A stretch of 64,000 bases of DNA from an uncultured Candidatus Saccharibacteria bacterium (GTDB taxonomy: Bacteria > Patescibacteriota > Saccharimonadia > Saccharimonadales > JAGQNJ01), in NCBI GenBank assembly GCA_964584895.1, contig CAZPAW010000003.1, positions 35,009-99,008 on the forward strand. The letters run 5' to 3'. Within the stretch, counting starts at the first letter, position 1, and each line of letters begins with the position of its first letter. The translations under genes and the position numbers were made by a program. The notes under the pieces were generated by a model. The model had not been told where the DNA came from, searched no databases, and saw only the letters and a list, made by a program, of their open reading frames with translations. Positions 1 through 64,000 of this stretch are shown here, piece after piece.

Positions 1-211
1 TCATCGCATAACCAATGCTGACAACAATAAGAAGCACTGATACATACATGGGTAGTGCGTGAATAAATTTTGGGTTTGATTTGTTTTTAGTTGATAGTTT
101 TTTGTCTCTTTTATTATCTGTTAGCGGCTGTCTATTATTATAATAAGAAAAAGAGCTATTTCTATTATCTTGGTTTCTGATTATTCGTTTATTAGAAGTT
201 TTTTTGAACAT
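1..211 (-). CDS. Putative FtsQ/DivIB-like cell division protein, 5' part only (runs off the window)
   Basis: ATG at 211-209, 12 nt after the murG stop. Hand translation gives MFKKTSNKRIIRNQDNRNSSFSYYNNRQPLTDNKRDKKLSTKNKSNPKFIHALPMYVSVLLIVVSIGYAM, a basic N-terminus followed by the start of a TM helix. The position after murG in the dcw cluster fits ftsQ. No clear SD. Confidence 0.3.
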   Translation of the reverse strand, partial: MFKKTSNKRIIRNQDNRNSSFSYYNNRQPLTDNKRDKKLSTKNKSNPKFIHALPMYVSVLLIVVSIGYAM

Positions 212-223
212 TTTGTTTGATCT

Positions 224-1372
224 TTATTTGGCGGTTTTTATTAATAAATTGGCAATATCAAGAGCCGCATCCGGTTTTGCAAATTTTCCAAGATTATCTG
301 AAAGTTGTTTAGCGTATTGAGTGTCGGCAAGAATTCGTAAAATTGTCTTTTTTAATTGATTGCTGGTTTCAAGTTGTGATTCTAATATAACTACTGCTGC
401 ACTAGACTCTTCTAAGTGTTTTGCGTTTTTTAACTGATGTCCACCGGTTAAGAACGGGTTAGGTATAATTAATATAGGTTTTTTCTGCAACGCTAGGCTA
501 GCAATAGTTGAAGCCCCTGCCCTAGTTATCACTAAATCAGCTGCACCTGTATATTTATATAAATCATCAAAAAAGTCGGCTTCAATGATATTATTCTTCT
601 GCTTGGTAGACAAGTTTGCATATAATTCTTTACTTCTTTCTCCTGTCTGATGAATAACATAGAGTTTGTCATTTTCTTTGAGCATTTCAATTAATACTGG
701 GCTAACTAAAGTATTCATTCTGAAAGCTCCCAGACTGCCACCCGTAACGCAAACAACATGAGCGTTGTCTGGAATAGATAATTGTCTACGATAGTCAGAC
801 TTATTTCTATGATTAATCTCTGTATAGTTATCAGGAACTGGTATACCGGTGAATTTTATTTTATTCTGATCATACTCATAGTTTTCGGCAGGCATACCAA
901 CAGCATGCCAAGACGCCCATTTGGATACAATCCGATTAGCTAACCCTGGCACAATATCAGAGTCGTGGGTTACAAATTTAGTTCTTAATATTACACAGGC
1001 AACCCCCACCGGGACGCCAACGAAACCACCCTTAATGAATACTACTTTGGGTTTATTTTTTACCAATAAATATATGCTTTGAAAGACCCCAATTAGGGTA
1101 TATATAATATCTCGAAAATTTAAGAATATTGTTTTAAAATCAGTGATTCGAGCAAACCAAGATTCGCCGTGATATCGTCTAAACTTCCCAGCTCTAACTG
1201 TTTTTATGTTATCAAAATATTCAGAATTAATCGCCAATCTAAGAAACTTGCCATTTTTTTCTCCGACATAAATCAATCGGCAAGAAGGATCTATATTCTT
1301 TAACTCATGTGCGACGGCTAACAACGGGGACACGTGGCCTCCGCTCCCCCCGCCGACCATTAATATGGTCAT
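224..1372 (-). CDS. murG: UDP-GlcNAc:lipid I N-acetylglucosaminyltransferase MurG
   Basis: N-terminal G-loop MVGGGSGGHVSPLLAVAHEL and C-terminal GGHQLKNA. The start is moved to ATG 1372 because AGGAAGGAG lies 6 nt upstream; the track start at 1399 is a GTG without an SD. Confidence 0.9.
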   Translation of the reverse strand: MTILMVGGGSGGHVSPLLAVAHELKNIDPSCRLIYVGEKNGKFLRLAINSEYFDNIKTVRAGKFRRYHGESWFARITDFKTIFLNFRDIIYTLIGVFQSIYLLVKNKPKVVFIKGGFVGVPVGVACVILRTKFVTHDSDIVPGLANRIVSKWASWHAVGMPAENYEYDQNKIKFTGIPVPDNYTEINHRNKSDYRRQLSIPDNAHVVCVTGGSLGAFRMNTLVSPVLIEMLKENDKLYVIHQTGERSKELYANLSTKQKNNIIEADFFDDLYKYTGAADLVITRAGASTIASLALQKKPILIIPNPFLTGGHQLKNAKHLEESSAAVVILESQLETSNQLKKTILRILADTQYAKQLSDNLGKFAKPDAALDIANLLIKTAK

Positions 1373-2549
1373 CGACGACTCCTTCCTGTTCTTTATCACG
1401 GCTAACCCTATAAGAAGTATACCTAGAAATACTAAATACCAATCCTATCGAAGCTGCTACAAAAATTATACTAGTCCCTCCATAGCTAACATACGGAAGC
1501 GTAATTCCTTTAAGTGGTAACATCCCAGTCATTGCACCAATATTAATCAATGCCTGTGTACTAAGCCAAGCAAGCACACCAACCACAGCTAATCTCATAT
1601 ATATGTTTGCCGAATGTTCGATTATCTTTATCATTCTTGAGAATAACAGTATATATAATCCGATTAAAATTGTAGTTCCAATAAATCCAAATTTCTCAGC
1701 ATAAATAGCAAAGATTGAGTCGTTTGCAGCTTCAGGCAAATATCCATACGCCTGCACACCACTCCCGATACCCTGCCCAAACATACCACCAGACCCAACA
1801 GTAATTAATGCCTGGCATGACTGATACCCTGCGTTCTGACAATCGCTTGCTGGATTCAAGAAAGTTTGCAATCTGCTCCTTCGATAAGCGCTAGTAGATA
1901 TTGCCAGCATTACGCCAATAAAAATAATGCATCCGGCTATTACTATTTTTTTCATAGGCATACCCGCAACATATGCCATCGATACAATTATCGCTATCAT
2001 AACAGTTGCAGAACCAAGATCACTCTGCAGACCAGCAACAACCAACCCAACAACAGCAACTGCCAATAATATTGGCTTCAGTGAAGTATTCCAATCAGAC
2101 AATGTGCCCTGCTTTACACGATCAGCCAAAAATCCAGCCAACCAAATAATTAACGCAAACTTTATTAGTTCTGCGGCCTGAAAAGAAAATCCCCCAACTT
2201 GTATCCAACGGTATGCACCGTTAACTTGTTCGCCAAATAATCTAACCGCGACAGATGAACCAAGAGCAAGAATTATAAGTGGCTTTTCTAGTTTTCGCCA
2301 GATTGCTGGTTTAAGATATGCAGCGATCATAAAGACAGCTATACCCGTTATCACTGCTGTTGCTTGTTTAATGACGTAATAATTTTCATTAACATTATTG
2401 GTGGCGCTTAAAGCTGGGCTTATAGCAAATACAACAACTAGACCAATACTCATAAGAATACTGCTAAGCAATGGCAACAGATAATCAGGACGGTGTCGTC
2501 TAGAAAAATCGGTGCTTGAAGCTAATGGTCGTCTTTGGTATGTATTCAT
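1305..2549 (-). CDS. ftsW: SEDS-family peptidoglycan polymerase FtsW/RodA
   Basis: Multi-TM protein with the SEDS hallmark LPLKGITLPYVSYGGTSI, located in the dcw cluster. The first ATG is at 2549 (the track start at 2564 is TTG). It ends with TGA at 1305 inside murG. Confidence 0.85.
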   Translation of the reverse strand: MNTYQRRPLASSTDFSRRHRPDYLLPLLSSILMSIGLVVVFAISPALSATNNVNENYYVIKQATAVITGIAVFMIAAYLKPAIWRKLEKPLIILALGSSVAVRLFGEQVNGAYRWIQVGGFSFQAAELIKFALIIWLAGFLADRVKQGTLSDWNTSLKPILLAVAVVGLVVAGLQSDLGSATVMIAIIVSMAYVAGMPMKKIVIAGCIIFIGVMLAISTSAYRRSRLQTFLNPASDCQNAGYQSCQALITVGSGGMFGQGIGSGVQAYGYLPEAANDSIFAIYAEKFGFIGTTILIGLYILLFSRMIKIIEHSANIYMRLAVVGVLAWLSTQALINIGAMTGMLPLKGITLPYVSYGGTSIIFVAASIGLVFSISRYTSYRVSRDKEQEGVVDDHINGRRGERRPRVPVVSRRT

Positions 2550-2637
2550 GAATAACAAGCCCAATCTTTTTTAGAATAATTTTCGATACATATAGTTTTT
2601 ATTTGGCTTTTCATTAACATTATCATTATACCTTTTT

Positions 2638-4407
2638 CTAACTTTTTGGTGTAACGGCAAAATTATTTATTAACATGTTAAGGGTATCGCTAAATATCGG
2701 TCCAGCTGCGCGAGATCCAGCGTAACCTGCAATCTGAGGCTCATTCACTCTAATAATAATTACATACTGAGGTTTATCGCCACCAACAAAACCCATAAAC
2801 ATTCCGTTAAATCTATCTTCATAGTATCCGCCTTCTGGTCTAGTAATCTGAGCTGTTCCAGTTTTTCCACCTACAATATAATTTGGCTGCAATTGTTTCA
2901 TCCCGTAAACTGAATAATTCGTATTAACTACTTCTTGCATGAACTGCCGAATGGTTTTGCTTGTTTTTTGATTAACAACATTTTTCGCAACAATGACCGG
3001 ACCTGTTTTTGTCTCCTTGCCATCTGCACTTATTGTTTTATCAACAAGAGACGGCTTGTAATACGTCCCTCCATTAATAACGCTTGATATTGCAGACCCC
3101 ATCTGGAGCGGCGTTGCGGACATACCCTGACCGAAAGCCGAGTTTGCATACTGAATATTTAACCCATCACCCTTGGTAGGATCTGGAATATATCCAGGCT
3201 CTTCATAGCCTTGCTCAATATTAGTTTTTTTGCCCAACTGATAATGATTTACCATATAATCGTTCCAGGTTTTTCGCGCCTTCTCATTTATTTGACCATC
3301 GCCCATTTGCATTAATAGCCATGTCGCTCCGGTATTCAACGATAACCTCAATATATCGACGACTTGTCTGTTTGCAGAACCCGCAACCTCTTCAACATTC
3401 TCAATTTTTTTACCATCAACAACGAAATAGCCTGGATCAAAATATGAACTGCTGGCCGAAATCGATCCATTATCTAATGCGGCCGCTGTTGTAAGAGGCT
3501 TCATTATTGACCCAACCTCGAGCGGAGAACTAACTAACTCATTATTAAAAATTCCTATATCCTTTATTGATGAAAATTTAGAAGGGTTATAGCTCGGAAA
3601 ATTTGCCATAGCTTTTATTTGACCAGTATTTGGATCCATAATTAAAGCGCTACCAGACTTTGATCTCGCCCTACTCAGACCATTTTCAAGAATTTGCTCT
3701 AACTGTTGTTGCATTGAGATATCAAGGGTTAAAACTACTCTATCCCCTTCCATTGGACGAGTTATAACATTATCATCGTTAGCAACAAGTGGCACCCCGC
3801 TGGCATCAGTTATAGCTTTTAACTGTCCAGGAGTTCCTTTGAGTTGATTATCAAGATATTGTTCAATCCCATACTTCCCCACACCTTCATCATTAACAAA
3901 CCCAAGCACTTGTGAGGCAAAACTACCTTGCGGATAAGTACGATATGATTCAGCCCTTGTACCAACTCCTAAGATACCTAAATCATCTATATCACTTGCT
4001 GTATCACGACTTAATTTTTTCTTTATTATTACATATCGACTATCCACATTCATTAGTTTTTCGTATTCTTCGGCACTTCCACCAATTACTTTCTGAATAC
4101 GATCTGCTGTATCTTGTTTATCTTGAATGTACTTCGGATCAACAAATAATGTATATTTTTCTTCATTTAAGACTATAGGCACGACTCTATCGCCATCGTG
4201 GGCTTCAATAACACCGCGACTTGCAGGTATTTCGTACTCTTTATACTGACCAGACAATGCGGTTGTACGATAATATTCTTGGCGAATAACTTGCAGATAA
4301 AATAACCGGACTAAAATCAACCCAAAAACAACCAAAATCAGCAGATACCAAGTCCTAACACGCAATAATGTATTCGGATGTTTACTAGTGCTGTATTCTG
4401 GTCTCAT
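2638..4407 (-). CDS. ftsI: Class B penicillin-binding protein (FtsI/PBP2-type transpeptidase)
   Basis: N-terminal TM helix. Motifs are SxxK (GSIMKP), SxN (LSLNTG) and KTG (GGKTGTA). AGAGG SD before ATG 4407. Confidence 0.85.
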   Translation of the reverse strand: MRPEYSTSKHPNTLLRVRTWYLLILVVFGLILVRLFYLQVIRQEYYRTTALSGQYKEYEIPASRGVIEAHDGDRVVPIVLNEEKYTLFVDPKYIQDKQDTADRIQKVIGGSAEEYEKLMNVDSRYVIIKKKLSRDTASDIDDLGILGVGTRAESYRTYPQGSFASQVLGFVNDEGVGKYGIEQYLDNQLKGTPGQLKAITDASGVPLVANDDNVITRPMEGDRVVLTLDISMQQQLEQILENGLSRARSKSGSALIMDPNTGQIKAMANFPSYNPSKFSSIKDIGIFNNELVSSPLEVGSIMKPLTTAAALDNGSISASSSYFDPGYFVVDGKKIENVEEVAGSANRQVVDILRLSLNTGATWLLMQMGDGQINEKARKTWNDYMVNHYQLGKKTNIEQGYEEPGYIPDPTKGDGLNIQYANSAFGQGMSATPLQMGSAISSVINGGTYYKPSLVDKTISADGKETKTGPVIVAKNVVNQKTSKTIRQFMQEVVNTNYSVYGMKQLQPNYIVGGKTGTAQITRPEGGYYEDRFNGMFMGFVGGDKPQYVIIIRVNEPQIAGYAGSRAAGPIFSDTLNMLINNFAVTPKS

Positions 4408-4412
4408 AACCT

Positions 4413-4763
4413 CTAATTAGATACAGTACCAGATGGCGAAACAGGGCTTAGGCTTTTGGCGACCTGACTATTTTCGACGCGATCTAGTGCCTGAAGTCTT
4501 GCAGATGCTACTTCTAGTTCTGCATGTTCTTGTCTTAATTGTGAATGTTTTTCATTCAAAGAATTGATTTTATAACCATAAGCATTGGTTTTAGTAATTT
4601 GTGCAAGATAAAGCATACCTAAAATGCACGCCAATATTATTAATATTATTGAGTTACTTATCGGACCAATTCCCTTTTTCTCGGATCGAAGACTAGTTGT
4701 ATTTTGGTTTCTCTGACCAAATCTTTGTTGCCTAGTCATTGATAGTGAGCTTGAATATGTCAT
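4413..4763 (-). CDS. FtsL/DivIC-like bitopic cell division protein
   Basis: 116 aa with one TM helix (ISNSIILIILACILGMLYLA) followed by a coiled-coil-like segment (LNEKHSQLRQEHAELEVASARLQAL). It lies between rsmH and ftsI, as ftsL does. Confidence 0.5.
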   Translation of the reverse strand: MTYSSSLSMTRQQRFGQRNQNTTSLRSEKKGIGPISNSIILIILACILGMLYLAQITKTNAYGYKINSLNEKHSQLRQEHAELEVASARLQALDRVENSQVAKSLSPVSPSGTVSN

Positions 4764-4810
4764 TGTTTTCTCGTTTATTTAATATATTTTTGTTTTTACT
4801 TCTAGTTTTT

Positions 4811-4847
4811 GGTGAGCACGTATATTTACCGTGCTCACCATCTTTTT
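4811..4847 (+). terminator. Terminator-shaped hairpin, oriented antisense to the dcw operon
   Basis: Perfect 10-bp stem GGTGAGCACG (4811-4820) / CGTGCTCACC (4830-4839) with a 9-nt loop, followed on the + strand by ATCTTTTTTGG. On the minus (gene) strand it is followed by an A-run, not a U-run. Confidence 0.4.
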
Positions 4848-4926
4848 TGGGTGCAGTGTCCTTTGTTTAAAGAACTTTCACCCGAACTTTATATGCTCGG
4901 GAGCTGCTTCGTACCTGAATTGGCAT

Positions 4927-5847
4927 TCAACTTGCTCCTTCCTTTGTTTTTATTTTTACTGCGGCTCGGAGTTTTGCACTCCTTGCTCGTGGATTTAAAG
5001 CTAATTCTTGAGGACTTGCAGTTATAGGCTTCTTGGTTAATATTGTTAGCCGACTTTCAAAGCCGGACCTAGCCTCATTATTCAGAAACGTTTTGACAAT
5101 TCGGTCTTCAATGCTATGGAACGAAACTATAGCAATTCTGCCGTCTGGCTTTAAAAGTTCTAGCCAAATCGGTAAAGACTTTTTCAAACTCTCTACTTCG
5201 TCGTTAACTGCAATCCTTAGCGCCTGGAAAGTTTTTGTCGCTGGGTTAATTTTCATATGGCCCGTTTTCGGTACAACTGTTTGAATCAATTTTGATAATT
5301 CTAAAGTTGAATTTATAGGACGGCACTCTACGACCGCATGGGCGATTCTTTTTGCGTATTTCTCTTCTCCATATTCTTTCAATATTGTTTCGATTTTTTC
5401 TTCACTAAATCCATTAACTATATCCGAAGCTGAAAAATCAGAAGATTGATCCATGCGCATATCTAGAGGTGCATCTTCCATGAAAGAAAAACCTCGCGTT
5501 TTGTTGTCAAAATGTTCCGAAGAAACGCCAAGGTCTGCAAGTATCATGTCAAATCTATCGTCAGATTTATACAAATGAATACTAGCAGATAAGAAATCAT
5601 CTTTTATGATTCTTACGTTTTTGTCACCGAACTTGTTAGATAAATAATCAATTGCTGTTTGATCTCTATCTACAAGTACCGTGTCCTCGTATGATAAGGT
5701 ACGCTTCAGTACTTCATCCGAATGTCCTCCATATCCCGCTGTCAAATCTAGTAGACTTTCGCCTCGACTTGGTTGTAGATATGTCAGTACTTCGTTTAAA
5801 AGAACTGGAGTATGTTTTTGGTGATCTTTATTGTTTTTTATTTTCAT
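4927..5847 (-). CDS. rsmH: 16S rRNA (cytosine1402-N4)-methyltransferase RsmH (MraW)
   Basis: HTPVLLNEVL, DLTAGYGGHS, ADLGVSS and FHSIEDRIVK motifs, in dcw context. Confidence 0.9.
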   Translation of the reverse strand: MKIKNNKDHQKHTPVLLNEVLTYLQPSRGESLLDLTAGYGGHSDEVLKRTLSYEDTVLVDRDQTAIDYLSNKFGDKNVRIIKDDFLSASIHLYKSDDRFDMILADLGVSSEHFDNKTRGFSFMEDAPLDMRMDQSSDFSASDIVNGFSEEKIETILKEYGEEKYAKRIAHAVVECRPINSTLELSKLIQTVVPKTGHMKINPATKTFQALRIAVNDEVESLKKSLPIWLELLKPDGRIAIVSFHSIEDRIVKTFLNNEARSGFESRLTILTKKPITASPQELALNPRARSAKLRAAVKIKTKEGAS

Positions 5848-6176
5848 TTTTATTTTTTAAGGCCACCTATTCAGCAATCAACTTTTTGTTTTTGTACGTT
5901 TTTGTTTTTTGTTTTGTTAAGAATTAGCTAGCCTGTTGAAAAGTGAAAGAATATATATTCGTTAAAAAAACCAATAAAGACTTTCTATCAAAACATTCTA
6001 ACTAATCCATTTGAGAGACTTTGTGTGAGGTGGAGTTTTGGGAGGTGTTTTAGTGTAAGGTACTAAGGTTTTTATAAGGTGGTTACCTTCGTCCACCTGC
6101 TGATTGCCGAATAGCTAACCTCTGGTTTTACCTATTCGTTTTATATTTAATTGTTAATGTACTGACTGAATACGGC

Positions 6177-6539
6177 TTACGATTTTGCTATTAGCCGCCA
6201 GTATTTTCCGGCACGAACTGCAATTACGTCTCGTGTTATTCCGGCAAAATCCAACATATGCTGTTCTAAGTGAACTCTCCCCTGCTTTTGATCTAGAGAT
6301 GCTTCACTTTTACCGCTACGAAACTGAACATTTAAATCCGCTGTTTTCTCATCCAAAATATTGCCTGAGAGTTGCGGTTCTACCAGTTCGTCCCAAACTG
6401 CCCTAGGGTATAAATGCAAATATTGTTTAAAACCCCTGGTGACAACTACTCCGCTAGCAAACTCAGAACGAAGCTCAGTCGGTATCGTTAACCGATGCTT
6501 ATCGTCGAGTCTCCTTTCGAAATAATCCACCGTAGCCAT
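6177..6539 (-). CDS. mraZ: Transcriptional regulator MraZ (short, 120 aa)
   Basis: Two MraZ/SpoVT-AbrB-type motifs, DDKHRLTIP and DQKQGRVHL. It is the first gene of the dcw cluster. Confidence 0.8.
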   Translation of the reverse strand: MATVDYFERRLDDKHRLTIPTELRSEFASGVVVTRGFKQYLHLYPRAVWDELVEPQLSGNILDEKTADLNVQFRSGKSEASLDQKQGRVHLEQHMLDFAGITRDVIAVRAGKYWRLIAKS

Positions 6540-6640
6540 TGTTTGGTTAATCCTTTTTAATATTGCTCGTGGTTTTTGTTTTTTACCAATTACGTTCGCT
6601 ATTTTGGCTATTAGTAATGGTTTCGTTGGTTATGGGCTAA

Positions 6641-6693
6641 CCCACGTTTACCCACTGATTCTCAATATACTACCCACTACTACCCACATGCAA
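6641..6693 (-). promoter_or_regulatory. Candidate mraZ promoter with four phased GTGGG (MraZ-box-like) direct repeats
   Basis: On the minus strand: TTGCAT (6693-6688), 18 nt, then TATATT (6669-6664). GTGGG boxes lie at 6687-6683, 6677-6673, 6655-6651 and 6645-6641. The first pair is a perfect tandem GTGGGTAGTA x2 filling the promoter spacer. The second pair (GTGGGTAAAC GTGGGTTAGC) sits just downstream of the -10. Spacing within each pair is exactly 10 bp. Confidence 0.55.
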
Positions 6694-6795
6694 TAGTTTT
6701 TATCTGTTTTTTGTATACTTATCCACAGTTTTGACAAATAATAAACCATTGGCACTACATATAGTGTCAGGGTTATTGTAATTTGCGCTAGTAAT

Positions 6796-8052
6796 TTATT
6801 TAAGGTTTTTTATCTTTGATGCAAACCATTTGGCGCTTGGCTTAGTCTCTCTTTTCATGCCGTTCTTCCTGTCGACTCTAACAAGCCCAAATTTCGGCCA
6901 CCAACCATATGCCCATTCAAAATTATCAAGCAAGCTCCAATGCAAATAACCTGCAACCTGAACTCCCTCGCTTAGCGCTCGTTCGATGGCAATTATTGAT
7001 TGTTCTATCCACCACTTTCGATATTCGTCATTACTGTCCGCTACGCCACTTTCTGTAATAATTATCGGTTTTCTATACCTAGCCCATACCCGCTTCAATA
7101 ATGGATGTAGGCCTTCGGGTTCCATATACCAACCCAAATCATTTTTTGGAGTATCAGGATTATCCATCTTTCCATTACGATAATAATCAGAAAAATAATA
7201 GTTAAGACCTACAAAATCTTGATATTTACTAATACGATTCAAAAACCACCAATTCCAAAAATATTCCATTACTCTGACGCTAATTTTATCGAGAATATTC
7301 TGAGAACGCTTTGGCTGTATGTTGGAAAGTTGCGGGGCTGTACCAATAATCAAATGGTTATTATCGTGTTTTAGTATCCTATATGAGCGTTTATGAGCTT
7401 GTACTAGGTTAACGTAAACTGTCAGCGCCTTGATCCAATTTTTTTCCTGTGGTGGCCACCAACCCATTCCGTAACTATTGCTCATATAAACATTTGGTTC
7501 GTTAACCGTAATTACATATGTAAGATCCGCACCGAATTCTGAGGATATCTTTTGAACATACCTATCAAAATATTTTAAGTTCTCGCGTTTTTTGAAACCG
7601 CCTTTATTTTCAAACCAAACCGGGTTTGTCCAATGCCATATATTTAAAATCGGTTCAAGCCCACAATTACGCATTTCCTTAATATATTTTTTGTAATGAT
7701 CGATTTCTTTGTTATCCCAACTCCCTTTCTTTGGTTCTATTCTTGCCCATTCTATGCCAAACCTGAACGAATTAAGGTTAAGTTTTCTAGCTATTGAAAA
7801 GTCTTCTTTATAGCGGTGATAATGATCAACCGCTCTTTCTGAAATATAGTTATTAGGATCTTCAGCTTGCGATTTTATATTCTGCCAATTTGGTAACCAC
7901 TCTAGTCGACTATGTGCTGACCTTGCCAGGCTTTTTGCATTTTCTAGCTCCCAGACGGTCCATTGATTGTGATTTCCACCCTCAACTTGATGGGCTGAGG
8001 TACTAGCTCCCCATAAAAAATTCGGCGGAAACTGAGAATCGGAGTTTTTCAT
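6796..8052 (-). CDS. Glycoside hydrolase family 1 beta-glucosidase-like enzyme
   Basis: GH1 acid/base motif TVNEPNVY, nucleophile motif IIITESGVAD, and the C-terminal LLDNFEWAYGW signature. Confidence 0.8.
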   Translation of the reverse strand: MKNSDSQFPPNFLWGASTSAHQVEGGNHNQWTVWELENAKSLARSAHSRLEWLPNWQNIKSQAEDPNNYISERAVDHYHRYKEDFSIARKLNLNSFRFGIEWARIEPKKGSWDNKEIDHYKKYIKEMRNCGLEPILNIWHWTNPVWFENKGGFKKRENLKYFDRYVQKISSEFGADLTYVITVNEPNVYMSNSYGMGWWPPQEKNWIKALTVYVNLVQAHKRSYRILKHDNNHLIIGTAPQLSNIQPKRSQNILDKISVRVMEYFWNWWFLNRISKYQDFVGLNYYFSDYYRNGKMDNPDTPKNDLGWYMEPEGLHPLLKRVWARYRKPIIITESGVADSNDEYRKWWIEQSIIAIERALSEGVQVAGYLHWSLLDNFEWAYGWWPKFGLVRVDRKNGMKRETKPSAKWFASKIKNLK

Positions 8053-8134
8053 GCGTACTTTAACTTTAGCACAATCTACTCCTTGCGAGTTAAAGCTCGC
8101 GCACTCAATTACTTTTTTCCGCCAAGAGTATGGA

Positions 8135-8836
8135 TTATTTAAGTTTCATATAATATGCCCTGTCGGCTGGATGCAGTTTTTCGAGGCTATAGCGCAACAT
8201 GGTTCGGGGCATAACATACGCGTATTTATCCAAAAATTCTTTCAATCTAGACTCATCTTTTTTACCCGCTTCGCGCAGCATCCAGCCCGTGGCTTTGTGC
8301 ATTAAATCCTCTTTATCATTCAGCAAAATTTCAGACAATTTGAACGTATCATCCAAGTCATTTTTGCTTATAAAATAGGCTGTGCTAACAATCGTAATTC
8401 GACGATCCCACATCTGTTTTGAACTAGCCAATTTATATAAAATTGCTCTGTTTTTATTCGCCAAATATCGACCGACTATTTTATGGCAACTAATATCAAT
8501 TATGTCCCAATTATTTATTCTATCCGTTCTTCTTAAGTACAAATCATATAGTGATTTTCTGAGTACTGAATTTGCGCGTTCAGCCTGCCAGCGCATTATG
8601 ATAACAGCCGCTAAACGATGCTCGTGAATTGGGCTTTCTAATACTTTCTCAATCTCAGCAATCGATAAATTATAGTAATTTTTGCACACCAATCTAGTTT
8701 GCGGAACAGTCAATCCAATAAAAATATCCCCCTCCCCATACTGCCCTTTGCCAGTTTTAAAAAACCTTTGGGAATGAACAGCCCGAGCTGGGTTTTCTAG
8801 TGCATTCAGCGAATCCATAAGTTCTTGAGCTAGCAT
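8135..8836 (-). CDS. DNA alkylation repair protein (AlkC/AlkD-like HEAT-repeat family)
   Basis: N-terminal NPARAVHSQRFFKTGKGQYGEGDIFIGL and later WMLRE blocks, typical of the DNA alkylation repair enzyme family. 233 aa. Confidence 0.7.
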   Translation of the reverse strand: MLAQELMDSLNALENPARAVHSQRFFKTGKGQYGEGDIFIGLTVPQTRLVCKNYYNLSIAEIEKVLESPIHEHRLAAVIIMRWQAERANSVLRKSLYDLYLRRTDRINNWDIIDISCHKIVGRYLANKNRAILYKLASSKQMWDRRITIVSTAYFISKNDLDDTFKLSEILLNDKEDLMHKATGWMLREAGKKDESRLKEFLDKYAYVMPRTMLRYSLEKLHPADRAYYMKLK

Positions 8837-8841
8837 TGTTA

Positions 8842-9267
8842 TTAAATCTTCCTACTATCATAGGCCCAATGCAACAAGGCTTGTCGTTGTTTTCGTCGAC
8901 AAGTAAGATCGCCAGGGCTACATCCTTTTTTAATCTGAGCAACATGTCGGTTCATGGCTTTCCAGCGTTTTATTTGGCGTTCATCATCTTTGCTTCTCCG
9001 CCCTTGATAGTATCGACAATACCACTGAAACCATCCCAATGGATCCTGGGCGTTTATCCAGCCTTTTTCTTGCCACACGCTCAGCGGTTGGCTGGCGCTA
9101 ACTTCAAAATAGTTTAGTTTTGGATCAGGCTTCCCGTTTGTTAGTCTTGCGTTTTCAAACCATTCTTTAGGAAATTCTGAATAATCACCATTAAAATAAT
9201 TGCCTCCAAAAACCCCTAACTCTAGCATCTCTTTTGGTTTTAACTCAGGTTTAAATCCGTCTGACAT
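8842..9267 (-). CDS. Conserved-looking hypothetical protein (141 aa, W/Y/R-rich core)
   Basis: Long ORF 5 nt upstream of the AlkD-like gene. It has the distinctive core DPLGWFQWYCRYYQGRRSKDDERQIKRWKAMNRH, but I cannot assign a family. Confidence 0.45.
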   Translation of the reverse strand: MSDGFKPELKPKEMLELGVFGGNYFNGDYSEFPKEWFENARLTNGKPDPKLNYFEVSASQPLSVWQEKGWINAQDPLGWFQWYCRYYQGRRSKDDERQIKRWKAMNRHVAQIKKGCSPGDLTCRRKQRQALLHWAYDSRKI

Positions 9268-9308
9268 TTCTTATTTAGGATATCACCAATTCAACACAAA
9301 ACTTAACT

Positions 9309-10538
9309 CTATTTTCTACCTCGTTTGAAACTTCTGTTTCCTCCATGACTTCTTCCGATTTTTCCTCGTCTTGGACCACCCATCAAACTATGAGATCGCT
9401 TGCCCATATTATGTTCTCTTGGTTGTTTTTGGTGATATGCAGTTCTGAAATGACCAGTAGGTAATTTACTACCCTTGGCGTCTTCTATCTTTCTGTCCCA
9501 ACCCTTGCCCTTTATTCCTGGATCAACAGGTATATAACCGGGGACCATTTGGGCCATAACAGGTGTTATCGGAATCTTTTTACCTATTGGTGGTACATCT
9601 GGTTTTTCTTCTTTTAGGGTAATTTTTATTTTTGCTCCTTGTTCTTTAGCGATTGCATGATCTAAGAATTGCGCTACTTCAGGGGGTACATCCCTTGGTG
9701 TCCCAAAGTTTCCTTCAAAATAATCAATCATTTGTTCTACGCTGTCATAAACAAAACGATCTCTAAGCTCTTCGGCTTTGGCAACCTCTTCGTCAGTAAA
9801 CGAATCTTCATGAGTATCAACTCTTGCATCAAAAGGTTTAATCTTGCCACTTATGTCATAACCAAACTCATCTTGTACGCGTTCAACAAGTGCAGCTTTG
9901 GCCTTTTCGTATCTTTCTCTAGCTAGTTTAACTTGCTCTGTTTCACCATCATTATCAAGATCTGGACCAGGAGTTTGTAGCTCCATAACACCCTCTTCAC
10001 CAAGATTCTCTCGGTTATCGTTTGCCGACACTAATCCTGTAACATCAACATCCTCGATTAGATCAGGGTTTGATAGGCTATCTCGGTTTTGATCAATAAA
10101 TTCATCTATTTGATCAGTTGAGTCTACAGCATCTTCAACGTCGGTTTCAAAACCACGTTGATAATCATTATTGATTCGCAATCTTAGCACCCCATCGCGA
10201 CCTACAACCATATCTTCTGGATTACTGGAAAACTGCGCATCCTGAGCCTGCCATTCTGCTGTAGGAGCAGCATATTCTGCAGGAGGAGCCGAGTGCACAT
10301 TTGGCAATTGTTCAGTTAATCCGACTGGTGCAATAGCTGATGAAGCTGCCCCATTTTGCGACAATGCTCCAGCAACAACACCCGCGCCTACAGTCCTTCT
10401 TAATGCTGGCGATCCATATGTTTCTGATGATGACAGTTTAAGCATCCCGCGTGTGACTGGGTCAATATAATCGCTTTGGACTCGTGCAATATCTTCTGGT
10501 GACGGTCCTATAACTTTGCGTGGCATTCCTTCTGACAT
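9309..10538 (-). CDS. Hypothetical acidic protein with a strongly basic C-terminal tail
   Basis: Start moved to ATG 10538 (MSEGMPRK..., preceded by AAAGG). It has long D/E-rich regions and ends with GKRSHSLMGGPRRGKIGRSHGGNRSFKRGRK. No recognisable domain. Confidence 0.5.
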   Translation of the reverse strand: MSEGMPRKVIGPSPEDIARVQSDYIDPVTRGMLKLSSSETYGSPALRRTVGAGVVAGALSQNGAASSAIAPVGLTEQLPNVHSAPPAEYAAPTAEWQAQDAQFSSNPEDMVVGRDGVLRLRINNDYQRGFETDVEDAVDSTDQIDEFIDQNRDSLSNPDLIEDVDVTGLVSANDNRENLGEEGVMELQTPGPDLDNDGETEQVKLARERYEKAKAALVERVQDEFGYDISGKIKPFDARVDTHEDSFTDEEVAKAEELRDRFVYDSVEQMIDYFEGNFGTPRDVPPEVAQFLDHAIAKEQGAKIKITLKEEKPDVPPIGKKIPITPVMAQMVPGYIPVDPGIKGKGWDRKIEDAKGSKLPTGHFRTAYHQKQPREHNMGKRSHSLMGGPRRGKIGRSHGGNRSFKRGRK

Positions 10539-10723
10539 TTTTTGTAACCTTTCTTGTTTTATTACTATTTTATATATTAACAATACTATATTAGCATAAG
10601 CTTTACAAATTTGCAAGCATTTAATTCAATACCATATTGTTTCGATCTGTCCCCTTGATTAACAGCAGGAAGATTTATTAGGTAGAGTGAAGAAAACGGA
10701 CTAGAAAAAGCGTTGTTTATTTG

Positions 10724-11305
10724 TTATTTTTTACGATTATTCTTCTTAGAGTGCCGAGAATAGTTTTTGTAAGCTAATTGTCCACGCATCTGATCAATTC
10801 TTGTTATATATTTTTCGTATGGTTTTAATAATGATGAATATTGCCAATTTGGCGTCATGATACATTCTAATCGCTGTTTTTTATCTAGATATTCCGCAAG
10901 ACAATAAAAGTCGCCATCGCCTGACACGATTATGGCTTTTTTGTAATTAGACAACTCCTTCATCGCATACAGTACCAGCTCGGCATCCACGTTGCCCTTA
11001 ACTAAGTGTTCTTCGTTTAATTTATGTGAGTCCACCTCTTCGGGCGTCATATTTATTGTGACGGTTGGTTTTAGCACAACCAAATAACCTTGTTCATGAA
11101 GTTGTTTGTACATATCCTCATGCTCTTGCATGTACCCAATAAAAAGATATGCACGTGTGACACCATACTTATCTTTTAATAACTGTCTGAATTTATGCCA
11201 GTCCAACTTAAAGCCAGCTTTTTGTGTTCCAAGATTTAGATTTTGGCTATCAATAAAAGCAAAATTACCCGTAGGCTTTGATCGTCGAAATAAGAATTTT
11301 GCCAT
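10724..11305 (-). CDS. NYN-domain (LabA/DUF88-like) putative ribonuclease
   Basis: NYN acidic residues are in the expected order: FIDSQN, GNVDAEL, IVSGDGDF. Basic C-terminal tail. Confidence 0.7.
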   Translation of the reverse strand: MAKFLFRRSKPTGNFAFIDSQNLNLGTQKAGFKLDWHKFRQLLKDKYGVTRAYLFIGYMQEHEDMYKQLHEQGYLVVLKPTVTINMTPEEVDSHKLNEEHLVKGNVDAELVLYAMKELSNYKKAIIVSGDGDFYCLAEYLDKKQRLECIMTPNWQYSSLLKPYEKYITRIDQMRGQLAYKNYSRHSKKNNRKK

Positions 11306-11358
11306 TTATATACATTCTAGCATTCTGACCTAGATAATCAGAATTAATCTAATAGTAT

Positions 11359-12927
11359 TCACTTTGTGATTATTATATCCTCGCCAAAAAATTTTATTAA
11401 ACGGCTTTTTATCGAACCTGGATGTCGACCAAATTTCTCAGATAATTTTGAAATCCCATCACCTGTTTTGAATCTAACTTTTAGGTCTTCGTCATCACTA
11501 GCTTTCCATGGCTTGTAAGCATTTGGATATTTTTGCCTCATAAATTCTAATTTTTGACTCCAAGTCGTTTTTCCTGGTTTTGGAATCTTTTCAGGTTTTC
11601 TATTTTTTGCTCTCTCGCGTAAATGTGCGAATTTTTTACTTGCTTTTGCAGATTCTAATCTCAACCGCTGGTCAATTTCTAGCGCTTCAGGACTAACTCT
11701 AAGTGCCATCGAGTTAAGTCCTAACAAACTTAGCGTATCTAGACTACGAACACGCGACAACGCTACGTATCCCATCCCCTCTACAAACGCCCGCTGTAAA
11801 TTGATTCTAGCTGCATCAAGTGTCATCCCCTGACTTTTGTGAACTGTTATCGCCCATGCAAGACGAAGCGGCAATTGTGTTAGCGACGCCCGCTTTTTAT
11901 CACCATCTCGAAGCTCCCATGTGTCTGGAGTTATTGTTACTTTTTTCCCACTGTTAAGTTTTACTATTGGATAATCTGATGTTTTATCGAATCCTATTAC
12001 CTCACCAAGCGATCCATTTACAAACTTTTTTTCTGAATTATTTTTAATACAAATTACTAGCGCACCTTTTTTTAAGACTAGTTTTTCTTGTGCTAGACAC
12101 GACCGTTTTAAGGACTCTTTATAATATTCCTTGCCTGATGTTTGCATATTGTAAGTATGTTCATCACCTACCAGATTTTTTAATTGGCGGTCATTCAGAC
12201 TATCTACGTCTATATTTGTGGTATGAAGTTCTGTCGCAACGATCGAAGCGTTCAGGGATTTATTCATTCTGTCCTGCAAGGCCGATACGTGACGTCTACG
12301 AATATCATTATTTCTGATTGCATTTAAAATACTCAGAAATACTTCATCGTCTTGACGATGCTGTTCATCAAGATAACAAATCACTAGACCAAGATCACGC
12401 CAAGATGACGAGTTAACCACAAAAGATCCCGTTTTAGCGCCACTACGATTAACAGGCGGTAGTTGAAAAAAATCTCCGCACAATATTAGTTGTAATCCAC
12501 CAAAAGGAATATCGTTTTTACGGACTTTTCGTAGTAGATCATCGATCATATCCAAGCGATAATCATGAAGCATAGATATCTCGTCAATTATCAAGATATC
12601 GGATTTTGTTAAATTATCAATTTTTGTTTTTGTTAATCCGTCTGAGAATTTTTTTGGTAGTTCTTCTAAAATGCCTATTCCGCTCCATGAATGAATAGTG
12701 TTTCCGCCCAAATGGGTAGCTGCTAGTCCTGTGGTTGCTGTCACGGCAACTGTCTTGTGATGTTTTTTAGCGCGCCTTATAAATTCGTTTAAAACATACG
12801 TTTTACCCGACCCAGCCGGCCCAGTTAATAATACACTCTCGCCCTGCTCCATAATTTCTAGTGCTAATTCCTGATCCATATCGTTATACAAGTATAGCCT
12901 ATAGACGACATCATTTTCGCTTAACAA
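11359..12927 (-). CDS. Pif1/RecD-like SF1B DNA helicase with a C-terminal HTH-like extension
   Basis: Walker A TGPAGSGKTY, IIDEISML, GDFFQLPPV and ITVHKSQGMTLD. The track start is a TTG abutting a terminator hairpin, so ATG 12879 is an alternative start. Confidence 0.8.
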   Translation of the reverse strand: MLSENDVVYRLYLYNDMDQELALEIMEQGESVLLTGPAGSGKTYVLNEFIRRAKKHHKTVAVTATTGLAATHLGGNTIHSWSGIGILEELPKKFSDGLTKTKIDNLTKSDILIIDEISMLHDYRLDMIDDLLRKVRKNDIPFGGLQLILCGDFFQLPPVNRSGAKTGSFVVNSSSWRDLGLVICYLDEQHRQDDEVFLSILNAIRNNDIRRRHVSALQDRMNKSLNASIVATELHTTNIDVDSLNDRQLKNLVGDEHTYNMQTSGKEYYKESLKRSCLAQEKLVLKKGALVICIKNNSEKKFVNGSLGEVIGFDKTSDYPIVKLNSGKKVTITPDTWELRDGDKKRASLTQLPLRLAWAITVHKSQGMTLDAARINLQRAFVEGMGYVALSRVRSLDTLSLLGLNSMALRVSPEALEIDQRLRLESAKASKKFAHLRERAKNRKPEKIPKPGKTTWSQKLEFMRQKYPNAYKPWKASDDEDLKVRFKTGDGISKLSEKFGRHPGSIKSRLIKFFGEDIIITK

Positions 12928-12930
12928 AAA

Positions 12931-12960
12931 ATAGCCACATTTATGTGTGGCTATTTTTAA
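12931..12960 (-). terminator. Intrinsic terminator after the PG-binding protein gene (bidirectional shape)
   Basis: Stem ATAGCCACA (12931-12939) / TGTGGCTAT (12946-12954), flanked by an A-run on one side and a T-run on the other. On the minus strand it reads AAAAATAGCCACACATAAATGTGGCTATTTTTTG. Confidence 0.6.
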
Positions 12961-12976
12961 AAAGATTATTCTTTAT

Positions 12977-13342
12977 TTAGTCACCAGGAGTGAAGTCTGC
13001 GAGTAATGCATTCCACGTTCGAGGTCCTACAATACCATCTTGGGTTAAACTCTTTAAAGCCTGGAACTGTTTGACTGCTTTTTTAGTCTTTTGACCAAAT
13101 ACCCCATCTACAACTAATCGAGGACTTACATGATAAAAGTTATTTAGTTTTCTTTGAAGTATCTTTACGCACGGATGCTTAGAGTTTGTTGTTGTGCTTA
13201 GCATTGGCTGGCGAGACAAACATATTGAGTAATTCCATGGTATTGGTTTTGCTGATGCTGTTGGTGTCATAACTACGCCAACGCTTACAACTGCTACCGC
13301 CAACATTAAAAATACTCTGATTTTCTGTACTGTTTTATTCAT
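12977..13342 (-). CDS. Secreted peptidoglycan-binding domain protein
   Basis: Signal peptide (MNKTVQKIRVFLMLAVAVVSVGVVMTPTASA) and a PG_binding_1-like repeat (VVDGVFGQKTKKAVKQFQALKSLTQDGIVGPRTWNAL). Confidence 0.65.
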   Translation of the reverse strand: MNKTVQKIRVFLMLAVAVVSVGVVMTPTASAKPIPWNYSICLSRQPMLSTTTNSKHPCVKILQRKLNNFYHVSPRLVVDGVFGQKTKKAVKQFQALKSLTQDGIVGPRTWNALLADFTPGD

Positions 13343-13430
13343 ATCTCTCCCCTTTTTAAACTATATTAACAATTTTGTTATTATACTACCTTTTTTATTA
13401 TAAGTCTATAGTTATTTTAGATTAAGTTTT

Positions 13431-13970
13431 TTATAGGCCCCGTTGTCTTCGCTCTAACACGTCGTAACCCTCATGCACTTCATCCGACTTATCTATCCCC
13501 AACGACTCAAGCAAATCCCACAATTCTCTAACTACATCGTCGTGATCACTATCATGACTCATAATCAATTCAGCCTCAATAAAATCGCCTAAACTCGGTA
13601 CACTATCAACACAAATCTCTATATCCCCTACTTTTGCCTTACGACGCATCTTTGTAATGTCCGAATATAATTCGTAACCCAGTAGCTTAATAATCTCTTC
13701 TAGCTCTTTGTCGTCATCAACTATCGTTTCGTGCTCAATACTATCCAGATGTCCAACAACCGAACGCTTTAACGTGAAGTATACTTTACTATCATTTTCT
13801 GTTCTTATTCTAAGCCAATTAGCTCCGGCTTCATTATCTTTATTGCCAGGTTCGCCATAAACTACATCATGCTGAGTTAGTTTTTCGCTAAGTACAATCC
13901 CCTGCTCAACCAAAACTTTCTCAAGTTTTTTAAGATTTTTGATTCTTGCCTTTACTTCAATCTCTCTCAT
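13431..13970 (-). CDS. CYTH-domain protein (class IV adenylate cyclase / triphosphatase family)
   Basis: N-terminal ExExK signature (MREIEVKARI), 179 aa, beta-rich pattern typical of CyaB/CYTH. Confidence 0.75.
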   Translation of the reverse strand: MREIEVKARIKNLKKLEKVLVEQGIVLSEKLTQHDVVYGEPGNKDNEAGANWLRIRTENDSKVYFTLKRSVVGHLDSIEHETIVDDDKELEEIIKLLGYELYSDITKMRRKAKVGDIEICVDSVPSLGDFIEAELIMSHDSDHDDVVRELWDLLESLGIDKSDEVHEGYDVLERRQRGL

Positions 13971-14584
13971 TTTGCAGCAATTTCTTTATATCTATTTGTG
14001 ATTTTTTCTAAAATTTGATTGTAGTCGTTGTTTTCAACATAGTCCCATGCTTTCTTGTAATCAGGTAATTTCTTGCAATGCTCAACATCACGATCTAGTC
14101 TAGTTGGGTCTTTTAATATATCTAGGTACAATCTTTTTAACCCAGCATGCACAGCAATATGCACTAATGTTGTGTCAGAGTGTTCATCTCCAAATAATTC
14201 ACCGAACTTTAATCGATTGCGACTTTTAATGTTCATAACTGTAAGAATATTATTGTCAGTCAACAAAACGTGAATTAACTCATGCGCCAATACATCGACA
14301 AATTCATCCGGTTCGCTTTTACTGTCAATTATTAATGGGAAGCTGATGCCAGCCCCGACCGTCCATGGAGCGATAGCGACATCAATCATTGGCAATCTAA
14401 AACTTAAATCATATATTTTCTGCACCCCCTTTAAAACTTGGTCTTCGTATTTATTCCATGCCTTGCGATAATCATCGGCGCGTTGCTCAAGTTTATCAAA
14501 AGATAAAACTTTATTAATATCAGACTGGACTTTGACATTCGCCAGTAATGGCGCTCTTTGAATCCGAATTATAGGATTTTTCAT
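13967..14584 (-). CDS. Hypothetical protein with an HExxH motif (putative zincin-like metallopeptidase)
   Basis: VLAHELIHVLL motif. ATGA overlap with the downstream CYTH gene. No family recognised. Confidence 0.45.
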   Translation of the reverse strand: MKNPIIRIQRAPLLANVKVQSDINKVLSFDKLEQRADDYRKAWNKYEDQVLKGVQKIYDLSFRLPMIDVAIAPWTVGAGISFPLIIDSKSEPDEFVDVLAHELIHVLLTDNNILTVMNIKSRNRLKFGELFGDEHSDTTLVHIAVHAGLKRLYLDILKDPTRLDRDVEHCKKLPDYKKAWDYVENNDYNQILEKITNRYKEIAAK

Positions 14585-14675
14585 ACTAACTCAATTGTAG
14601 CAGTTTTGTTAGACATCGACTTTTCCCTAATTAGCTCACTATGTTTTTATTTTAGCGATTAAAAAATAATTAATA

Positions 14676-16055
14676 TTATGGTGCGAGTTTTAACTTGCCA
14701 AACAGTTCATTTATCTTAACTCGTTCTTGTTTAGTGGTATCTCTATCGCGAACAGTAACCGAATCATCGTCTAAAGTATCAAAATCTACTGTCACACAGT
14801 ATGGCGTACCGATTTCGTCCTGCCTTCTATACCGCTTACCAATATTGCCGTTATCATCAAATTCGCATGTCATCGTTTGGCTTAGGCTGTCAAATATTTC
14901 TTTAGCCTTTTTAACCAGCTCTGGTTTGTTCTTTAACAGCGGGAAAACAGCAACTTTAACAGGCGCAAGACTTGGCGATAACTTGAGGACCGTTCTGGTT
15001 TCGCCCTCTACTTCTTCCAGTACGTAAGCATCGCACAGCACAGCCAAAAACATCCGACCCAATCCAACTGATGTTTCTAGAATCCATGGAATGTACTTTT
15101 CATTAGTTACAGGATCTTGATAGTTCAAATCTTTGCCTGAAAACTTCATGTGCTGAGATAAATCGTAATCAGAACGATCATGTATACCCTCTAGTTCGTC
15201 AAAACCAAGCGACGGATAATTGTATTCTATATCCCAAGCCTCTTTGCAGTAAAAAACTAAGTATTCATGCTTTTTCCAGCGCAAATTTTCTGGATTGATT
15301 CCAATATCCAGATACCATTGCCAACGATCTTTTTTAATTTGTTCGTATGCGTCTTTATTCTGCTTTGGTTTTACGAAATACTGTGTGTCGGCCTGCTCCA
15401 TCTCGCGGGTTCGGAATAAAAAGTTGCGTGGGCTTATTTCGTTTCTAAAAGCTTTACCGATTTGTCCAATACCAAATGGTATTTTTACACGCGTGGTATC
15501 GACTACATTTTTGAAGTTAAGATAGATGCCTTGACATGCCTCACCCGGTAAATACACAGGTCTATCATCCTGACCAGTAAAATCACCAAGGTTTGATTTG
15601 ACTAGCAAATTAAATGGTCTAGCGTCTGTAAAATCTTTATTACCACATTTTGGGCACTTTATTTTATCGCGATTATCATTGAATAACTTGTTCAGCTCGG
15701 CTTCTGTCATTTTCTCATCCGCCTCAACACCAATTGCGCCGAGTTCTTTATCTACTCGAATCCGAGTATGACAAATCTTACATTCCGCCAGTGGATCTGC
15801 AAACCCACCAACATGGCCCGATGCTTCCCAGACTTTTGGATGCTTAAACATTGCTGAATCGAGTCCAACATAATTAGCTCTACTTGAAACATTCGCCTTC
15901 CACCAAGCTGCTTTTAGGTTATTTAATAACTCTACGCCGTAAGGGCCATAGTCATATAACCCAGCTTCTCCTCCATAAATTTCACTCCCCGGATATACAA
16001 ACCCACGTCGTTTACACAAGCTTACTATGTCTTCTAGGCTAACTTTTTTACTCAT
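14676..16055 (-). CDS. glyQS: Glycine--tRNA ligase (dimeric GlyQS type)
   Basis: N-terminal LCKRRGFVYPGSEIYGG, FRNEISPRNFLFRTREMEQ (motif 2) and a C-terminal anticodon-binding domain. Confidence 0.9.
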   Translation of the reverse strand: MSKKVSLEDIVSLCKRRGFVYPGSEIYGGEAGLYDYGPYGVELLNNLKAAWWKANVSSRANYVGLDSAMFKHPKVWEASGHVGGFADPLAECKICHTRIRVDKELGAIGVEADEKMTEAELNKLFNDNRDKIKCPKCGNKDFTDARPFNLLVKSNLGDFTGQDDRPVYLPGEACQGIYLNFKNVVDTTRVKIPFGIGQIGKAFRNEISPRNFLFRTREMEQADTQYFVKPKQNKDAYEQIKKDRWQWYLDIGINPENLRWKKHEYLVFYCKEAWDIEYNYPSLGFDELEGIHDRSDYDLSQHMKFSGKDLNYQDPVTNEKYIPWILETSVGLGRMFLAVLCDAYVLEEVEGETRTVLKLSPSLAPVKVAVFPLLKNKPELVKKAKEIFDSLSQTMTCEFDDNGNIGKRYRRQDEIGTPYCVTVDFDTLDDDSVTVRDRDTTKQERVKINELFGKLKLAP

Positions 16056-16134
16056 CCCGTTAGAGATCCTTTATGATGTTTAGTTTTATTGTCATTTTAT
16101 AATTATTATGAATCCGTTAGAAATTTCTAACGGG
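16056..16134 (-). promoter_or_regulatory. glyQS leader with three copies of a CCGUUAGA / UCUAACGG element
   Basis: The minus-strand RNA reads CCCGUUAGAA-AU-UUCUAACGG (16134-16114, a near-perfect palindrome). A third copy, UCUAACGGG (16064-16056), lies directly between the AAAGGA SD and the AUG. Confidence 0.35.
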
Positions 16135-16166
16135 ACTCATATTACGTTCTATTGTATCAGATAGCT

Positions 16167-16859
16167 TTACTGATAGTTCTGTAGAATTTGTTGTAACAAA
16201 ACTAGACATAAATCAACTTCTAAATCAACTCCACCTACTACACTAATTTTTTCAATATTTTCACTTGCAAGTAATCGAAGTAATTTGATATGTCTACTAT
16301 TATACTGGCCACCAGAACTTCGTGAAAAACACATATCATCAAAATCAAAAATATAACTACTTTCTTCTGCTAAACTATAGCCTTCTTGATCAGTTATCAA
16401 GTTTGGCTCGTGGCCCATAATTTTAATAAGATTCATATAGAACCAGGCTTCGGTCAATTTGAGACTATAGATTGTGTTGTCTAGAGCTGAAAGTGAACGT
16501 AATAATAGATTGTAATAATCAATCTCGCTACTATCTCTCGTAACTGAGTCTATTGTAGTTAATATGACATAGGCAGTATTTGTCCTATTTAAATCTTTTA
16601 CGATTTCACCAAAATGCGTAACCAGTCTACTAGAAGTTAGCGTCCCGATTTCTTTTTTTGGCGGTATAAAACTAATATTACTAATGCTGAATAATTCTAT
16701 GCCTCCTGCCAGTTTACTTTTTTCCTTTCTGACGCCTTTCGCAATTAAGCTTAATTTGCCATAATCCGGAGTGATTACCGTCAAGATTCTATCGGCTTCA
16801 CCAAAATTAATTCTTTTTAAAACAATACCAGTAGTAGATAAACTATTTGGTGCGGGCAT
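16167..16859 (-). CDS. recO: DNA repair protein RecO
   Basis: N-terminal OB-fold block GIVLKRINFGEADRILTVITPDYGKLSLIAKGVRK. 230 aa. Confidence 0.8.
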   Translation of the reverse strand: MPAPNSLSTTGIVLKRINFGEADRILTVITPDYGKLSLIAKGVRKEKSKLAGGIELFSISNISFIPPKKEIGTLTSSRLVTHFGEIVKDLNRTNTAYVILTTIDSVTRDSSEIDYYNLLLRSLSALDNTIYSLKLTEAWFYMNLIKIMGHEPNLITDQEGYSLAEESSYIFDFDDMCFSRSSGGQYNSRHIKLLRLLASENIEKISVVGGVDLEVDLCLVLLQQILQNYQ

Positions 16860-17238
16860 TTTTTAACCCCACAAGATCATTAACTAGAGACAATAGCTTA
16901 TCTAAAGTGACTCGAGGTTTATACAAAATTTCTACTATGCCAAGCTTATCTGCCATTAATGAGCTAATACCGAGAACATCGCCAGGTATAACAGAATTAA
17001 TTACAATTGGGATATCACGCCAATCGGGATGCGAGCGTAGTTCATATAAAAACTCTATCCCGTTATGTTCACCTAATTGTATTTCTAGAATAATTAGTTT
17101 TGGAATTTGTCTATCGAGAGCATGAATCGAAGCTTGAGGATTAGTTTGTAAATCAACTTTATAGTTTGCTCTTTGTAGAAATTTTTTATAAGTACTACCG
17201 AGCAGTGCATCAGGCTCAACCAACAGTACGTCTATCAT
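16843..17238 (-). CDS. Atypical stand-alone receiver (REC) domain protein with the phospho-acceptor Asp replaced by Glu
   Basis: REC fold pattern IDVLLVEPD ... KLIILEIQLGEHNG ... IVINSV ... YKP. The acidic pocket DD is replaced by EP and the phospho-Asp position is Glu. Start chosen at ATG 17238 (the track TTG is at 17274). Confidence 0.65.
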   Translation of the reverse strand: MIDVLLVEPDALLGSTYKKFLQRANYKVDLQTNPQASIHALDRQIPKLIILEIQLGEHNGIEFLYELRSHPDWRDIPIVINSVIPGDVLGISSLMADKLGIVEILYKPRVTLDKLLSLVNDLVGLKNARTK

Positions 17239-17274
17239 ATATATATAATAATCTGTAGTATATATTATTGCCAA

Positions 17275-17982
17275 CTACAACAGAGATAATTGGGCGCTAG
17301 GAATCAATCGTGCTATCAGACCACGCGATTTATTATGTCTTGAGTAATCCAATTTACTTTGCATTGCGAAAAACAGCGAATCGGCGATATATAATCCCGC
17401 TCCACTATTATGTGTTAATCTTGAGGCTGGCTGCCGAGCATTACCGTACAATTTTCGGGCATCATCTAATGTTTTTTTACTTATGTTGGTACTATTGCTA
17501 AACACGCCAGCGCTTATAATATTATTTTCACTACGAGCATATAATGTAATAATTTTTCTTATCTTATAGTCATTTGCAGAAATAAAAGTATAGGCCAAAC
17601 TTGTCAAAGCTGCTTCTAAGGCATCTTTATTTGCCATAACAAGCCCACACTTGCCCTCTACCTTAATATCAATCACAGTGTTATAAAGACTAGTGAATCT
17701 GCGTAAATTTTCTGCACAATCATACATAGTAGATGTTAGTGCTATTGGTGATAGTTCAAAAGGTAATCTATTTATAGCAGACTGCGAGCTCAATGTATAA
17801 CTATCAAGTAATTTGATGGCGGCATCGGCGGTGTATTCTATCCTCTTATACTGATCCTTGTCGTTCATTAATCGCCCAAATTCTGCACTCCTAGCAACCT
17901 GCAAAAACGGAATTTTTAACTCTTCTGCAAGAGCATATAGCAAACGTGTATTCAAATCCTTGGAGTCAAGACTTTCCATCAC
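17275..17982 (-). CDS. Degenerate soluble histidine-kinase-like protein (DHp plus HATPase-like, His replaced by Glu)
   Basis: The H-box-like ALAEELKIPF compares with the canonical SHELRTPL. The N-box Asn and the G1 DxGxG are absent (LTSLAYTFISA, VFSNSTNI). The G2-like SGAGLYIAD is retained. There is no TM or sensor domain. Confidence 0.5.
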   Translation of the reverse strand: MMESLDSKDLNTRLLYALAEELKIPFLQVARSAEFGRLMNDKDQYKRIEYTADAAIKLLDSYTLSSQSAINRLPFELSPIALTSTMYDCAENLRRFTSLYNTVIDIKVEGKCGLVMANKDALEAALTSLAYTFISANDYKIRKIITLYARSENNIISAGVFSNSTNISKKTLDDARKLYGNARQPASRLTHNSGAGLYIADSLFFAMQSKLDYSRHNKSRGLIARLIPSAQLSLL

Positions 17983-18077
17983 ACTTCAAATACTCTCCCC
18001 TCACAATCAATACTTAAAAAGTATATCACGGCTGTTAGGCCAAAGTTGTTGTGATATATAAGGGTTAGAGCAAAAAA

Positions 18078-18743
18078 CTATGGGCTAAACTTAAAGTTTT
18101 TCAAAATATTCTTTTCGAAATCTGGCACAAACTGATCAGCCTCAGTCCATAATTTTATAGTTTTATCGCGCAATGGTATCAATATTAATACGCCTTGTTT
18201 GTCACTAGAAATTTTTCCCGTTATTCTTGATCCAATAATATTATCTACATTAACTGGCTTATACGGTTGCGCTTTGGCTTCTCCATTTTTTACATCCGAA
18301 TCAAATTGTTTAATCTCGTTCGCGTAGCTATCATTAGAGACCTCTAGTCTAAACGCGAAGGCTGTGTCACCCTTTATACTAGGAACATAATTTGGATGGA
18401 AAAAACCTGTGATTGGTGTTGAATCGTTATTGTCCTCGACATATGCGCTCCATGTTTTTGGATACTGAATCGATATTGACCCAAAAGATGACGGTCCAGA
18501 ATATACTTGCAAAGGTCGTTTTTCTCTTTCTATAAACTCATTATCCTTTTGTGTCGCAGTCTCCTTTTTTGCTACTTCCACCGCAGTCTCAATTTTTTCA
18601 TCAACATTATTTTTATAATCGGTTCTCTCAGTGTAAGCCCAATATCCAAAGCCTAAGGCACCCAAAAATAGGACAAAAACGAAAATCAACGCCACTACAA
18701 GTAGATTAACCCCGCCAATATTATTCATTTTTTTAAATGTCAT
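18078..18743 (-). CDS. Hypothetical membrane-anchored extracytoplasmic protein
   Basis: N-terminal TM helix (VNLLVVALIFVFVLFLGALGFGYWAY) followed by a ~170-aa soluble domain. No family recognised. Confidence 0.5.
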   Translation of the reverse strand: MTFKKMNNIGGVNLLVVALIFVFVLFLGALGFGYWAYTERTDYKNNVDEKIETAVEVAKKETATQKDNEFIEREKRPLQVYSGPSSFGSISIQYPKTWSAYVEDNNDSTPITGFFHPNYVPSIKGDTAFAFRLEVSNDSYANEIKQFDSDVKNGEAKAQPYKPVNVDNIIGSRITGKISSDKQGVLILIPLRDKTIKLWTEADQFVPDFEKNILKNFKFSP

Positions 18744-18801
18744 AATGCTAATGTTATACCAAAACCTTCACTTCTTACAAGTAGTGTTAATAAATAAACC
18801 G

Positions 18802-19290
18802 TCACTTATAGGTGTATAAAAACACTCCATTTGAAATCTTTAGCGGCTTTTTCCCTGTTATTTCAAATGCATAACTTGCCAATTTGATTGGGTTTTGAAC
18901 TTCATTTAATACTTTATTGTTTAATTTATCCATGTATTTATCTAGCAAAAAACAGTATATGCCATCTGTTTTTGGTAATTTGATATTCCAAAAATTACCC
19001 CAAATAACTGTAACCTTATCTTTGTATTTATAGTTATTAATCTTGGCAACCAAAACAAGTAACGGATTAAGCTCATAGCCGATTACTATAAGTCCCTTTT
19101 TAGCGGCATACTTTAACACGCGTCCGTCACCACATCCTAATTCAATTAAGGTTTGTCCTTTTTTTAAATTCAAGAGATCAATGGCTGAAATAATTTGCTG
19201 TTTTTTTGTAGGTAAATATGGTGCGCCAAACAAAATAACATATCCAAAACAAAAAACAATAACCGACAATATCAAAATAAATATATTCAT
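18802..19290 (-). CDS. Class I SAM-dependent methyltransferase with an N-terminal TM helix
   Basis: Motif I LIELGCGDGRVL. 4-nt overlap with xseB. Confidence 0.65.
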   Translation of the reverse strand: MNIFILILSVIVFCFGYVILFGAPYLPTKKQQIISAIDLLNLKKGQTLIELGCGDGRVLKYAAKKGLIVIGYELNPLLVLVAKINNYKYKDKVTVIWGNFWNIKLPKTDGIYCFLLDKYMDKLNNKVLNEVQNPIKLASYAFEITGKKPLKISNGVFLYTYK

Positions 19291-19481
19291 TTTGTTTTAA
19301 ATGTTTTGATTATGTTCTCTGCGTTTTTTAGATAATCACTCAACTCCTCAAGCAAGATTGTACCTTTTTTGTGAAGTTCTAATGCACGATCAACATCGTT
19401 GTTTAGAGTTTGCATGTCTGCTAAAACTTCATCTAGCTCTTTTCTAATTTCTAGATATTTTCGTCTTTTATTTTTAGTCAT
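19287..19481 (-). CDS. xseB: Exodeoxyribonuclease VII small subunit
   Basis: 64-aa helical protein directly downstream of xseA, with the block LDEVLADMQ...VDRALELHKKGTILLEEL. Confidence 0.75.
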   Translation of the reverse strand: MTKNKRRKYLEIRKELDEVLADMQTLNNDVDRALELHKKGTILLEELSDYLKNAENIIKTFKTK

Positions 19482-19485
19482 GTAT

Positions 19486-20610
19486 TTATTTTACCTTGAT
19501 ATCATTAATTTCAGCCATTACTATTCCGTCAGCCAACTTAATATTAATAGAATCGCCCAGATTTAGTTTTGAGACAGATCTAATACTCAATCCATCTTTT
19601 GAAATTATTGCATAACCCCTATCAAGTATTTTTACTGGATCAAGACTGCGAAGTAATTGTTCTTTAATTAGAATCTGGGCTTGCTCGTTATGGAATAGAT
19701 TTGAGCACAATGTACTAAGACTAATTGTTGTATCTTCAATCTCATGTTTTATATCAAAAAATACATTATCTAATATGGTATTTATAGATTCTTGAATATT
19801 TTTAATAGAAAAAAGCTCTGTTCTTTTATCTGGAACTAAAACCTCGGCCGCATTACTAGGAGTGCTTGCCCGCCTGTCTGCGGCAAGTTCGGCAAAAGTA
19901 TAGTCCCTTTCGTGCCCAACCGCTACTAAAGTAGGTATTTTGCTTCCTGCGATCGCACGAACCAATTGTTCGTCGTTAAACGCTTGTAAATCATCATTAC
20001 TGCCACCGCCTCTAGTAATTACGATTACTTCTAAATCAGGAATCTGACTATTAGCTTTATTAATTGCATCAGCAATTTTTAAGGCTGAATGTTCGCCTTG
20101 AACTGATGTTTCAAAATGGATAACTTCCACTCCACACCATCGATGATTCAATACTTTGATGAAATCGCCATATGCTGCAGATTCCGAGGAAGTAATTAAC
20201 CCAATGCGATTTGGAGACGGAGGTAGAGCTCTCTTTCTCGATTTATCAAAGATACCCTCTCTTTCGAGTTTGTTTTGCAATAAGCTATTCGCACGCTTAA
20301 TCGTACCCGCACCAAATAGTTGAATTGATTGAATTTGCAAACTAAACCCAAACTTTGGGTGTAACTGAGGAACAGCCATTACTTTTAGCATCATGCCGTC
20401 TTCAATAGGCGCAGGTAGCTTTAATATGGATCCAAAAAATTTGACGCTAGAATTTTCATCTCTAAGATTAAAAAATAACCAAGTATTTTTGCTAATAGAA
20501 AAGTTACTAACTTCGCCAACAATCACAACCTGCGGGTATGCATAATTTATAGTCTGATTGAATACTGAGACAAAATCGCTAACACTAAATTCTATAATTG
20601 AGTCTTGCAT
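19486..20610 (-). CDS. xseA: Exodeoxyribonuclease VII large subunit
   Basis: N-terminal OB-fold (VIVGEVSNFSISKNTWLFFNLRD) and catalytic core ITRGGGSNDDLQAFNDE ... VGHERD. Confidence 0.85.
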   Translation of the reverse strand: MQDSIIEFSVSDFVSVFNQTINYAYPQVVIVGEVSNFSISKNTWLFFNLRDENSSVKFFGSILKLPAPIEDGMMLKVMAVPQLHPKFGFSLQIQSIQLFGAGTIKRANSLLQNKLEREGIFDKSRKRALPPSPNRIGLITSSESAAYGDFIKVLNHRWCGVEVIHFETSVQGEHSALKIADAINKANSQIPDLEVIVITRGGGSNDDLQAFNDEQLVRAIAGSKIPTLVAVGHERDYTFAELAADRRASTPSNAAEVLVPDKRTELFSIKNIQESINTILDNVFFDIKHEIEDTTISLSTLCSNLFHNEQAQILIKEQLLRSLDPVKILDRGYAIISKDGLSIRSVSKLNLGDSINIKLADGIVMAEINDIKVK

Positions 20611-21653
20611 CAGCGATTATAATTCTTATCGTGAATGGCTTTATGATAGAAGTAATAACCAGGCGGTAATTGGATTGTCATATTAATAATTCTATATGTA
20701 ATTGTTATCGGCAAGCTAACACCAGCCGGTACGCCAGCAGAAGCCAACACACCAGTCATTAAAAATTCATACACCCCTACTCCGCCAGGAAAAACAGAAA
20801 TTACTCCAGCAAAATTCGCGACTGCATACGCAATGATTACAGCGCCTGGATTAACCCATTGCCCAAATGCAATGTAAACAATATATATGGTTATGACCTC
20901 TGCTATATTTGCGAACAAGGCCGAAACTAAAGGTCTTTTTAATACCTTAGGATTATTTTTGATTAACATATAATTTTCATGTAGATCGGTAAAAAGATCT
21001 TCCACGGTTTGAATATTAATAGTTTCTGGATGACGACGACGAAATACATGGATTACTCTATTTAGTATTTTTGTTAGAAAAGTGAAAAATTTATTGATTC
21101 TGGATTTGCTACCTAAAATATACGCCCCAATAAAAGTACCAACAAATAACATCGTAGCCAACGAACCTGCAACTAAAACCGCTAAGTTACTAGCCTGCCC
21201 GCCCAAAGCTAAAATAATGAGCCCCGTTGCTAGTAGAATCTGAAAAGATATAAATATTAATATATATTTCATGAATTGGACAAGCGTGGCCTGACCGGCG
21301 CTAACTCCCATACTCTTCATTCGTATTCCAAAGTAAGACACCCCAGTGACTCCTCCACTTGGAAAAACAGTATTTACAAAGTTCAATTCCATTTGCAATC
21401 TAAACATTTTCAGATATCTTACTTTTTTATCTAATATATAAAATAAGTCCTGGTACATTTGTGAATAAGCATGGTAGTTAAGTATTTGAGCTGGCAACAT
21501 TAAAAATAGTGCAAATTTTTTCAAATTACCGACATTGCTGATTGTTTCAGCAATTTGATCTCTCGCAATGTAAATCAAACCTACTAATGCAAGGATAGTA
21601 ATTGCATTTACAATTAGCTTCCAAGGTACCTTTTTCTTTAATTCTTCAGACAT
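20610..21653 (-). CDS. UPF0104 / lysylphosphatidylglycerol-synthase-TM-region-like (flippase-like) membrane protein
   Basis: ~8 TM helices and paired FPSGGVTG / FPGGVGVYE motifs typical of this family. Confidence 0.6.
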   Translation of the reverse strand: MSEELKKKVPWKLIVNAITILALVGLIYIARDQIAETISNVGNLKKFALFLMLPAQILNYHAYSQMYQDLFYILDKKVRYLKMFRLQMELNFVNTVFPSGGVTGVSYFGIRMKSMGVSAGQATLVQFMKYILIFISFQILLATGLIILALGGQASNLAVLVAGSLATMLFVGTFIGAYILGSKSRINKFFTFLTKILNRVIHVFRRRHPETINIQTVEDLFTDLHENYMLIKNNPKVLKRPLVSALFANIAEVITIYIVYIAFGQWVNPGAVIIAYAVANFAGVISVFPGGVGVYEFLMTGVLASAGVPAGVSLPITITYRIINMTIQLPPGYYFYHKAIHDKNYNR

Positions 21654-21703
21654 AAGTATTTTATTAATTCATTATACGACATATTTATGGCTATAATTGT
21701 GAT

Positions 21704-22894
21704 ATGGATAATAAATCAATTTGTATTTTAGGAAGATTGCCGGCAATTGCAACAGCCGAACTAGAAAGTTTATTTGGATCAAACAATGTTTCTAAACTGT
21801 CCAGTGAATCAGTGCTAGTAAATCTAGATCCAGCAAATATTGATTACAAAAGACTTGGTGGCACCGTAAAATTATGTCAATTACTTCATGTTTTTGATGA
21901 CAATAACTGGGACAATGTCGAGTCCTACTTAATGCAATCGATATCAGAATATATTTCTGATGGTTCAAAAAAATTAACCTTAGGGTTAAGTGCATACAGT
22001 TTAAGAATCAACCCAAAACAATTATTAAAAACAGGATTAAGGCTAAAAAAAGTCGTCAAAGCTAACAAAACGCCATTCAGATTAGTGCCAAATACAGAAA
22101 CGGCATTATCAAGTGCCCAAGTTTATCACAACAAATTAACCAAGCCTGGATCGATAGAATTATGCTTTATTGGGGCAAATAATAAAATATATATGGCAAA
22201 AACAATACACGTCCAAGATATCAATGCATATTCCGCTAGAGATCAAGCAAGGCCAAAACGTGATGCCAAAGTTGGGATGTTATCTCCAAAACTCGCCCAA
22301 ACTATTATCAATCTCGCAAACCCTGCTCCTGATTCGATTATCCTAGATCCTTTTTGTGGCACGGGAGTAATTTTGCAAGAAGCTTTACTGATGGGATTTA
22401 AAGTAATTGGCACAGATTTGGAGCCAAGAATGATTGATTATTCTAAGGAAAATATAGATGTCTGGTTGAGAAAGCGAGTCGACAATTTCCCTGAGAAAAT
22501 AACCATAGATTGTCAAGATGCTACAAAAGCTAATTGGCAAAAAATATATGGCGTACAATTTAGCGCAATTTCTTCAGAAACCTATCTCGGTCGCCCATTA
22601 AGTTCTCTGCCCGCCCCGCAAGTATTAGATACAATAATTAGAGACGTTGATACAATACTTAAAAAATTCCTAAAAAATATTGCTTCTCAAACCCCGCCAA
22701 AAACTAGACTTTGCATAGCAGTGCCTGCCTGGAAAACAACAAAAGGGTTTTTACACCTGCCCCTCCTTGACCATCTCGAGACAATAGGCTATACTCGTAT
22801 TAAGTTTGTTCATGCTAAGAACGAGGACTTGGTGTACTATCGCGAAGGCCAAATCGTTTGTCGAGAACTACTACCATTAATCAGAAAGAGTTGA
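21704..22894 (+). CDS. Putative RNA (guanine/adenine) methyltransferase, UPF0020-like
   Basis: SAM motif ILDPFCGTGVILQEALLMG in the C-terminal half. The N-terminal domain is unassigned. Confidence 0.55.
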   Translation: MDNKSICILGRLPAIATAELESLFGSNNVSKLSSESVLVNLDPANIDYKRLGGTVKLCQLLHVFDDNNWDNVESYLMQSISEYISDGSKKLTLGLSAYSLRINPKQLLKTGLRLKKVVKANKTPFRLVPNTETALSSAQVYHNKLTKPGSIELCFIGANNKIYMAKTIHVQDINAYSARDQARPKRDAKVGMLSPKLAQTIINLANPAPDSIILDPFCGTGVILQEALLMGFKVIGTDLEPRMIDYSKENIDVWLRKRVDNFPEKITIDCQDATKANWQKIYGVQFSAISSETYLGRPLSSLPAPQVLDTIIRDVDTILKKFLKNIASQTPPKTRLCIAVPAWKTTKGFLHLPLLDHLETIGYTRIKFVHAKNEDLVYYREGQIVCRELLPLIRKS

Positions 22895-22897
22895 TAA

Positions 22898-23170
22898 ATG
22901 TCACACGTTAAAGCCGGCGGCACAAGTAAAAATAACAGAGACTCCCAAGGTCAAAGACTTGGCGTTAAACTATTTGGTGGACAACCGGTTAAAACAGGTC
23001 AAGTAATTGTTAGACAAATCGGAATGACTAAACGTTCTGGTGATGGTACATTTATGAGTCGCAACTTCACTATCCATGCAGCAAAAGATGGTGTCGTCAC
23101 TTTTAAAACTCGAAAATTCAAAAGATTTACTGGCAAAACCGCCCGTAGAACAGAAGTAATAGTTAAATAA
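22898..23170 (+). CDS. rpmA: 50S ribosomal protein L27
   Basis: MSHVKAGGTSKNNRDSQGQRLGVKLFGG... matches the L27 N-terminus. Confidence 0.9.
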   Translation: MSHVKAGGTSKNNRDSQGQRLGVKLFGGQPVKTGQVIVRQIGMTKRSGDGTFMSRNFTIHAAKDGVVTFKTRKFKRFTGKTARRTEVIVK

Positions 23171-23353
23171 TAAAAATAGATCAGTCTTGATGTGCGATAG
23201 CGCTCGAAATAATAGCGTCATTATATTCGCTAAAACCAATACTAATCTTATTATTTAATTCATTTTGTTTTTGAGTCATTTTTGTATCTTTCGAATTAAG
23301 AAACAATATAAGTATACATTATAACAATATTTTTGTCAATACCAGCACCGATG

Positions 23354-23731
23354 CTAGACTCCTAAATGATGCTTGACGCGCTCGACAACATCGGCAATAA
23401 CAACTTGCGACTTAACCATATAGTCATCCACACCAAGCTTCTCGGCCTTTTCTTTATCACTATCCTGACTTAATGCAGTTAACATAACAATCTTAATATT
23501 TGAGGTCTCTGGGGTATTACGAAGAATATCCAGCACATCAAACCCACTCACTTTTGGCATCATAACATCGAGCAATATAAGATCAGGTCGATATTCAACC
23601 GCAGAAGCTAGTGCGTCTTCACCATTTGGTACACGACGTACGCTAAAGCCTTCAGTCTCAAGTCGCATTCGATAAACATTTGCTAATCCATCATCATCTT
23701 CGACTAATAATATCTTTTTTTGGCTGCTCAT
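23354..23731 (-). CDS. Stand-alone CheY-like response regulator receiver (canonical residues)
   Basis: ILLVEDDD, DLILLDVMMP, VMLTA and DDYMVKS. All phospho-relay residues are present and there is no output domain. Confidence 0.85.
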   Translation of the reverse strand: MSSQKKILLVEDDDGLANVYRMRLETEGFSVRRVPNGEDALASAVEYRPDLILLDVMMPKVSGFDVLDILRNTPETSNIKIVMLTALSQDSDKEKAEKLGVDDYMVKSQVVIADVVERVKHHLGV

Positions 23732-23843
23732 TTAGTTATAACTCACTGATTCTAATTTATTTAATTTCATATCTTTTTGTTGCCCTAGCTTGTTGTGTAC
23801 TAATATTTATATTTTCCATCATATAATGATAATGCTAAGTTAT

Positions 23844-25463
23844 TTATGATTTTTTAGCAAGTAGACTCTCTACAAAACCCTTAAACAATGGCTGAGGTTT
23901 ATTTGGTCTAGAATTAAACTCTGGGTGAAACTGGGAAGCAACAAAAAACGGATGATCTATCCCTTCGATAACTTCAACTAAGTTTTTATCAGGCGACAAA
24001 CCTACAGCCTTAATACCCCATTTTTCGTAACTGTCCCTATAATCATTGTTACATTCGTAGCGATGTCTGTGTCTACCGACAATTTTTCTACTTTTGTAAT
24101 ACTTTGCAGAGATTGAATCTTTGTCAAGGTCGCACGGATAATTTCCAAGCCTCATTGTGCCACCTGTATTTTCTAATCCTTTTTGAGAATTCATCGTAGA
24201 TACTACTTGGTCAGGACTACTGTCGTCGAGTTCGGTGCTTGTTGCGCTTTGTATACCATAATTCCTTGCTGCCGCGATAACTGCCATCTGTAAACCTAGA
24301 CATAATCCCAAATAAGGAACCTTATTTTTAAGAGCATATTGGGCAGCTTTTATTTTTCCTTCAAGTGCTCGTTCTCCAAATCCACCTGGTACGATTATCC
24401 CATCGACTTTCGAGAAAGCCTTCTCGAGTTGGCTAGGCGACATTTTTTCACATTTCTCTGCGTCAATCCAAGAATAATCGATACTGACCCCACTATGCCA
24501 GCTAGCGCTTTTTAGTGCTTCAATGACACATATGTATGTGTCCTCATTATCAAGATACTTTGCAACCAATCCTACTTTTATCTTATTTTTTGGTTTGGTC
24601 GTAATCATGTCAACCATTTCGCGCCATTGTTTCATATTAGATCGTTTGTGTTTTAAGCCAAGCTTGGCAACTATATAATCGCCTATTCCCTGATCTTCTA
24701 AAGTTAGTGGAACTTGATATACGCTTTTTGCATTAGGCAGTATTGCGATTCCACTTTCCGGGACTCCACAAAATGTACTCAACTTTTGTTTAACCCTTGG
24801 ATTCTTTGGATCTTCTTCGCACCGAGCTACTAGCAAATCAGGCATTATACCCATACTTCTCAACTCTCTGGTAGCGTTCTGAGCGGGTTTTGTTTTAATC
24901 TCTTTACTCGCGCCTAAAAATGGAAGATATACAACCTGAACATTTATACAATTGTCTGAACCCGTGCGCGTTCGATACTCTCTAATCGCTTCAAAAAATG
25001 CTGGGCTTTCATAATCTCCCACCGTTCCACCTATTTCAACTATATGGACATCAAAGCCAGCACTAGCCTGATCTATGTAAGTCTGAATTGCGTCCGTAAA
25101 ATGCGGAACAACCTGTACTGTTTTTCCCAGATACTTACCATCGCGCTCATCCTGGATCAATCTACGTAATACTCTTCCGCTCATAACTGAGCTCGATGAA
25201 GTAAGCTCTACATCTAAGAATCTTTCATAATGACCAAGGTCAAGATCGGTCTCTGCTCCATCTTTAGTTACGAAACATTCTCCATGTTCTGCAGGATTTA
25301 ATGTTCCGGCATCTACATTCAAATATGGGTCTAATTTTTGTATATTTACTGAGAGGCCTCTGCTCTTAAGGATTGTCCCTATAGATGCGCCAGTTATACC
25401 CTTGCCGAGCCCTGATAGCACTCCGCCTGTTACAAATATATATTTAGTAGGTCGTTTTGCCAC
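23844..25463 (-). CDS. pyrG: CTP synthase
   Basis: N-terminal KYIFVTGGVLSGLGKG, GATase domain GLCLGLQ, 539 aa. Confidence 0.95.
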   Translation of the reverse strand: MAKRPTKYIFVTGGVLSGLGKGITGASIGTILKSRGLSVNIQKLDPYLNVDAGTLNPAEHGECFVTKDGAETDLDLGHYERFLDVELTSSSSVMSGRVLRRLIQDERDGKYLGKTVQVVPHFTDAIQTYIDQASAGFDVHIVEIGGTVGDYESPAFFEAIREYRTRTGSDNCINVQVVYLPFLGASKEIKTKPAQNATRELRSMGIMPDLLVARCEEDPKNPRVKQKLSTFCGVPESGIAILPNAKSVYQVPLTLEDQGIGDYIVAKLGLKHKRSNMKQWREMVDMITTKPKNKIKVGLVAKYLDNEDTYICVIEALKSASWHSGVSIDYSWIDAEKCEKMSPSQLEKAFSKVDGIIVPGGFGERALEGKIKAAQYALKNKVPYLGLCLGLQMAVIAAARNYGIQSATSTELDDSSPDQVVSTMNSQKGLENTGGTMRLGNYPCDLDKDSISAKYYKSRKIVGRHRHRYECNNDYRDSYEKWGIKAVGLSPDKNLVEVIEGIDHPFFVASQFHPEFNSRPNKPQPLFKGFVESLLAKKS

Positions 25464-25527
25464 CTATTCTCCCTTAATTTATCAAACCAAATACTAACAC
25501 ATTTTGAGCTAGTATTAAACCCAGATC

Positions 25528-26778
25528 TCAATTATTATCTAAGTATTTTATTGCATAGTTTAGTTGTTGATCTGAATCAGATTTTGTATCGTTACCAGTC
25601 ATTGGCACTTTTTTGTCAGGACTAATCCCTTCTTTATCGATATTACGTCCATTCGGCGTATACCACCTTGCTATTGTGATTTTAAGCAAACCTCCACTAC
25701 TAACTGGAGTGAGTTGCTGGACACTTCCCTTACCATAGCTGTCTTCTCCAATTAAAGTTGCTTTATTATGGTCTTTAAGTGCACCAGCTACTATCTCACT
25801 AGCACTTGCACTACCTTCATCGATCAAGATAACTGTCTCAAATCCGAGTAATAGATTTGTTCCATTAGCATCATGGCTTTCAATAACAGTTTCACCGCGC
25901 TTTTCCTGAACTACCAAAGTACCTTTTTCTAACCATAAGCTGGATACATCAACTGCTGAAGTTATGAGTCCTCCTGGATTGCCGCGTAAATCTAGAATAA
26001 TTTTTTTAGCACCTTTTGACTTCAAGTTTTCAGATGCTTTTTTAGCTAAATCAGCCGTAGATTCATCAAAACGAGATATTTTTATATAGCCGATGTTATT
26101 TTCTTTCATCGATGACTCAACGCTTGGAATCGTAATATTTTCTCTAATTATTTTTAGTTTCTTTGGATTTTCACCTTTTCGAAGTACTTTTAATTCTACA
26201 GAGCTACCAGATTCACCCCTAATTTTATTTACAGCTTGGCTTAATGACATATCAAAGGTATTTTCTCCATCGATCTCAGTTATTACATCCTTGGGTAGTA
26301 ACCCAGCCTTATCAGCAGGAAACCCGCTAATCGGCGAAACTACCACGAGTAAGTCATTTTCTTTTGACAACTCTGCGCCTATACCGCTAAATGACCCATT
26401 CAGTTCGTCATCAAACTCATCAGCCTCTTCTTTACTTAAATATTCGGTATATGGATCGCCCGTTGAATTTGCTAGCCCATTCTTTAAGCCATTCATAACC
26501 GCATCTAACTTTAGTTCACCGTCATAATTCTCACGGATTAAATCATAAACTTCATCAACAGATGAATAATCTAGTTCTGCTGGCAAATTTTCATTTTGAG
26601 TCTTAATATTATTGTCAAATAACGAAATATCAATGTTGCTAGAACCGAGCGACCAGCCACCGACAAAAATACAAATACCAATAATACTTAGTGTTAGATA
26701 GTGTCGGAATCCTGATTTCCTTGATCTTGGTTCACCAAAATTATTTTTGGAATTAAAATCTTTTTTGTTTATATCCAT
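25528..26778 (-). CDS. S41 family carboxy-terminal processing peptidase (Ctp/CtpB-like) with a PDZ domain
   Basis: TM anchor, PDZ (SPISGFPADKAGLLPKDVITEIDG), LDLRGNPGG and catalytic GSASASEI. Confidence 0.85.
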   Translation of the reverse strand: MDINKKDFNSKNNFGEPRSRKSGFRHYLTLSIIGICIFVGGWSLGSSNIDISLFDNNIKTQNENLPAELDYSSVDEVYDLIRENYDGELKLDAVMNGLKNGLANSTGDPYTEYLSKEEADEFDDELNGSFSGIGAELSKENDLLVVVSPISGFPADKAGLLPKDVITEIDGENTFDMSLSQAVNKIRGESGSSVELKVLRKGENPKKLKIIRENITIPSVESSMKENNIGYIKISRFDESTADLAKKASENLKSKGAKKIILDLRGNPGGLITSAVDVSSLWLEKGTLVVQEKRGETVIESHDANGTNLLLGFETVILIDEGSASASEIVAGALKDHNKATLIGEDSYGKGSVQQLTPVSSGGLLKITIARWYTPNGRNIDKEGISPDKKVPMTGNDTKSDSDQQLNYAIKYLDNN

Positions 26779-26855
26779 TACAAAATAGTATACGCGAATA
26801 TGCTTGTTTTTATATAGCAGATGATTTTGATTACTTAACCATCCTGTTTATATTT

Positions 26856-28043
26856 TTAAAAATAGATATATGTATAAGTACTTGCTGTGGCGGCGCTAAC
26901 TGTATATACCCTATATACTCCGTCTCCACCTAGATTATAATCACTTACAACAATTGAACCGTCGCTATTCTTCTGCTCGACATATCTTACGTGACCATAA
27001 GTGCCACCAGTTACAGCTGCAGCACCTTTTTTTGGAGTATTTCCAGTCGGACGACTAGTGTTATATGGCCAACTTTTTGCATGACCCAAGTTAGATAAGC
27101 CCGCAGGCGTATAACCCTTAGCAGCTGTCACCCTGTAAGCAACCCAGCTTGTACAATTCCTGTAACCGTAACCCCACTCATCAAATAATCTTCTATTATA
27201 TGGACTTGCGTTTGGGTAGCCCCAATCATAATTCATACAAGGCGGGTCAGCAGCTCCAGGGAACAAACAAACAGCGTTACCGTACGGATACCCTCCACCT
27301 CCTCGGACTCCAGGAACTACACTACCGCCAAGAGATGCAAGGTTTTGGCGTACCTGCTCTGCTTGGAGTTCTGCAATTTTTTTACTATTAGCCTTAATTT
27401 GAGAATTTAGCTGACTTCGCTCGCTAGCGTTCAGAGACAATAGTCCATCTTGTTCGGCTTTTTGATTAGATAATTCATCTCGTCGTTCTTTTTGATCCTT
27501 TAATAATAATTCTATCTCAGCTTTTGCGTTTTCTAATTGGTCTTTTAGTTCGTTAATAGTTGCTAGGGTAGTTTTAATTTTTTCTTGGACAGAGTTTCTG
27601 TATTGTTCTTTATCGACAAACTCGCTTAAATCCTTGCTAGAAGCTAACATTTCTAAGGTCGAGATATCCCCTTCGATATACATGGCTCGGATGTTCTGCC
27701 CTAATAAATCACGTTGTTTTTCTAACTCAATCTCTTTTTGCTTGATAGTTTTTTCTAACTTTGATATCGTCTTTTCGCTTTTGTTGATTTCAAATTGTTT
27801 TGAAGCTATTTGACCCGCAATTTTATTAATCCTATCTTCAATACTTGATGCTGAATCCTCAAGATCTTCGACTTTTTCTTCTTTATTAGAATTTTGAGCA
27901 TTGAGTTGATTAATTTGCTCTTGTAGACTTGCAAAAACTGGACTAAAACTCAGAGACGCAACCAATAAAAAACCAACACCTACAGATAATAGATAGCGTG
28001 GTTTTATCGATTTCTTTAATAATTCTTTATTTATATGTTTCAT
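26856..28043 (-). CDS. PcsB-like coiled-coil plus CHAP-domain peptidoglycan hydrolase
   Basis: Signal/anchor sequence, ~230 aa of heptad-rich coiled coil, a Gly-rich linker, then a CHAP domain with Cys (RNCTSWVAYRV) and His (YGHVRYVE). It lies directly downstream of ftsEX. Confidence 0.7.
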   Translation of the reverse strand: MKHINKELLKKSIKPRYLLSVGVGFLLVASLSFSPVFASLQEQINQLNAQNSNKEEKVEDLEDSASSIEDRINKIAGQIASKQFEINKSEKTISKLEKTIKQKEIELEKQRDLLGQNIRAMYIEGDISTLEMLASSKDLSEFVDKEQYRNSVQEKIKTTLATINELKDQLENAKAEIELLLKDQKERRDELSNQKAEQDGLLSLNASERSQLNSQIKANSKKIAELQAEQVRQNLASLGGSVVPGVRGGGGYPYGNAVCLFPGAADPPCMNYDWGYPNASPYNRRLFDEWGYGYRNCTSWVAYRVTAAKGYTPAGLSNLGHAKSWPYNTSRPTGNTPKKGAAAVTGGTYGHVRYVEQKNSDGSIVVSDYNLGGDGVYRVYTVSAATASTYTYIYF

Positions 28044-28125
28044 TTTTTAATTAGCATAACAATTATATCATATAGACTTATCATTTGACAATAGCCTTCT
28101 TTTATTTATTAGCATTATTGTGTGG

Positions 28126-29076
28126 TTATTTTGAGCTTTTGAATTTCAGATATCTCCGTGTTGCAATTATCGATGACGATGCGCCAATAAAAACTCCAAT
28201 CATTAATTGAATGGCAAGAATATACCAGAAATACTGAGCAAAATAATCACTTGCATATTGAATATCTAGTAAGCCTAGAGTTGTAGCGCTAAATGCATTT
28301 GTTTGTACTGCGAAAATTGCACTACATAACATGACTGAGATTATGGCTGAAATTACTCCGTACATAATTGTCTCTACAACAAATGGTCCTCGAATATAAG
28401 ATGTACTAGCGCCTAATAATCTCATAATTGATAATTCTTCTCGTCGATTAAAAATCGCCATACGAATAGTATTAAAAATAATCAGCATAGAAATTAATGC
28501 AAATATTATTACACCAAACACACCAGCCTTCCTGATGAAACTAGTCGCAAGAGCGATTTTATCAATAGCTTCTTTCCTGTCTCCAGAATAGGAAGTTTCC
28601 TCGGATTGTAATTTTTTTATATCTGCACTTTCGAGAAATTCTTTAATCGGTTGAATATCATCAGTATTAATAGGTTTAATTAACAAGCTTGCTGGTAGCG
28701 GGTTATCCGTTTGCGAGATTGCGATCAACAAATCAGGATTATCTTTATTTTGTTCTTTATATTTATCTAGTGCGTCATCTTTAGAAACAAAACTAACTGA
28801 CTGAACGTTTTCAAGATTAGTTATTTGGTTAATTAATGTATTCCGAGCCCCTTCATCTTCGGCTACTTCATCAGTTAAATAAACCGATATGTCTATCTTG
28901 TCGTTTATCTGAGCAATTGTATTAGCGAAAGTTGCATTTGCAATAACCGAGAACAATAAAATTGAAAGGGTGATAACCATTACAGCTATAGCAGCAACTG
29001 CTAGCCAGGCATTACGGAAAAAATTAATAAATCCACTTTTAATTATCCGCTCAAATTGTATCAACCCTCTTTTCAT
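28126..29076 (-). CDS. ftsX: Cell division ABC transporter permease FtsX
   Basis: 4-TM FtsX topology with a large first extracellular loop. 2 nt downstream of ftsE. Confidence 0.8.
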   Translation of the reverse strand: MKRGLIQFERIIKSGFINFFRNAWLAVAAIAVMVITLSILLFSVIANATFANTIAQINDKIDISVYLTDEVAEDEGARNTLINQITNLENVQSVSFVSKDDALDKYKEQNKDNPDLLIAISQTDNPLPASLLIKPINTDDIQPIKEFLESADIKKLQSEETSYSGDRKEAIDKIALATSFIRKAGVFGVIIFALISMLIIFNTIRMAIFNRREELSIMRLLGASTSYIRGPFVVETIMYGVISAIISVMLCSAIFAVQTNAFSATTLGLLDIQYASDYFAQYFWYILAIQLMIGVFIGASSSIIATRRYLKFKSSK

Positions 29077-29077
29077 A

Positions 29078-29758
29078 TCAAGCTGTATAGTTCCCTCTAG
29101 CTCTATCGCTAACGATTTTTCCTTTTTCGATTGTAATAACTCGACGTTTTAATTTATTAACAATTTCTTGGTTGTGAGTAGTTAGTAAGACTGTAGTACC
29201 ATATTTGTTAATCTTCTCTAAAACCTTGATTACGTCCCATGCATGAGCAGGATCAAGGTTGCCTGTAGGTTCGTCGGCAATTAATATTTTTGGCTGACGT
29301 GCGATAGCTCTAGCGATGGCCGCTCTCTGCCTTTCTCCCCCTGATAATTGCCATGGGTATTGTTTTTCCTTGCCTTTTAAGCCAACTATCGCCAAAACTC
29401 TAGGCACAGTATGTTTTATTTCACTGTTACTAGCCCCCACAATTTCAAGAGCAAATGCTACGTTTTCATAAGTTGTTTTATTTGGGAGTAATTTAAAATC
29501 CTGAAAAACAACTCCAATTTTTCTGCGAATTAATGGAATCTTTTTATCTTTTAGATGTTCGTAATCAATACCACCCACAACAATTTTTCCGCTATTAGGA
29601 CGCTCTTCTCTGGTTAATAGTTTTAAAAAAGTTGATTTACCAGCTCCGCTCGGACCAACAATAATTACGAATTCTTTAGGTTCTACATGTAGGCTAACCC
29701 GATCTAATGCTACGTTTGTCTTGTTATATACTCTGGTTACCCTATCTAATAAAATCAC
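29078..29758 (-). CDS. ftsE: Cell division ATP-binding protein FtsE
   Basis: Walker A GPSGAGKST, signature LSGGERQR and Walker B ILIADEPTGNLD. Confidence 0.9.
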   Translation of the reverse strand: MILLDRVTRVYNKTNVALDRVSLHVEPKEFVIIVGPSGAGKSTFLKLLTREERPNSGKIVVGGIDYEHLKDKKIPLIRRKIGVVFQDFKLLPNKTTYENVAFALEIVGASNSEIKHTVPRVLAIVGLKGKEKQYPWQLSGGERQRAAIARAIARQPKILIADEPTGNLDPAHAWDVIKVLEKINKYGTTVLLTTHNQEIVNKLKRRVITIEKGKIVSDRARGNYTA

Positions 29759-29806
29759 GTTCTACATTATAGCAAAAGCATTATTAGTTACATAGGATGG
29801 ATTTGA

Positions 29807-30895
29807 TTAATTCTCGTTCAAATTATTGTCTAGATAAGAATTTATAAAATCATCGATATCGCCGTCCAAAACTTTATTCACATCTGTTGTTTCATAATTT
29901 GTTCTTAAATCCTTCACTAGTTTATAAGGATGAAGTATATAGGAACGGATTTGATTGCCCCATTCTGCTGATTTGTTAGGACCTTTCAATAACTGAATCT
30001 TTTCTTGATGTTGTTCGATTTGAAGCTGGGACAGCTTTGAAAGCAGTATCGTCATCGCTGTTTCTTTATTTTGTAGTTGCGAGCGTTCGTTTTGAATACT
30101 CACTACTATCCCAGTAGGTATATGCGTTAATCGAACGGCTGAATCAGTTGTATTGACGCTTTGACCGCCATGCCCACCAGCACGAAAAACGTCAATCTTT
30201 ATATCTTTTTCATCAATATCAAGCTGATCTGATCGATCAATTTTTGGCAGAACGTCTACTTTAGCAAAACTTGTCTGCCGCAAATTATCGGAATTAAACG
30301 GGCTTAACCTAACGAGTCTATGGACACCATGTTCAGATTTAAGTTTGCCGTATGCAAAATCTCCATTTACTACAAGTGTAGCATTCTTTATCCCTGCTTC
30401 TTCACCGGGAGTTTGATTAATTAACTCTGTTTTGAAATTATGATTCTCAAAATATCTTGTGTACATCCTAAGCAACATAGCTGCCCAATCTTGGGCATCT
30501 GTCCCACCTGCCCCAGCATAAATTGACAATATTGCATTGTCTGCATCGTGATCACCAGAAAATTTTAATTGTTCTTTAATCGTATTAAACTTTTCAACTA
30601 GGTCTACGTATTGTGTCTCAAGTTCGCTAATCATTTTATCGTCATTAAGAGCGGCAAGTTCTACGAGCTCGGTAGCATCATTCATAATAGTTTTCCAGAG
30701 TTCTACTCTGGACTCTAGGCTTCCTACTTCACGCATTATAATCTGAGCTTGTTTAGAATCTTTCCAAAAATCTTCAGATTGAGTTTTTATTTTAAGAGAA
30801 CCTAGTCTATTCTCAAGATCTTTCAGTTTAATCTGATCAGATGCATCAAATATCTTATCCCGAATTTTTCTTATTTTCTGAGTCAACTCATCCAT
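29807..30895 (-). CDS. prfB: Peptide chain release factor 2 (single uninterrupted ORF)
   Basis: SPF motif (RLSPFNS) and GGQ ([23 protein letters not shown]). The N-terminal region is in frame, so no +1 frameshift site is present. Confidence 0.9.
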   Translation of the reverse strand: MDELTQKIRKIRDKIFDASDQIKLKDLENRLGSLKIKTQSEDFWKDSKQAQIIMREVGSLESRVELWKTIMNDATELVELAALNDDKMISELETQYVDLVEKFNTIKEQLKFSGDHDADNAILSIYAGAGGTDAQDWAAMLLRMYTRYFENHNFKTELINQTPGEEAGIKNATLVVNGDFAYGKLKSEHGVHRLVRLSPFNSDNLRQTSFAKVDVLPKIDRSDQLDIDEKDIKIDVFRAGGHGGQSVNTTDSAVRLTHIPTGIVVSIQNERSQLQNKETAMTILLSKLSQLQIEQHQEKIQLLKGPNKSAEWGNQIRSYILHPYKLVKDLRTNYETTDVNKVLDGDIDDFINSYLDNNLNEN

Positions 30896-30944
30896 ACAAA
30901 CTAAATTATAGCTTAGTTTAAGTTTATAGTCTGTTTAAACGTTT

Positions 30945-31409
30945 TTAGCGACCGATGAAAAGTATGGTAGTAAGTATTATTAATACTGCCAATAATATTC
31001 CGACGATTAAACCGAACTTTTTATTAGACTGACTGTCAGCTGGTCCCATTTTCGATTGATTGGGTTGAAGCGGCTGAATTGGTTGTTGTTCAGATGAGAG
31101 TTGTTGCGATGCAGGTGGTGTCAACGGAGGAGTTTGGGGAATATTTGGATTCACTGCATTTGGTTCATTAACGGATGGTATAGGATAATTAATTGGCGAT
31201 TCTTGATTTTGACTTAATCCATTTGCCGACAAATTCTGGTTACCAGTGTTTTCTGATGGTTGATTGTAATTTGATTGAGTATTTGAATTAGGTATTGGAC
31301 TAGCTGCAACTGGTATATCGTTTCCTAAATTGTCATTAGGTACCAAGGGTTGATTTGCTTGTGGTGCGCCTAATGGTTGGCTAGTATTTGACTGATTTTC
31401 GTCCATCAC
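30945..31409 (-). CDS. Low-complexity P/Q/N-rich protein with a C-terminal TM anchor
   Basis: 154 aa ending with FGLIVGILLAVLIILTTILFIGR. The rest is P/Q/N/S-rich. Confidence 0.4.
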   Translation of the reverse strand: MMDENQSNTSQPLGAPQANQPLVPNDNLGNDIPVAASPIPNSNTQSNYNQPSENTGNQNLSANGLSQNQESPINYPIPSVNEPNAVNPNIPQTPPLTPPASQQLSSEQQPIQPLQPNQSKMGPADSQSNKKFGLIVGILLAVLIILTTILFIGR

Positions 31410-31456
31410 AGCTCCTATATAATCAAAACTAAGATAAAACTATTCTACACTTATGC

Positions 31457-32764
31457 TTATCGCTTTGTAAATGACGATTTTGACCATAATGGGCTTACAA
31501 TTTTTGAAAGGTCTGATATTAATTCGTCATCAGCTTTGCCAAGTAGACCAAAACCGCCAATGCGTTGACTAAACATTTTGTTAGTTATATCAACTATTTG
31601 TTCTAACGAAACCGCCTCTATTCGTTTCGGAATATCATAATAATCCTCAACGCTATCATTAAAAAAATAATTCGTACTATAACCCGCCGCTGTCCCCGAT
31701 ACAGTTTGTGCACTTCTTTGATATCTACCTAGCGCATATTGTTTAGAACTCTGAATGTCTTGTCCGCTCAGCAAGCCTTTCCTAGTATTGATTAGTTCTC
31801 TTGTTATCAATTCAAATAATGGCCTGATATTGTCTGGATGAACCTGTGCTGCAAACCACCAATTACTACCACCATTCCAACGAGCATGAGATGAGCTGAC
31901 ATCATAAACAATCCCCTGCTCTCTAGCAGCGCCTAATATTCTAGAATGAAATGTTTCAGTCAGTAAATTATTGGCTAAAGAAAGTGCATCACTTTCTTTA
32001 TTATTCATCCATCTATCCATAAAGGTATCAATATAAAAATAGATATTATCAACCGACGCTTTTGTAATGAAAAGTGGTTTTTTCATTTTCTTTGGAGTTT
32101 CATCTGGCAATGCTATCCGCGAACTAGTATGAGGAAGTACCAAATTCTCTAACAAGTTGATCATATCCGCCTGTTTACTTTTTGTAATTTTGCCAGCAAA
32201 AACAAATCTCATATTACCTGTAGTATGAGTGCTTATGTAATGTTTGCGGACATCGTCAATCGTTACATTATTTAAAAATTTTAACCTCTCTTGATCAGTC
32301 ATCGCAATTAATCCGTTTTCTTGTCGTAACGCCAAACCTAGATGACGAAAATTATTATTCGATCGTGATACTAATTCTTCTCTTACGTTACCTAATTCAG
32401 CCTCAAATTCTTCCTCTAAAAATAATGGTTTCGTAATAGCAAGGATGGCTAATTCGAGTATTCTTCGCCACTCAAAATCTGCACACTCAAACTCATAAGT
32501 TATGTCATACACTCCGGTTGAAGCATTAGAATAAGCGCCATTCTTTTCAACTTCCGCTTGAAACAATCGACTTTTTGGGTACTGATCGTTAGCGCCTAAT
32601 AATATATGTTCCATCAGATGCGCTGTTTCATATTTTTCTGAAGGCGCTAGAAAATCTCCTGCTCGAAAATTAATCTCATAGGTCATCACAGACGCATCAG
32701 GCACATTGATAAATAGGCCCTTGATACCATTTTTAAGAGTTACTTGAGTAACAGTATGTTTCAT
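31457..32764 (-). CDS. M16 (pitrilysin/insulinase) family zinc peptidase
   Basis: Inverted zinc motif HxxEH (AHLMEHILLG). 435 aa with two-lobed M16 architecture. Confidence 0.75.
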   Translation of the reverse strand: MKHTVTQVTLKNGIKGLFINVPDASVMTYEINFRAGDFLAPSEKYETAHLMEHILLGANDQYPKSRLFQAEVEKNGAYSNASTGVYDITYEFECADFEWRRILELAILAITKPLFLEEEFEAELGNVREELVSRSNNNFRHLGLALRQENGLIAMTDQERLKFLNNVTIDDVRKHYISTHTTGNMRFVFAGKITKSKQADMINLLENLVLPHTSSRIALPDETPKKMKKPLFITKASVDNIYFYIDTFMDRWMNNKESDALSLANNLLTETFHSRILGAAREQGIVYDVSSSHARWNGGSNWWFAAQVHPDNIRPLFELITRELINTRKGLLSGQDIQSSKQYALGRYQRSAQTVSGTAAGYSTNYFFNDSVEDYYDIPKRIEAVSLEQIVDITNKMFSQRIGGFGLLGKADDELISDLSKIVSPLWSKSSFTKR

Positions 32765-35404
32765 TTATTTTTTTCTGCGACCCTTATGTCTTCTTTGTCT
32801 TTCTGATTTTCTAGCTTTTGATTTCGATTTTTTCTTTAAATTTGATCTTTTAGTTGCATTACTTCGTTGTTGAACTACCGGGGCTGATGAAGATTTGGCA
32901 TATGCAAAATCTTCTGCCTTAAACTCTTCTACGTCAATAATCTTATCAGCATTTTCAATCGATTGACGTGCGGCTCTTGTTAATTCTGTTTCAATAGGCT
33001 GATCAATATCTTCTTCTGCGAGCGGTTCTGCACTAAATAAGGACTTTAAAACATCGTGTTGCAACGTTCTCTGCATGGTTTCAAAAATCATCTGAGCTTG
33101 CCGTCGATATTCTACTAAAGGATCACGCTGCCCGACACTAATCCAACCAATCCCCTCTCTTAAATGATCCATGTTTTCTAAGTGTTGCATCCATAGATTA
33201 TCTAAGGTTTGTAGATATATATCGCTTTCAACTTTTCGCATAATTTCCGGTGTAAATAATTTTTCTCTTTCTTCGTAGAGTTTTTGAGCCTCCTTCTTCA
33301 ACGCGGCTGGAAATTTATTAATATCTTCCGAAAATAACTTATCTAAAGTTTTTTCGCTAAAAGGAAATACCTCTGTAACAATATCTTCATAATCATCGCT
33401 CGTAATTTTCTCTGAATTTGCAATAAAATCTGTTTCGTTCTGTATGAGTTGTTTTATTCTCGGGCTAATATCATTTTGTTTTAGTATTTCCCTGCGCATA
33501 ATATAAGTTGCTTTACGATGACGATTCATTACGTCGTCATATTGGACAAGATTCTTGCGCTGATCAAAGTTAAAGCCTTCTACTTTTTTCTGGGCGCCCT
33601 CAAGGCTCTTTGATATAAAACGATTTTCGATTGGCGTCTCTTCATCAGCGGTCAATCTGTCCATAACGGCCGCTATACGTTCGCCTCCAAAAATTCTCAT
33701 TAAATCGTCCTCGCAAGAAACAAAAAACTGACTAGCTCCTGGATCGCCCTGTCGCCCAGAACGACCTCTTAACTGGTTATCTATACGCCTAGACTCATGT
33801 CTTTCACTACCGAGAACGAAAAGCCCGCCAAGCTCCTTCACTTCTTCCGCTAACATAATATCGGTACCTCGACCTGCAATATTTGTAGCAAGTGTTACTG
33901 CGCCCTTTTGTCCTGCTTTCGCGACTATACTTGCCTCTTTTTCATTATTTTTTGCGTTCAAAACTTGGTGCGGTATCTTAGCTTCTCTCAATAATTTTGA
34001 TAGTTTTTCATTCTTTTCAATCGATACAGTTCCGATTAGCACTGGCTGACCAATATCGTTAAGTCTTTTTAACTCTTTTACAATCGCTCTGAATTTACCT
34101 GCTTCAGTTTTAAATATCTTATCAGGCTTATCATCCCGAATAACTTTTTTGTTCGGCGGTATCTGTATGACATCCAATTCATAAATTTGATGAAACTCTT
34201 CTTGCTCGGTCTCAGCAGTTCCCGTCATACCTGATAGTTTGGTATACAATCGGAATAAATTCTGAAAGCTAATTGTAGCCAATGTCATCGATTCTTCTTG
34301 AACTGCGACTCCTTCTTTAGCTTCAATGGCTTGATGTAATCCTTCGTTGTATCGCCGACCTTTTAATAATCTCCCTGTAAACTCATCAACAATCACCACT
34401 TCGCCATCGTTTGTTACAACATAATTCTTGTCACGTTCAAATAATGCTTTAGCTCTCAGAGCTTGTTCTAGATGATAAATTGTCCTAATATTATCAGTCG
34501 CATACAAACTATCTATACCTAGAATTTTTTCAACTTCTTCAATGCCCGCATCTGTCAGTACTACCGCTTTGCGCTTTTCATCTTTTTCGTAATGCTCTTC
34601 TTCACTTAAGCGATTAACTATTCGGGCGAACTGTTCGTAGGCGTTCGCACTAGCTGAGGCTGGCGCAGAAATAATTAACGGAGTCCTAGCCTCGTCAATA
34701 AGAATTGAGTCAACCTCATCAACAATTGCAAAATTAAGTTCTCTTTGTCGTAACTGTTCAACTTCTCTCACCATATTATCGCGTAAATAATCAAAGCCAA
34801 ACTCATTGTTTGTTCCATAAGTGATGTCAGCTTTATAAGCTTCTTGTCGGCTACAAGGTTTTAAATGTCGAAATCTAGTATCGTCGTGAGTATCATCCAC
34901 GAATTCTTTATCAAAAATATATGATTCATCAGGCATAATTATGCCGACACTTAGTCCAAGAAAATTATAGATTTCACCCATCCAGCCACCATGAAGTCTA
35001 GCTAAATAATCGTTAACCGTTACAAGATGTGCACCCTTTTCTTCGAGTGCGTTTAAATATAGAGGTAGTGTTGCAACTAAAGTTTTACCCTCGCCGGTTT
35101 TCATCTCGGCTACAGATCCTTCATGCAAAACCATGCCTCCCACCAACTGAACATCAAAATGACGTTGTCCTATTACTCTAAATGCAGTCTCTCTAACTAA
35201 CGCAAATGCATCTGGAAGGATCTTGTCTAATGTACTGCCATCTTTAAGCCGTTTTTTTAAAACGTTGGTTTGCTCACGAAGTTTTTTGTCGCTGAGTTTT
35301 TTGTATTTTGGCTCTAATGCATTTATCTCTGCCACACGTTTAGTTAAACGTTTTAATGTCCTTGCTTGTGGGTCACCTAAAATTTTCTTTGCTATCTTAT
35401 TCAC
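32765..35404 (-). CDS. secA: Preprotein translocase ATPase SecA
   Basis: MKTGEGKTLVATLP, DEVDSILIDEARTPLIIS, and a basic C-terminal tail. 879 aa. Confidence 0.95.
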   Translation of the reverse strand: MNKIAKKILGDPQARTLKRLTKRVAEINALEPKYKKLSDKKLREQTNVLKKRLKDGSTLDKILPDAFALVRETAFRVIGQRHFDVQLVGGMVLHEGSVAEMKTGEGKTLVATLPLYLNALEEKGAHLVTVNDYLARLHGGWMGEIYNFLGLSVGIIMPDESYIFDKEFVDDTHDDTRFRHLKPCSRQEAYKADITYGTNNEFGFDYLRDNMVREVEQLRQRELNFAIVDEVDSILIDEARTPLIISAPASASANAYEQFARIVNRLSEEEHYEKDEKRKAVVLTDAGIEEVEKILGIDSLYATDNIRTIYHLEQALRAKALFERDKNYVVTNDGEVVIVDEFTGRLLKGRRYNEGLHQAIEAKEGVAVQEESMTLATISFQNLFRLYTKLSGMTGTAETEQEEFHQIYELDVIQIPPNKKVIRDDKPDKIFKTEAGKFRAIVKELKRLNDIGQPVLIGTVSIEKNEKLSKLLREAKIPHQVLNAKNNEKEASIVAKAGQKGAVTLATNIAGRGTDIMLAEEVKELGGLFVLGSERHESRRIDNQLRGRSGRQGDPGASQFFVSCEDDLMRIFGGERIAAVMDRLTADEETPIENRFISKSLEGAQKKVEGFNFDQRKNLVQYDDVMNRHRKATYIMRREILKQNDISPRIKQLIQNETDFIANSEKITSDDYEDIVTEVFPFSEKTLDKLFSEDINKFPAALKKEAQKLYEEREKLFTPEIMRKVESDIYLQTLDNLWMQHLENMDHLREGIGWISVGQRDPLVEYRRQAQMIFETMQRTLQHDVLKSLFSAEPLAEEDIDQPIETELTRAARQSIENADKIIDVEEFKAEDFAYAKSSSAPVVQQRSNATKRSNLKKKSKSKARKSERQRRHKGRRKK

Positions 35405-35459
35405 TACTATTAATCTCTTCCCTCAATTCAGTTTTTTAGCTTAATTTATTGTAACTTAT

Positions 35460-35825
35460 CTATCTTGTTTTACGCGAACGTAATTTTGCTAATATTTTGA
35501 GCGAAACCTTATGGTTGGTATGCTTATCCTTGTATTTTTTTAACTGATTTTTTAATTTTGTTTCAACGATATCAATTGCTGCATACATATTTATAGTAGA
35601 TTCCTTCGTGTTAATACTTTCTTTAGGTAACACGAGCATAACTTCACAAGTACATTCTTTTTTAGTTTTTATTACACGTTCTTTTAGATAGACTTTTACA
35701 TGAACTGAATCACGAGCATACCTAGGAATATACTTGTCTAGTTTTCCGATCTTTTTTTCAGCGTATTTGCGTAAATTCGCATCAATTTTTAAGTTTACAC
35801 CTTGTATTTCCATTTTGTTAATCAT
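35460..35825 (-). CDS. hpf: Ribosome hibernation promoting factor / RaiA family (short form)
   Basis: MEIQGVNLKIDANLRKYAEKKIGKLDKY is typical of HPF. TAATG overlap with serS; ATG 35813 is an alternative start. Confidence 0.8.
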   Translation of the reverse strand: MINKMEIQGVNLKIDANLRKYAEKKIGKLDKYIPRYARDSVHVKVYLKERVIKTKKECTCEVMLVLPKESINTKESTINMYAAIDIVETKLKNQLKKYKDKHTNHKVSLKILAKLRSRKTR

Positions 35826-37126
35826 TATATTTTCTCCCTTCCTTGCATATATGGTCTCAAAATTTTTGGAATTATCACATCTCCATCTTTTGTTTGATTA
35901 TTCTCTATAATCGCTATTAATGGACGCTCTGAAAATGCTGTTGCATCATTGTTGTGAACAAGCTGAATCTCTCCGTTGGCTCTTTTTACCCTAGTTTTTG
36001 TACGCCTAGCCTGATAATCGGTCATATAATCTGCGGTATGTGTCTCGCGATACTGTTTTTGCCCAGGTAGCCACGTATCAATATCAGTGCCCGAGGCATT
36101 CGGGCCACCGATATCAGCAGTACATTTTGTTACTACATTATATGGCAAGTCGAGACTTTGCATCAGGTATTCTTGAACAGCAATCATAAATCTATACTCT
36201 TCTTTACCGTCTTCTGGCAAATTAAAGCTCTCCATTTCTAATTTATTAAATTGATGGAGCCTCAACATGCCCTCCATATCTTTTCCATATGTTCCTGCTT
36301 CTTTTCGAAACGCCGTAGTGTATCCAAGTAATCTAATTGGAAATTGTTTTTCTTCTAATATCTCGCCCATGTACATAGGGGCAAGGACATGTTCGGCGCT
36401 GGCGTTAAGCCATAACTCCTCATCAGCTATTTGATATGTTTGCTCCTCTTTATTCAGCCTGCCAGTTGCTTCAAATACCTCTGTTGTAGCCATAGCTGGC
36501 GGCAAAACAAAACAAAATGGCTTATCGGCTACTTTAAGATTATTCTCATCGATAATTTTTTTAATAATTTTATGGTCAGTCAACTGCTCTATAGCAAACT
36601 GCCACAAAGCAAACTCCATTTGAGCAAGATCGCCTTTAATGTATAAAAATCTACTGCCCGCCACCTTAACAGCGCGCTCTTTGTCTATCCAACCTTTTTT
36701 TTGAGCGATCTCCCAATGATTTTTTACCGGAAAATCGAATTGCGGTTTATCACCAACTTTTTTTGATACTACATTGTCAGCTTCACTTTTACCAACCGGA
36801 ACATCTTTTAAAGGTATATTTGGGATCAATTTTAATTTTGATTGTAACTCTTGTTTAAGTTTTTCTAATTCGTCTTCTAGTGGAATCAATTCTTTCTTTA
36901 TTTCAATTCCTGCTTTTATTTGTGCTTCGCTCGGTTTACTTCCCTTGGCAGATTCTGCAATTATTCTACGCTTTGACCGAAGTTCATCAATTATTGGCGC
37001 AAGATGTCTTCTCTTGGCATCAATAGCATTAACTTCATCGACAATTTTCGAAACATCATAACCCTTTAATTTGCTCTTCTCTTTTACGTAATCTGGTTTT
37101 TCATTTATTATTTTAATATCTAACAT
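35825..37126 (-). CDS. serS: Serine--tRNA ligase
   Basis: N-terminal coiled-coil arm and class II core (TTAFRKEAGTYGKDMEGMLRLHQFNKLE). Confidence 0.95.
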   Translation of the reverse strand: MLDIKIINEKPDYVKEKSKLKGYDVSKIVDEVNAIDAKRRHLAPIIDELRSKRRIIAESAKGSKPSEAQIKAGIEIKKELIPLEDELEKLKQELQSKLKLIPNIPLKDVPVGKSEADNVVSKKVGDKPQFDFPVKNHWEIAQKKGWIDKERAVKVAGSRFLYIKGDLAQMEFALWQFAIEQLTDHKIIKKIIDENNLKVADKPFCFVLPPAMATTEVFEATGRLNKEEQTYQIADEELWLNASAEHVLAPMYMGEILEEKQFPIRLLGYTTAFRKEAGTYGKDMEGMLRLHQFNKLEMESFNLPEDGKEEYRFMIAVQEYLMQSLDLPYNVVTKCTADIGGPNASGTDIDTWLPGQKQYRETHTADYMTDYQARRTKTRVKRANGEIQLVHNNDATAFSERPLIAIIENNQTKDGDVIIPKILRPYMQGREKI

Positions 37127-37920
37127 TATTTGATCCTCTTTTTATTTGATTCATGCAGATGATCCATCGTTAATTGTGTACGTTTTTTTGCGTACTCACA
37201 AAAATCACAATCTCCACCCATAGCTGCCTTTCCTACGGCCGGCATATCACCTTCTAAACATTTTTTCATATTAATTAATGTTTTGCCAACCCAGCTATCA
37301 TCGCCTTCATAAGGTATTACCTTAGTTCTAAACTCTACCCTATTATTGAACCCATCCATATCAAGCCTACCATTTGCATATACAAAATATCCAATATTAC
37401 TAACTTTAAAATTGTTTTGTCTCAGCAGCCATTGATATACTTCCATTTGCCTCTTGTATGCTATTTGCCAATCAGAATTAATGTCGACTTCTGACTGTTT
37501 TGCCGTTGCTTTATAATCAACTACTATCAACTCATCATTGTCGTTAACCCATATATCATCAACTGCACCAGTTACAAACAGATTTGACGCTTCGTCAAGG
37601 CATTGAATACCTACAAAATTTTCGCGCCATTTATTTAAATCCTTATGAGCAAACGGTACCGCCGAGACTTCGTATTCTATCATTATAGGATGGGGCTGTT
37701 TTTTACTACGAAACTCATCGAATTCTTTTTTTAACAGTTCATCGATTGCACTGTTTATTCTAAATGGAGGACCGTTAGGACGCCTGAGCTTTAACCTAGC
37801 ATCCAGCCAAAAACAGCGTGGACACTGCATGAACAACTCTATCTTACTACGACTTACTTTATACGCCTCTTTTTGACCAGGTTTATAGGTCTGGCCTCTA
37901 CCGGTATAGCTATTCGTCAT
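37126..37920 (-). CDS. PD-(D/E)XK nuclease family protein, Cas4/AddB-like, with a 4-Cys cluster
   Basis: VVDYKAT (D/ExK) and QMEVYQWLL (QxxxY). Cysteines lie at CPRCFW (N-terminal) and at KKC...GGDCDFCEY (C-terminal). TAATG overlap with serS. Confidence 0.7.
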   Translation of the reverse strand: MTNSYTGRGQTYKPGQKEAYKVSRSKIELFMQCPRCFWLDARLKLRRPNGPPFRINSAIDELLKKEFDEFRSKKQPHPIMIEYEVSAVPFAHKDLNKWRENFVGIQCLDEASNLFVTGAVDDIWVNDNDELIVVDYKATAKQSEVDINSDWQIAYKRQMEVYQWLLRQNNFKVSNIGYFVYANGRLDMDGFNNRVEFRTKVIPYEGDDSWVGKTLINMKKCLEGDMPAVGKAAMGGDCDFCEYAKKRTQLTMDHLHESNKKRIK

Positions 37921-37955
37921 CTGTAACTATTATAGCATCGTAGTCGATAGTTATT

Positions 37956-38575
37956 CTATGTATTTTGTACAAATTCAAGGATATCTGCTGGTTTTTTTGC
38001 TATGTAATCAGGCTGATTCGCACTAAGTATATCTTGACCATTAAAGCCCCAAGTGACTGATATAACTGGCAATCCTACTTTTTTGGATGCTTTAATATCA
38101 CGCACTTCGTCACCAATATAAATACATGAATTTTTATCAATCTTATATTTTTTGATAGTAGTTTTTATAGCGATAGTTTTACCAAACACTCCAACACCTC
38201 CAACTATGCTCTCAAAATACTGGTTCAAATCATTTTTTATTAAAATTGTATTTATATTCTCTACGCTATTGCTACTGACAATATATAGGCAGTAACCACT
38301 ATCGTAGAGTTTTTAATGACATCATCTAAACCATGAAAAACATTAATCTTGCTAATATTCTGTTTTATGTATGATCTGGCCAATACTACATATTTGGGAA
38401 TCCGATGATAAGGAACGTTAAGCTCAGAAATTAATTGCCTGACTGTCATGTTTTTGTATTTGTTGATTTTTTGATCAGTCAGCCCTAAATCACCAAGAAC
38501 ACTTTCGGCACATTCTATAGCAACTGGGAGCGTATCGGCAATAGTACCGTCAAAATCAAAAATCACACTCTTCAT
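37956..38575 (-). pseudogene. HAD-superfamily phosphatase (phosphoglycolate-phosphatase-like) disrupted by a 1-nt frameshift
   Basis: The N-terminal ORF has the DxDGT motif (IFDFDGTIADT). The C-terminal ORF has IYIGDEVRDIKASKKVGLPVISVTWG. Adding one A to the A5 run (T5 at 38310-38314 on +) restores ...VIKKLYDSGYCLYIVSSNSVENINTILIKNDLNQYFESIVGG... Confidence 0.7.
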
Positions 38576-38611
38576 AAATTTATTATACTCCTAAAGAAAT
38601 CTGAGCACTAA

Positions 38612-39427
38612 CTAGGGACGTAATGCACCAAAAAACACTTGCCATGCAAGCAACGATTTTGCGACAAGGCTCAAAAGCATATATACGCGTTCCCCGTACA
38701 AATAATCAGCCCATTTACCAACTTTTTTATATTGAAGATACATATTGATGGCAAAGCAATTGAAAAAGACAAACAAACTAACGTATATCCAATAGACGAA
38801 AGACGGAATTTGCCCACTACCATATATATTCGAGCCCCAGAAGTATATTCCGATCACTACCCAAGGTAATATACCTGCGATGCAACCGACAATAAAACTA
38901 ACCCAAGAAACCTGTTTGGACTTTTTGTTATGTATTTCCATGACAAGTCCACATAGATTCATTACTGCGGTCAGACCAAATATCATTACTAAACTCGATA
39001 AATCATATACTCCGCTTAGTAATGCTATAGAAATCATCATGATGCTGGCGCTCAAAGAGTATTCTATCCATCGAGCCTTATTAATATTATTTTGTAGGTT
39101 TTCCTCATACCAAGATCGTAGATAGGTAGCCAACAACCCATGAGCTACAGCAGATAAAAAGAAGAATAATGCAACTAGATAGGCTAAGTTTACGTTAGCC
39201 ACATTACTTATTGCTGGCACTAGATTTGGAGCACTATTGCCACTCGAACTTAACGTATCCAGAGTCAGATAGTTTGTATTAATAGGAAAAGTTGTATCTT
39301 TAGCCAACAAAACAACAGCAAACCCCTGTAAGGCATGTAGCACCGACATTACAACGTTCCATCTATGAAGCCTTTCGAATTCTTTTTTATTTGAATTAGA
39401 TTTAATCTTTTTTATTACTTTTTTCAT
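38612..39427 (-). CDS. Heliorhodopsin (7-TM retinal protein family)
   Basis: 271 aa, 7 predicted TM helices. The blocks RWIEYSLSASIMM, FIVGCIAGILPW, FNCFAINMYLQYKKVGKW and GERVYMLLSLVAKSLLAWQVF match my recollection of heliorhodopsin 48C12 (RWVEYSLSSS..., GCIAGIVPW, YLQYKGKGKW, GERAYIVLSLVAKSALAWQIF). These include the TM3 Glu counterion and the TM7 Schiff-base Lys. Confidence 0.8.
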   Translation of the reverse strand: MKKVIKKIKSNSNKKEFERLHRWNVVMSVLHALQGFAVVLLAKDTTFPINTNYLTLDTLSSSGNSAPNLVPAISNVANVNLAYLVALFFFLSAVAHGLLATYLRSWYEENLQNNINKARWIEYSLSASIMMISIALLSGVYDLSSLVMIFGLTAVMNLCGLVMEIHNKKSKQVSWVSFIVGCIAGILPWVVIGIYFWGSNIYGSGQIPSFVYWIYVSLFVFFNCFAINMYLQYKKVGKWADYLYGERVYMLLSLVAKSLLAWQVFFGALRP

Positions 39428-39659
39428 AAACCTACTTTATCATATAAAAAAATTAAAAAATATCTCGTAATTATCTGCTAGTAATGTTTTTCTCAAAGCC
39501 CTTTACATTTGTTATTGTCGAAACAACTACATCCTCAATTCTTATTCCTTGTTCGAATTTTCTCATACTACCGATAAGCTTTCAAAGCCTGCTAGTGAAC
39601 TAGAATTTTGCGGCATAACATTTCCGATCTCCCAGCCCCATATTTATACCCATAGTATA

Positions 39660-41168
39660 TTAAAGCTTAATGTCAGGGTAAATGCTTTTTGTCGTCTGAT
39701 CTATCTCAGAACGTAACTGAGGAAAAGGTACTCCTTCTCGAGCTGATACGCCCTCAAAAATCCAAAAAACTCGTTCTGCATAACCTAAGCCACAAGCTGG
39801 CGGCATACCGTATTCAAGCATTTCTATATAATCAATATCCAACATCTGTGCTTCATCGTCACCTTCGTCGCGCATCTTTTGTTGTTCAACAAACCTGTGA
39901 AGTTGATCGACAGGATCATTTAGCTCGCTCCATCCATTACTAAGTTCACTGCCAGCAATAACGGCTTGAAAACGCTGAACAAATCGCGGATCTTTATCAT
40001 CAGTTTTTGAAAGCGGCGAAATAAAAGTAGGTGTATCAATTAACCAAACAGGTCCTGCAATAGTTGCCCTAACTTTTTTCCATAATTTATCTATCCCACG
40101 TGCTTTATTTTCAGTTTTTTCTACCTTAATATTATGTTTTTTTAATTCTTTTTTTATCTCATCGATTGTGCAATCAAAAACATCTATATCGTAATGTTCT
40201 TTTATCACATCAGCATACTTCCATCGCTCCCATTTAGCCCCCATATCGACCTTCATCCCTCGTACTTCAAATTCTAAAGTTCCAAAAGTATCGTGTAGTA
40301 CTTTTTTGAACATCTCTTCCATGAGTTGCATCCCATCTTCCCAATCAGCGTAAGCCCAATACCATTCCATAGCAATATGTTCTGGTAAATGCTCTTCACT
40401 GTAATTCTCGTTACGAAAGCGTGGCCCAATATCAAACACTTTTTCATAACCGCCTCCGATTAATCTCTTAAGTGGTAATTCATGACTAATCCTAAGATAG
40501 TAATCCTGATCTAAGGCATTCATATGCGTAATAAATGGCGTTGCATCAGCTCCGCCAGTAGTGTGCTCCAAAACTGGCACATTGATTTCAATAAAGCCTT
40601 TTTCTAACAGAAATTGTCTCGTTGATTGCCAGAACTTGCTACGCCGAATAAATCTTTGATATACATCACTATTAACGTTTGTGTCGATATACCGACGCCT
40701 TAACCTTTCTTCTTTATTGGTAAACCCGTCTTCTTTGGTTGGCATAGGACGAATAGATTTCGATAGCAGTCTCAATTTTTCTACAGCAATCGATATTTCG
40801 CCTGTTTTTGTTTTAATCACCTTCCCGCTACCCTCTACAAAATCTCCTGGATCGAGTAATTTAATATCAGAAAAATTTAATTCGCTATTAGCATAATCTA
40901 CTTTTTTTGCGGATTCTGCTTTATTAAATAACTGTATCTCTCCTGAAGAGTCTTTTATGACAACGAATGCCAATTTTCCAATATCTCTTATACGAGTAAT
41001 CCGACCAACGACTGATACTGTCTTGTTCTCAAGTACAGAAAATTTATCGACTATTTCAGAGTTAGTATGTGATCTTGTAGATTTTGCTGGGTATGGATTG
41101 ACGCCCAGTTTTTTCAAATCTTCAATTTTGCGTAACCTCTCGGCCCTAAGTTCATTCAAGTTTGCCAT
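39660..41168 (-). CDS. lysS: Lysine--tRNA ligase (class II)
   Basis: N-terminal OB anticodon-binding domain and class II motifs (FRNENYSEEHLPEHIAMEWY, GLGYAERV). Confidence 0.95.
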   Translation of the reverse strand: MANLNELRAERLRKIEDLKKLGVNPYPAKSTRSHTNSEIVDKFSVLENKTVSVVGRITRIRDIGKLAFVVIKDSSGEIQLFNKAESAKKVDYANSELNFSDIKLLDPGDFVEGSGKVIKTKTGEISIAVEKLRLLSKSIRPMPTKEDGFTNKEERLRRRYIDTNVNSDVYQRFIRRSKFWQSTRQFLLEKGFIEINVPVLEHTTGGADATPFITHMNALDQDYYLRISHELPLKRLIGGGYEKVFDIGPRFRNENYSEEHLPEHIAMEWYWAYADWEDGMQLMEEMFKKVLHDTFGTLEFEVRGMKVDMGAKWERWKYADVIKEHYDIDVFDCTIDEIKKELKKHNIKVEKTENKARGIDKLWKKVRATIAGPVWLIDTPTFISPLSKTDDKDPRFVQRFQAVIAGSELSNGWSELNDPVDQLHRFVEQQKMRDEGDDEAQMLDIDYIEMLEYGMPPACGLGYAERVFWIFEGVSAREGVPFPQLRSEIDQTTKSIYPDIKL

Positions 41169-41222
41169 ACCCTAAATTGTACGATGGCTGTCGTATCTTA
41201 ACAACTTTTATAAAATAATTAT

Positions 41223-41684
41223 TTAAGATATGGCAATAATTTTGTAATTTGCAGTTTCGGTCGGCGTAACAATATCAACCTTATCACCAACCTTTTTTCC
41301 TATTAGCGTTTTACCTATAGGTGATTCATCGGAAATCTTACCATTGATTGGATCTGCTTCTACCGTACCTACAACCAAAAATTGTTTTTTCTGATTCGAC
41401 GAATTCTTCAATTCTACATTCGAACCTAATTTAACAATCCCATCTGTCTTAGGCTTTTTTATAATTTCTACACTTCTAAGTATGTTTTCTATTTCAGAAA
41501 TTCGACTTTCCGCTTTACCCTGTTCTTCGCGAGCTGCGGTGTATTCCGCATTCTCGGCTAAATCTCCAAACTCTCTGGCTGATTTAATCCTTTGGGCAAC
41601 TTCTCCACGTTCAGAAATTAATTGTGCTAATTCACTTTTTAACTCTGCAACACCTTCTTTCGTCAAATGAAACTGTTTTTTCAT
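41223..41684 (-). CDS. greA: Transcription elongation factor GreA
   Basis: Coiled-coil N-terminus with AREFGDLAENAEYTAAREEQ, and a C-terminal FKBP-like domain. Confidence 0.9.
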   Translation of the reverse strand: MKKQFHLTKEGVAELKSELAQLISERGEVAQRIKSAREFGDLAENAEYTAAREEQGKAESRISEIENILRSVEIIKKPKTDGIVKLGSNVELKNSSNQKKQFLVVGTVEADPINGKISDESPIGKTLIGKKVGDKVDIVTPTETANYKIIAIS

Positions 41685-41747
41685 CTCTTATCCTCTTCAG
41701 CTGAATTAAGTTATTAAAGCCTTTTAAGTCGCTGTATTATAGCAACC

Positions 41748-43451
41748 CTAGCTTTGTCTGGCTAGTTTTTTAAGCAATTCTTCTTTTGATAGCATCTCAG
41801 TATCTTTTGCTGTCCTTTTTTTATACTCAAATTTGTTGGCTTCAACAGTTTTAGCGCTAACAACCACACGATGTGGTATACCAATCAGATCCGCATCGGC
41901 AAATTTCTCGCCAGGCCGCACATCACGATCATCGTACAACACCTCCACGCCCGTTTCTTGAAGCTCTCTGTATAGTCTTTGAGCTGCCTCAGATATTCTT
42001 GTATCGCTTCCAAGTTGAGCTACATATACTTGAAATGGTGCAACATTTTCTGGCCAAATAATACCGCGTTCATCGCTATAAATCTCAGCGATTGCCGCCA
42101 TAGTTCGACCTATGCCGATACCATAACATCCCATGTAATATTTTTGTCGTTTTCCAGCCTCATCTGTATACTCAGCACCTTTCATTAGATTCGTGTAGTG
42201 ATAACCTAATTGGAATATATTCCCTACTTCTATTCCCCGTCTTTCAATCAGTTTTTGTCCCGATGGAGCAATATATCCGGCTTTCGCCAACTTAATATCA
42301 TAGAATTTCTTTGGCTCTACCAAATCTCTTCCAAAATTTACGTTTATCGAGTGATAATCTGTCCGATTTGCACCCATTTCAAAGTTTCGTCTACCTCTCA
42401 TAGACTCATCCATAACCACAATTACTTCTTTCGGAAGATTTAGTAAGCCCGCATAACCAACTTCTGCGCCAGTAACACGTTTAACCGTTTCAGCCGATGC
42501 TAACGATAATGGTGAACCTTTAACTATCGCCTGCAATTTTGTCTCATTAATGTCAAAATCTCCCCGCACCGCTGCAGCGATAACTCTTCCCTGTTCGTCT
42601 TCAAAAATAATTGTTTTAGTTGTGAGCTCAGCAGGAATTTTTAAAAACTTAGCTAGCTCGTCGACGCCAATAATGCCCTTGCCTTCAACTTCTTCCATTG
42701 GCTTCTCAGATTCATCTTCATTTTCATAACGTTCGTACAAAAATGTTGCTACATCTTCGTGAGCGGCGTAACTTCCATCTTCTGTTGTAAAGTACGTACT
42801 TTCTCCAACCTTAGTCTCAGCCACAAATTCATGGCAGTATTCACCGCCAATATAACCGTTGTCTGCCGCCACGACATCTGTTTTTAGACCTAGTTCTTCG
42901 AAGATCACCGTATATACATCCCACATCTGCTGATAAATATCTTTAAACTGCGCTTCGGTGCTAAAACTATATGCATCTTTCATGATGAACTCTCGAACGC
43001 GCAGAAGTCCTCCCCGAGCGCGCATTTCATCGCGGAATTTCATCGAAAATTGGTACAAATTAAATGGAAGATCTTTGTAGCTGATATTAAACTTGCGTAC
43101 CAAATCAACGACCATTTCCTCAGCTGTACCCCCCAGGACAAAGTCGGCATCTCGTCGATCTTTAATGCCCATCAGTTCAAAACCAGCAGAGGTTGTGCGG
43201 TTCGTTTCTTTCCAGAGTTCAAGTGGATGTAGCACTGGCGTTACAATTTCCTGAGCGTTTGCTTGATTCATGTGTTTGCGCACAATATCAATAATCCGAT
43301 CATGTACCTTTAGGCCCAAAGGTAATAGGTAATATCGCCCAGCAGTTGATTCTCGAATAAAGCCAGCCTGCGTCAGCAAGCGATGTGAATCAATCTTATA
43401 ATCTAAACCTTCAGTTTTGGATGTCTTTCCAAATAATTGTGAGTATTTCAT
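41748..43451 (-). CDS. proS: Proline--tRNA ligase (bacterial type with INS editing domain)
   Basis: 567 aa, FRDEMRARGGLLRVREF (motif 2) and CYGIGIGR (motif 3). Confidence 0.95.
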   Translation of the reverse strand: MKYSQLFGKTSKTEGLDYKIDSHRLLTQAGFIRESTAGRYYLLPLGLKVHDRIIDIVRKHMNQANAQEIVTPVLHPLELWKETNRTTSAGFELMGIKDRRDADFVLGGTAEEMVVDLVRKFNISYKDLPFNLYQFSMKFRDEMRARGGLLRVREFIMKDAYSFSTEAQFKDIYQQMWDVYTVIFEELGLKTDVVAADNGYIGGEYCHEFVAETKVGESTYFTTEDGSYAAHEDVATFLYERYENEDESEKPMEEVEGKGIIGVDELAKFLKIPAELTTKTIIFEDEQGRVIAAAVRGDFDINETKLQAIVKGSPLSLASAETVKRVTGAEVGYAGLLNLPKEVIVVMDESMRGRRNFEMGANRTDYHSINVNFGRDLVEPKKFYDIKLAKAGYIAPSGQKLIERRGIEVGNIFQLGYHYTNLMKGAEYTDEAGKRQKYYMGCYGIGIGRTMAAIAEIYSDERGIIWPENVAPFQVYVAQLGSDTRISEAAQRLYRELQETGVEVLYDDRDVRPGEKFADADLIGIPHRVVVSAKTVEANKFEYKKRTAKDTEMLSKEELLKKLARQS

Positions 43452-43810
43452 TCTGTTGTCCTCTCGTTCATTCGTCTTATTGTACTATCTTTTAGTTCTA
43501 CATATCGATTTTTTTGAGGTGATTGCAATAATCCTCTAAGCGTCGAACGTCCAACGCATTTTATACTTTGAGCCCGAGCTTCATTCTCGGCTTTTCTGAT
43601 ATGATAGACATTCCCGCTACCATAGGCTTCGGCTACCCGTAATCTTAGCCCTGCCGACTGACTCTGATTAATACTTCTTAGCTCTTCTTGAGCTTGATAG
43701 GCGTCAAACTCTCTTAACCCAGCAACGAGTTCAGCTTGTTCGACAACATCTATAACAAAGGCCTGATCAACAGCTAAGCCCAGACTTTGTCCTAATATTT
43801 CTACGTTCAT
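43448..43810 (-). CDS. Hypothetical protein (120 aa) translationally coupled to proS
   Basis: AGGAGA SD 6 nt before ATG 43810, and the stop overlaps the proS start (ATGA). No recognisable domain. Confidence 0.4.
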   Translation of the reverse strand: MNVEILGQSLGLAVDQAFVIDVVEQAELVAGLREFDAYQAQEELRSINQSQSAGLRLRVAEAYGSGNVYHIRKAENEARAQSIKCVGRSTLRGLLQSPQKNRYVELKDSTIRRMNERTTE

Positions 43811-43825
43811 TCTATTCTCCTATTA

Positions 43826-43856
43826 ATTAAAAATCCGCTCTAATTTTATTGAGCGG
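43826..43856 (-). terminator. Candidate intrinsic terminator after the CPBP protease gene
   Basis: The minus strand reads CCGCUC-AAUAAAAUUA-GAGCGG followed by AUUUUUAAUU. A second small hairpin, CACCC-CGUGC-GGGUG, lies upstream at ~43900-43915. Confidence 0.45.
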
Positions 43857-43970
43857 AGGGTGTTTATTTAAGCTATTCTTCTAAGAATCAATCATTAACA
43901 CCCGCACGGGGTGGTGTCGGCACAATTAATAATTCACAGAAGTATTTAGTCATATTGGATATATTTTATA

Positions 43971-44753
43971 CTATCTGGCATGAAGAACAAATAAGAGCAC
44001 GAACGCGATACCATTTTTCAACATGTGAAGCATAATTGGAGCACCTAATCCACCAGTTTTTTCTCGTAAATAAATTAAGGCTAGAGATAGAATGAATGTA
44101 TCGATTGCCGCAACCCAAAGTAGTTCATTCCCGCTCCCAAATTGAAGATGAGCTAAAGCAAATAACAAACTTGTCACGATTACCGCCCCCCATTTAGGCA
44201 ACCCGTTCTTCAAACCGGTATATAAGAATCCTCTCGCAAGCACCTCCTCGACAAAAGGCACCGCTAAAACCAGACTAAAAAATATGAGAAACAAGGAAAA
44301 TCCTTGCTCATAGGTCTCGAACCCTATCTGTTGCTCTTGGTTAAAATCGATACTTGGAAAAATAATTTTTACTAAAGCCGAAATAGCAATAAAAGAAAGA
44401 AAGTACACTCCGAGACCAAGCACCGCGTAAATTAAATCAACTACTCGAGGCGCTTTTAGCCCAATATATCGAAATGTCTTCTTCTTTATTTTAAGCAACC
44501 AATGAACCGCCAACATAATGATAACTTCTATAAGAAATATCAAAGCAAACTTTACACCTACAGAATCAAGCCAATTATCAGTTCTTAATTTATCCCAGCC
44601 CAAAATTGATGGAATAGACAAAATAACCAATCCTCCAATTACTTGAGATATCAAAAATACTGCGAAAGTTAATATAACTGTTGCAACAGGCGACCAAAAA
44701 CCTTTTTTTGCCTCTGGAGATGAATTTTTTGTCACATTACGAGATTCATCCAT
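43971..44753 (-). CDS. CPBP family intramembrane glutamic endopeptidase (CAAX protease/Abi)
   Basis: Multi-TM protein with the motifs PFVEEVLARGFLY and FALAHL. Confidence 0.8.
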   Translation of the reverse strand: MDESRNVTKNSSPEAKKGFWSPVATVILTFAVFLISQVIGGLVILSIPSILGWDKLRTDNWLDSVGVKFALIFLIEVIIMLAVHWLLKIKKKTFRYIGLKAPRVVDLIYAVLGLGVYFLSFIAISALVKIIFPSIDFNQEQQIGFETYEQGFSLFLIFFSLVLAVPFVEEVLARGFLYTGLKNGLPKWGAVIVTSLLFALAHLQFGSGNELLWVAAIDTFILSLALIYLREKTGGLGAPIMLHMLKNGIAFVLLFVLHAR

Positions 44754-45872
44754 CTAGAAAAATCTCCGAATATCTATAAAGGTTATGAGCACAAAAAGCA
44801 GCATCAAAACAGCAAAGCCTACACCGTGAATCAAATCTTCTTTTTCTTTTGTTAATGGCTTTTTTAATGCCCGATATGCAAGCGTTACAAATAGCCTACC
44901 TCCATCGAGTGCAGGAATAGGTAAAATATTCATTATTGCTAGAGTTAAAGAGATTAGCCCTATTATCATTAGTATAAAGCGAATCCCTAAAAGGCTACCG
45001 TCTTTGAGGATCACAAATATTCCAACTGGACCTGCGACTTGTTTAGCCGCTTCAGATCCCTGACCACTAAACACATCTACAATAGCCGACCACAGTCCTT
45101 GTAATGTAAGCCAAGTAAACTGACCGGCTGAGCCAACCGCAACAATTGGAGCAGACCACGTAGACCGCCGAAGCTCAAAAACTGTAGGCGTAATTCCTAG
45201 ATAACCCTTAGGATTGTCTGTTGACTGTGAATCCTCAACTTCTTGACTTGTCCTCAATTTCGTCTGGCTAATCTCCTGCTTCCCGTCCCTTTCATAACTA
45301 ATATATACATTCTTACCTTCGAGTTTTTTAGTTGTTTCAGGCAAATTTTCCACATCCTTAATAGCAACCAGACTACTGGCTGATGTACCTATCCCATTAA
45401 TTACGTCTTGGATTTTTAAACCGGCTTGTTCCGCAGGCGAACCTTGTTCTACCGATGCAACTAATATCTTTTTGCTCGATATAGTCGTATCAGACGAAAC
45501 ACTAAACTGATTATCGAACAATTTAGGCATTCCTATAAGAGCAAGTAAAAAGAAAATAATGATCGCTGTGATTAAGTTCATCGCAACGCCAGCAGTCATA
45601 ATTTTAACTTTGTTCTTAAGAGATGTAGCGCCGTAACTCCCCTTGCTGTTAGCTGAATCGTTCTCTCCTTTTAACCTAACAAACCCACCTAGAGGTAGTA
45701 GATTAAAACTTAGCAGCATTTTACTCTTTAGCCTCTTACCCCATACTTTCGGAGGAAATCCTATACCAAACTCTTCAACAACAACTCCACTTTTTTTTGC
45801 CGCCCAGTAATGACCAAATTCATGAACAATTACAAGACAAACAAACAAGAATAATCCAACTGCAAACAACAT
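44754..45872 (-). CDS. rseP: RIP metalloprotease RseP (site-2 protease, M50)
   Basis: HExxH (VIVHEFGHYWAAK), a PDZ domain and the LPIPALDGG motif. Confidence 0.85.
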   Translation of the reverse strand: MLFAVGLFLFVCLVIVHEFGHYWAAKKSGVVVEEFGIGFPPKVWGKRLKSKMLLSFNLLPLGGFVRLKGENDSANSKGSYGATSLKNKVKIMTAGVAMNLITAIIIFFLLALIGMPKLFDNQFSVSSDTTISSKKILVASVEQGSPAEQAGLKIQDVINGIGTSASSLVAIKDVENLPETTKKLEGKNVYISYERDGKQEISQTKLRTSQEVEDSQSTDNPKGYLGITPTVFELRRSTWSAPIVAVGSAGQFTWLTLQGLWSAIVDVFSGQGSEAAKQVAGPVGIFVILKDGSLLGIRFILMIIGLISLTLAIMNILPIPALDGGRLFVTLAYRALKKPLTKEKEDLIHGVGFAVLMLLFVLITFIDIRRFF

Positions 45873-46567
45873 TATTGCCCAAATCTCCTAGTTCGATTGT
45901 AGTATTCTTCGATTGCTTCTATGAGATCATTCTTGTCAAAATCGGGCCATAATTTCTGATTAAACAACAGTTCGGCATAAGCCGCTTTATACAGCATAAA
46001 ACCGCTTAATCTCATCTCACCTGATGTTCTGATAATCAAATCAAGATCTGGAAAATCCTTTGAATACAATAATTGTTCGAAGTCTCTTTTTGTTATTTGT
46101 TGATTATTTTTTAGTTCTATAGATTTATTCACGGCGTCGATAATCTCGTTGTGTCCACCGTAATTAAAACACAATCCTACGGTTGCTAATGTATTATTTT
46201 TTGTTAGATCTTCTGCCTTTTCTATCGCTTGTAGTAATTTTGTGCTTAATTTGTCTTTAGAACCTATAAAAATCACTCTAATATTATCCTTATGGAGTTC
46301 CTTAACATCTTTCGTCGCAATCTTTAGTGCAAGATTCAACAAATAACTGACCTCGCTTTTACTTCTTTCCCAGTTCTCTGTCGAGAATATATATGCAGAT
46401 ATATAATGGATTCCTTGATTAACTGCCTCTCTAATAATCGTTTTTAGATTATCATAACCTCTAGCGTGACCTTGAAAGATTGGCAAGCCCATTGCTTTTG
46501 CCCATCGTCGATTACCGTCCAAAATCAACCCTAGATGATTTAATTGTGCAGTCCGGTCTCCATCCAT
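45872..46567 (-). CDS. uppS: Isoprenyl transferase / undecaprenyl diphosphate synthase
   Basis: HLGLILDGNRRWA, FSTENWERS and IRTSGEMRLSGF. Confidence 0.9.
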   Translation of the reverse strand: MDGDRTAQLNHLGLILDGNRRWAKAMGLPIFQGHARGYDNLKTIIREAVNQGIHYISAYIFSTENWERSKSEVSYLLNLALKIATKDVKELHKDNIRVIFIGSKDKLSTKLLQAIEKAEDLTKNNTLATVGLCFNYGGHNEIIDAVNKSIELKNNQQITKRDFEQLLYSKDFPDLDLIIRTSGEMRLSGFMLYKAAYAELLFNQKLWPDFDKNDLIEAIEEYYNRTRRFGQ

Positions 46568-46607
46568 TGTCTATTCCCCCTAAAATAAATTAATAGTCTA
46601 TATCGAC

Positions 46608-47171
46608 TCAAACTGTCATTATTTCTTGTTCTTTGGTTTTTACTAATGATTCACATAGATTTTTATTTTTTTGCATACTTTCGTCTACTTGTTTCTCAAA
46701 TCTAGTAAATTCATCTTCTCCAATATCTTTATCTTTTTTTGCTTGCTCTGCAGTTTCTCGTGCTTCATGACGGATATTTCTCATCCTAATCATTGCCTCT
46801 TCAGCCTTTGCCCCTAGTTGTTTCACGATTTCTCTTCTTCGTTCTTCATTAAGTGGAGGTATTGGAATTCGAATAATTCTTCCATCATCGGTTGGATTAA
46901 AGCCAAGAGATTGATTATCTCTGATAGATTGGCTAATAGCCTGAATGTTATTTGGATCGAATGGTGATATCTGTAGGAGTTGAGCTTCTGGGGCAGAAAT
47001 CGTTGCTAATTGGTTGAGAGGCATAGCTGTCCCATATGCCTCAACTTTAATGCTGTCGAGCATCGAAGCATTAGCTCTTCCAGTTCTAATTTTTTTAAGC
47101 TCAACCTCTAAATGCTCAAATACTTGTTTGAATTTTTGTTCTGTTTGTGTAATTAAATCGCTAGTATTCAT
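46608..47171 (-). CDS. frr: Ribosome recycling factor
   Basis: 187 aa with LKKIRTGRANASMLDSIKVEAYG and IPIPPLNEERRRE. Confidence 0.9.
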   Translation of the reverse strand: MNTSDLITQTEQKFKQVFEHLEVELKKIRTGRANASMLDSIKVEAYGTAMPLNQLATISAPEAQLLQISPFDPNNIQAISQSIRDNQSLGFNPTDDGRIIRIPIPPLNEERRREIVKQLGAKAEEAMIRMRNIRHEARETAEQAKKDKDIGEDEFTRFEKQVDESMQKNKNLCESLVKTKEQEIMTV

Positions 47172-47210
47172 AATTGTATCTCCACAACTATTGTAATGTA
47201 ATTTTTCGTT

Positions 47211-47801
47211 TTACGATACTTCACCTAGTTGCATACGAGAAAATCGTCGCACTACGAGATTTTCTCCAAGTTTTGCGCCATGTTCCTTAACATACTGATC
47301 GACGGTTATATCAGGGTTCTTTACGAAAGGCTGATTTAGTAGACACTTTTCTGAATAATATTTCTTTACCATACCCTCAGCAATTTTTTCTAACATATCT
47401 TTTGGCTTGCCTTCGGATTCGGCTTTTTCATAAAACTCTTTTTGTTGTTTTTTTGATTCTTCCTCAGGAATATCGTCCATTGACACAAACAAAGGAGAGC
47501 TAGCAGCAACATGCATACAAATATCTTTCACTAGAGTAGTGAATAATTCATTCCTAGCTACAAAATCCGTTTCGCAATTAACTTCTACCAACACACCAAT
47601 TCGATTATCGTGGTTATATGTTCCGATAACACCGGCTCGAGCTTCTCGTTCACCACGTTTTTCAGCTTTCGTAAGACCTTTCTTACGCATTGCTTTAAGT
47701 GCTACTTCGAAATCACCTTTAGCATCTACTAATGCTTTTTTTGCATCTGTAATGCCAACCCCTGTTAATTCTCTAAGTCTCTTGATTTCTTTTATATCCA
47801 T
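47211..47801 (-). CDS. tsf: Elongation factor Ts (short form)
   Basis: UBA-like N-terminus IKRLRELTGVGITDAKKAL and core VEVNCETDFVARN. Confidence 0.9.
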   Translation of the reverse strand: MDIKEIKRLRELTGVGITDAKKALVDAKGDFEVALKAMRKKGLTKAEKRGEREARAGVIGTYNHDNRIGVLVEVNCETDFVARNELFTTLVKDICMHVAASSPLFVSMDDIPEEESKKQQKEFYEKAESEGKPKDMLEKIAEGMVKKYYSEKCLLNQPFVKNPDITVDQYVKEHGAKLGENLVVRRFSRMQLGEVS

Positions 47802-47807
47802 AATAGA

Positions 47808-48545
47808 TTAAGCCTCCTTTGAAGTTGTTGTTTCGTTTTCTGATTGACTTTTTTGTTTAGATTTACCGGAGTTTATTGATTCTATTAAATACTCTGCAAT
47901 TAAATCTAGTGTTTTTTTAGAATCATCATTGCACGGTATCGGCCAGTCTATCGGCGAAGGGTCTACGTTGGTATCGACAATTGCAATAACAGGTATCGAT
48001 AGCTTGATTGCTTCTTTTATAGCATTATCATCATGTAATGCATCGAAAACAAACAAAGCATTTGGTTTTGACGGAAGATCTTTAATACCGCCATACATCC
48101 AATTCATGTGGTCAATTTCCTCTTGTACTCTCTGTAGTTCAAGTTTGTTGTATTTTGAAGCTAATTGTCCCGATTGCATTTTCTCTTCAAGATCTTTTAG
48201 ATACTTGATTCGAGCCTGTATAGTCTTACTGTTTGTTAGCATGCCGCCAACCCATCTATTCACCACATACGGAAGACCAGTTTCAGTCGCAACCTTAATA
48301 ACTCCTTCTTGAGCTTGTTTTTTCGTACCAACAATAAGTATATTCTTGCCCTCTGAGGTTATCTTCTCGACAAAATCTAATGCCATATTAATATTATCTA
48401 CTGTCTGAACTAAATCGATAATATGAATACCACCCCTTTTGCTGTGGATGTACTGTGCCATTTTTGGGTGCCAGCGACTAGTTTTGTGGCCAAAATGAGC
48501 TCCGGCCTCTAACAATTTCTTTATATCTACATCAACTGATGCCAT
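47808..48545 (-). CDS. rpsB: 30S ribosomal protein S2
   Basis: LLEAGAHFGHKTSRWHPKM and VDTNVDP motifs, with an acidic/basic C-terminal tail. Confidence 0.95.
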   Translation of the reverse strand: MASVDVDIKKLLEAGAHFGHKTSRWHPKMAQYIHSKRGGIHIIDLVQTVDNINMALDFVEKITSEGKNILIVGTKKQAQEGVIKVATETGLPYVVNRWVGGMLTNSKTIQARIKYLKDLEEKMQSGQLASKYNKLELQRVQEEIDHMNWMYGGIKDLPSKPNALFVFDALHDDNAIKEAIKLSIPVIAIVDTNVDPSPIDWPIPCNDDSKKTLDLIAEYLIESINSGKSKQKSQSENETTTSKEA

Positions 48546-48692
48546 TTGATATAATCCTTTCTCTTCGGTTGAGTGCTTACCAAACCATTTCTACGCGAAA
48601 GATGATTCAGAGGATTATCCACTCACCTGTTTAATTAATAATAGTACCTATTTTATCACCTTTGTTTATTTTGTCTACGGATTTTTAACTTC

Positions 48693-48721
48693 TTGACGAT
48701 TACCTAACAGATGTGTATAAT
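48693..48721 (+). promoter_or_regulatory. Near-consensus sigma70-type promoter for rpmE
   Basis: TTGACG (48693-48698), 17 nt, then TATAAT (48716-48721) with TGTG immediately upstream (extended -10 like). ATG 48734 is only 12 nt after the -10 and no SD lies in between. Confidence 0.55.
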
Positions 48722-48733
48722 TTGCCTCTGATT

Positions 48734-49099
48734 ATGAAAAAAGATTTACACCCAAAAAATTATCGAACAGTCGTGTTTCAGGACCTTAATAATAACTGGT
48801 CGCTACTCACTAGATCAACTGTAGATAGTGAAGAAACAATCAAATGGGAAGACGGCAACGAGTATCCTCTCGTAAAAGTTCACATCAGTAGTGCTTCTCA
48901 CCCATTTTTCACCGGACAAGAAAAATTAGTCGACGTTGAAGGAAGAGTCGATAAATTTAAAGCCAGAAAAGATGCTGCCGATAAAGCAAAGGCCGAAAAA
49001 CTAGCCAATTTGCAAAAATCTAAGCCAAAGGCAGCTGTTAAAAAAGAATCTTCGCAAAAACTAGAGCATGTCGCTCAAGCGAAATCACCAGATAACTAG
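48734..49099 (+). CDS. rpmE: 50S ribosomal protein L31, type B (Cys-less) with a K/A-rich C-terminal extension
   Basis: [17 protein letters not shown]...[10 protein letters not shown] with no CxxC zinc motif, plus ~45 extra residues ([27 protein letters not shown]...). The start is moved from GTG 48713 to the conserved MKKD ATG. Confidence 0.85.
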
Positions 49100-49113
49100 C
49101 AATTCGTATTATT

Positions 49114-49151
49114 AAACAGTTTTAGCCATACGTTAAAACTGTTTTTCTTTT
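49114..49151 (+). terminator. Intrinsic terminator after rpmE
   Basis: Stem AAACAGTTTTA (49114-49124) / TAAAACTGTTT (49134-49144) running into TTTTTCTTTT. Confidence 0.6.
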
Positions 49152-49176
49152 ATACTAATACCTGAAGAGAAAAAAT

Positions 49177-50235
49177 ATGGATGAGAAAAGACAACAACTA
49201 CAATCAGAGTTAACCGAAATACATGAGAGGCTTAAAGACCCAGATATTTATAGATCAAAAGAATACCCAAAATTGGCAAAACGCCAAAATGATATTGAAC
49301 AAGTTCTAGACCTATTTGAGGCCAAGGATAAAATAATTCACCAAATAGATGAGTCTAATAAAATATCTGATAATAACGATCCAGAAATAGCAGATCTAAT
49401 TAACCAAGAAAAAGCCGAGCTAAGTACTAGCTTAGAGTTGGTCAACCAACAGATTCAAGATGCCCTAGTCCCAAAAGACCCGAACGACGCTCGTGACGCA
49501 ATAATAGAAATCAGAAGTGCTGCTGGTGGCGACGAATCAAGCTTATTTGCTGGCGATCTATTTAGGATGTACAGCAAATGGGCCGAAAATCATGGATTTA
49601 AAGTCGAGTTGTTGAGCGAAAGTTCTAACGAAGTAGGTGGATTTAAAGAAGTGATTTTTACTTTAATTGGTCAAGATGCCTACAAATTTCTAAAATTTGA
49701 AGCCGGCGTACACCGAGTACAAAGAGTGCCAGACACTGAAAGCCAAGGACGCATCCACACCAGTACAGTAACGGTTGCCGTACTTCCCGAAGCTGAAGAA
49801 CAAGACATCGAAATCAGCCCACAGGATCTTCGAATTGACACTTATCGTTCCAGTGGCCATGGCGGACAAAGCGTAAATACTACCGATTCAGCTATTAGAA
49901 TTACACATATACCTACAGGTCTCGTTGTTACTTGCCAAGACGAAAAATCGCAGATCAAAAATAAAGATAAAGCCTTGGGTGTGTTGCGCTCTAGACTCCT
50001 CGCACTCCAAATCGAAAAAGAACAAGCCGAGCTCAGCGATAAGAGAAAAGCTCTGATTGGATCTGGTGACCGAAGTGAAAAAATAAGAACATACAACTTT
50101 CCTCAAGACAGAATAACGGACCACCGGATTAACTATACAAGGAGTAATATACCGAATGCTCTAGCAGGCGATATTGACGATATAATTAATGAACTGCAGA
50201 CGTATGAACAAAAACTCCTATCAGATGACTCTTAA
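49177..50235 (+). CDS. prfA: Peptide chain release factor 1
   Basis: [17 protein letters not shown] (PxT region) and GGQ ([23 protein letters not shown]). Confidence 0.95.
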
Positions 50236-51046
50236 AGACGTTCTAGTTGAAATCGAATCAGAACTAAAAAATAATAATATTCCCTCTGCCCATCTCGACA
50301 GTCAATTATTAACAGCATATGTGCTACATAAATCACGAGCCTGGATTTTGTCCAACAATGACTACAATGTTCCCCGCAATGAACTAAAACTAATTCGAGA
50401 CCTATCTAAACAACGTCAATCAAATGTCCCATTATCATACATCTTAAAAACAAAAGATTTTTATCGACGCAGTTTTTTCTGCGACAAAAGAGTTCTAGTC
50501 CCTCGTCCAGAGAGCGAACAAATAATTACTCTAGCTCTTAAAACTTTGCCAAAATCTAAATTATCTATTATTGATGTAGGTTGTGGATCCGGGATACTTG
50601 GAATCACAGCAAAGCTGGAAAACCCAGACTGGGATGTGACTTTATCAGACATTTCAAAACAAGCCCTAGATGTTGCTAAAATCAACGTCGATTCTTTTAA
50701 ATTATCTAAAACTATAAAAATTACTCATTGTGATTTAATCCCCTTTAATGTAGTTTACGACGTTATTTTTGCAAATCTACCTTATGTACCTGACAGATAT
50801 AAAGACAAACCCGATATTATGCACGAGCCAAAACTTGCACTTTTTGCCGGTATCGATGGGCTTGATTTATACAGACGCCTATTTATATCACTAAAATACT
50901 GTAAAAAAATGCCTTCCTACATTTTTTTAGAATCTCTGCCGAAACAGCATAGACAGATTATCCAAATAGGAAATTCTGTAGGTTACAACTTAGAAAAGAT
51001 AGAAAATTTTATTATTTGTTTAAAAAAAGGCTCTACGCTCACATAG
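50225..51046 (+). CDS. prmC: Release factor glutamine N5-methyltransferase PrmC (HemK)
   Basis: SAM motif [12 protein letters not shown] and catalytic NLPYV (a variant of NPPY). It lies directly after prfA. Start chosen at ATG 50225 (MTLKDVL...). Confidence 0.8.
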
Positions 51047-51077
51047 ATTTAATTAAATTAATTAGTAATTTTGATTT

Positions 51078-52253
51078 TTATTCTAATGCCTCCAACTTAG
51101 CATTAGCAATTTTTTCTTGGCCATCTCGGATAAAGGTAATTTTTATATTATCACCAACATTTAACCTACCAATCGCCGATGATAAATTATTGTTTGAATC
51201 AATTTTTTTATCATTTATTGCGATAATTACATCTTTATCTGTCAAGCCTGCATCGTCAGCTGGTGACCCAACTATAATTGCACTACCATTACCATCCCCG
51301 CTAACGTAGGCGCCCTCAGATACCGATAGATTTAACTCCGATGCGATGTCTTGATTAAGTTGAATATACCTTACTCCGAGATAAGGTCGAAGTAATTCAC
51401 CCTTTTCAAGGACACTCTTTATCAGACTATTAACATCATTGATAGGTATCGCAAATCCAATATTCTCAGCTCCGCCACCAGCTACAGCTGTATTCACACC
51501 AATAACCTCACCATTTGAGTTAACTAATGGCCCGCCGGAATTACCTTGGTTTATCGCAGCGTCAGTTTGGAAAAGATTCTGCAAATTCTCTACTTCATTA
51601 TCGCCACCTTCTGCCTGAACGCTTCTTCCATATCCCGATATAATCCCAGACGTAACAGTATTTTGAAATTGTCCAAGAGCATTGCCGATTGCAATAGCCA
51701 TATCACCGACTCTCATTTGATCTGAATCACCTAATTTAACAGGTGTAAGCTTTTTACCCTTTGTATCTTTTATCTTCAAAAATGCAATATCTAGACTGTC
51801 GGTACTGCTAGTTTTTCCGACTACCAAAACATTTTTGTATTCTGTACCATCTGATAAAACTACATTCACTTCAGACGCATTATTTGGTATTACATGTCGA
51901 TTCGTGACAATATACCCACTAGTGCTGATTATGAATCCTGTGCCGGCACTTTGTTGCTCAAATATCTGGTCGGAGCTAAAAACATCATCTGATCGGCCGA
52001 CGCTCGTCACATTAATACTCACTACGCTAGGACCAACCGATTTCGCAATCGAACTAATCAATTGACTCTCGTTAGTAACTGTCTTTTTAGCCTGTTCCGC
52101 TTGTTGATTAAATGAGTTCGGATTACTCGAATAAGATCTAGCTCCAATCCAGCCTCCAAGGAAAGCAACCATTAATACTATTATTAATTTATAAATTTTT
52201 GTCGCAAATTCTTTGCGTTTTCGGATTACATCATCTGAATTTTCTTTAGCCAT
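51078..52253 (-). CDS. HtrA/DegP-family serine protease with a PDZ domain
   Basis: TM anchor; catalytic His (VTNRHV), Asp (DIAFLK) and Ser (GNSGGPLVN); C-terminal PDZ. Confidence 0.85.
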   Translation of the reverse strand: MAKENSDDVIRKRKEFATKIYKLIIVLMVAFLGGWIGARSYSSNPNSFNQQAEQAKKTVTNESQLISSIAKSVGPSVVSINVTSVGRSDDVFSSDQIFEQQSAGTGFIISTSGYIVTNRHVIPNNASEVNVVLSDGTEYKNVLVVGKTSSTDSLDIAFLKIKDTKGKKLTPVKLGDSDQMRVGDMAIAIGNALGQFQNTVTSGIISGYGRSVQAEGGDNEVENLQNLFQTDAAINQGNSGGPLVNSNGEVIGVNTAVAGGGAENIGFAIPINDVNSLIKSVLEKGELLRPYLGVRYIQLNQDIASELNLSVSEGAYVSGDGNGSAIIVGSPADDAGLTDKDVIIAINDKKIDSNNNLSSAIGRLNVGDNIKITFIRDGQEKIANAKLEALE

Positions 52254-52273
52254 AACCCCCCTTTATTTTCCAA

Positions 52274-53023
52274 TTATATTACTTTGTCTGACCATTGAGA
52301 AAACACAATAATTACCACTATAACTGCAACCATTATAAAAGTAATTTGTCTAGATACTAACTTTGTTAATCTTGAATCTTGAGCTAAATAATACATCGTG
52401 CCCATTCCAAAGCCAAGAACAGTGAGAATCAGAGTTGGTTGAGCGACAATTCCATAATAAAGTAGCCAATGACCGAGCACCCAGGCTAACGAACCTGCAA
52501 AATATGCCCAAGTATCACCTAAAAACCGACCATAAGGATCATCAAAACTACTAAAGAAATGCCTAGCAGAAAAATAACATATTACCCAAGTCCCAATAAT
52601 AATTACGTATAATGGCTCCCCGCCCCACTGCATATACAGCGCCATCAGACCAAGCGTCTGCCCAATCAGCGCCTGCGAGCTCATACCAAAAATCGTGTTA
52701 CTGGGTTTAATTAACAATAACCATACCGCGTATGTAGCAGCCCATATCAACTGCCAAACAACAGAACTTGTTTGCGACATAAATATTGCAAAAGATACGC
52801 CAGCAATCATGTCTACTGCGTTGGCTCTTATGTATGCTGGCCAATGTCTCGGTCTTACTGCCAGAACTCGCCATTTACTAATCAAAATCAATAGTATTGC
52901 TAGCTGAAGAAGGTTAATACGAACAAAAGCATAAACCAGCAATGGTAACGCAAGAGTAAACCCTATATGTAATATATTAGAAAATCCACTAGCCGGTCTT
53001 ATCTTCTTAAGTCGTTGTTTCAT
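52274..53023 (-). CDS. Hypothetical polytopic membrane protein (~7 TM)
   Basis: Hydrophobic throughout. ATGA-type 4-nt overlap with the upstream LCP gene. No family recognised. Confidence 0.5.
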   Translation of the reverse strand: MKQRLKKIRPASGFSNILHIGFTLALPLLVYAFVRINLLQLAILLILISKWRVLAVRPRHWPAYIRANAVDMIAGVSFAIFMSQTSSVVWQLIWAATYAVWLLLIKPSNTIFGMSSQALIGQTLGLMALYMQWGGEPLYVIIIGTWVICYFSARHFFSSFDDPYGRFLGDTWAYFAGSLAWVLGHWLLYYGIVAQPTLILTVLGFGMGTMYYLAQDSRLTKLVSRQITFIMVAVIVVIIVFSQWSDKVI

Positions 53024-54654
53024 TCCTTGCCTACAATTATAACAAAATCTGTTTTTTCTTTATCTATACTAACCCCATCAGGAAGATCGTCGGTTGCCTG
53101 TGATTTTGTTCTTAATTCTAGGTATCTTTTTGTATATTTATTTTCACCATTTTTTAGATCCACGAGTATTGTTTTTTGTGAGTCACCAGAAGGAGCATCT
53201 CCTGTATCTACTACTTTATAGCCATATGATTTTAGCATTTTTGCGTATGCATTAGCCTTACCTGATTCATTCGTAGCATTTAATACTGTAATGCGAGCAT
53301 TTTCCTTTTTCAGGAATCCATCCCTTAATTTCGTTCTAATATATTTGTGGATAGCTTCGTAGTTATTTATGCCTTCTTTTGGCACGACAACCGATAAACC
53401 GTTGAGCATGGTCGTCGTCACATATTCATTTGGCGGATCAGCTAAACCAACAGATTGAATTTTGTCAGACTCAACATTTTTTGCAATCTCGTATAGTTTC
53501 AAAATGTCTTCGATACTCAGATTGGTGTGAATATGACTACCAAAAGCATTTAATAAACCTGTGATTTTTATTGGATTACTAAATGTACCCAAACTCAATA
53601 CTTTCTCTTTGAGGGCGATCATAACCTGCTTTTGACGCTCTGTTCTATCGAAGTCCCCTCTAGCGCTACCGTATCGCGACCTAGAGAATAATAATGCTTT
53701 TTTACCGTCAAAATGCTGTTGACCTTTATCTGCGATCAAGGGGTCCCAATTATTTTCCCAAGCCACAGAAGCGTCATACAGAGGTTCTTTAACATCAACG
53801 TCTACTCCGCCAACCGTATCAATTGCTTTTTGAAATGCTTTAAAATCAACCATCGCGAAATAATGAATAGGCATACCAGTCACTTCTTCTGACACTTTCT
53901 CAATAGCCTCAATACCTATTTTTTCGGCTGCTTTTTTTGATTTTCCGGAATTTAATGCCTCTGTCTTAGCTTCAGGATATACAGAATTGATTTTTGTTTG
54001 TCCGTTACCTGGTCGCTGCACATACAAATCTCTAGGTATACTCAATAATCCAACTTCTTTTTGACAGGAATCTACGCTGGCAATCAACAAAGTATCTGTT
54101 AAATCTGGCCCATCGTGACCTGGCCCGCCTTTTCCTAAAAGTAAAATATTTACCCTACCATCGCCTTCTTTTTGTAAAAGCGAAGGATCTACGTCACAAT
54201 TCAATGCTAGCGCACTTGCTCCGCCATCAAAAACTTGTCTAGCACGCCAATATAATAGACCCAAAATAGAAAAACTTACCAACATAAACAAAGCAAGCGC
54301 TCCAAGCGCTATCCTTTTTGTGTAGCCCTTCCATCCATGTGGCTTGCTAAATAATCTATGTTTTTTTACTTTTTTAGGCTTAATATTCATGTCGAGTTCA
54401 CTTTTTGAAATTGGTCTTCTACCAGTTGATGTACCATCTGGGATGCGTTGATTGTTGCCCGGCTTAGCAATATAACTATTCAAGCCATCTTTTTGCTGGA
54501 ATTGCCCCTTAGATCCTGCGTCAGGATGATATGTGTAATTTTTTTTATTGGATAATTGCTGTACCCCGATTAGATTCGTACCCGGGCTTCGTCTGACGAA
54601 TCCATCTGTAGTGTTATTCTTTCGGCCGAATTTAGGACGCTTTTTGTCATTCAT
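53020..54654 (-). CDS. LytR-CpsA-Psr (LCP) family cell-wall glycopolymer transferase with a C-terminal LytR_C domain
   Basis: Disordered basic N-terminus, one TM helix, and an LCP core (VNILLLGKGG...DTLLIASVD...LSIPRDLYV...INSVY). Confidence 0.8.
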   Translation of the reverse strand: MNDKKRPKFGRKNNTTDGFVRRSPGTNLIGVQQLSNKKNYTYHPDAGSKGQFQQKDGLNSYIAKPGNNQRIPDGTSTGRRPISKSELDMNIKPKKVKKHRLFSKPHGWKGYTKRIALGALALFMLVSFSILGLLYWRARQVFDGGASALALNCDVDPSLLQKEGDGRVNILLLGKGGPGHDGPDLTDTLLIASVDSCQKEVGLLSIPRDLYVQRPGNGQTKINSVYPEAKTEALNSGKSKKAAEKIGIEAIEKVSEEVTGMPIHYFAMVDFKAFQKAIDTVGGVDVDVKEPLYDASVAWENNWDPLIADKGQQHFDGKKALLFSRSRYGSARGDFDRTERQKQVMIALKEKVLSLGTFSNPIKITGLLNAFGSHIHTNLSIEDILKLYEIAKNVESDKIQSVGLADPPNEYVTTTMLNGLSVVVPKEGINNYEAIHKYIRTKLRDGFLKKENARITVLNATNESGKANAYAKMLKSYGYKVVDTGDAPSGDSQKTILVDLKNGENKYTKRYLELRTKSQATDDLPDGVSIDKEKTDFVIIVGKE

Positions 54655-54754
54655 AAACGTAGATATTAGTATACCTATTTATGTCGTATTTATGAACTGT
54701 TTTTATTCTGCTTTGCTACTTAATTCATAGCATTCATCTAGCCATTGAAGTATA

Positions 54755-55381
54755 GTGTTACTGATGTACGAAGTAGAACATGAACACACCCCGGAACCAA
54801 CAAAACATCATAAGCCCCGAAAAGAATCCCTAAAAGCGATTCTTAGCACAGTTGGGGTTTTCATACTTGCGCCAATAATTGCGCTTATACTCGTCGCTTT
54901 TGTGTTTCAATCTTACCGGGTCGATGGCGATAGTATGGAGTCAACTTTAAGTAACAACGACAGGTTGATTGTCTCAAAGATAGAAAAAACCTGGTCTCGG
55001 ATCACAAGCAGTGATTATATTCCAGATAGGTATGAAATAGTGGTATTTAAGGAAACGGATTCATTTGGCTTGAAGCAGTATGGCCAAATCCAATTAATAA
55101 AAAGAGTTATTGGTCTTCCGGGAGAAAGAGTGGTGATTAAAAACAACAAGGTAACGGTTTATAACGAAGCTAATCCCAATGGGTTCAATCCTGATGCTAA
55201 TCAAGATTATACCGACAACAACAGCTTAAATACTTCGGGTAATGTAGATATAGTAGTAGGACCGGATGAGGTATTTGCCATGGGAGATAACAGGAATAAC
55301 TCCTTGGATTCTCGCGCTTTTGGGCCTATAAAGAGTAGTAATATTGTCGGAAAGCTTGCGTTCAAAATCTTTCCTCTGTAA
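54755..55381 (+). CDS. lepB: Signal peptidase I
   Basis: SYRVDGDSMESTL (Ser), IKRVIGLPGE (Lys) and GDNRNNSLDSR. The track start is GTG; ATG 54764 is an alternative. Confidence 0.85.
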   Translation: MLLMYEVEHEHTPEPTKHHKPRKESLKAILSTVGVFILAPIIALILVAFVFQSYRVDGDSMESTLSNNDRLIVSKIEKTWSRITSSDYIPDRYEIVVFKETDSFGLKQYGQIQLIKRVIGLPGERVVIKNNKVTVYNEANPNGFNPDANQDYTDNNSLNTSGNVDIVVGPDEVFAMGDNRNNSLDSRAFGPIKSSNIVGKLAFKIFPL

Positions 55382-55382
55382 A

Positions 55383-56243
55383 TTAAATTATTTGACTGAT
55401 AATTCTCGATAAATCATCATCACTAGAAAAATGAATTTCTAGCCTACCACCTCTTGCAGTACGCTTAATTGTTACAGGCGTTTTTAATTTTGTACTCACT
55501 TTTTTTGTTTCTATTGTCTCAATCGCCATTTTTTGTTTGTGTTTTTCAGAAGTTTTATTGCCAACTTTTATGCTGTTGACAAATTGCTCGGCCTGTCTAA
55601 CTGACCACCCATAATCGATAATATTCTGGAGTAGTTTCTCTTGTTGATCTGGTTGATCTTTAAGTGCAAGAATGGCTCTTGCGTGGCCCTCGCTAATTTT
55701 ATTGCTTTCCAGCGCATCTTTTGCGTCTGCCGGCAATTGAATCAGTCTAACAATGTTGTTGACTGTGGTTGGCGCTTTCCCTAGGCGTTCTGCGATTTCA
55801 GAGTAACTCATACTAAATTGTCCGTGTAATTTATGGATTGATCTAGCCTGCTCTAATGGCGACAGATCTACCCTTTGGACGTTTTCTATAATGGCTATTT
55901 CAAGTTGTTCTAGCTCTTCTAGAGACCGTTCGATTACTGGTATTTTTTTTAAGCCTGCAATTTTTGATGCACGCCATCGTCTCTCGCCAGCGATAATTCT
56001 ATACTTATCGGCCTCTTTTGTAACCACTAATGGCTGCAGAATACCGTATTGCTTTATAGATGAAGCAAGCTCCTCCAAAGCCGACTGATCAAACTGCCTT
56101 CGAGGTTGATCTGATTTTGGAACAATCTTAGAAACGTCTATCTTCTGAATTCTCTCAGATCCATCAACGATTGAACTGTCAAAATCGATAGGAATCAGTG
56201 AATCAAATCCCTTCCCTAATCTAGATTTTGTCCTTGTAGCCAT
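55383..56243 (-). CDS. parB: Chromosome partitioning protein ParB (Spo0J)
   Basis: GILQPLVV, the GERRWRA box and an HTH (YSEIAERLGKAPTTVNNIVRL). Confidence 0.9.
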   Translation of the reverse strand: MATRTKSRLGKGFDSLIPIDFDSSIVDGSERIQKIDVSKIVPKSDQPRRQFDQSALEELASSIKQYGILQPLVVTKEADKYRIIAGERRWRASKIAGLKKIPVIERSLEELEQLEIAIIENVQRVDLSPLEQARSIHKLHGQFSMSYSEIAERLGKAPTTVNNIVRLIQLPADAKDALESNKISEGHARAILALKDQPDQQEKLLQNIIDYGWSVRQAEQFVNSIKVGNKTSEKHKQKMAIETIETKKVSTKLKTPVTIKRTARGGRLEIHFSSDDDLSRIISQII

Positions 56244-56249
56244 AAAAAA

Positions 56250-57011
56250 TTACCTTTCACCCACCCATTTATTAATTTCTTTTGCTAACTGCTTATAGCT
56301 TCTCGCACCTTTAGACCACTTGTCGTGCTCGTGGATCGTCTTACCGAAGCTAGGCGCTTCGGCCAATCTAACGTTTCTCGGAACAACAGTATCGAACAAT
56401 TTATCCCCAAAATGTTTTTTTAGCTCACCGTATACCTGCTCTGACAAAGCTGTTCGACTATCATACATTGTCGCCACAACCCCTAAGAGCTCAACTCTAG
56501 GATTTAGCCCCGCCCTAACACGTTGCAAAACAGTTAATAACTGAGACAATCCCTCTAATGCGTAATATTCGACTTGGACTGGTATTAAAACCCAATTTGA
56601 CGCTACTAATGCGTTTATCGTTAACAAACTGAGTGCGGGCGGACAATCAATTAACACATAATCATGTGCTATCTTTGAAAACGCCTCTTTTAACCTAAAC
56701 TCTCGTTTCGGTTCGTTCGCAAGGTTAATCTCAGCCGCCGCCAGTTTTTCATTGGCAGGCAACACACTGATACCCAACTTATCTATATCAATAATAGAAT
56801 CCTCGACTTTTGCCGATCCAAGAAGCACTTCATAAGAGGTAATTTTTTGATTCTTATCAAGCGCCAATCCACTGGTTGCATTACCTTGAGGATCTAGATC
56901 CACTAATAAAACACTATGGCCTAATTTCTGGAGGTATGATGCAACGTTAATGGCTGTAGTAGTTTTACCTACCCCGCCTTTCTGGTTTATTACTGAGATT
57001 ATTTGTGTCAA
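56250..57011 (-). CDS. parA: Chromosome partitioning ATPase ParA (Soj)
   Basis: Deviant Walker A NQKGGVGKTTTAINV, and VLLVDLDPQGN. Confidence 0.9.
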   Translation of the reverse strand: MTQIISVINQKGGVGKTTTAINVASYLQKLGHSVLLVDLDPQGNATSGLALDKNQKITSYEVLLGSAKVEDSIIDIDKLGISVLPANEKLAAAEINLANEPKREFRLKEAFSKIAHDYVLIDCPPALSLLTINALVASNWVLIPVQVEYYALEGLSQLLTVLQRVRAGLNPRVELLGVVATMYDSRTALSEQVYGELKKHFGDKLFDTVVPRNVRLAEAPSFGKTIHEHDKWSKGARSYKQLAKEINKWVGER

Positions 57012-57057
57012 ACGATTCTTACCCTCTTTACTCTAGATAAAGATTAACATTTTAACT

Positions 57058-57078
57058 ATTTCACGGCAACGTGAAAAT
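57058..57078. repeat. Inverted repeat resembling split parS half-sites (or an RNA hairpin with a GNRA loop)
   Basis: ATTTCACG-GCAA-CGTGAAAAT lies 47 bp upstream of the parA start. The arms resemble canonical parS halves (TGTTTCAC / GTGAAACA) but are separated by extra bases. Confidence 0.3.
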
Positions 57079-57147
57079 ATGTCGGACAAGAACAGTCTCG
57101 TAGAATTTATATAGTATTATAAGGCTAGTATTACAATACTAGGATTG

Positions 57148-57459
57148 TTAAGCTATTTTATTTATCTTTATCTGAGTGTATTGTTGGCGATGCCCACGCA
57201 CTTTATTGACCCGTTTTTTAGCTTTATATCGAATTGCTGTGACTTTTTCGCCTTTTACTAGTTGTTCGATAACTGTGGTCGAAACTTTAACGCCTTTTAC
57301 TTCTGGAGTTCCTACCGAGATCTTATCACCATCAATTACAAGAATAGGCGTAAAATCTAAGCTTTTTTGTTCATCCGATAAGTGATCGATGTTAATAGTT
57401 TCACCTTCAGTGACAAGGTATTGTTTTCCGCCTGATTTAATTACTGCTTTTTTCATCAT
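57148..57459 (-). CDS. rplU: 50S ribosomal protein L21
   Basis: MKKAVIKSGGKQYLVTEGETI is typical of L21, with a basic C-terminus. Confidence 0.9.
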   Translation of the reverse strand: MMKKAVIKSGGKQYLVTEGETINIDHLSDEQKSLDFTPILVIDGDKISVGTPEVKGVKVSTTVIEQLVKGEKVTAIRYKAKKRVNKVRGHRQQYTQIKINKIA

Positions 57460-57460
57460 T

Positions 57461-57517
57461 CCTCTGTTTATATGACTTAATTACTCACATGATACTAACA
57501 GAGAAGTACTCCTCTGT
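57461..57517 (-). promoter_or_regulatory. rplU leader with a duplicated ACAGAGG element competing for one CUCUGU
   Basis: The minus-strand RNA reads ACAGAGG(57517-57511)-AGUACUU-CUCUGU(57503-57498)...ACAGAGG(57467-57461)-AAUG-AUG. The second ACAGAGG is the only SD-like sequence before the start codon. Confidence 0.3.
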
Positions 57518-57632
57518 AAACCCTGTAGTGAGTTTCTAGACCGTCTCGACTACGTGACCAAAATACTAACCACCACTTATATACACATTGTCATTCACAC
57601 TAGAAAGCCTACTACGGGGTAAAGTATCGACT

Positions 57633-60554
57633 TTAGGCTTTTTGCAAGTTTATTGTAAGCTCGGCTCCTTCTAAAGTTGTAACTTCTGTGTATTTTAAAG
57701 TCTTTAATTCGCTAAGTAATGTAGTCGCAAGTGTCTCGGTCGCAATAGTCGTCTTGTACTCTTTTATAGCCTGTAAGACTTCCTTGTCGTTTGAAACAAG
57801 AGAAAGTTCGATTCTATCATCAACATTCAATCCAGCCTTTTTACGAGCATTTTGTACGTGTCGCACAATCTCACGCATTATGCCTTCACGTTTTAACGCA
57901 GGGGTTATCTTAGTATCTAGATTAATGATTAACTCATCTCCATCGGTCGTCCAACTAACTTCATGTATATTCAACTCATCCAATACAATGCCAACTAATT
58001 GATGTCTTTCTTTTTGGGACCAAGGCGCTCCACTTACGACAAGTTTTTCTAACGGTTGTCTAACTTTTATTTTTGCATGAGCCCTCTGAGCAAGTCCCTC
58101 ATTTATCAACGTTCGGACAAAATTCATCTCATCAATAAGACTAGTATCTGCCTTTTTTGCCTTTGGCCAATCGCTAAGATGAACTGATACGGGCAATGAG
58201 GTGCCAGTTGTCAACTCGCGCCACAAATAGTCGCTCAGAAACGGCGCCCATGGTGCTAATAGCTGGCAAAGACGAACTAACACAAACCATAGTGTCTCAT
58301 AGGCCTGATTCTTATCACTATCGTCTTCGCTCTTCCAGAAACGACGACGAGAACGACGAATAAACCAATTACTCATATCGTCTATTAGCACAAAGATAGG
58401 CTGAATAGCATGGGCAATTTTGTAGTCATCAGCACGACGAGTTGATTCCGTAATCGTTTCATTTAGGCGCGCAAAGATCCACTGGTCGAGCACATTGGCA
58501 CTTTGAGGTTGTTCACCAGGGTGGGCAGGATGCCAATCATCAATATCAGCATACATCTTAAAGAAGCGATAGGAATTCATAAGGGTACCTAGCACATTAC
58601 GGTTGAGGTCTTTTAGGGCGGTTCGATCAAAACGCATGTAATCAGCTACCTGGGTGGCTTGAGTACTAGAGAGCAAGAACAAACGCAGTGAATCAGCTCC
58701 TTCATCCTCAAACACATCTTCTACAGGGGGATAATTCTTGAGGCGCTTGGATAGCTTTTGACCATCAGCGGCCATAATCATACCGTTCACTACCACATTT
58801 TTATAGGCCGGTCGATCAAATAAGATCGTATTAACAACATGCTGCACATAAAACCAAAGACGCGTTTGATCCAACCCCTCGATAATAAAGTCGGCTGGGA
58901 AACTCTTTTCAAACGTCTCCTTGTTTTCGAATGGATAATGCTGCTGGCCAATGCTCATACACCCAGATTCGAACCAACAATCGATGACCTCTTCCACGCG
59001 GCGATAGGTTTTACCATCCTTCTTAATGACGACGTCATCAACTTTAGGACGGTGAACGTCTGATAGATCAAGGTCAGCCTGGCCGGCTAGTTGACGTAAT
59101 TGATCATAGCTCTCAATAACAATATAGTCGTCTTCGTCCTGCTCGTTCACCCAGACAGGCATAGGAGCACCCCAATAACGATTGCGTGATACTGCCCAGT
59201 CACGCGCCCCTTCCAGCCACTTTCCAAAACGCCCAGCTTTAATATGATCGGGTACCCAGTTGATTTCTTCTGCCGTCTTGATCAGTTGATCGCGAATGGA
59301 AGAAACCTTAATAAACCAGCTAGAGATAGCGTAGTACATCAGTGGTGTTTCGCAACGCCAACAGAAAGGATAGGTGTGAGTAAAGGTTAAGGCCGCATAA
59401 ACTCGATTTTTCTGGGTCAGATGTTCAATGATAAGCTTATCCGCCCCTTTGAAGAACTTACCCTCTACCTCATCAAAGCCGATACCGCCGATAACCTTAC
59501 CGCTGGCATCGATTGTTTTGAGCACAGGAATATTGTTCGCTTGACCAAGATTGAGGTCGTCCTCACCAAAAGCTGGCGCGACGTGCAAGATGCCACTTCC
59601 GTCATCAATACTGACAAAATCGGCTGCCCATAACTTGTAGAGATTCTCTTTACCTTCAGCGGTCTTGGCTTGCTCGACATCAAATAAGGGCTCGTAAGTT
59701 AAGCCCACTAAATCACGCCCATGAACCTCTTTTTCAACCTGATAATCGTCGCTAGCTAAAGCTTCGAGGCGTTTTTGGGCTAGAACCAGTACTTCTTCCA
59801 CCCCGTCGTCATCTTTTAAGCGTACATAAACGTACTTCTCTTCTGGATTAACAGCAATAGCAGCATTACCCGGCAATGACCAAGGTGTTGTAGTCCAACC
59901 CAATAAAAAGGCCTCTTGATCGACCAGTTTAAACTTTATGAATAAACTTGGATCTGGCACGTTGTCCTTGTAGCCATCATTTACCTCAAAGTTAGATAAC
60001 GGCGTTTCGCAACGCGGACAATAGGCAGTACTCTTGAAACCTCTATAGAGTAGACCCTTGTCATTGATCTGTGACATTGCCCACCAAACACTCTCGGTAT
60101 AACTATTATCGACTGTAGCATAATAGTGATCGTATTCACTCCAACGACCAAGGCGCTGTAATAAGACCTCCCACTCGCCTTTGTATTTAAAAATAGAGTC
60201 GCTGCAGGCATTGTTAAACTTCTCAAGACCTAACTCTAGAATCTGCTTTTTACCGCTGACACCAAACTCCTTTTCGATTGCAAACTCTACCGGGAGACCA
60301 TGGCAGTCCCAACCATTACGTCGTGGAACGTAAAAACCCTGCATGGTTTTATACCGCAACATTGAATCCTTAATACTAGTGACCAAACTATGTCCAAAGT
60401 GAGGTAAACCGTTGGCAAAAGGTGGACCATCGTAGAAACTGAAGTACGGTTTGCCTTGTCGCTGCTTGATACTTTGCTGAAATGTACCTTCTTTCTGCCA
60501 GGTCGCCAGCATATTCTCTTCGATAATCGCCAGATTTGATTTCTTTTCCGCCAT
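57633..60554 (-). CDS. ileS: Isoleucine--tRNA ligase, type 2 (eukaryote-like) signature
   Basis: HIGH region PPFANGLPHFGH and KMSKS region KLSKRLKNYPP. 973 aa, and I saw no C-terminal Zn-ribbon of the type 1 enzyme. Confidence 0.95.
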   Translation of the reverse strand: MAEKKSNLAIIEENMLATWQKEGTFQQSIKQRQGKPYFSFYDGPPFANGLPHFGHSLVTSIKDSMLRYKTMQGFYVPRRNGWDCHGLPVEFAIEKEFGVSGKKQILELGLEKFNNACSDSIFKYKGEWEVLLQRLGRWSEYDHYYATVDNSYTESVWWAMSQINDKGLLYRGFKSTAYCPRCETPLSNFEVNDGYKDNVPDPSLFIKFKLVDQEAFLLGWTTTPWSLPGNAAIAVNPEEKYVYVRLKDDDGVEEVLVLAQKRLEALASDDYQVEKEVHGRDLVGLTYEPLFDVEQAKTAEGKENLYKLWAADFVSIDDGSGILHVAPAFGEDDLNLGQANNIPVLKTIDASGKVIGGIGFDEVEGKFFKGADKLIIEHLTQKNRVYAALTFTHTYPFCWRCETPLMYYAISSWFIKVSSIRDQLIKTAEEINWVPDHIKAGRFGKWLEGARDWAVSRNRYWGAPMPVWVNEQDEDDYIVIESYDQLRQLAGQADLDLSDVHRPKVDDVVIKKDGKTYRRVEEVIDCWFESGCMSIGQQHYPFENKETFEKSFPADFIIEGLDQTRLWFYVQHVVNTILFDRPAYKNVVVNGMIMAADGQKLSKRLKNYPPVEDVFEDEGADSLRLFLLSSTQATQVADYMRFDRTALKDLNRNVLGTLMNSYRFFKMYADIDDWHPAHPGEQPQSANVLDQWIFARLNETITESTRRADDYKIAHAIQPIFVLIDDMSNWFIRRSRRRFWKSEDDSDKNQAYETLWFVLVRLCQLLAPWAPFLSDYLWRELTTGTSLPVSVHLSDWPKAKKADTSLIDEMNFVRTLINEGLAQRAHAKIKVRQPLEKLVVSGAPWSQKERHQLVGIVLDELNIHEVSWTTDGDELIINLDTKITPALKREGIMREIVRHVQNARKKAGLNVDDRIELSLVSNDKEVLQAIKEYKTTIATETLATTLLSELKTLKYTEVTTLEGAELTINLQKA

Positions 60555-60566
60555 AGAACTCCTTTA

Positions 60567-60775
60567 TAAAAACTAAAAACCTCAAAAGGTTTTTCTGGAT
60601 CCCTTGCACGGGAGGTACCATCCAGATTCCTTTGAGGTTATTTCTCAAAAGCACTTAGTTAATTGCTGTAACGGGCTTACCCGGCGAATTCTAGTCTTGC
60701 ATCAAAGCAATTTCTTTTCGCATCCGTTCAGTTATTGAACTGATTGTAGTTGATAGCTACTAATAACGGATATCT
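60567..60775 (-). promoter_or_regulatory. T-box-like tRNA(Ile)-sensing leader with an intrinsic terminator upstream of ileS
   Basis: On the minus strand, the hairpin GUAG-CUAUCAA-CUAC (60760-60746) displays AUC followed by A. The bulged helix UCUGGA-[UGGUACC]-UCCC-GUGCAA-GGGA-UCCAGA (60626-60594) has the canonical antiterminator architecture. It is enclosed by ACCUCAAAGG / CCUUUUGAGGU and followed by UUUUUAGUUUUU, then the AAGGAG SD and the AUG. Confidence 0.7.
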
Positions 60776-60800
60776 ACAGACAAATATACTCTATAAACCC

Positions 60801-61070
60801 CTATCGTTCAACAAGATAAGCAGATACTTCATCAATCAGTGGCATTGTCTCTGTAGCCACCCAACTACTGACTAATTGCCCACCATTATCCAGGGCAACA
60901 ACTGTTGGATAACTGACTATGTCATATAATTCAACTAGTTTAATGCCCTCTATTGAATCAACATCCAACAACTCTATAGCTCTTGACGTTCTACGTAAAA
61001 AATCTCGAGCATACTGTTCAACCATAGTCCCGTGTTCGGACTGGGGTCTATAAAGCACAACTACTTTCAT
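60801..61070 (-). CDS. Small thioredoxin/glutaredoxin-fold-like protein lacking any cysteine
   Basis: 89 aa with a beta-alpha-beta start (MKVVVLYRP), where SEHG sits at the usual CxxC position, and a cis-Pro-like motif (SYPTVVAL). It has no Cys residues. It lies immediately downstream of nrdJ. Confidence 0.5.
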   Translation of the reverse strand: MKVVVLYRPQSEHGTMVEQYARDFLRRTSRAIELLDVDSIEGIKLVELYDIVSYPTVVALDNGGQLVSSWVATETMPLIDEVSAYLVER

Positions 61071-61102
61071 AAACCCAGAATATCATCTCTAAAGACTATT
61101 AT

Positions 61103-63871
61103 CTAGCTACAGCCAGTGGTTGAGCCACACGAGGTGCAGACATAACAACTGCCTGAGCGTTGAGTTTGATTACCGCAGTTAAAACAAAGTGGTGCCGTAT
61201 CATCAGATGATGATTTTTCTACAACGACTTGTTCTGTTTCTTGTATGGTTATCTCTGTATTTTGTTCCATTACTGGCTCTTCAATTGTTGAACCAGTATC
61301 AACTTCTAAGGAGGTTTGAGCCTCTGGCATATCGTCAATCGAAGCCAATCCGAGCTCTAAACGATCATCGAACGACAGATACTCATTAGCCAATTTCTTA
61401 GCAATGTAGTCTATTAGTGAAGTAGCCGTTCGAATTTCTGGATCGTCAGTTATTCCCGACGGCGCAAAGGACATACTTGTAAATGATTTTACATAATCCT
61501 TTAGAGGTACGCCAAACTGCAGTCCATGACTAACACTTATCGCAAAGGCATCCATAATACCTCGTAGGGTTGAGCCTTGCTTACTGACATTAACAAATAT
61601 TTCGCCGGCGGTACCGTCTTCGTATTCTCCAACCGTCATATAGCCATGGCTATCTGCGACTCTAAACGAAAAGGTTTTGGCTGTCCTTGTTCTAGGCAAA
61701 CTTTTTCGGTGAGCCCCACCTTTAAGAACAAATTTATCTTCAATCGAAGCTGTAATTGTCGTAGTCACATCTGGTGCTTTTTCTTTACCGGCTTTTTTGG
61801 CCATCGCAAGTGGTTGTCCTACTTTACAGTTATCTCTATAGACTGCTACAGCCTTGAGACCGAGTTTCCATGATTCGATATGTAATTGTTCAATAGCTTC
61901 AACGTCTGCTTCCTCTGGCATGTTAACCGTCTTACTGATCGCCCCTGACAAGAATGGCTGGACTGCACCCATCATCTTTACGTGCCCCATATAGTGAATA
62001 GCATTGTCACCCATAGAACAAGCAAACACATTTACATGCTCGGCTTTTAGATGTGGCGCACCAATAATTGTCTTCTCTACGTCTACATACCCTACGATGT
62101 CATCGATTTGTTGCTTAGAGTAGCCCATAGCGTTAAGCGCACGAGGTACTGTCTGATTAACAATATGCATTGTTCCACCACCGACCAACTTCTTAACCTT
62201 AACAAGTCCAAGATCTGGCTCAATACCGGTCGTGTCGCAGTCCATCATCAGTCCAATTGTGCCCGTAGGAGCCAATACGCTAGCCTGTGAGTTGCGTACA
62301 CCATGAATTTCAGATAATTGGACTGCTTCGTCCCAAGAATGCGCTGCGGCGCTTAAAAGCTCTTCAGACACCAAGCTTGCATCAATCTTTGATACTTCCT
62401 GCCTATGCATTCCAATAACTTTGAGCATTCCTTCCCTATCTTTTCTAAACCCAGAGAAAGTACCAACCCGCTCAGCAATCTTTGCACTTGTCGCGTATGC
62501 ATGCCCTGTCATTAAAGCAGTGATCGCGGCAGCTTGCGCTCGACCTTCATCAGAATCATAGGGCAAACCTTGAGCCATTAGTAATGCACCGAGATTTGCG
62601 TATCCTAGCCCTAACTCTCGGTAAGCCCGAGCATTTTTTCCTATGCTTTCAGTTGGATACTCTGAATACCCGACGAGAATTTCTTGTGCCGTAAAGATTA
62701 ACTCGACAGTATGTTTAAAAGCTTCAACATCGAAAGTATTATCGTCCCGCAAATACTTCAACAAATTTATTGACGCAAGGTTACAAGCTGAATTATCTAA
62801 ATGCATGTATTCGCTACATGGGTTAGATGCATTTATTCGGCCGGCGTTCGGGCAAGTGTGCCACTTGTTTATCGTCGTATCAAACTGCATGCCAGGATCA
62901 GCACACTCCCAAGCTGCCTCATTAAGTTGTCTAAAAAGTGCTCTAGCTTTTACTGTCTTAACAGTCTTGCCAGTCTTAACTTCTTTGAGATCCCAGTCTG
63001 CGTCATTTTCTACAGCATGCATAAAATCATCCGTAACCCGCACCGAATTATTGGCATTTTGGTACTGTACAGAGAACGAGTCTTTACCATCTAGACTCAT
63101 ATCAAATCCATTCTCTTCTAAAACTCGCGCTTTACGCTCTTCAATAGCTTTACACCAAATAAACTCTTCAATATCCGGATGATCAATGTTAAGTATCACC
63201 ATCTTTGCAGCTCGGCGCGTTTTTCCGCCACTTTTTATTGCTCCGGCCGAAGCATCAGCCCCTCTCATAAAACTTAACGGGCCACTTGCCGTGCCGGCAC
63301 TTTTTCCTAGTTTTTCTACCGACGATCTGATACCGCTAAGGTTAATTCCTGAGCCTGAACCACCCTTAAAAATCATCCCTTCTTCTTTATACCAATTCAA
63401 TATTGCAGGCATCGTGTCTTCAATACCTAAAATAAAACAAGCGCTAGCCTGCTGCGAGCGACTTGGAGCGCCAATATTAAACCATACTGGAGAATTAAAT
63501 GCCGCCCGTTGAGTAGCGAGGATGTACTTTAGCTCTTCAGAGAATATAGTAGCCTCTTGTTCTGATTCAAAATAATCTTCACTTAAGCCGTGCCTAGTGA
63601 TTGTATCGACTACTCTATCAATTAAATCTCTAAGTGAACTCTCACGCTCATCTGTTCCGGGCGTTCCAGTAAAGTACTTTTGAGCCACAATATTTACAGA
63701 GTTAAGAGACCAACTTTCTGGAAAATCTACACCTTTTTGTTCAAAAACTGGCTCATTAGTAAAAGGATTTGCGATTAATGAATCCCTTTTTACCCACTTC
63801 AACTGATCATACGCGCTTTTTTTAGGTTGCGTAAATAACCTTTCAACCCTTAAGCTGGTTGCTTGACTCAT
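61103..63871 (-). CDS. nrdJ: Class II (adenosylcobalamin-dependent) ribonucleotide reductase NrdJ with a Cys-rich C-terminal tail
   Basis: 922 aa. Active-site block SNPCSEYMHLDNSACNLASINL, the N-terminal VERLFT... region typical of long NrdJ, and a C-terminal CFNCGNQTQRSGSCYVCTSCGSTTGCS. Confidence 0.9.
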   Translation of the reverse strand: MSQATSLRVERLFTQPKKSAYDQLKWVKRDSLIANPFTNEPVFEQKGVDFPESWSLNSVNIVAQKYFTGTPGTDERESSLRDLIDRVVDTITRHGLSEDYFESEQEATIFSEELKYILATQRAAFNSPVWFNIGAPSRSQQASACFILGIEDTMPAILNWYKEEGMIFKGGSGSGINLSGIRSSVEKLGKSAGTASGPLSFMRGADASAGAIKSGGKTRRAAKMVILNIDHPDIEEFIWCKAIEERKARVLEENGFDMSLDGKDSFSVQYQNANNSVRVTDDFMHAVENDADWDLKEVKTGKTVKTVKARALFRQLNEAAWECADPGMQFDTTINKWHTCPNAGRINASNPCSEYMHLDNSACNLASINLLKYLRDDNTFDVEAFKHTVELIFTAQEILVGYSEYPTESIGKNARAYRELGLGYANLGALLMAQGLPYDSDEGRAQAAAITALMTGHAYATSAKIAERVGTFSGFRKDREGMLKVIGMHRQEVSKIDASLVSEELLSAAAHSWDEAVQLSEIHGVRNSQASVLAPTGTIGLMMDCDTTGIEPDLGLVKVKKLVGGGTMHIVNQTVPRALNAMGYSKQQIDDIVGYVDVEKTIIGAPHLKAEHVNVFACSMGDNAIHYMGHVKMMGAVQPFLSGAISKTVNMPEEADVEAIEQLHIESWKLGLKAVAVYRDNCKVGQPLAMAKKAGKEKAPDVTTTITASIEDKFVLKGGAHRKSLPRTRTAKTFSFRVADSHGYMTVGEYEDGTAGEIFVNVSKQGSTLRGIMDAFAISVSHGLQFGVPLKDYVKSFTSMSFAPSGITDDPEIRTATSLIDYIAKKLANEYLSFDDRLELGLASIDDMPEAQTSLEVDTGSTIEEPVMEQNTEITIQETEQVVVEKSSSDDTAPLCFNCGNQTQRSGSCYVCTSCGSTTGCS

Positions 63872-64000
63872 AATTTTACCCTCACTTTTATATTTTTTTA
63901 ATATTGTTTAGTTTTTGTTTAGAGTTCTTTTACATCTACTCGGTAGTAACACCTCCCCGGTTGTGATATAAAATAGCTCTCTAGAATACTGCATAGTCAG

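Follow-up and report, generated by a model that had tools for sequence, protein, structure and literature searches.

A kinase-like protein and a receiver that have both lost their phosphorylation sites form a conserved pair beside recO in Saccharibacteria

What is left of a two-component system when both of its proteins have lost the residues that carry the phosphate, and is such a pair decaying or still at work? The question is raised by two small neighbouring genes in a stretch of 64,000 nucleotides (hereafter the window) from an uncultured Candidatus Saccharibacteria bacterium of the Patescibacteria/CPR, which an earlier note, made from the letters alone, had read as a degenerate histidine kinase and receiver with Glu at both phospho-acceptor positions. 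Pseudo-receivers and pseudo-histidine kinases are each already known, nearly all of the characterised cases being orphans. Their activation mechanisms were called 'a mystery' in a 2025 review (PMC12632262). The genes concerned are the following.

16167-16859, minus strand: recO, by Pfam RecO_N and RecO_C, TIGR00613 and synteny
16843-17238, minus strand: single-domain pseudo-receiver gene, 131 aa from the ATG at 17238, stop at 16845-16843; Pfam match, start inferred from orthologues
17275-17982, minus strand: pseudo-histidine-kinase gene, an open reading frame of 235 aa with a GTG start and an ATG one codon in; stop TAG at 17277-17275
18078-18743, minus strand: upstream single-pass membrane protein, 221 aa, PsbP-like by position
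23354-23731, minus strand: separate canonical single-domain receiver, by Pfam and by synteny with L27

The longest open reading frame of the receiver gene runs from 16843 to 17274 on the minus strand (143 aa from a TTG at 17274), and its 12 extra residues are absent in the orthologues. Since orthologous receivers begin M-x-x-[IV]LL[IV]EPD, the start is almost certainly the ATG at 17238, which leaves a gap of 36 nt between the stop of the kinase-like gene and the receiver start. The two genes had been described as abutting, which they are not; the impression was an artefact of taking the longest reading frame. The reported overlap of 17 nt between the receiver stop and recO holds from the coordinates, and the receiver at 23354-23731 is as canonical as had been claimed (Pfam 84 bits; EDDD, Asp, Thr and Lys). 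A promoter and terminator scan of the 14.5-21 kb region gave counts at or below shuffle expectation, and Rfam and ARAGORN returned no matches across the window. One promoter-like site, matching at 10 of 12 positions, lies inside the 36-nt gap and carries no weight as evidence.

Whether the 235-aa protein descends from a histidine kinase cannot be read from the domain databases, as neither Pfam nor NCBIfam gives it a HisKA or HATPase_c match, even at E<=10. A profile of the degenerate family searched against PDB sequences (hmmsearch) likewise found nothing, so sequence-only methods fail without a canonical bridge family. That bridge is provided by orthologues at the same position in other Saccharibacteria: degenerate and canonical syntenic orthologues align at 98.8% probability (hhalign; E 6e-17, 219 columns), and an HMM of the canonical subfamily matches the window protein at E 3e-18. 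The AlphaFold2 (AF2) model of the protein (pLDDT 78, pTM 0.76) is similar to HK853, DivL, CusS and related structures at a TM of about 0.68 (Foldseek), and ChpT (4fmt), RetS (6dk7, 7n0e) and EnvZ-type cores are also among the matches, with E down to 3.5e-10. Homology to histidine kinases is solid, and the DHp plus HATPase-like layout proposed in the earlier note is borne out despite the blank Pfam and NCBIfam results; the two domains follow each other in the order of HisKA-type kinases.

17770-17970, minus strand: DHp-like helical hairpin, residues 5-71, with AF2 helices at 5-39 and 43-71 and a degenerate H-box, ALAEELKIPFLQ
17299-17751, minus strand: CA-like (Bergerat-fold) domain, residues 78-228, from AF2 secondary structure, Foldseek matches to histidine kinase catalytic domains and motif comparison

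The ATP-lid region of the CA-like domain is modelled with low confidence (pLDDT 43 at residues 181-190). The protein is soluble, with neither a TM segment nor a sensor, as had been noted, and the DHp helix is preceded by no more than about 12 residues; N-terminal PAS sensors and a membrane tether of the DivL kind are absent. Sub-threshold matches of the protein to L7Ae, S9 and YafN in Pfam and NCBIfam were spurious, and one to AP-1 gamma (phmmer against PDB, E 0.0085) was attributed to chance.

With the fold established, the motifs can be compared position by position with those of the canonical relatives.

17923-17925, minus strand: Glu20 codon GAA, at the phospho-accepting His position, aligned to His28 of the canonical orthologue P0018
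17380-17406, minus strand: G2-like box SGAGLYIAD, kept, residues 193-201
17278-17301, minus strand: conserved C-terminal tail PSAQLSLL, residues 228-235, found in canonical P0018 too

Glu20 aligns with the His of the canonical H-box AAHELKSPL of P0018 (hhalign). In the N-box, SLAYTFISA stands in the window protein against NFSDNALHH in canonical relatives, the Asn being lost, and in G1 FSNSTN stands against RDYGPA, with loss of DxGxG, whereas G2 is kept (GAGLY against GLGLY). All three readings had been made beforehand from the window alone and are confirmed by the comparison. The D.G of G1 is present in 124/124 canonical but in only 4/233 degenerate sequences, and N-box Asn and G1 Asp/Gly are missing from 229 of the 233 degenerate members. 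Because His, N-box Asn and G1 are lost, kinase chemistry is implausible, and ATP binding and autophosphorylation are predicted from the motifs to be absent. Other positions are strongly maintained. In the close family G194 and G196 are invariant (G196 in 152/164 family representatives), as are L18, E21, P25, Q28, A30 and E34 in DHp helix 1, whose surroundings of the former His are the best-conserved part of the hairpin; in the tail, Gln231 is found in 164/164 family representatives, canonical members included, and S229 in 152/164.

The receiver was easier to place, with 42 bits to Pfam Response_reg (PF00072; gathering score 30.2), an AF2 model of pLDDT 90 that matches RR468, FrzS, Spo0F and DivK at a TM of about 0.8 (Foldseek), and FrzS as its top PDB sequence match (E 1e-6). 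Alignment to FrzS, RR468 and the canonical orthologues locates the pocket residues as follows.

17209-17217, minus strand: codons of Glu8-Pro9-Asp10, where Pro replaces the second Asp of the acidic pocket, a Mg2+ ligand
17083-17085, minus strand: Glu52 codon GAA, at the phospho-accepting Asp position at the end of beta3 (KLIILEIQL)
16993-16995, minus strand: Ser82 codon, at the conserved Thr/Ser position, kept (INS)
16918-16920, minus strand: Lys107 codon, at the conserved Lys position, kept within Y-K-P

The claims that the receiver retains its fold and its conserved Lys, that Glu has replaced the phospho-Asp, and that VEPD stands in place of the acidic DD pocket are thus all upheld. In a protein-search alignment of 86 receivers (85 homologues and the window protein), E-P-D occurs in 86/86, as in nearly all syntenic loci, where canonical orthologues have E-D-D; Lys107 is found in 85/86, Tyr106 in 86/86, and position 82 is Ser in 51 and Thr in 33 (S/T 84/86). 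Glu occupies the acceptor site in 71/73 syntenic receivers and 86/86 protein-search sequences. Among roughly 80 receivers of the degenerate clade that were inspected all but one have it, the exception (locus L008) carrying Asp there together with E-P-D and having lost the conserved Lys; Asp is the only alternative to Glu, with no Asn, Gln or Ala seen. With neither the acceptor Asp nor the second Asp of the acidic pocket present, phosphotransfer to this receiver is implausible. On its surface, H58, G60, E62, F63, Y65, E66 and S69 of the beta3-alpha3 region are invariant, and helix alpha1, the usual kinase-docking helix, is weakly conserved.

The two sites do not behave alike. At the His position the 164 family representatives have Glu in 133, Gln in 10, His in 9, Asp in 6, Arg in 2, and Leu, Ala and Tyr once each. 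We use 133/164 as the unbiased figure, because one of the two patterns in the locus search without P0018 presupposed Glu or Gln at this site, so that the Glu 76/77 obtained among loci is biased. The survey of orthologues proposed in the earlier note gave a divided answer: the receiver Glu is near invariant, and the kinase-site Glu is preferred (E > Q > H, D > others). Likewise, the proposal that Glu at both sites is phosphomimetic can stand for the receiver only; since the kinase-site residue is not strictly Glu, it is probably no specific mimic of phospho-His.

Could the pair nevertheless carry out phosphoryl chemistry of a non-canonical kind, using another His or Asp (e.g. His191 of the kinase-like protein or Asp10 of the receiver), a different mode of nucleotide binding, or the other kinase of the genome? 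G2 is kept, the close family has His191 throughout, and the receiver retains Ser/Thr, Lys and Asp10; in addition, there is at least one canonical receiver in the genome, and S. epibionticum has a PAS histidine kinase elsewhere (PMC10633639). However, the N-box and G1 residues gone from 229/233 members are those needed for Mg-ATP in a Bergerat fold, His191 is unconserved in the wider family (H 35, S 34, A 33, others), and Pro at a metal-ligand position removes the catalytic Mg2+ site needed for any receiver phosphorylation. We therefore regard such chemistry as very unlikely.

Where, then, does the pair come from? In other Saccharibacteria a canonical pair occupies the same slot, in the order PsbP-like gene, histidine kinase, receiver, recO and glyS. 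In three such loci (L003, L082 and L083) the kinases have His, N-box, G1 and G2, and the receivers EDD, Asp, Thr/Ser and Lys; the Pfam HATPase_c scores of canonical orthologues are 41-54 bits, and more than 3,000 proteins of canonical type are named histidine kinases of Saccharimonadales and related taxa. The window pair is thus the positional orthologue of a canonical minimal kinase/receiver pair, which confirms the initial reading as a degenerate two-component system. The order PsbP-like membrane protein, kinase-like protein, receiver and recO recurs in 74 Saccharibacteria genomes; the last three follow each other in all 74 loci wherever the contig is long enough, and the PsbP-like gene lies directly upstream of the kinase or kinase-like gene in 77/83 loci. 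A neighbour-joining tree, built with capped distances, separates 233 degenerate sequences cleanly from 124 canonical ones. The 124 canonical kinases group together in a single clade; for three of them the neighbouring gene was examined, and it encodes a canonical receiver each time. Conversely, three kinase-like proteins of Q-, D- or R-type and three of H-type that lack the N-box were checked, and their partner is still a Glu-type receiver. Most parsimoniously, both partners lost their phosphorylation chemistry in one large clade, once.

The simplest explanation of such losses would be that the two genes are functionless remnants, pseudogenes in the making. Every catalytic signature has gone, Pfam and NCBIfam do not see the kinase-like protein, and NCBI labels members of its family as hypothetical proteins. 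Against this, the reading frames are intact in 74 species-level genomes, with 29-72% identity to the window protein, and about 250 representative clusters at 50% identity, some canonical members among them, lie below E 1e-30. The median dN/dS is 0.12 over 237 pairs of the kinase-like gene and 0.14 over 22 pairs of the receiver gene, many residues are invariant, and both AF2 models fold with good confidence. Synonymous codons alternate at the substituted sites themselves: across loci, GAA 56 and GAG 20 at Glu20 of the kinase-like gene, GAA 48 and GAG 23 at Glu52 of the receiver, and all four Pro codons at Pro9. Pseudogene decay is refuted by these selection and conservation data and retains next to no probability, so that the earlier claim that this is not random decay is sustained by the intact frames, the dN/dS values and the GAA/GAG alternation. 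The pair is under purifying selection across the clade. The receiver is accordingly a pseudo-receiver in the accepted sense of a PF00072 domain without the phosphotransfer residues, under selection (dN/dS 0.14). The kinase-like protein, which has kept the fold and lost His, N and G1 at a dN/dS of 0.12, corresponds to a pseudo-histidine kinase, a retained fold without kinase functions, as the concept of Collins and Childers is cited in PMC12632262.

The third gene of the locus helps to judge what the pair may do. The 221-aa upstream protein has no Pfam match, is the positional orthologue of SEML1_0245 of Southlakia epibionticum, and is probably a third member of the conserved module. SEML1_0245 has a Mog1p/PsbP-like fold and was called ES/ES/ES, that is, essential (PMC10633639, Tables S1 and S2). 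The pair next to it, canonical by Pfam matches and by the annotation in the same tables, was called GD/GD/ES for the histidine kinase SEML1_0246 (PF02518 and PF00512 matches) and NE/GD/ES for the receiver SEML1_0247 (PMC10633639, Table S1), transposon insertions in it being depleted during growth of the cultured organism. Since the downstream recO tolerated 25-36 insertions (Table S1), simple polarity on glyS is argued against. SEML1_0238, the positional orthologue of the canonical receiver at 23354-23731, is non-essential (PMC10633639).

One alternative is that the module has been kept as a constitutive structural or assembly complex with the PsbP-like protein (e.g. in the envelope, division or budding) and not as a locked-on switch, Glu52 being then the residue best tolerated for folding of a metal-free pocket. 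The near-constant adjacency of the PsbP-like gene and the essentiality of its orthologue would fit, as would the variability of the kinase-site residue and the fact that pseudo-receivers have few or no residues in common and that D-to-E activation has failed in some of them (PMC12632262). Yet at the receiver site Glu is close to invariant, with Ser/Thr and Lys retained, as expected of a mimic of the phosphorylated pocket, and the cytoplasmic part of the PsbP-like protein ahead of its TM helix is only about 10 residues long, so that there is little with which to contact cytoplasmic partners. We consider this alternative unlikely.

It could also be that the two proteins are functionally uncoupled: each would have found a role of its own, the receiver as a FrzS-like adaptor and the kinase-like protein in something else, and they would be neighbours only because a small genome of high synteny has inherited the operon. 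The window and S. epibionticum share an unchanged order of at least 13 genes, so adjacency is by itself weak evidence. Mutual information between the kinase-like protein and the receiver (APC-corrected, over a shallow set of 63 paired loci) gave top z values of up to 5.4, which were no higher than those of the HK-RecO, receiver-RecO or PsbP controls, and the top pairs fell off the expected DHp/alpha1 interface. Moreover, the best-conserved receiver surface is alpha3 and not alpha1, and FrzS, the receiver's closest PDB sequence, is a pseudo-receiver that uses alpha3-beta4-alpha4. On the other hand, the losses of the phospho-sites are tightly coupled between the partners, canonical with canonical and degenerate with Glu-type, and the best-conserved part of the hairpin, DHp helix 1, is the canonical receiver-docking site, which makes uncoupling quite unlikely.

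The reading that we favour, and hold to be probable, is that of a co-degenerated pseudo-kinase/pseudo-receiver pair maintained by selection, in which phosphotransfer would no longer take place, the receiver is probably 'on-like' and the pseudo-kinase would dock or regulate it. No ATP-driven phosphotransfer would occur within the pair. The receiver would be fixed in one conformation, probably the 'on-like' one, with Glu52 reaching towards Ser82 and Lys107 in a metal-free pocket. The dimer of the pseudo-kinase may serve as a docking scaffold or regulator for the receiver, through the conserved DHp helix near the former His, much as in the DivL-DivK pair. Output could then pass by protein-protein contact to a target, plausibly through the invariant alpha3 surface. 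Glu is a partial phosphomimetic in many regulators, although D-to-E is not activating in every one and has been disproved as such for some pseudo-receivers (PMC12632262). A wider proposal, doubtful but possible, is that PsbP-like protein, minimal kinase and receiver form a core controller of the epibiotic life cycle, which one clade rewired once into a phosphorylation-free protein-protein switch; such a switch would be regulated by other means, e.g. binding, abundance or localisation.

No account of this pair turned up in the searchable literature on Saccharibacteria two-component systems. Here the two phospho-sites were lost jointly by a cognate pair on which selection still acts, and the canonical orthologues in the same slot of sister lineages make it a matched natural before-and-after system. 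One of these lineages, S. epibionticum, is available in culture and open to genetic work, and Tn-seq points to a contribution of the canonical pair to growth there. The pair could therefore show what a two-component system does without phosphotransfer, and whether a Glu at the Asp site locks a receiver on. As one of the few signalling modules in the reduced genomes of Saccharibacteria, it is worth testing for a role in the life cycle. If the wider proposal is true, nature would have provided, across a whole clade, a 'phosphorylation-free two-component system' whose canonical sister orthologues are suited to direct swaps.

Among known systems, HK853-RR468 of Thermotoga maritima is the best structural match for both proteins (3dge_A, TM 0.68; 3gl9_B and 3dge_C, TM 0.80) and has a minimal architecture as in the canonical Saccharibacteria orthologues. 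HK853 differs from the window protein in being catalytically active and in its TM/sensor region, and His, N, G1 and the receiver Asp are all present. ChpT, Spo0B and proteins of RetS type also combine a DHp with a degenerate CA domain that no longer binds ATP, as predicted for the window protein. ChpT and Spo0B retain the His and serve as phosphate shuttles, whereas the window protein has lost even the His; RetS has another kinase as its target.

On the receiver side, the engineered PhoB D10A/D53E (PDB 2jb9, described as constitutively active) is among the structural neighbours of the model and is changed at the same two positions, with Thr and Lys kept. PhoB is, however, a DNA-binding regulator with Ala where the window receiver, which lacks an effector domain, has Pro, and the pattern may by analogy be activating in the window receiver as well. 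The pseudo-receivers FrzS, CmrT, NblR, HP1043 and ChxR share the PF00072 fold without catalytic residues, and Glu is what most often replaces the Asp of pseudo-receivers (PMC12632262); in contrast to them, the window receiver stands beside its own co-degenerated cognate kinase and has no output or coiled-coil domain. Plant PRRs/TOC1 and fungal Rim15p offer natural examples of Asp-to-Glu receivers maintained by selection, which work independently of Asp phosphorylation (PMC12632262), but they are eukaryotic and multi-domain (CCT or kinase) and have no co-degenerated histidine kinase partner.

DivL and DivK of Caulobacter crescentus, to which the two models bear some of their closest structural resemblances (4q20 for DivL; 1mav and 1m5u for DivK), come close as a pair. 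DivL, like the window protein, is a DHp plus CA protein in which the phospho-His is replaced and the CA domain repurposed, and which contacts a stand-alone receiver; unlike it, DivL has Tyr instead of Glu, is membrane-tethered and carries PAS sensor domains. DivK is a phosphorylatable receiver whose phosphorylation state is read by DivL. Since the window receiver is predicted to be dead as well, its partner would have no phosphorylation state to read, and in this the pair differs from DivL-DivK.

The relevant genes all lie on the minus strand in the ORF map of the window. With neighbours identified from Pfam and NCBIfam, their order is as follows.

Genes of the neighbourhood, in 5'-to-3' order
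19486-20610, minus strand: xseA
19287-19481, minus strand: xseB
18802-19290, minus strand: small class I SAM-methyltransferase-like gene, 162 aa
18078-18743, minus strand: single-pass membrane protein, 221 aa
17275-17982, minus strand: kinase-like gene, 235 aa
16843-17274 as longest ORF, minus strand: receiver
16167-16859, minus strand: recO
14676-16055, minus strand: glycyl-tRNA synthetase (glyS)

The earlier note had read the kinase-like and receiver genes as abutting, but this is an artefact of taking the longest ORF. Since the N-terminus of the orthologous receivers always reads M-x-x-[IV]LL[IV]EPD, the true start is almost certainly ATG 17238, which would give a receiver of 131 aa and hence a 36-nt spacer between the two genes. 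The 17-nt overlap of the receiver with recO is borne out by the sequence, the receiver stop lying inside recO. The SAM-methyltransferase-like protein has an N-terminal hydrophobic helix, and its gene lies between xseB and that of the membrane protein, which is PsbP-like, in 70 of 83 loci. In the wider window, large genes are nearly all on the minus strand and GC skew is negative throughout; neither tRNA or tmRNA genes (ARAGORN) nor Rfam families at gathering score were found in the 64 kb (1-64000). Where G+C is higher, at 57633-63871 (0.42-0.45 against ~0.37), the genes are ordinary housekeeping ones, encoding isoleucyl-tRNA synthetase (57633-60554) and a B12-dependent (class II) ribonucleotide reductase that carries a TSCPD domain (61103-63871).

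Of the profile searches proposed at the outset, that for the receiver gave the expected match to Response_reg, whereas the kinase-like protein showed no HisKA or HATPase_c match in Pfam and NCBIfam even at E<=10; nor did a profile of the degenerate family alone match any PDB sequence. Its homology is reached through a canonical bridge subfamily. One member, P0018, a homologue from the protein search, carries a canonical H-box (AAHELKSPL), N-box (NFSDNALHH), G1 (RDYGPA) and G2 (GLGLY), and its subfamily scores 41-54 bits against HATPase_c. Profile-profile comparison of the degenerate (A2) and canonical (A3) families gave 98.8% probability (E 6e-17, 219 columns) and aligned Glu20 onto the His, and an HMM of the canonical subfamily run against the 64 kb matched the kinase-like ORF (E 3e-18) and nothing else. 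In the AlphaFold2 model (pLDDT 78, pTM 0.76), an alpha/beta domain comes after two long helices, and Foldseek matched the model to HK853, DivL, CusS, ChpT and RetS (TM ~0.68, E down to 3.5e-10). Other residues stand in place of the N-box Asn and of the Asp and Gly of G1, G2 (SGAGLYIAD) is retained, and no TM helix or sensor domain was found in the protein; the residue-level reading made from the sequence alone, including the change of His to Glu, was thus correct by profile-profile alignment and motif comparison with P0018. Outside every classical kinase box, canonical and degenerate kinases share a C-terminal tail, PSxQLxL[LV] (residues 228-235, window 17278-17301, minus strand), whose Gln231, identical in 164/164 representatives, is conserved more strictly than any other residue of the family.

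The receiver scores 42 bits against Pfam Response_reg (gathering score 30.2), and its AlphaFold2 model, built from 84 sequences, shows a clean (beta-alpha)5 layout (pLDDT 90) with RR468, FrzS, Spo0F, DivK and PhoB D10A/D53E (2jb9) among its structural neighbours, the first four being the closest (TM ~0.8). Alignment to PDB receivers and to canonical orthologues, numbered from ATG 17238, assigns the phospho-Asp position to Glu52 (KLIILEIQL), the acidic pair to Glu8-Pro9, the Thr/Ser position to Ser82 and the Lys position to Lys107 (YKP), in agreement with the earlier assignment of Glu for the phospho-Asp, a VEPD pocket and a kept Lys. The survey of orthologues that had been suggested found Glu at the Asp site in 71/73 syntenic loci and in 86/86 sequences of the protein-search alignment (85 homologues and the window protein), in which E-P-D and Tyr106 are also invariant and Lys107 is present in 85/86. 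The beta3-alpha3 loop and helix alpha3 (residues 58-70, window 17029-17067, minus strand), HNGIEFLYELRSY, are invariant in 84 homologues, unlike alpha1 and the alpha4-beta5-alpha5 face, which are variable; in the canonical orthologous receivers, LHELQSY.D is conserved in this region. Among the syntenic receivers, only that of locus L008 (JAGQNJ010000040.1, ~1426-1798) has an acceptor Asp (VLIVLDVQL); its Lys is changed to Glu (LYEPH), E-P-D is still there, and the kinase-like partner retains Glu at the His site. Taken together, the identity of the pair as a degenerate kinase-like protein and receiver is well supported.

The window itself is of Saccharibacteria (Patescibacteria/CPR) origin. A synteny scan with one genome per species gave 74 loci, nearly all from Saccharibacteria or Saccharimonadales MAGs, and the order kinase-like gene, receiver, recO holds at all loci with sufficient sequence. 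In 77/83 loci, from canonical and degenerate clades alike, the next gene upstream of the kinase or kinase-like gene is that of the membrane protein. Over 237 pairs the kinase-like gene has a median dN/dS of 0.12, and over 22 pairs the receiver has one of 0.14. Each Glu site is encoded by GAA in some loci and by GAG in others, and the full set of four Pro codons is in use at Pro9 of the receiver. Such low ratios and synonymous turnover bear out the earlier view that this is not random decay; both genes are functional rather than decaying fossils. One of the two patterns used in the locus search already assumed E or Q in place of the His, so an unbiased count was taken from the representative library (n=164), which has E in 133, Q in 10, H in 9, D in 6, R in 2, and L, A and Y once each. 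Wherever the partner of a Q-, D- or R-type protein was examined, it is still a Glu-type receiver. Three proteins of the degenerate clade, P0043, P0068 and P0149 (loci L079-L081), have His at the H-box position and have lost the N-box and G1; because their receivers are still Glu-type, this His either arose by reversion or was kept without its kinase context.

The canonical bridge subfamily occupies the same slot, between the membrane-protein gene and recO, at loci L003, L082 and L083, where the receivers too have the canonical residues (EDD, Asp, Thr/Ser, Lys). It belongs to a large family: >3,000 proteins score below E 1e-20, and their names in the sources are histidine kinases of Saccharimonadales, Chromulinivoraceae or the Patescibacteria group. 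A neighbour-joining tree of 357 sequences, midpoint-rooted and without bootstrap support, separated 233 degenerate from 124 canonical members with no exceptions, and the nearest neighbour of each sequence belongs to its own class. The parsimonious reading of this tree would be a single canonical-to-degenerate transition.

Gene for gene, positions 14676-26778 of the window have the order of SEML1_0237-0249 of Southlakia epibionticum ML1, thirteen genes comprising an S41 peptidase, canonical receiver, L27, methyltransferase, flippase-like protein, xseA, xseB, SAM methyltransferase, 220-aa protein, histidine kinase, receiver, recO and glyS. The lone difference is pyrG (23844-25463), which separates the genes of the S41 peptidase and the canonical receiver in the window and not in S. 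epibionticum. SEML1_0246 (235 aa) matches PF02518 and PF00512, SEML1_0247 matches PF00072 at 6e-22, and SEML1_0245 is Mog1p/PsbP-like (PMC10633639 Table S2); from the Pfam matches and annotation, we infer that the kinase/receiver pair of S. epibionticum is canonical. In Tn-seq calls at three time points (PMC10633639 Table S1), the PsbP-like SEML1_0245 is ES/ES/ES (1, 0 and 0 insertions), the kinase SEML1_0246 GD/GD/ES (8, 3, 1), the receiver SEML1_0247 NE/GD/ES (2, 1, 0) and RecO, SEML1_0248, NE/NE/GD (25, 36, 29). With insertions tolerated in the downstream recO, the depletion is unlikely to come from simple polarity on glyS. The PsbP-like protein may belong to the module too, as its third component; that of the window has only ~10 cytoplasmic residues. 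SEML1_0245, which is Patescibacteria-enriched and called essential at all time points, is its positional orthologue, and SEML1_0244, orthologue of the SAM-methyltransferase-like protein, is non-essential. The receiver that the earlier note had called canonical (23354-23731, minus strand) is indeed a canonical single-domain receiver; it adjoins the L27 gene, and its positional orthologue, SEML1_0238, is non-essential by Tn-seq. No histidine kinase gene other than the degenerate one was found in the 64-kb window.

Both phospho-sites, the ATP ligands and the Mg2+ ligands are absent, and both proteins are under selection. In the mechanism that we infer for the pair, phosphotransfer would be absent and the receiver, its metal-free pocket holding Glu52 and the intact Ser82 and Lys107, would stay in one conformation. 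That conformation is probably active-like, by analogy with PhoB D10A/D53E, an engineered double mutant changed at the same two positions and constitutively active according to its PDB title. Glu is the commonest Asp-site replacement in pseudo-receivers and acts as a partial phosphomimetic in many regulators, although the idea failed for some (PMC12632262). The pseudo-kinase probably remains the docking partner of the receiver, since conservation within the hairpin is highest in DHp helix 1, around the former His; kinase-receiver covariation over 63 pairs was no better than in controls. For output, the candidate surface is the invariant beta3-alpha3 segment of the receiver, which recalls the use of alpha3-beta4-alpha4 by FrzS.

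The kinase-like protein is labelled hypothetical at NCBI, and no description of the degenerate Saccharibacteria pair was found in the searchable literature. Each half has precedents, the pseudo-histidine kinases DivL and RetS for the kinase and the pseudo-receivers FrzS, CmrT and plant PRRs for the receiver. According to a 2025 review, the His is missing in 0.9% of HisKA domains and the Asp in 2% of receivers, and 18/20 characterised bacterial atypical regulators are orphans (PMC12632262). What is unusual here is that a cognate kinase/receiver pair has degenerated jointly, that both degenerate members have been kept across a large clade, and that, in a lineage for which genetic tools exist, canonical orthologues are still found at this position in the genome.

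Follow-up and report, generated by a model that had tools for sequence, protein, structure and literature searches.

Solved structures of heliorhodopsins (HeRs) include those of TaHeR from the Thermoplasmatales archaeon SG8-52-1 (PDB 6IS6, 7U55) and of 48C12 (PDB 6SU3, 6UH3). In other members of the family, positively charged cytoplasmic loops bind partner proteins, through which AbHeR regulates glutamine synthetase, TfHeR a photolyase and OcHeR the ABC transporter OmrDE (PMC9529153, PMC9769723, PMC11109279). A survey recorded 80 HeRs in Saccharimonadia, with SLVAK as the commonest motif and a predicted inverted topology (Chiriac et al. 2022, PMC9166423). Saccharibacteria also contain type-1 rhodopsins (SacRs), which belong to a different family of outward proton pumps with a DTS motif and an outside N-terminus; the Saccharibacteria that carry them are without blh, bind added retinal fast, and were proposed to obtain it from a host or from cells nearby (Jaffe et al. 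2022, PMC9296517).

The DNA analysed here, a stretch of 64 kb that we call the window, contains an open reading frame that belongs with the Saccharimonadia group of HeRs and shares its host phylum with the SacRs:

38612..39427, minus strand: coding sequence assigned as heliorhodopsin (HeR), 271 amino acids, ATG start, coordinates including the stop codon
39062..39064, minus strand: GAA codon of E122, predicted single counterion in TM3 (RWIEY), from alignment to HeRs
38657..38659, minus strand: AAA codon of K257, predicted retinal Schiff-base lysine in TM7 (SLVAK), from alignment to HeRs

Seven transmembrane helices are predicted for the product, whose first extracellular loop forms a long beta-hairpin (residues 46-80). 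It matched the Pfam profile PF18761 over its entire length (positions 1-242 of 242) with 319.8 bits at a cutoff of 26.7; the corresponding E-value of 1.3e-95 places the match well outside chance expectation. The NCBIfam HeR equivalog NF038020, whose cutoff is 100, scored 319.2 bits. In the AlphaFold (AF2) model, with a pLDDT of 91.5, strands were seen at residues 46-56 and 69-80, and Foldseek found its fold closest to TaHeR (6is6; TM 0.87/0.94, rmsd 1.9 Å), with TM 0.85/0.90 for 48C12 (6su3). We rejected a type-1 microbial rhodopsin, as the Bac_rhodopsin profile PF01036 gave no match at E <= 0.01, TM7 carries SLVAK and not DxxxK, the predicted topology is opposite, and type-1 structures superposed on the model with TM around 0.6 only (<= 0.64, E around 1e-3). 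A non-retinal 7-TM family had been considered as a possible better fit; neither Pfam nor the fold search offered one, and the PDB sequence search returned exclusively HeRs, with no type-1 chain and no other 7-TM family even at E <= 10. Profile matches and model thus agree with the initial annotation that the frame encodes a genuine heliorhodopsin, and a standard annotation pipeline would label it "heliorhodopsin HeR".

By both sequence and fold, TaHeR is the best solved relative (E = 9.5e-74, 49% identity). The two proteins have in common the counterion Glu, the Schiff-base Lys, the His pair, the glutamine Q213/Q232 and the fenestration residues. TaHeR is, however, archaeal, 51% of the aligned residues differ, and the window HeR is longer by six residues in the first extracellular loop and by five in the one joining helices 5 and 6, and its N-terminus is extended by a Lys-rich stretch. 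Four diagnostic blocks had been reported from the sequence, and all four are present in the order given, with RWIEYSLSASIMM at residue 119, FIVGCIAGILPW at 178, FNCFAINMYLQYKKVGKW at 222 and GERVYMLLSLVAKSLLAWQVF at 245. Their description as near-identical to 48C12 does not hold, however, since overall identity to 48C12 is only 44% and TaHeR is nearer. All of E107, K241, S237, H23, H80, N101, R104, E149 and E230 of 48C12 are matched in the window HeR, whereas Q213, S112 and N138 of 48C12 are replaced by Met, Ala and Thr, respectively. The exact window sequence is without an individual description in Chiriac et al. 2022 (PMC9166423); identity reaches 83% to the nearest representative of a 90%-identity cluster in the protein database, and 66% to the nearest GTDB species representative.

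Conserved residues and proposed light response

K257 corresponds to K241 of 48C12 and K238 of TaHeR, and E122 to E107 and E108, respectively; both are invariant in an alignment of 40 sequences, which bears out the TM7 Schiff-base lysine and the TM3 counterion that had been proposed from the motifs. Likewise invariant are S253 (S237 of 48C12 and S234 of TaHeR) in the SxxxK motif of TM7, and H31 and H96, the equivalents of the 48C12 His pair H23/H80 that forms the internal proton-accepting group. Taken together, H31, S92, H96, N116, R119, E122, E164, Q232, E246, S253 and K257 all match 48C12 and/or TaHeR and are invariant or almost so across the 40 relatives. In the loops we counted 17 Lys or Arg on the N-terminal side versus 1 on the other side. 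By this positive-inside count the N-terminus is predicted to be cytoplasmic, i.e., the topology is inverted, as expected by the initial annotation. The predicted cytoplasmic loops are thus positively charged, a trait shared with AbHeR, TfHeR and OcHeR.

From these features and from characterised proteins of 44-49% identity, we propose, with a probability of about 80%, that the gene encodes a canonical, functional Saccharibacteria HeR that would use external retinal and modulate a partner in the light. By analogy to characterised homologues, the apoprotein would take up all-trans retinal from other cells via the fenestration, and light would isomerise the bound retinal, as in TaHeR, 48C12, AbHeR, TfHeR and OcHeR. 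The Schiff-base proton would then pass to the internal acceptor group with no net ion transport, and a long-lived photointermediate might alter the cytoplasmic face, thus modulating a partner protein. None of the partner genes described for AbHeR, TfHeR and OcHeR adjoins the window HeR or lies elsewhere in the 64 kb.

A different use of light has to be weighed against this sensory reading. A 2025 preprint regards HeRs as two-antenna light harvesters rather than sensors, which counts against a sensory role of the window HeR as well. The window protein could harvest energy from light or transport ions, in the manner of the proton-transporting viral V2HeR3 (PMC9448325) or as a two-antenna harvester with external xanthophylls. 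Six lateral-fenestration residues of 48C12 have been listed as proposed carotenoid-binding positions (bioRxiv 10.1101/2025.11.27.691015). By alignment, all six, located next to the retinal ring, are kept in the window HeR, where F178, C182, G185, F222, N223 and A226 correspond to F162, C166, G169, F206, N207 and A210 of 48C12; residues of this kind would permit the uptake of external retinal as well as carotenoid binding. CPR bacteria, moreover, have few means of making a proton gradient (PMC9296517). The proton-transporting HeRs, however, belong to a viral subfamily without the fenestration motif, and the window HeR is closest to TaHeR and 48C12. For these two proteins, Pushkarev in 2018 and Shihoya in 2019 reportedly found no ion transport. 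To our knowledge, no output mechanism for harvested energy exists in prokaryotic HeRs, which further speaks against harvesting, and we consider a harvesting or transporting function distinctly unlikely.

Host and retinal supply

The housekeeping proteins encoded next to the HeR are 60-91% identical to proteins of Saccharibacteria metagenome-assembled genomes (MAGs), and almost all of 80 related loci come from Saccharibacteria MAGs. On this sequence evidence the host is a Saccharibacteria (CPR/Patescibacteria) bacterium, in line with the CPR-type genome suggested before. In the window, a LytR-CpsA-Psr protein is encoded and genes for outer-membrane biogenesis are absent, which, for this one stretch, is consistent with a monoderm host.

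Blh and crt genes had been called absent from the window, and our searches of its roughly 60 genes agree: no match was obtained to BCD, RPE65, SQS_PSY, phytoene desaturase, lycopene cyclase or polyprenyl_synt, and the sole prenyltransferase is of the UppS type (PF01255). The 64 kb searched make up a minor share of the genome, whose size is roughly 0.8-1 Mb. Probably, the host takes the retinal for its HeR from other cells. Exogenous retinal is said to have been covered already by Shihoya in 2019. The host of TaHeR likewise is without a retinal pathway (PMC9296517). The initial annotation regarded a light sensor on exogenous chromophore as biologically notable; this cannot be maintained because Saccharimonadia HeRs and the reliance on external retinal are already in print (PMC9166423, PMC9296517). 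The window HeR is thus a correct but ordinary case, one more well-supported chromophore-dependent photoreceptor in a genome apparently unable to make the chromophore, and as such of modest value.

Gene order around the heliorhodopsin

The HeR gene is flanked by the following features:

39660..41168, minus strand: lysyl-tRNA ligase (class II), upstream backbone neighbour; Pfam tRNA_anti-codon and tRNA-synt_2 on the identical gene of locus L001
39428..39659, minus strand: 232-bp intergenic region upstream of HeR, the msrA slot in many relatives; empty here, with no recognisable element
37956..38575, minus strand: HAD-IA phosphatase gene, phosphoglycolate-phosphatase-like, 36 bp downstream of HeR; Pfam HAD_2 on both halves
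37126..37920, minus strand: PD-(D/E)XK nuclease with Cas4-like Cys motifs, conserved backbone neighbour; Pfam PDDEXK_1, 55 bits
35825..37126, minus strand: seryl-tRNA ligase, downstream backbone neighbour, its start overlapping the nuclease stop; Pfam Seryl_tRNA_N and tRNA-synt_2b on the identical gene of locus L001

The upstream region has the 232 bp ascribed to it and spans to the lysyl-tRNA ligase stop at 39660. Promoter-like matches in this gap were below the shuffled expectation, no Rfam family matched at the gathering threshold or at E <= 1, and its RNA fold had a z-score of 0.25. A tblastn search with 29 MsrA sequences for an msrA remnant in the gap, or for msrA anywhere in the window, yielded nothing above noise, the best match (E = 0.005) lying at an unrelated position. 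Resemblance of the gap to that of the closest relative, L090, is limited to the last ~35 nt.

Downstream, the HAD gene starts at 38575 and is split into frames of 104 and 90 amino acids by a one-base deletion in the A-run at 38309-38315; NCBIfam matches on this gene stayed under the equivalog cutoffs. The window and L001 both have A5 in this run, whereas L002 and L003 have A6 and encode an intact protein of 206 amino acids. That the frameshift merely reflects noise in the assembly was rejected because this run is the sole indel in an overlap of >60 kb with independent assemblies. The split gene directly after the HeR had thus been seen correctly; what had been called a frameshift, however, is a one-base A5/A6 homopolymer strain polymorphism, with the gene intact in two other samples.

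Could the HeR be a light-dependent regulator of a co-oriented neighbour, i.e., of the HAD phosphatase, of the nuclease or, in relatives, of MsrA, and thus link light to the repair of photo-oxidative damage? A part of HeRs in oxidative stress has been suggested (PMC8612252, PMC9166423), the known partners are frequently encoded next to the HeR in an operon (PMC11109279), and in the window the HeR is separated from its same-strand neighbours by short gaps. Among the 80 related loci, HAD directly follows HeR in 17, the PD-(D/E)XK nuclease lies at most four genes downstream in 37, and MsrA precedes HeR by at most three genes, in the same orientation, in 26. Hence MsrA, HAD and the nuclease, together with RsmE and RumA, looked enriched near HeRs. 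Our control was a set of 41 loci seeded on the nuclease, independently of HeR presence, 23 with HeR and 18 without. The order MsrA-HAD-(RumA/RsmE)-PDDEXK-SerRS was present in the 18 loci without HeR, too, and MsrA and HAD were equally common with and without HeR (p = 0.75 and 0.47, respectively), which led us to reject all five as HeR-specific partners. With almost all genes of the window on the same strand, co-orientation says little; msrA is absent from the whole window, and in the window strain the HAD gene is inactivated whereas the HeR is unchanged. A regulator of its neighbours is accordingly improbable in much the same measure as a light harvester.

The HeR is hence a variably present gene at a fixed slot (msrA / HeR / HAD-PDDEXK-SerRS) of a conserved housekeeping backbone. 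As it comes and goes while the backbone is unchanged, its neighbours are not HeR-specific partners; the HAD phosphatase and the nuclease are context of the HeR and at most candidate partners. Of ten published HeR neighbour classes, none adjoins the window HeR. The control provides a useful negative: in this lineage, the HeR partner is not to be guessed from gene order. Decayed HeR pseudogenes in the 500-2000-bp gaps between MsrA and HAD of loci without HeR were unconvincing: the matches were weak, the best one (E = 4e-5 over 104 amino acids) lying on the opposite strand of L128, and other open reading frames occupy the gaps.

Selection and lysine-less homologues

Between the window HeR and its relatives, pN was 0.11-0.19 and pS 0.69-0.87. 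We give these proportions together with a single dN/dS ratio of 0.11 because synonymous sites were saturated in five of six pairs. By these sequence comparisons the gene is under strong purifying selection.

In metagenomes, the slot holds intact HeR homologues without the Schiff-base lysine at 10 related loci (L132, L130, L123, L107, L097, L117, L164, L106, L172, L116). A further locus, L013, carries a lysine-less HeR paralogue in tandem.

The gene might then be a relic, mostly present as apoprotein in a lineage unable to make retinal, with no light function or with a chromophore-independent membrane role. The empty slot in 18 of the 41 control loci fits such a relic, as do the lysine-less homologues with the tandem paralogue and the window devoid of retinal genes. 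However, every retinal-pocket and photocycle residue is intact in the window HeR and conserved throughout the relatives, nonsynonymous divergence is low in spite of saturated synonymous sites, and assemblies from three run series all carry the identical HeR protein sequence. We therefore regard a relic as very improbable.

Beyond the canonical, light-responsive HeR that we favour for the window, the lysine-less homologues are a hint that the scaffold might additionally serve a role independent of the chromophore, which would speak against a purely light-driven view. One may thus speculate that the Saccharibacteria HeR scaffold has a core membrane function without chromophore, and that host-derived retinal acts only as an optional light switch when available. 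We hold this to be unlikely. If true, it would explain why canonical HeRs, empty slots and intact homologues lacking both lysine and counterion alternate at one chromosomal position among related genomes. As published surveys discarded such sequences by design, the lysine-less homologues of this slot may merit a study of their own.

Family membership, predicted fold and key residues

The minus-strand ORF of the window encodes a member of the heliorhodopsin (HeR) family, an assignment to which we give a probability of about 0.98. The ORF is the sole HeR-family gene of the window, as a profile search across every fetched locus showed; it is arranged with its neighbors as follows.

38612..39427, minus strand: heliorhodopsin ORF, 271 aa
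39660-41168: class II lysyl-tRNA ligase (LysRS, PF00152), stop at 39660, 232-bp gap to the HeR ORF
37956-38575: HAD-type phosphatase, 36-bp gap to the HeR ORF, split into 104-aa and 90-aa ORFs
Beyond the HAD phosphatase, away from HeR: PD-(D/E)XK nuclease, then seryl-tRNA ligase (SerRS)

Both gaps agree with the initial annotation, which had recognized the protein from four sequence blocks; these occur in the order described, at residues 119, 178, 222 and 245. The match to Pfam PF18761 (Heliorhodopsin) spanned the whole profile (319.8 bits, E = 1.3e-95), and the NCBIfam equivalog NF038020 "heliorhodopsin HeR" scored 319.2 bits against a cutoff of 100. Among all PDB sequences, only six heliorhodopsin entries matched better than E = 0.05, the best being TaHeR (6IS6, E = 9.5e-74), followed by 48C12 (E ~4e-51). 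An AlphaFold2 model built on 40 homologues was confident (pLDDT 91.5, pTM 0.87) and predicts seven helices with a long beta-hairpin in the first loop. This model superimposed on TaHeR with TM scores of 0.87/0.94 and an rmsd of 1.9 Å and on 48C12 with 0.85/0.90; against type-1 rhodopsins, TM scores reached about 0.6 at most (E ~1e-3). The family had been named correctly. Calling the protein near-identical to 48C12 was an overstatement, since overall identity is 44%, compared with 49% to TaHeR.

Residue correspondences were taken from HMMER alignments to both references, with a constant +6 offset for the TaHeR chain numbering that was verified on E108 and K238. The counterion E122 corresponds to 48C12 E107 and TaHeR E108, and K257, the lysine of the SLVAK motif, aligns with the Schiff-base lysines K241 and K238, respectively, as had been proposed. 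Likewise, S253 matches S237 of 48C12 and S234 of TaHeR, H96 matches H80 and H82, and H31 is H23 in both. 48C12 also agrees at R119, E164, E246 and N116. Q232 equals TaHeR Q213; at position 213 of 48C12 there is a Gln, where our protein has Met. Across an alignment of 40 relatives, the key residues are invariant or nearly so. A 2025 preprint (bioRxiv 10.1101/2025.11.27.691015) describes a lateral fenestration and carotenoid-binding site in 48C12 formed by F162, C166, G169, F206, N207 and A210, and by alignment all six putative counterparts are kept (F178, C182, G185, F222, N223, A226). Lys/Arg residues number 17 in the loops on the N-terminal side and one in those on the opposite side. The N-terminus is hence predicted to be cytoplasmic, the orientation expected of heliorhodopsins.

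The final 40 nt of the coding sequence contain a terminator-like hairpin with a T-run behind it (38636-38652, minus strand), overlying the conserved LLAWQVFFG motif. Terminator-like sites in the region are no more numerous than in shuffled sequences, and the hairpin may be coincidental.

Host, retinal supply and putative mode of action

The host was guessed to be a CPR-type bacterium, and this was right. When GTDB species representatives were scanned with the HeR protein, 80 loci were found, of which the top ~60 were almost all from Candidatus Saccharibacteria/Saccharimonadales MAGs (52-67% identity), followed by Chloroflexi and Thermoplasmata. Housekeeping neighbors share 60-91% identity with their counterparts in Saccharibacteria MAGs (for example FtsE 91%, LysRS 78%, SecA 75%), so that both lines of evidence place the window in a Saccharibacteria bacterium. 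At a G+C content of 37.8%, the window has almost all of its genes on the minus strand, and neither a tRNA nor an Rfam element was detected in it. An identical HeR protein occurs on contigs of three independent run series (SRR133556xx, SRR115248xx and ERR4450749), and over more than 60 kb these contigs match the window at 99.96-100% identity. Such near-identity over tens of kilobases (window 6029-57465) suggests that one nearly clonal Saccharibacteria population extends over several of the sampled sites or studies.

About 60 window genes were annotated from precomputed Pfam matches on identical contigs or by direct scans. Apart from a few small proteins without family, all are housekeeping genes: MurG, FtsW, PBP, MraW, MraZ and RecO; several tRNA ligases, ribosomal proteins and RF1/RF2; and further CTP synthase, SecA, FtsEX, ParAB, LytR-CpsA-Psr, signal peptidase, UppS and class II ribonucleotide reductase. 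These ~60 genes include no beta-carotene dioxygenase, RPE65, phytoene synthase, phytoene desaturase, lycopene cyclase or polyprenyl synthase, and no type-1 rhodopsin. The reported absence of blh and crt genes holds within the 64 kb. HeR quite probably depends on external retinal.

Neither the gene nor this dependence is new to the group, although biological notability had been expected of them. In a screen of 1326 CPR genomes, Chiriac et al. 2022 (PMC9166423) obtained 115 rhodopsin sequences, 17 of them predicted proton pumps and the rest inferred HeRs, 80 in Saccharimonadia; the TM7 motifs seen most often were SLVAK, SLIAK and SFVAK. Jaffe et al. 2022 (PMC9296517) described rhodopsin-bearing Saccharibacteria without blh, whose type-1 rhodopsins bound retinal within 30 s of its addition, and proposed Actinobacteria hosts as retinal suppliers. 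They drew an explicit comparison to TaHeR, whose host has no retinal pathway and which retinal enters via a small opening. Hence both a HeR in this host group and the idea of an exogenous chromophore in a CPR epibiont were known; the present gene is of a known kind in a reported group, and the initial observation is confirmed and its interpretation supported.

The protein is a canonical HeR whose retinal pocket, counterion, internal proton-acceptor residues and fenestration residues are intact in the sequence; the cytoplasmic loops are positively charged, and the genome region lacks retinal genes. By analogy to characterized homologues, the apoprotein would take up all-trans retinal from outside via the fenestration. 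Light would then isomerize the retinal and drive internal proton transfer without net transport, and a long-lived intermediate might alter the cytoplasmic surface and thereby modulate a partner protein. Other HeRs modulate glutamine synthetase, photolyase and an ABC transporter (PMC9529153, PMC9769723, PMC11109279), and following Bulzu et al. 2021, PMC9166423 proposed that HeRs help to cope with oxidative stress. We lean toward a sensory or regulatory mode. Ion transport, or light harvesting with two antennas as the retained carotenoid-site residues might recall, is unlikely.

Two stand-alone response-regulator receiver-domain genes (PF00072; 23354-23731 and 16843-17274) sit 15-22 kb from HeR, and the 64 kb contain no histidine kinase. 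In other phyla, genes of two-component systems are reported from the vicinity of HeRs.

A fixed slot in a conserved gene order

The frameshift noted in the HAD phosphatase gene is present in the window and in one overlapping contig (L001), where the A-run at 38309-38315 has five A. In two others (L002, L003), the run has six A and the gene encodes an intact 206-aa protein; all close relatives likewise encode one. Since the more than 60 kb shared with independent assemblies contain no other indel, the split looks like a real strain variant and not like assembly noise, the five-A allele probably being a strain-level inactivation. It comes without any change in HeR.

To find recurrent neighbors, ORFs of 80 HeR loci were clustered.

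Recurrent neighbors among 80 HeR loci
PD-(D/E)XK nuclease: downstream, within 4 genes, 37/80
MsrA (PF01625): upstream, same strand, within 3 genes, 26/80 (among L005-L084)
SerRS: 25/80
RsmE: 21/80
HAD: downstream, within 2 genes, 17/80 (+1 position in 15)
RumA-type methyltransferase: 17/80
DUF427: 17/80

None of these is among the ten published HeR neighbor classes, and our literature search found no paper joining heliorhodopsin and methionine sulfoxide reductase. Close relatives (P0005, P0007) show the order MsrA-HeR-HAD-PDDEXK-SerRS, and msrA lies upstream of HeR at L091:1344-1835 and L092:4514-5002. At that site msrA is missing in the window and its nearest relative P0001, and it is absent from the whole 64 kb. 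The 232-bp gap (39428-39659) contains no msrA remnant, Rfam match, unusually stable RNA structure or promoter match above chance, and resembles the nearest relative only in the last ~35 nt.

Such recurrence might suggest that HeR regulates HAD, the nuclease or MsrA. As a control, a metagenome scan was seeded with the nuclease instead of HeR. Upstream sequence reached at least 3 kb in 41 loci, of which 23 carried a HeR-family gene and 18 did not, and the latter kept the order MsrA-HAD-(RumA/RsmE)-PDDEXK-SerRS unchanged. Neither MsrA (14/23 loci with HeR versus 12/18 without, p = 0.75) nor HAD (16/23 versus 15/18, p = 0.47) was enriched, and HeR lay between MsrA and HAD in 10/10 loci carrying all three. 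HeR is thus variably present and has a fixed slot within a conserved housekeeping backbone, and its neighbors are no evidence for a partner. We reject MsrA, HAD and PDDEXK as HeR-specific partners, and regulation of any of them is unlikely.

Divergence of HeR is correlated with that of the nuclease next to it (Spearman 0.42) and of SerRS (0.29), although the pairs are not independent. HeR pN is low (0.11-0.19), with synonymous sites saturated (pS 0.69-0.87). These values fit a gene that is inherited vertically under purifying selection and has been lost repeatedly. No convincing HeR remnants were found in HeR-less slots. A relic apoprotein, which the lack of retinal genes in the region might bring to mind, is unlikely.

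The closest relative, L090 (HeR 83% identical), differs in two tRNA ligases. It has a class I LysRS (PF01921; L090:4148-5680) where the window has class II, and its ProRS (L090:2328-3584) has 418 aa without the editing domain that is present in the 567-aa window enzyme (41748-43451). At unchanged gene order, this is a non-orthologous swap at the same syntenic position.

Homologues without the Schiff-base lysine

The most interesting of our observations leaves the assessment of the window HeR as it is. In related Saccharibacteria-type contigs, the profile search of fetched loci recovered 11 intact, full-length HeR-family ORFs without the Schiff-base lysine.

Lysine-less HeR-family ORFs (contig:coordinates)
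L132:3159-4082
L130:5160-5987
L123:3222-4043
L107:2938-3909
L097:4418-5362
L117:17-772
L164:505-1362
L106:3186-4025
L172:923-1780
L116:3562-4476
L013:10864-11784

They score 53-280 bits on the HeR profile, have A, L, Q, V, I, G or R at the Schiff-base position, and in most of them the counterion Glu and the His pair are lost as well. Published HeR surveys kept only sequences with the TM7 lysine and so would have discarded such homologues. Ten of the 11 are the sole HeR-family gene of their locus and occupy the slot of canonical HeRs; the one on L013 immediately follows a canonical HeR as its tandem paralogue. In the closest lysine-less pair, pN (0.30) is lower than pS (0.77).

Follow-up and report, generated by a model that had tools for sequence, protein, structure and literature searches.

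The leader of ileS on the minus strand of the window (the whole 64-kb stretch of DNA that was analysed) is a genuine T-box of the short-Stem-I kind, with its membership of the family secure from its sequence. Its structural elements, their conservation and covariation among relatives, and the nesting of an antiterminator-type hairpin inside a terminator-like helix can be read directly. From this anatomy and from published structures we infer tRNA dependence, termination and the way in which docking would block strand invasion: the leader probably senses tRNA-Ile and controls ileS by transcription attenuation, with the tRNA blocking termination via a docked Stem III.

The ileS leader belongs to the T-box family

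The downstream gene is an ORF at 57633-60554 that encodes isoleucine-tRNA ligase (TIGR00392, 867 bits) on the minus strand, as are all leader features described below. The minus strand was inspected from 60300 to 61100: a promoter-like site at 60783..60811 (TTGAAC, a 17-nt spacer and TATATT; a match to consensus only) overlaps the stop codon of an upstream ORF of 89 aa, the T-box starts approximately 7-12 nt downstream of this site, and the leaders of relatives have TATAGT, TATACT or TATAAT at an equal distance. At the other end, the terminator helix includes neither the SD AAGGAG (60564-60559) nor the ileS start codon AUG (60554-60552).

When cmscan reports by E-value, the T-box model RF00230 aligns along its whole length (positions 1-219) to 60593-60776; E is 2e-6 for the region and rises to 3e-4 for all of the 64-kb window, which has no other match at E<=1. 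This full-length and only match, together with ileS immediately downstream, identifies the leader as a T-box. The scan had been proposed as a check in an earlier note on this DNA and its outcome is divided: the match is full-length, but at 35.6 bits it falls far short of the gathering score of 93, which counts against the main reading, and Rfam at gathering thresholds returns no match in the whole window, the T-box being visible only in E-value mode. The alignment replaces 65 Stem I model positions by 25 nt and assigns Stem II (GCGAA...UUCGC, with the S-turn motifs GAA/UAGA), the IIA/F-box element CGGGUAAGCCCGUUA, Stem III (CUUUUGAG...CUCAAAGG) and the T-box sequence AAUCUGGAUGGUACCUCCC. All ten strings quoted in the earlier note, among them GUAGCUAUCAACUAC (60760-60746), CAGUUCAAUAACUG (60742-60729), ACCUCAAAGG, CCUUUUGAGGU and CUUUUGAG, are present on the minus strand where it had placed them. 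The 246-nt leader folds better than all of 200 dinucleotide shuffles (z = -3.1), and its MFE structure includes the long nested hairpin.

TGGNACC occurs at ten sites in the window; only the one upstream of ileS sits in a leader with a complementary A1 helix. Two other TGGNACC sites with a match to the A1 complement were rejected as T-boxes, as both are within coding ORFs. Four further aaRS genes were confirmed, namely glyS (14676-16055), serS (35825-37126), lysS (39660-41168) and proS (41748-43451), and none of the four has a T-box match (RF00230, E<=1) or a UGGNACC bulge in its leader. The claim that five other aaRS genes have no such leader holds for these four; the fifth gene was not located. 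Within the 64-kb window, T-box control seems confined to ileS among the aaRS genes.

The leader is conserved across Saccharibacteria

Relatives were retrieved with the N-terminal 400 residues of IleS. The search gave 23 ileS loci from MAGs of Saccharibacteria or Patescibacteria (52-87% identity) and 13 ileS loci from metagenomes, of which 11 are close relatives (52-84% identity). Given these relatives, the source of the window is a Saccharibacterium (TM7, Candidate Phyla Radiation). A homologous leader is present in all 23 genome loci and in ten of the 11 close metagenome relatives, the one without it being L032; it is also carried by L040, a distant metagenome locus with only 43% identity in IleS. 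The leader is, judged by sequence, conserved across the Saccharibacteria lineage. RF00230 scores of the 34 relatives do not exceed 37.2 bits and only 10 of the 34 reach E<=0.1; threshold-based annotation is blind to the whole group.

The 35 leaders (the window and 34 relatives) were aligned. AUCA is invariant in the apical loop of the Stem I hairpin (35/35) and the entire loop reads CUAUCAA in 25 of them; the bulge is UGGUACC in 34 leaders, L037 alone having UGGAACC; in Stem II, AGAA and UAGA vary little or not at all. The helices are kept by compensatory changes: 99.3% of cells are paired in the Stem I hairpin, with all four pairs changed on both sides, and the corresponding values are 89.7% and five of five pairs for the lower helix of Stem II, 98.6% and four of six pairs for A1, and 97.1% and four of four pairs for A2. 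Altogether, 17 of these 19 pairs show compensatory changes, none of 500 shuffles matches the covariation score, and pairing falls to 35-48% when the 3' partners are slid by 1-3 columns. RNAalifold, with no structure supplied, recovers these four helices with 18 pairs, of which 16 are compensatory. The earlier note had placed a T-box upstream of ileS, and this is supported by the canonical UGGUACC bulge between A1 and A2, by AUC-A in the apical loop and by the covariation among relatives. It had also suggested aligning ileS leaders, which revealed the covariation in the Stem I hairpin, Stem II, A1 and A2, and it would have abandoned the T-box if a model match and covariation had both been missing: both were found.

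The decoding half

Stem I (60722..60771) is of the short type. Its closing helix, AUCCGUU (60771-60765) with AACGGAU (60728-60722), encloses the specifier hairpin GUAG-CUAUCAA-CUAC (60760-60746), which has a 4-bp stem and a 7-nt loop, and an extra, subclade-specific hairpin CAGUUCAAUAACUG (60742-60729). The specifier codon AUC (60754-60752) fits ileS and is followed by the purine A (60751); it sits in the apical loop of the hairpin, and there is no distal platform. An Ile specifier with a purine in a terminal loop is what the earlier note had described, and the invariance of AUCA in the 35 leaders bears this out. The outer helix and second hairpin of the note are likewise present in the window, yet they are confined to its subclade, which consists of the window, L001 and L002.

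Stem II (60684..60721) has a lower helix GCGAA/UUCGC, an internal loop AAGAAA / GACUAGAA and an apical hairpin UUGC-UUUGAU-GCAA. AAGAAA and (A)CUAGAA flank the covarying lower helix, and these sequence motifs suggest an S-turn. In the cmscan alignment, Stem II is followed by the Stem IIA hairpin CGGG-UAAG-CCCG (60668..60683) and the F-box-like CCGUUA.

Two features of the decoding half count against the main reading. Sequence inspection of the window subclade revealed no convincing pairing for a IIB pseudoknot; in most other lineages a IIB of 4-6 bp covaries (CUGAU/AUCAG, CAGC/GCUG and CAACU/AGUUG are examples), and its mismatched-partner control is weak, with 12% of mismatched pairs reaching the native median. 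The second feature is the K-turn at the base of Stem I: its flanks read UGA...GAA in about half of the relatives and an A.G pair adjoins the stem in most, and the GA pairs of the window are degenerate (UUA...AAU).

The discriminator

The discriminator of a T-box is made up of Stem III, A1 and A2 and has the motif 5'-RRRxG-Stem III-AA-3' (PMC7583486). In the window, the RRRxG purine string is AAGUG (60652..60656; motif definition from PMC7583486), directly 5' of an 8-bp Stem III (60629..60651) with the 5' strand CUUUUGAG (60651-60644), the loop AAAUAAC and the 3' strand CUCAAAGG (60636-60629). The AA linker, the 3' part of the purine string, follows at 60627..60628 and is invariant in the 35 leaders. 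The antiterminator-type hairpin (60594..60626) is composed of A1 (UCUGGA/UCCAGA) and A2 (UCCC-GUGCAA-GGGA), with the T-box bulge UGGUACC (60620-60614; 7 nt) beside A1, between the two helices. The last two loop nucleotides and the 3' strand of Stem III together make up ACCUCAAAGG (60638-60629), which is also the 5' strand of the terminator. The three-way competition for the basal helix proposed in the earlier note holds; its "third copy" CUUUUGAG, which pairs with CUCAAAGG, is the 5' strand of an ordinary Stem III, as indicated by the cmscan assignment and by the flanking AAGUG and AA.

Stem III differs between lineages. The window clade (17 leaders including L040) has a full Stem III of 8-9 bp after AAGNG or GAGNG and before AA; the median of the native duplexes in this clade is -7.0 kcal/mol versus -1.2 for mismatched partners, and none of 140 mismatched pairs reaches the native median. 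A second clade of about 16 leaders has a mini Stem III of 3 bp (UCC-NNNN-GGA, -1.1 kcal/mol; CCC-UCUC-GGG in L037), and in L010 and L012 Stem III is absent, reduced to CCC. A Stem III that is weak or absent in many relatives counts against the main reading: in leaders with a mini or no Stem III, the latch would need to keep a strand of 10 nt from joining a helix whose overall stability is greater by 7-13 kcal/mol.

The G.U wobble at the base of A2 has been described as a steric sensor (PMC7583486). The basal pair is G.U in 21 of the 35 leaders, U-A in the window and eight relatives, G-C in four and an unpaired G-A in one, and the U-A of the window counts against the main reading too. tRNA genes, sought to test the bulge U against the discriminator base A73, are found neither in the window nor in the 34 relative loci.

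A window copy with neither G.U sensor pair, intact K-turn GA pairs nor IIB pseudoknot could be a decayed or repurposed element: either a constitutive attenuator that acts independently of tRNA, or one with the opposite logic, in which the tRNA stabilises the long hairpin. We consider this highly improbable. AUCA, UGGUACC, the S-turn motifs, RRRxG and AA change little or not at all down to 43% IleS identity and every helix has compensatory changes, which shows selection for tRNA binding, and repression of ileS under uncharged tRNA-Ile would be maladaptive.

A terminator-like helix encloses the intact antiterminator hairpin

The 3' strand of the terminator, CCUUUUGAGGU (60579..60589), pairs with 60638-60629 and thereby encloses A1, the bulge and A2; the U-tract UUUUUAGUUUUUA (60567..60579) follows directly after the helix. 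This is the nesting described in the earlier note, and it recurs in 33 of the 35 leaders: in the MFE structure of the discriminator-terminator segment, all six A1 pairs are kept inside 6-16 enclosing pairs. In 33/35 leaders the enclosing helix ends 0-1 nt before the U-tract, and in 32/35 at least five of the eight nucleotides after the helix are U (the overall U fraction of the leaders is 0.23).

The enclosing helix was assessed by duplex energies of each sequence and by a mismatched-partner control. Its 5' strand comes in 18 sequence versions, and every version has a 3' strand of its own that fits it; the median is -13.8 kcal/mol for native duplexes, whereas partners from dissimilar leaders average -6.0 +/- 2.6 kcal/mol, with 0.45% reaching the native median, and shuffled 3' strands behave like mismatched partners. 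Column-wise counting of pairs on a MAFFT alignment was dropped (54% paired), as bulges shift the register of this helix between clades.

The described T-boxes follow the rule that the terminator uses the 3' strands of A1 and A2 (PMC7583486, PMC10907184), and the nested helix could be a folding artefact that hides a real terminator of this type. Terminators that overlap A1 do exist in two of the leaders: L040 has a canonical one, ACUCCUG...CAGGAGU, built from the A1 3' strand, and in L033 a separate terminator hairpin of 8 bp shares 2 nt with A1. For the group as a whole this explanation is most unlikely, given that A1 is intact in the MFE of 33/35 leaders, that the enclosing helix covaries over its 18 sequence types and that there is no complement of GGGAUCCAGA between A1 and the start codon. 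A terminator and an antiterminator that exclude each other by sharing the A1/A2 3' strands were not found in the window.

Apart from these two exceptions, the terminator 5' strand is always within the region of Stem III and the purine string and not within the antiterminator strands, in a way that differs between the lineages. In the window clade, the 3' strand of the terminator pairs with the loop and the 3' strand of Stem III. In the second clade its partner is the entire mini Stem III, often extended by the final G of RRRxG and the first A of AA; in L010 and L012 its partner is AGUCCC, the purine string itself. For the window, the terminator fold has -24.4 kcal/mol versus -20.8 kcal/mol for Stem III plus A1-bulge-A2; the corresponding difference in the relatives is -7 to -15 kcal/mol.

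The nested hairpin is common to both folds, and a switch could in principle do without Stem III: a tRNA bound to the bulge would give the tip of the hairpin such bulk or rigidity that the basal helix could not close in the RNA exit channel of the polymerase, and termination would fail. The mini Stem IIIs are very weak and L010 and L012 retain the enclosing helix and the U-tract with no Stem III at all, as such a steric switch would allow. We nevertheless regard it as unlikely: RRRxG-Stem III-AA is conserved, the full Stem III covaries in the window clade, and a purely steric model does not predict the overlap, seen in every lineage, of the 5' strand of the terminator with Stem III or the purine string. 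Known structures moreover place the acceptor stem on the bulge side of A1, away from the base of A1 where the enclosing helix would form (PMC7583486).

Another explanation concerns the level of control. The decoding module belongs to the translational type of Actinobacteria (PMC7583486, PMC10651847), and the leader could regulate ribosome access, with the enclosing helix as closing stem and the U-run as spacer or enhancer. In the MFE of the full leader, the freed 5' strand of Stem III touches the U-run and the SD; furthermore, a crude scan of the genome for hairpin-plus-U terminators found no excess over shuffles (20 versus 13.9 +/- 3.9, 11 versus 11.4 and 10 versus 12.0), which counts against the main reading; the simple scanner used, with its loop limit of 8 nt, is blind to a nested terminator. 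Sequestration of the SD is not seen, however: the SD (60564-60559) is outside the helix, 14 nt 3' of it, and in no conserved pairing, and the helix is followed by a conserved U-tract, a geometry kept in 32-33 of the 35 leaders. In five relatives another ORF intervenes between the leader and ileS, which is then 420-800 nt away, and this suits transcriptional control. Translational control is accordingly rather improbable, slightly more so than the steric switch. We also considered whether the SD pairs with the anti-SD-like ACCUCC in the bulge and A2, and discarded the idea because this pairing is not conserved.

A proposed model for tRNA-dependent attenuation

Our preferred reading remains attenuation through Stem III. 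In the OFF state, the leader would fold into a single long hairpin that is tipped by the intact A1-bulge-A2 and has the U-tract after it. Uncharged tRNA-Ile would pair with its anticodon to AUC and with its NCCA end to UGGU, and the "latch" of Stem III and purine string would dock on the NCCA-bulge duplex; docking would keep the 5' strand of the terminator out of reach, and RNA polymerase would read through. With the tRNA charged or absent, Stem III would be undocked, the downstream strand could invade it from the A1-proximal end, the basal helix would close and transcription would stop. A1-bulge-A2 being common to both folds, only Stem III and the purine string must change partner.

Published work describes these elements in known T-boxes. 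By itself, the antiterminator has no appreciable affinity for tRNA; the duplex of NCCA and bulge is stacked on A1, with the purine string docked in the minor groove of that duplex (PMC7583486). With a mimic of charged tRNA, NCCA still pairs, the linker is flexible, Stem III leaves the antisequestrator and the sequestrator forms (PMC12647780). In the window, the enclosing helix would put RRRxG and AA at opposite ends of a helix of about 10 bp, so that no single purine string could form; separation of the two in the terminator fold suggests that the two states are mutually exclusive at the tertiary level as well.

Comparison with known T-boxes

The closest known relatives of the decoding half are the ileS T-boxes of Actinobacteria, which have a short or "ultrashort" Stem I; our comparison with them is based on reviews and on descriptions in later papers. 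Those of M. tuberculosis, N. farcinica and M. smegmatis likewise have AUC plus a purine in an apical loop and regulate ileS (Sherwood 2015 and Battaglia 2019, summarised in PMC7583486, PMC10651847 and PMC12647780), and neither they nor the window leader have a distal platform for the tRNA elbow. A Stem II with an S-turn, suggested in the window by its sequence motifs, is a further feature of this type. A specifier in the apical loop has been described for short Stem Is (PMC7583486). The likeness to this type had been pointed out in the earlier note and is real and extends to the numbering, C14 being a loop nucleotide and A19 the one that follows the specifier (PMC10651847, PMC7583486): in the consensus of the relatives, UCC-GUU-UGA-GCGG, C14 falls in the loop and position 19 is a purine, which is also the case in N. 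farcinica (PMC10651847, PMC7583486).

The differences concern the output and the host. Actinobacterial ileS T-boxes sequester the SD, whereas the window leader has a terminator-like helix and a U-tract. The sequestrator of M. tuberculosis needs large-scale unfolding of the antisequestrator (PMC12647780), while the helix in the window leaves A1 and A2 intact and consumes Stem III. The bulge has UGGU in the window and what appears to be UGGC in M. tuberculosis, where the tRNA has a GCCA end. The phylum of the host differs as well, being Saccharibacteria rather than Actinobacteria.

With class I T-boxes (RF00230; for example tyrS and glyQS of B. subtilis), the window leader shares the 7-nt UGGNACC bulge, RRRxG-Stem III-AA, a terminator with U-tract and the position just after a promoter. 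It differs in its short Stem I with the specifier in an apical loop: in class I, Stem I is long, carries the specifier in an internal loop and has a distal platform, and reviews describe the platform as generally required for transcriptional T-boxes. In class I, the 5' strand of the terminator corresponds to the 3' halves of A1 and A2, which excludes the antiterminator (PMC7583486, PMC10907184); this is not so for the terminator of the window. L040 (contig VAPH01055591.1) shares with the window the apical specifier (GUAA-CUAUCAA-UUAC), the S-turn, AAGCG-Stem III-AA and UGGUACC, but the use of the A1 3' strand by its terminator is canonical wiring. A short Stem I with an ordinary terminator thus also occurs in nature.

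Implications

A full-text literature search gave no T-box in Saccharibacteria, Patescibacteria or the Candidate Phyla Radiation (Sherwood 2015 and Vitreschak 2008 were outside the search), and the class II model of TBDB has been applied only to Actinobacteria (PMC7778990). As far as checked, both the terminator topology and the host phylum are new; earlier short-Stem-I T-boxes with terminators may be contained in Sherwood 2015 or Vitreschak 2008. We give an even chance to the proposal that Saccharibacteria carry a previously undescribed subclass of T-boxes.

If the proposed wiring is true, the sensing of aminoacylation is passed on through undocking of Stem III and the linker alone. T-boxes are the textbook case of a structured RNA that senses another RNA, with the output described as terminator versus antiterminator. 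A variant that keeps its antiterminator intact throughout a lineage would show that the latch of Stem III and purines can, by itself, carry the regulatory signal. It would also allow the "A1 shearing" and the "linker/Stem III undocking" models of sensing to be tested against each other directly in a natural system, and the wiring is relevant to the present dispute over how T-boxes sense the aminoacyl group (PMC12647780).

A transcriptional T-box would further be able to function without the elbow platform of Stem I. Annotation by Rfam thresholds misses the whole group, and a family-specific model is needed. The members of the Candidate Phyla Radiation are reduced epibionts that depend on their hosts for amino acids, and the range of T-boxes is now extended to this radiation.

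Variation between the ileS leaders

The base of Stem I, the short specifier stem, carries additional hairpins that differ by lineage: in the window (60729-60742) and in the homologous ileS loci L001 and L002 the extra hairpin follows on the 3' side of the specifier hairpin, which results in a three-way junction, and in another clade (L011, L013-L018, L023 and others) it is found 5' of the UGA, where the K-turn bulge sits. The Stem IIA/B pseudoknot appears to have been replaced by a plain hairpin in the window subclade: the window has CGGG-UAAG-CCCG at 60668-60683, plus an F-box-like CCGUUA, and the relatives listed with the same plain-hairpin version are L001-L004, L006, L016, L029 and L036. 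Other lineages have retained a covarying IIB of 4-6 bp. The apparent replacement agrees with the published finding that the full topology of the IIA/B pseudoknot is not an absolute requirement (PMC7583486).

Helix A2 has been described as having at its base a conserved G.U wobble, the sensor of the 3'-aminoacyl group (PMC7583486). This basal pair (window 60613/60600; columns 247/301 in the MAFFT alignment A1 of the 35 leaders) is U-A in the window and eight relatives, G.U in 21 leaders, G-C in four and an unpaired G-A in one. The bulge is UGGAACC instead of UGGUACC in a single case among the 35 leaders, L037:703-875, which belongs to an IleS with 52% identity; this bulge predicts that the tRNA-Ile of the L037 organism has U73.

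Two pairings around the SD (AAGGAG, 60559-60564) were considered in the window: the bulge together with the 5' strand of A2 (60610-60616) contains an anti-SD-like ACCUCC, and in the full-leader MFE structure the freed 5' strand of Stem III is paired with the U-tract and the SD. Neither pairing is kept in relatives.

Two leaders have terminators of a different type. L033:763-951, a Saccharibacteria-type leader, lacks the enclosing helix and carries a separate 8-bp terminator hairpin (ACGCCGCA-UAUU-UGCGGUGU) that overlaps the 3' strand of A1 by 2 nucleotides. The leader L040:768-966 (VAPH01055591.1), which precedes a distant IleS (43% identity), joins an apical-loop specifier (GUAA-CUAUCAA-UUAC) to a canonical terminator built from the A1 3' strand; thus, an ordinary transcription terminator can also occur downstream of a short Stem I.

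Gene context and IleS type

In five relatives (L001, L012, L021, L030 and L038) the T-box terminator is separated from ileS by an additional ORF, and the T-box is 420-800 nucleotides upstream of ileS, suggesting that it heads a small operon in these loci. Directly upstream of the T-box promoter of the window is an 89-aa ORF (60801-61070, minus strand) with no NCBIfam match; judging from a common C-terminal ...YLVER, it is conserved in the corresponding place in several relatives. Upstream of proS, 519 nucleotides of the window (43452-43970) are without a long ORF, and an Rfam scan of this region was negative.

The IleS of the window (57633-60554, minus strand) scores 712-730 bits against mupirocin-resistance models, and its closest matches outside Patescibacteria are from Thermoplasmata, one Planctomycetota MAG and one unclassified bacterial MAG (42-45% identity). 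The enzyme is of the MupA/MupB-like kind, type 2 (archaeal/eukaryote-like).
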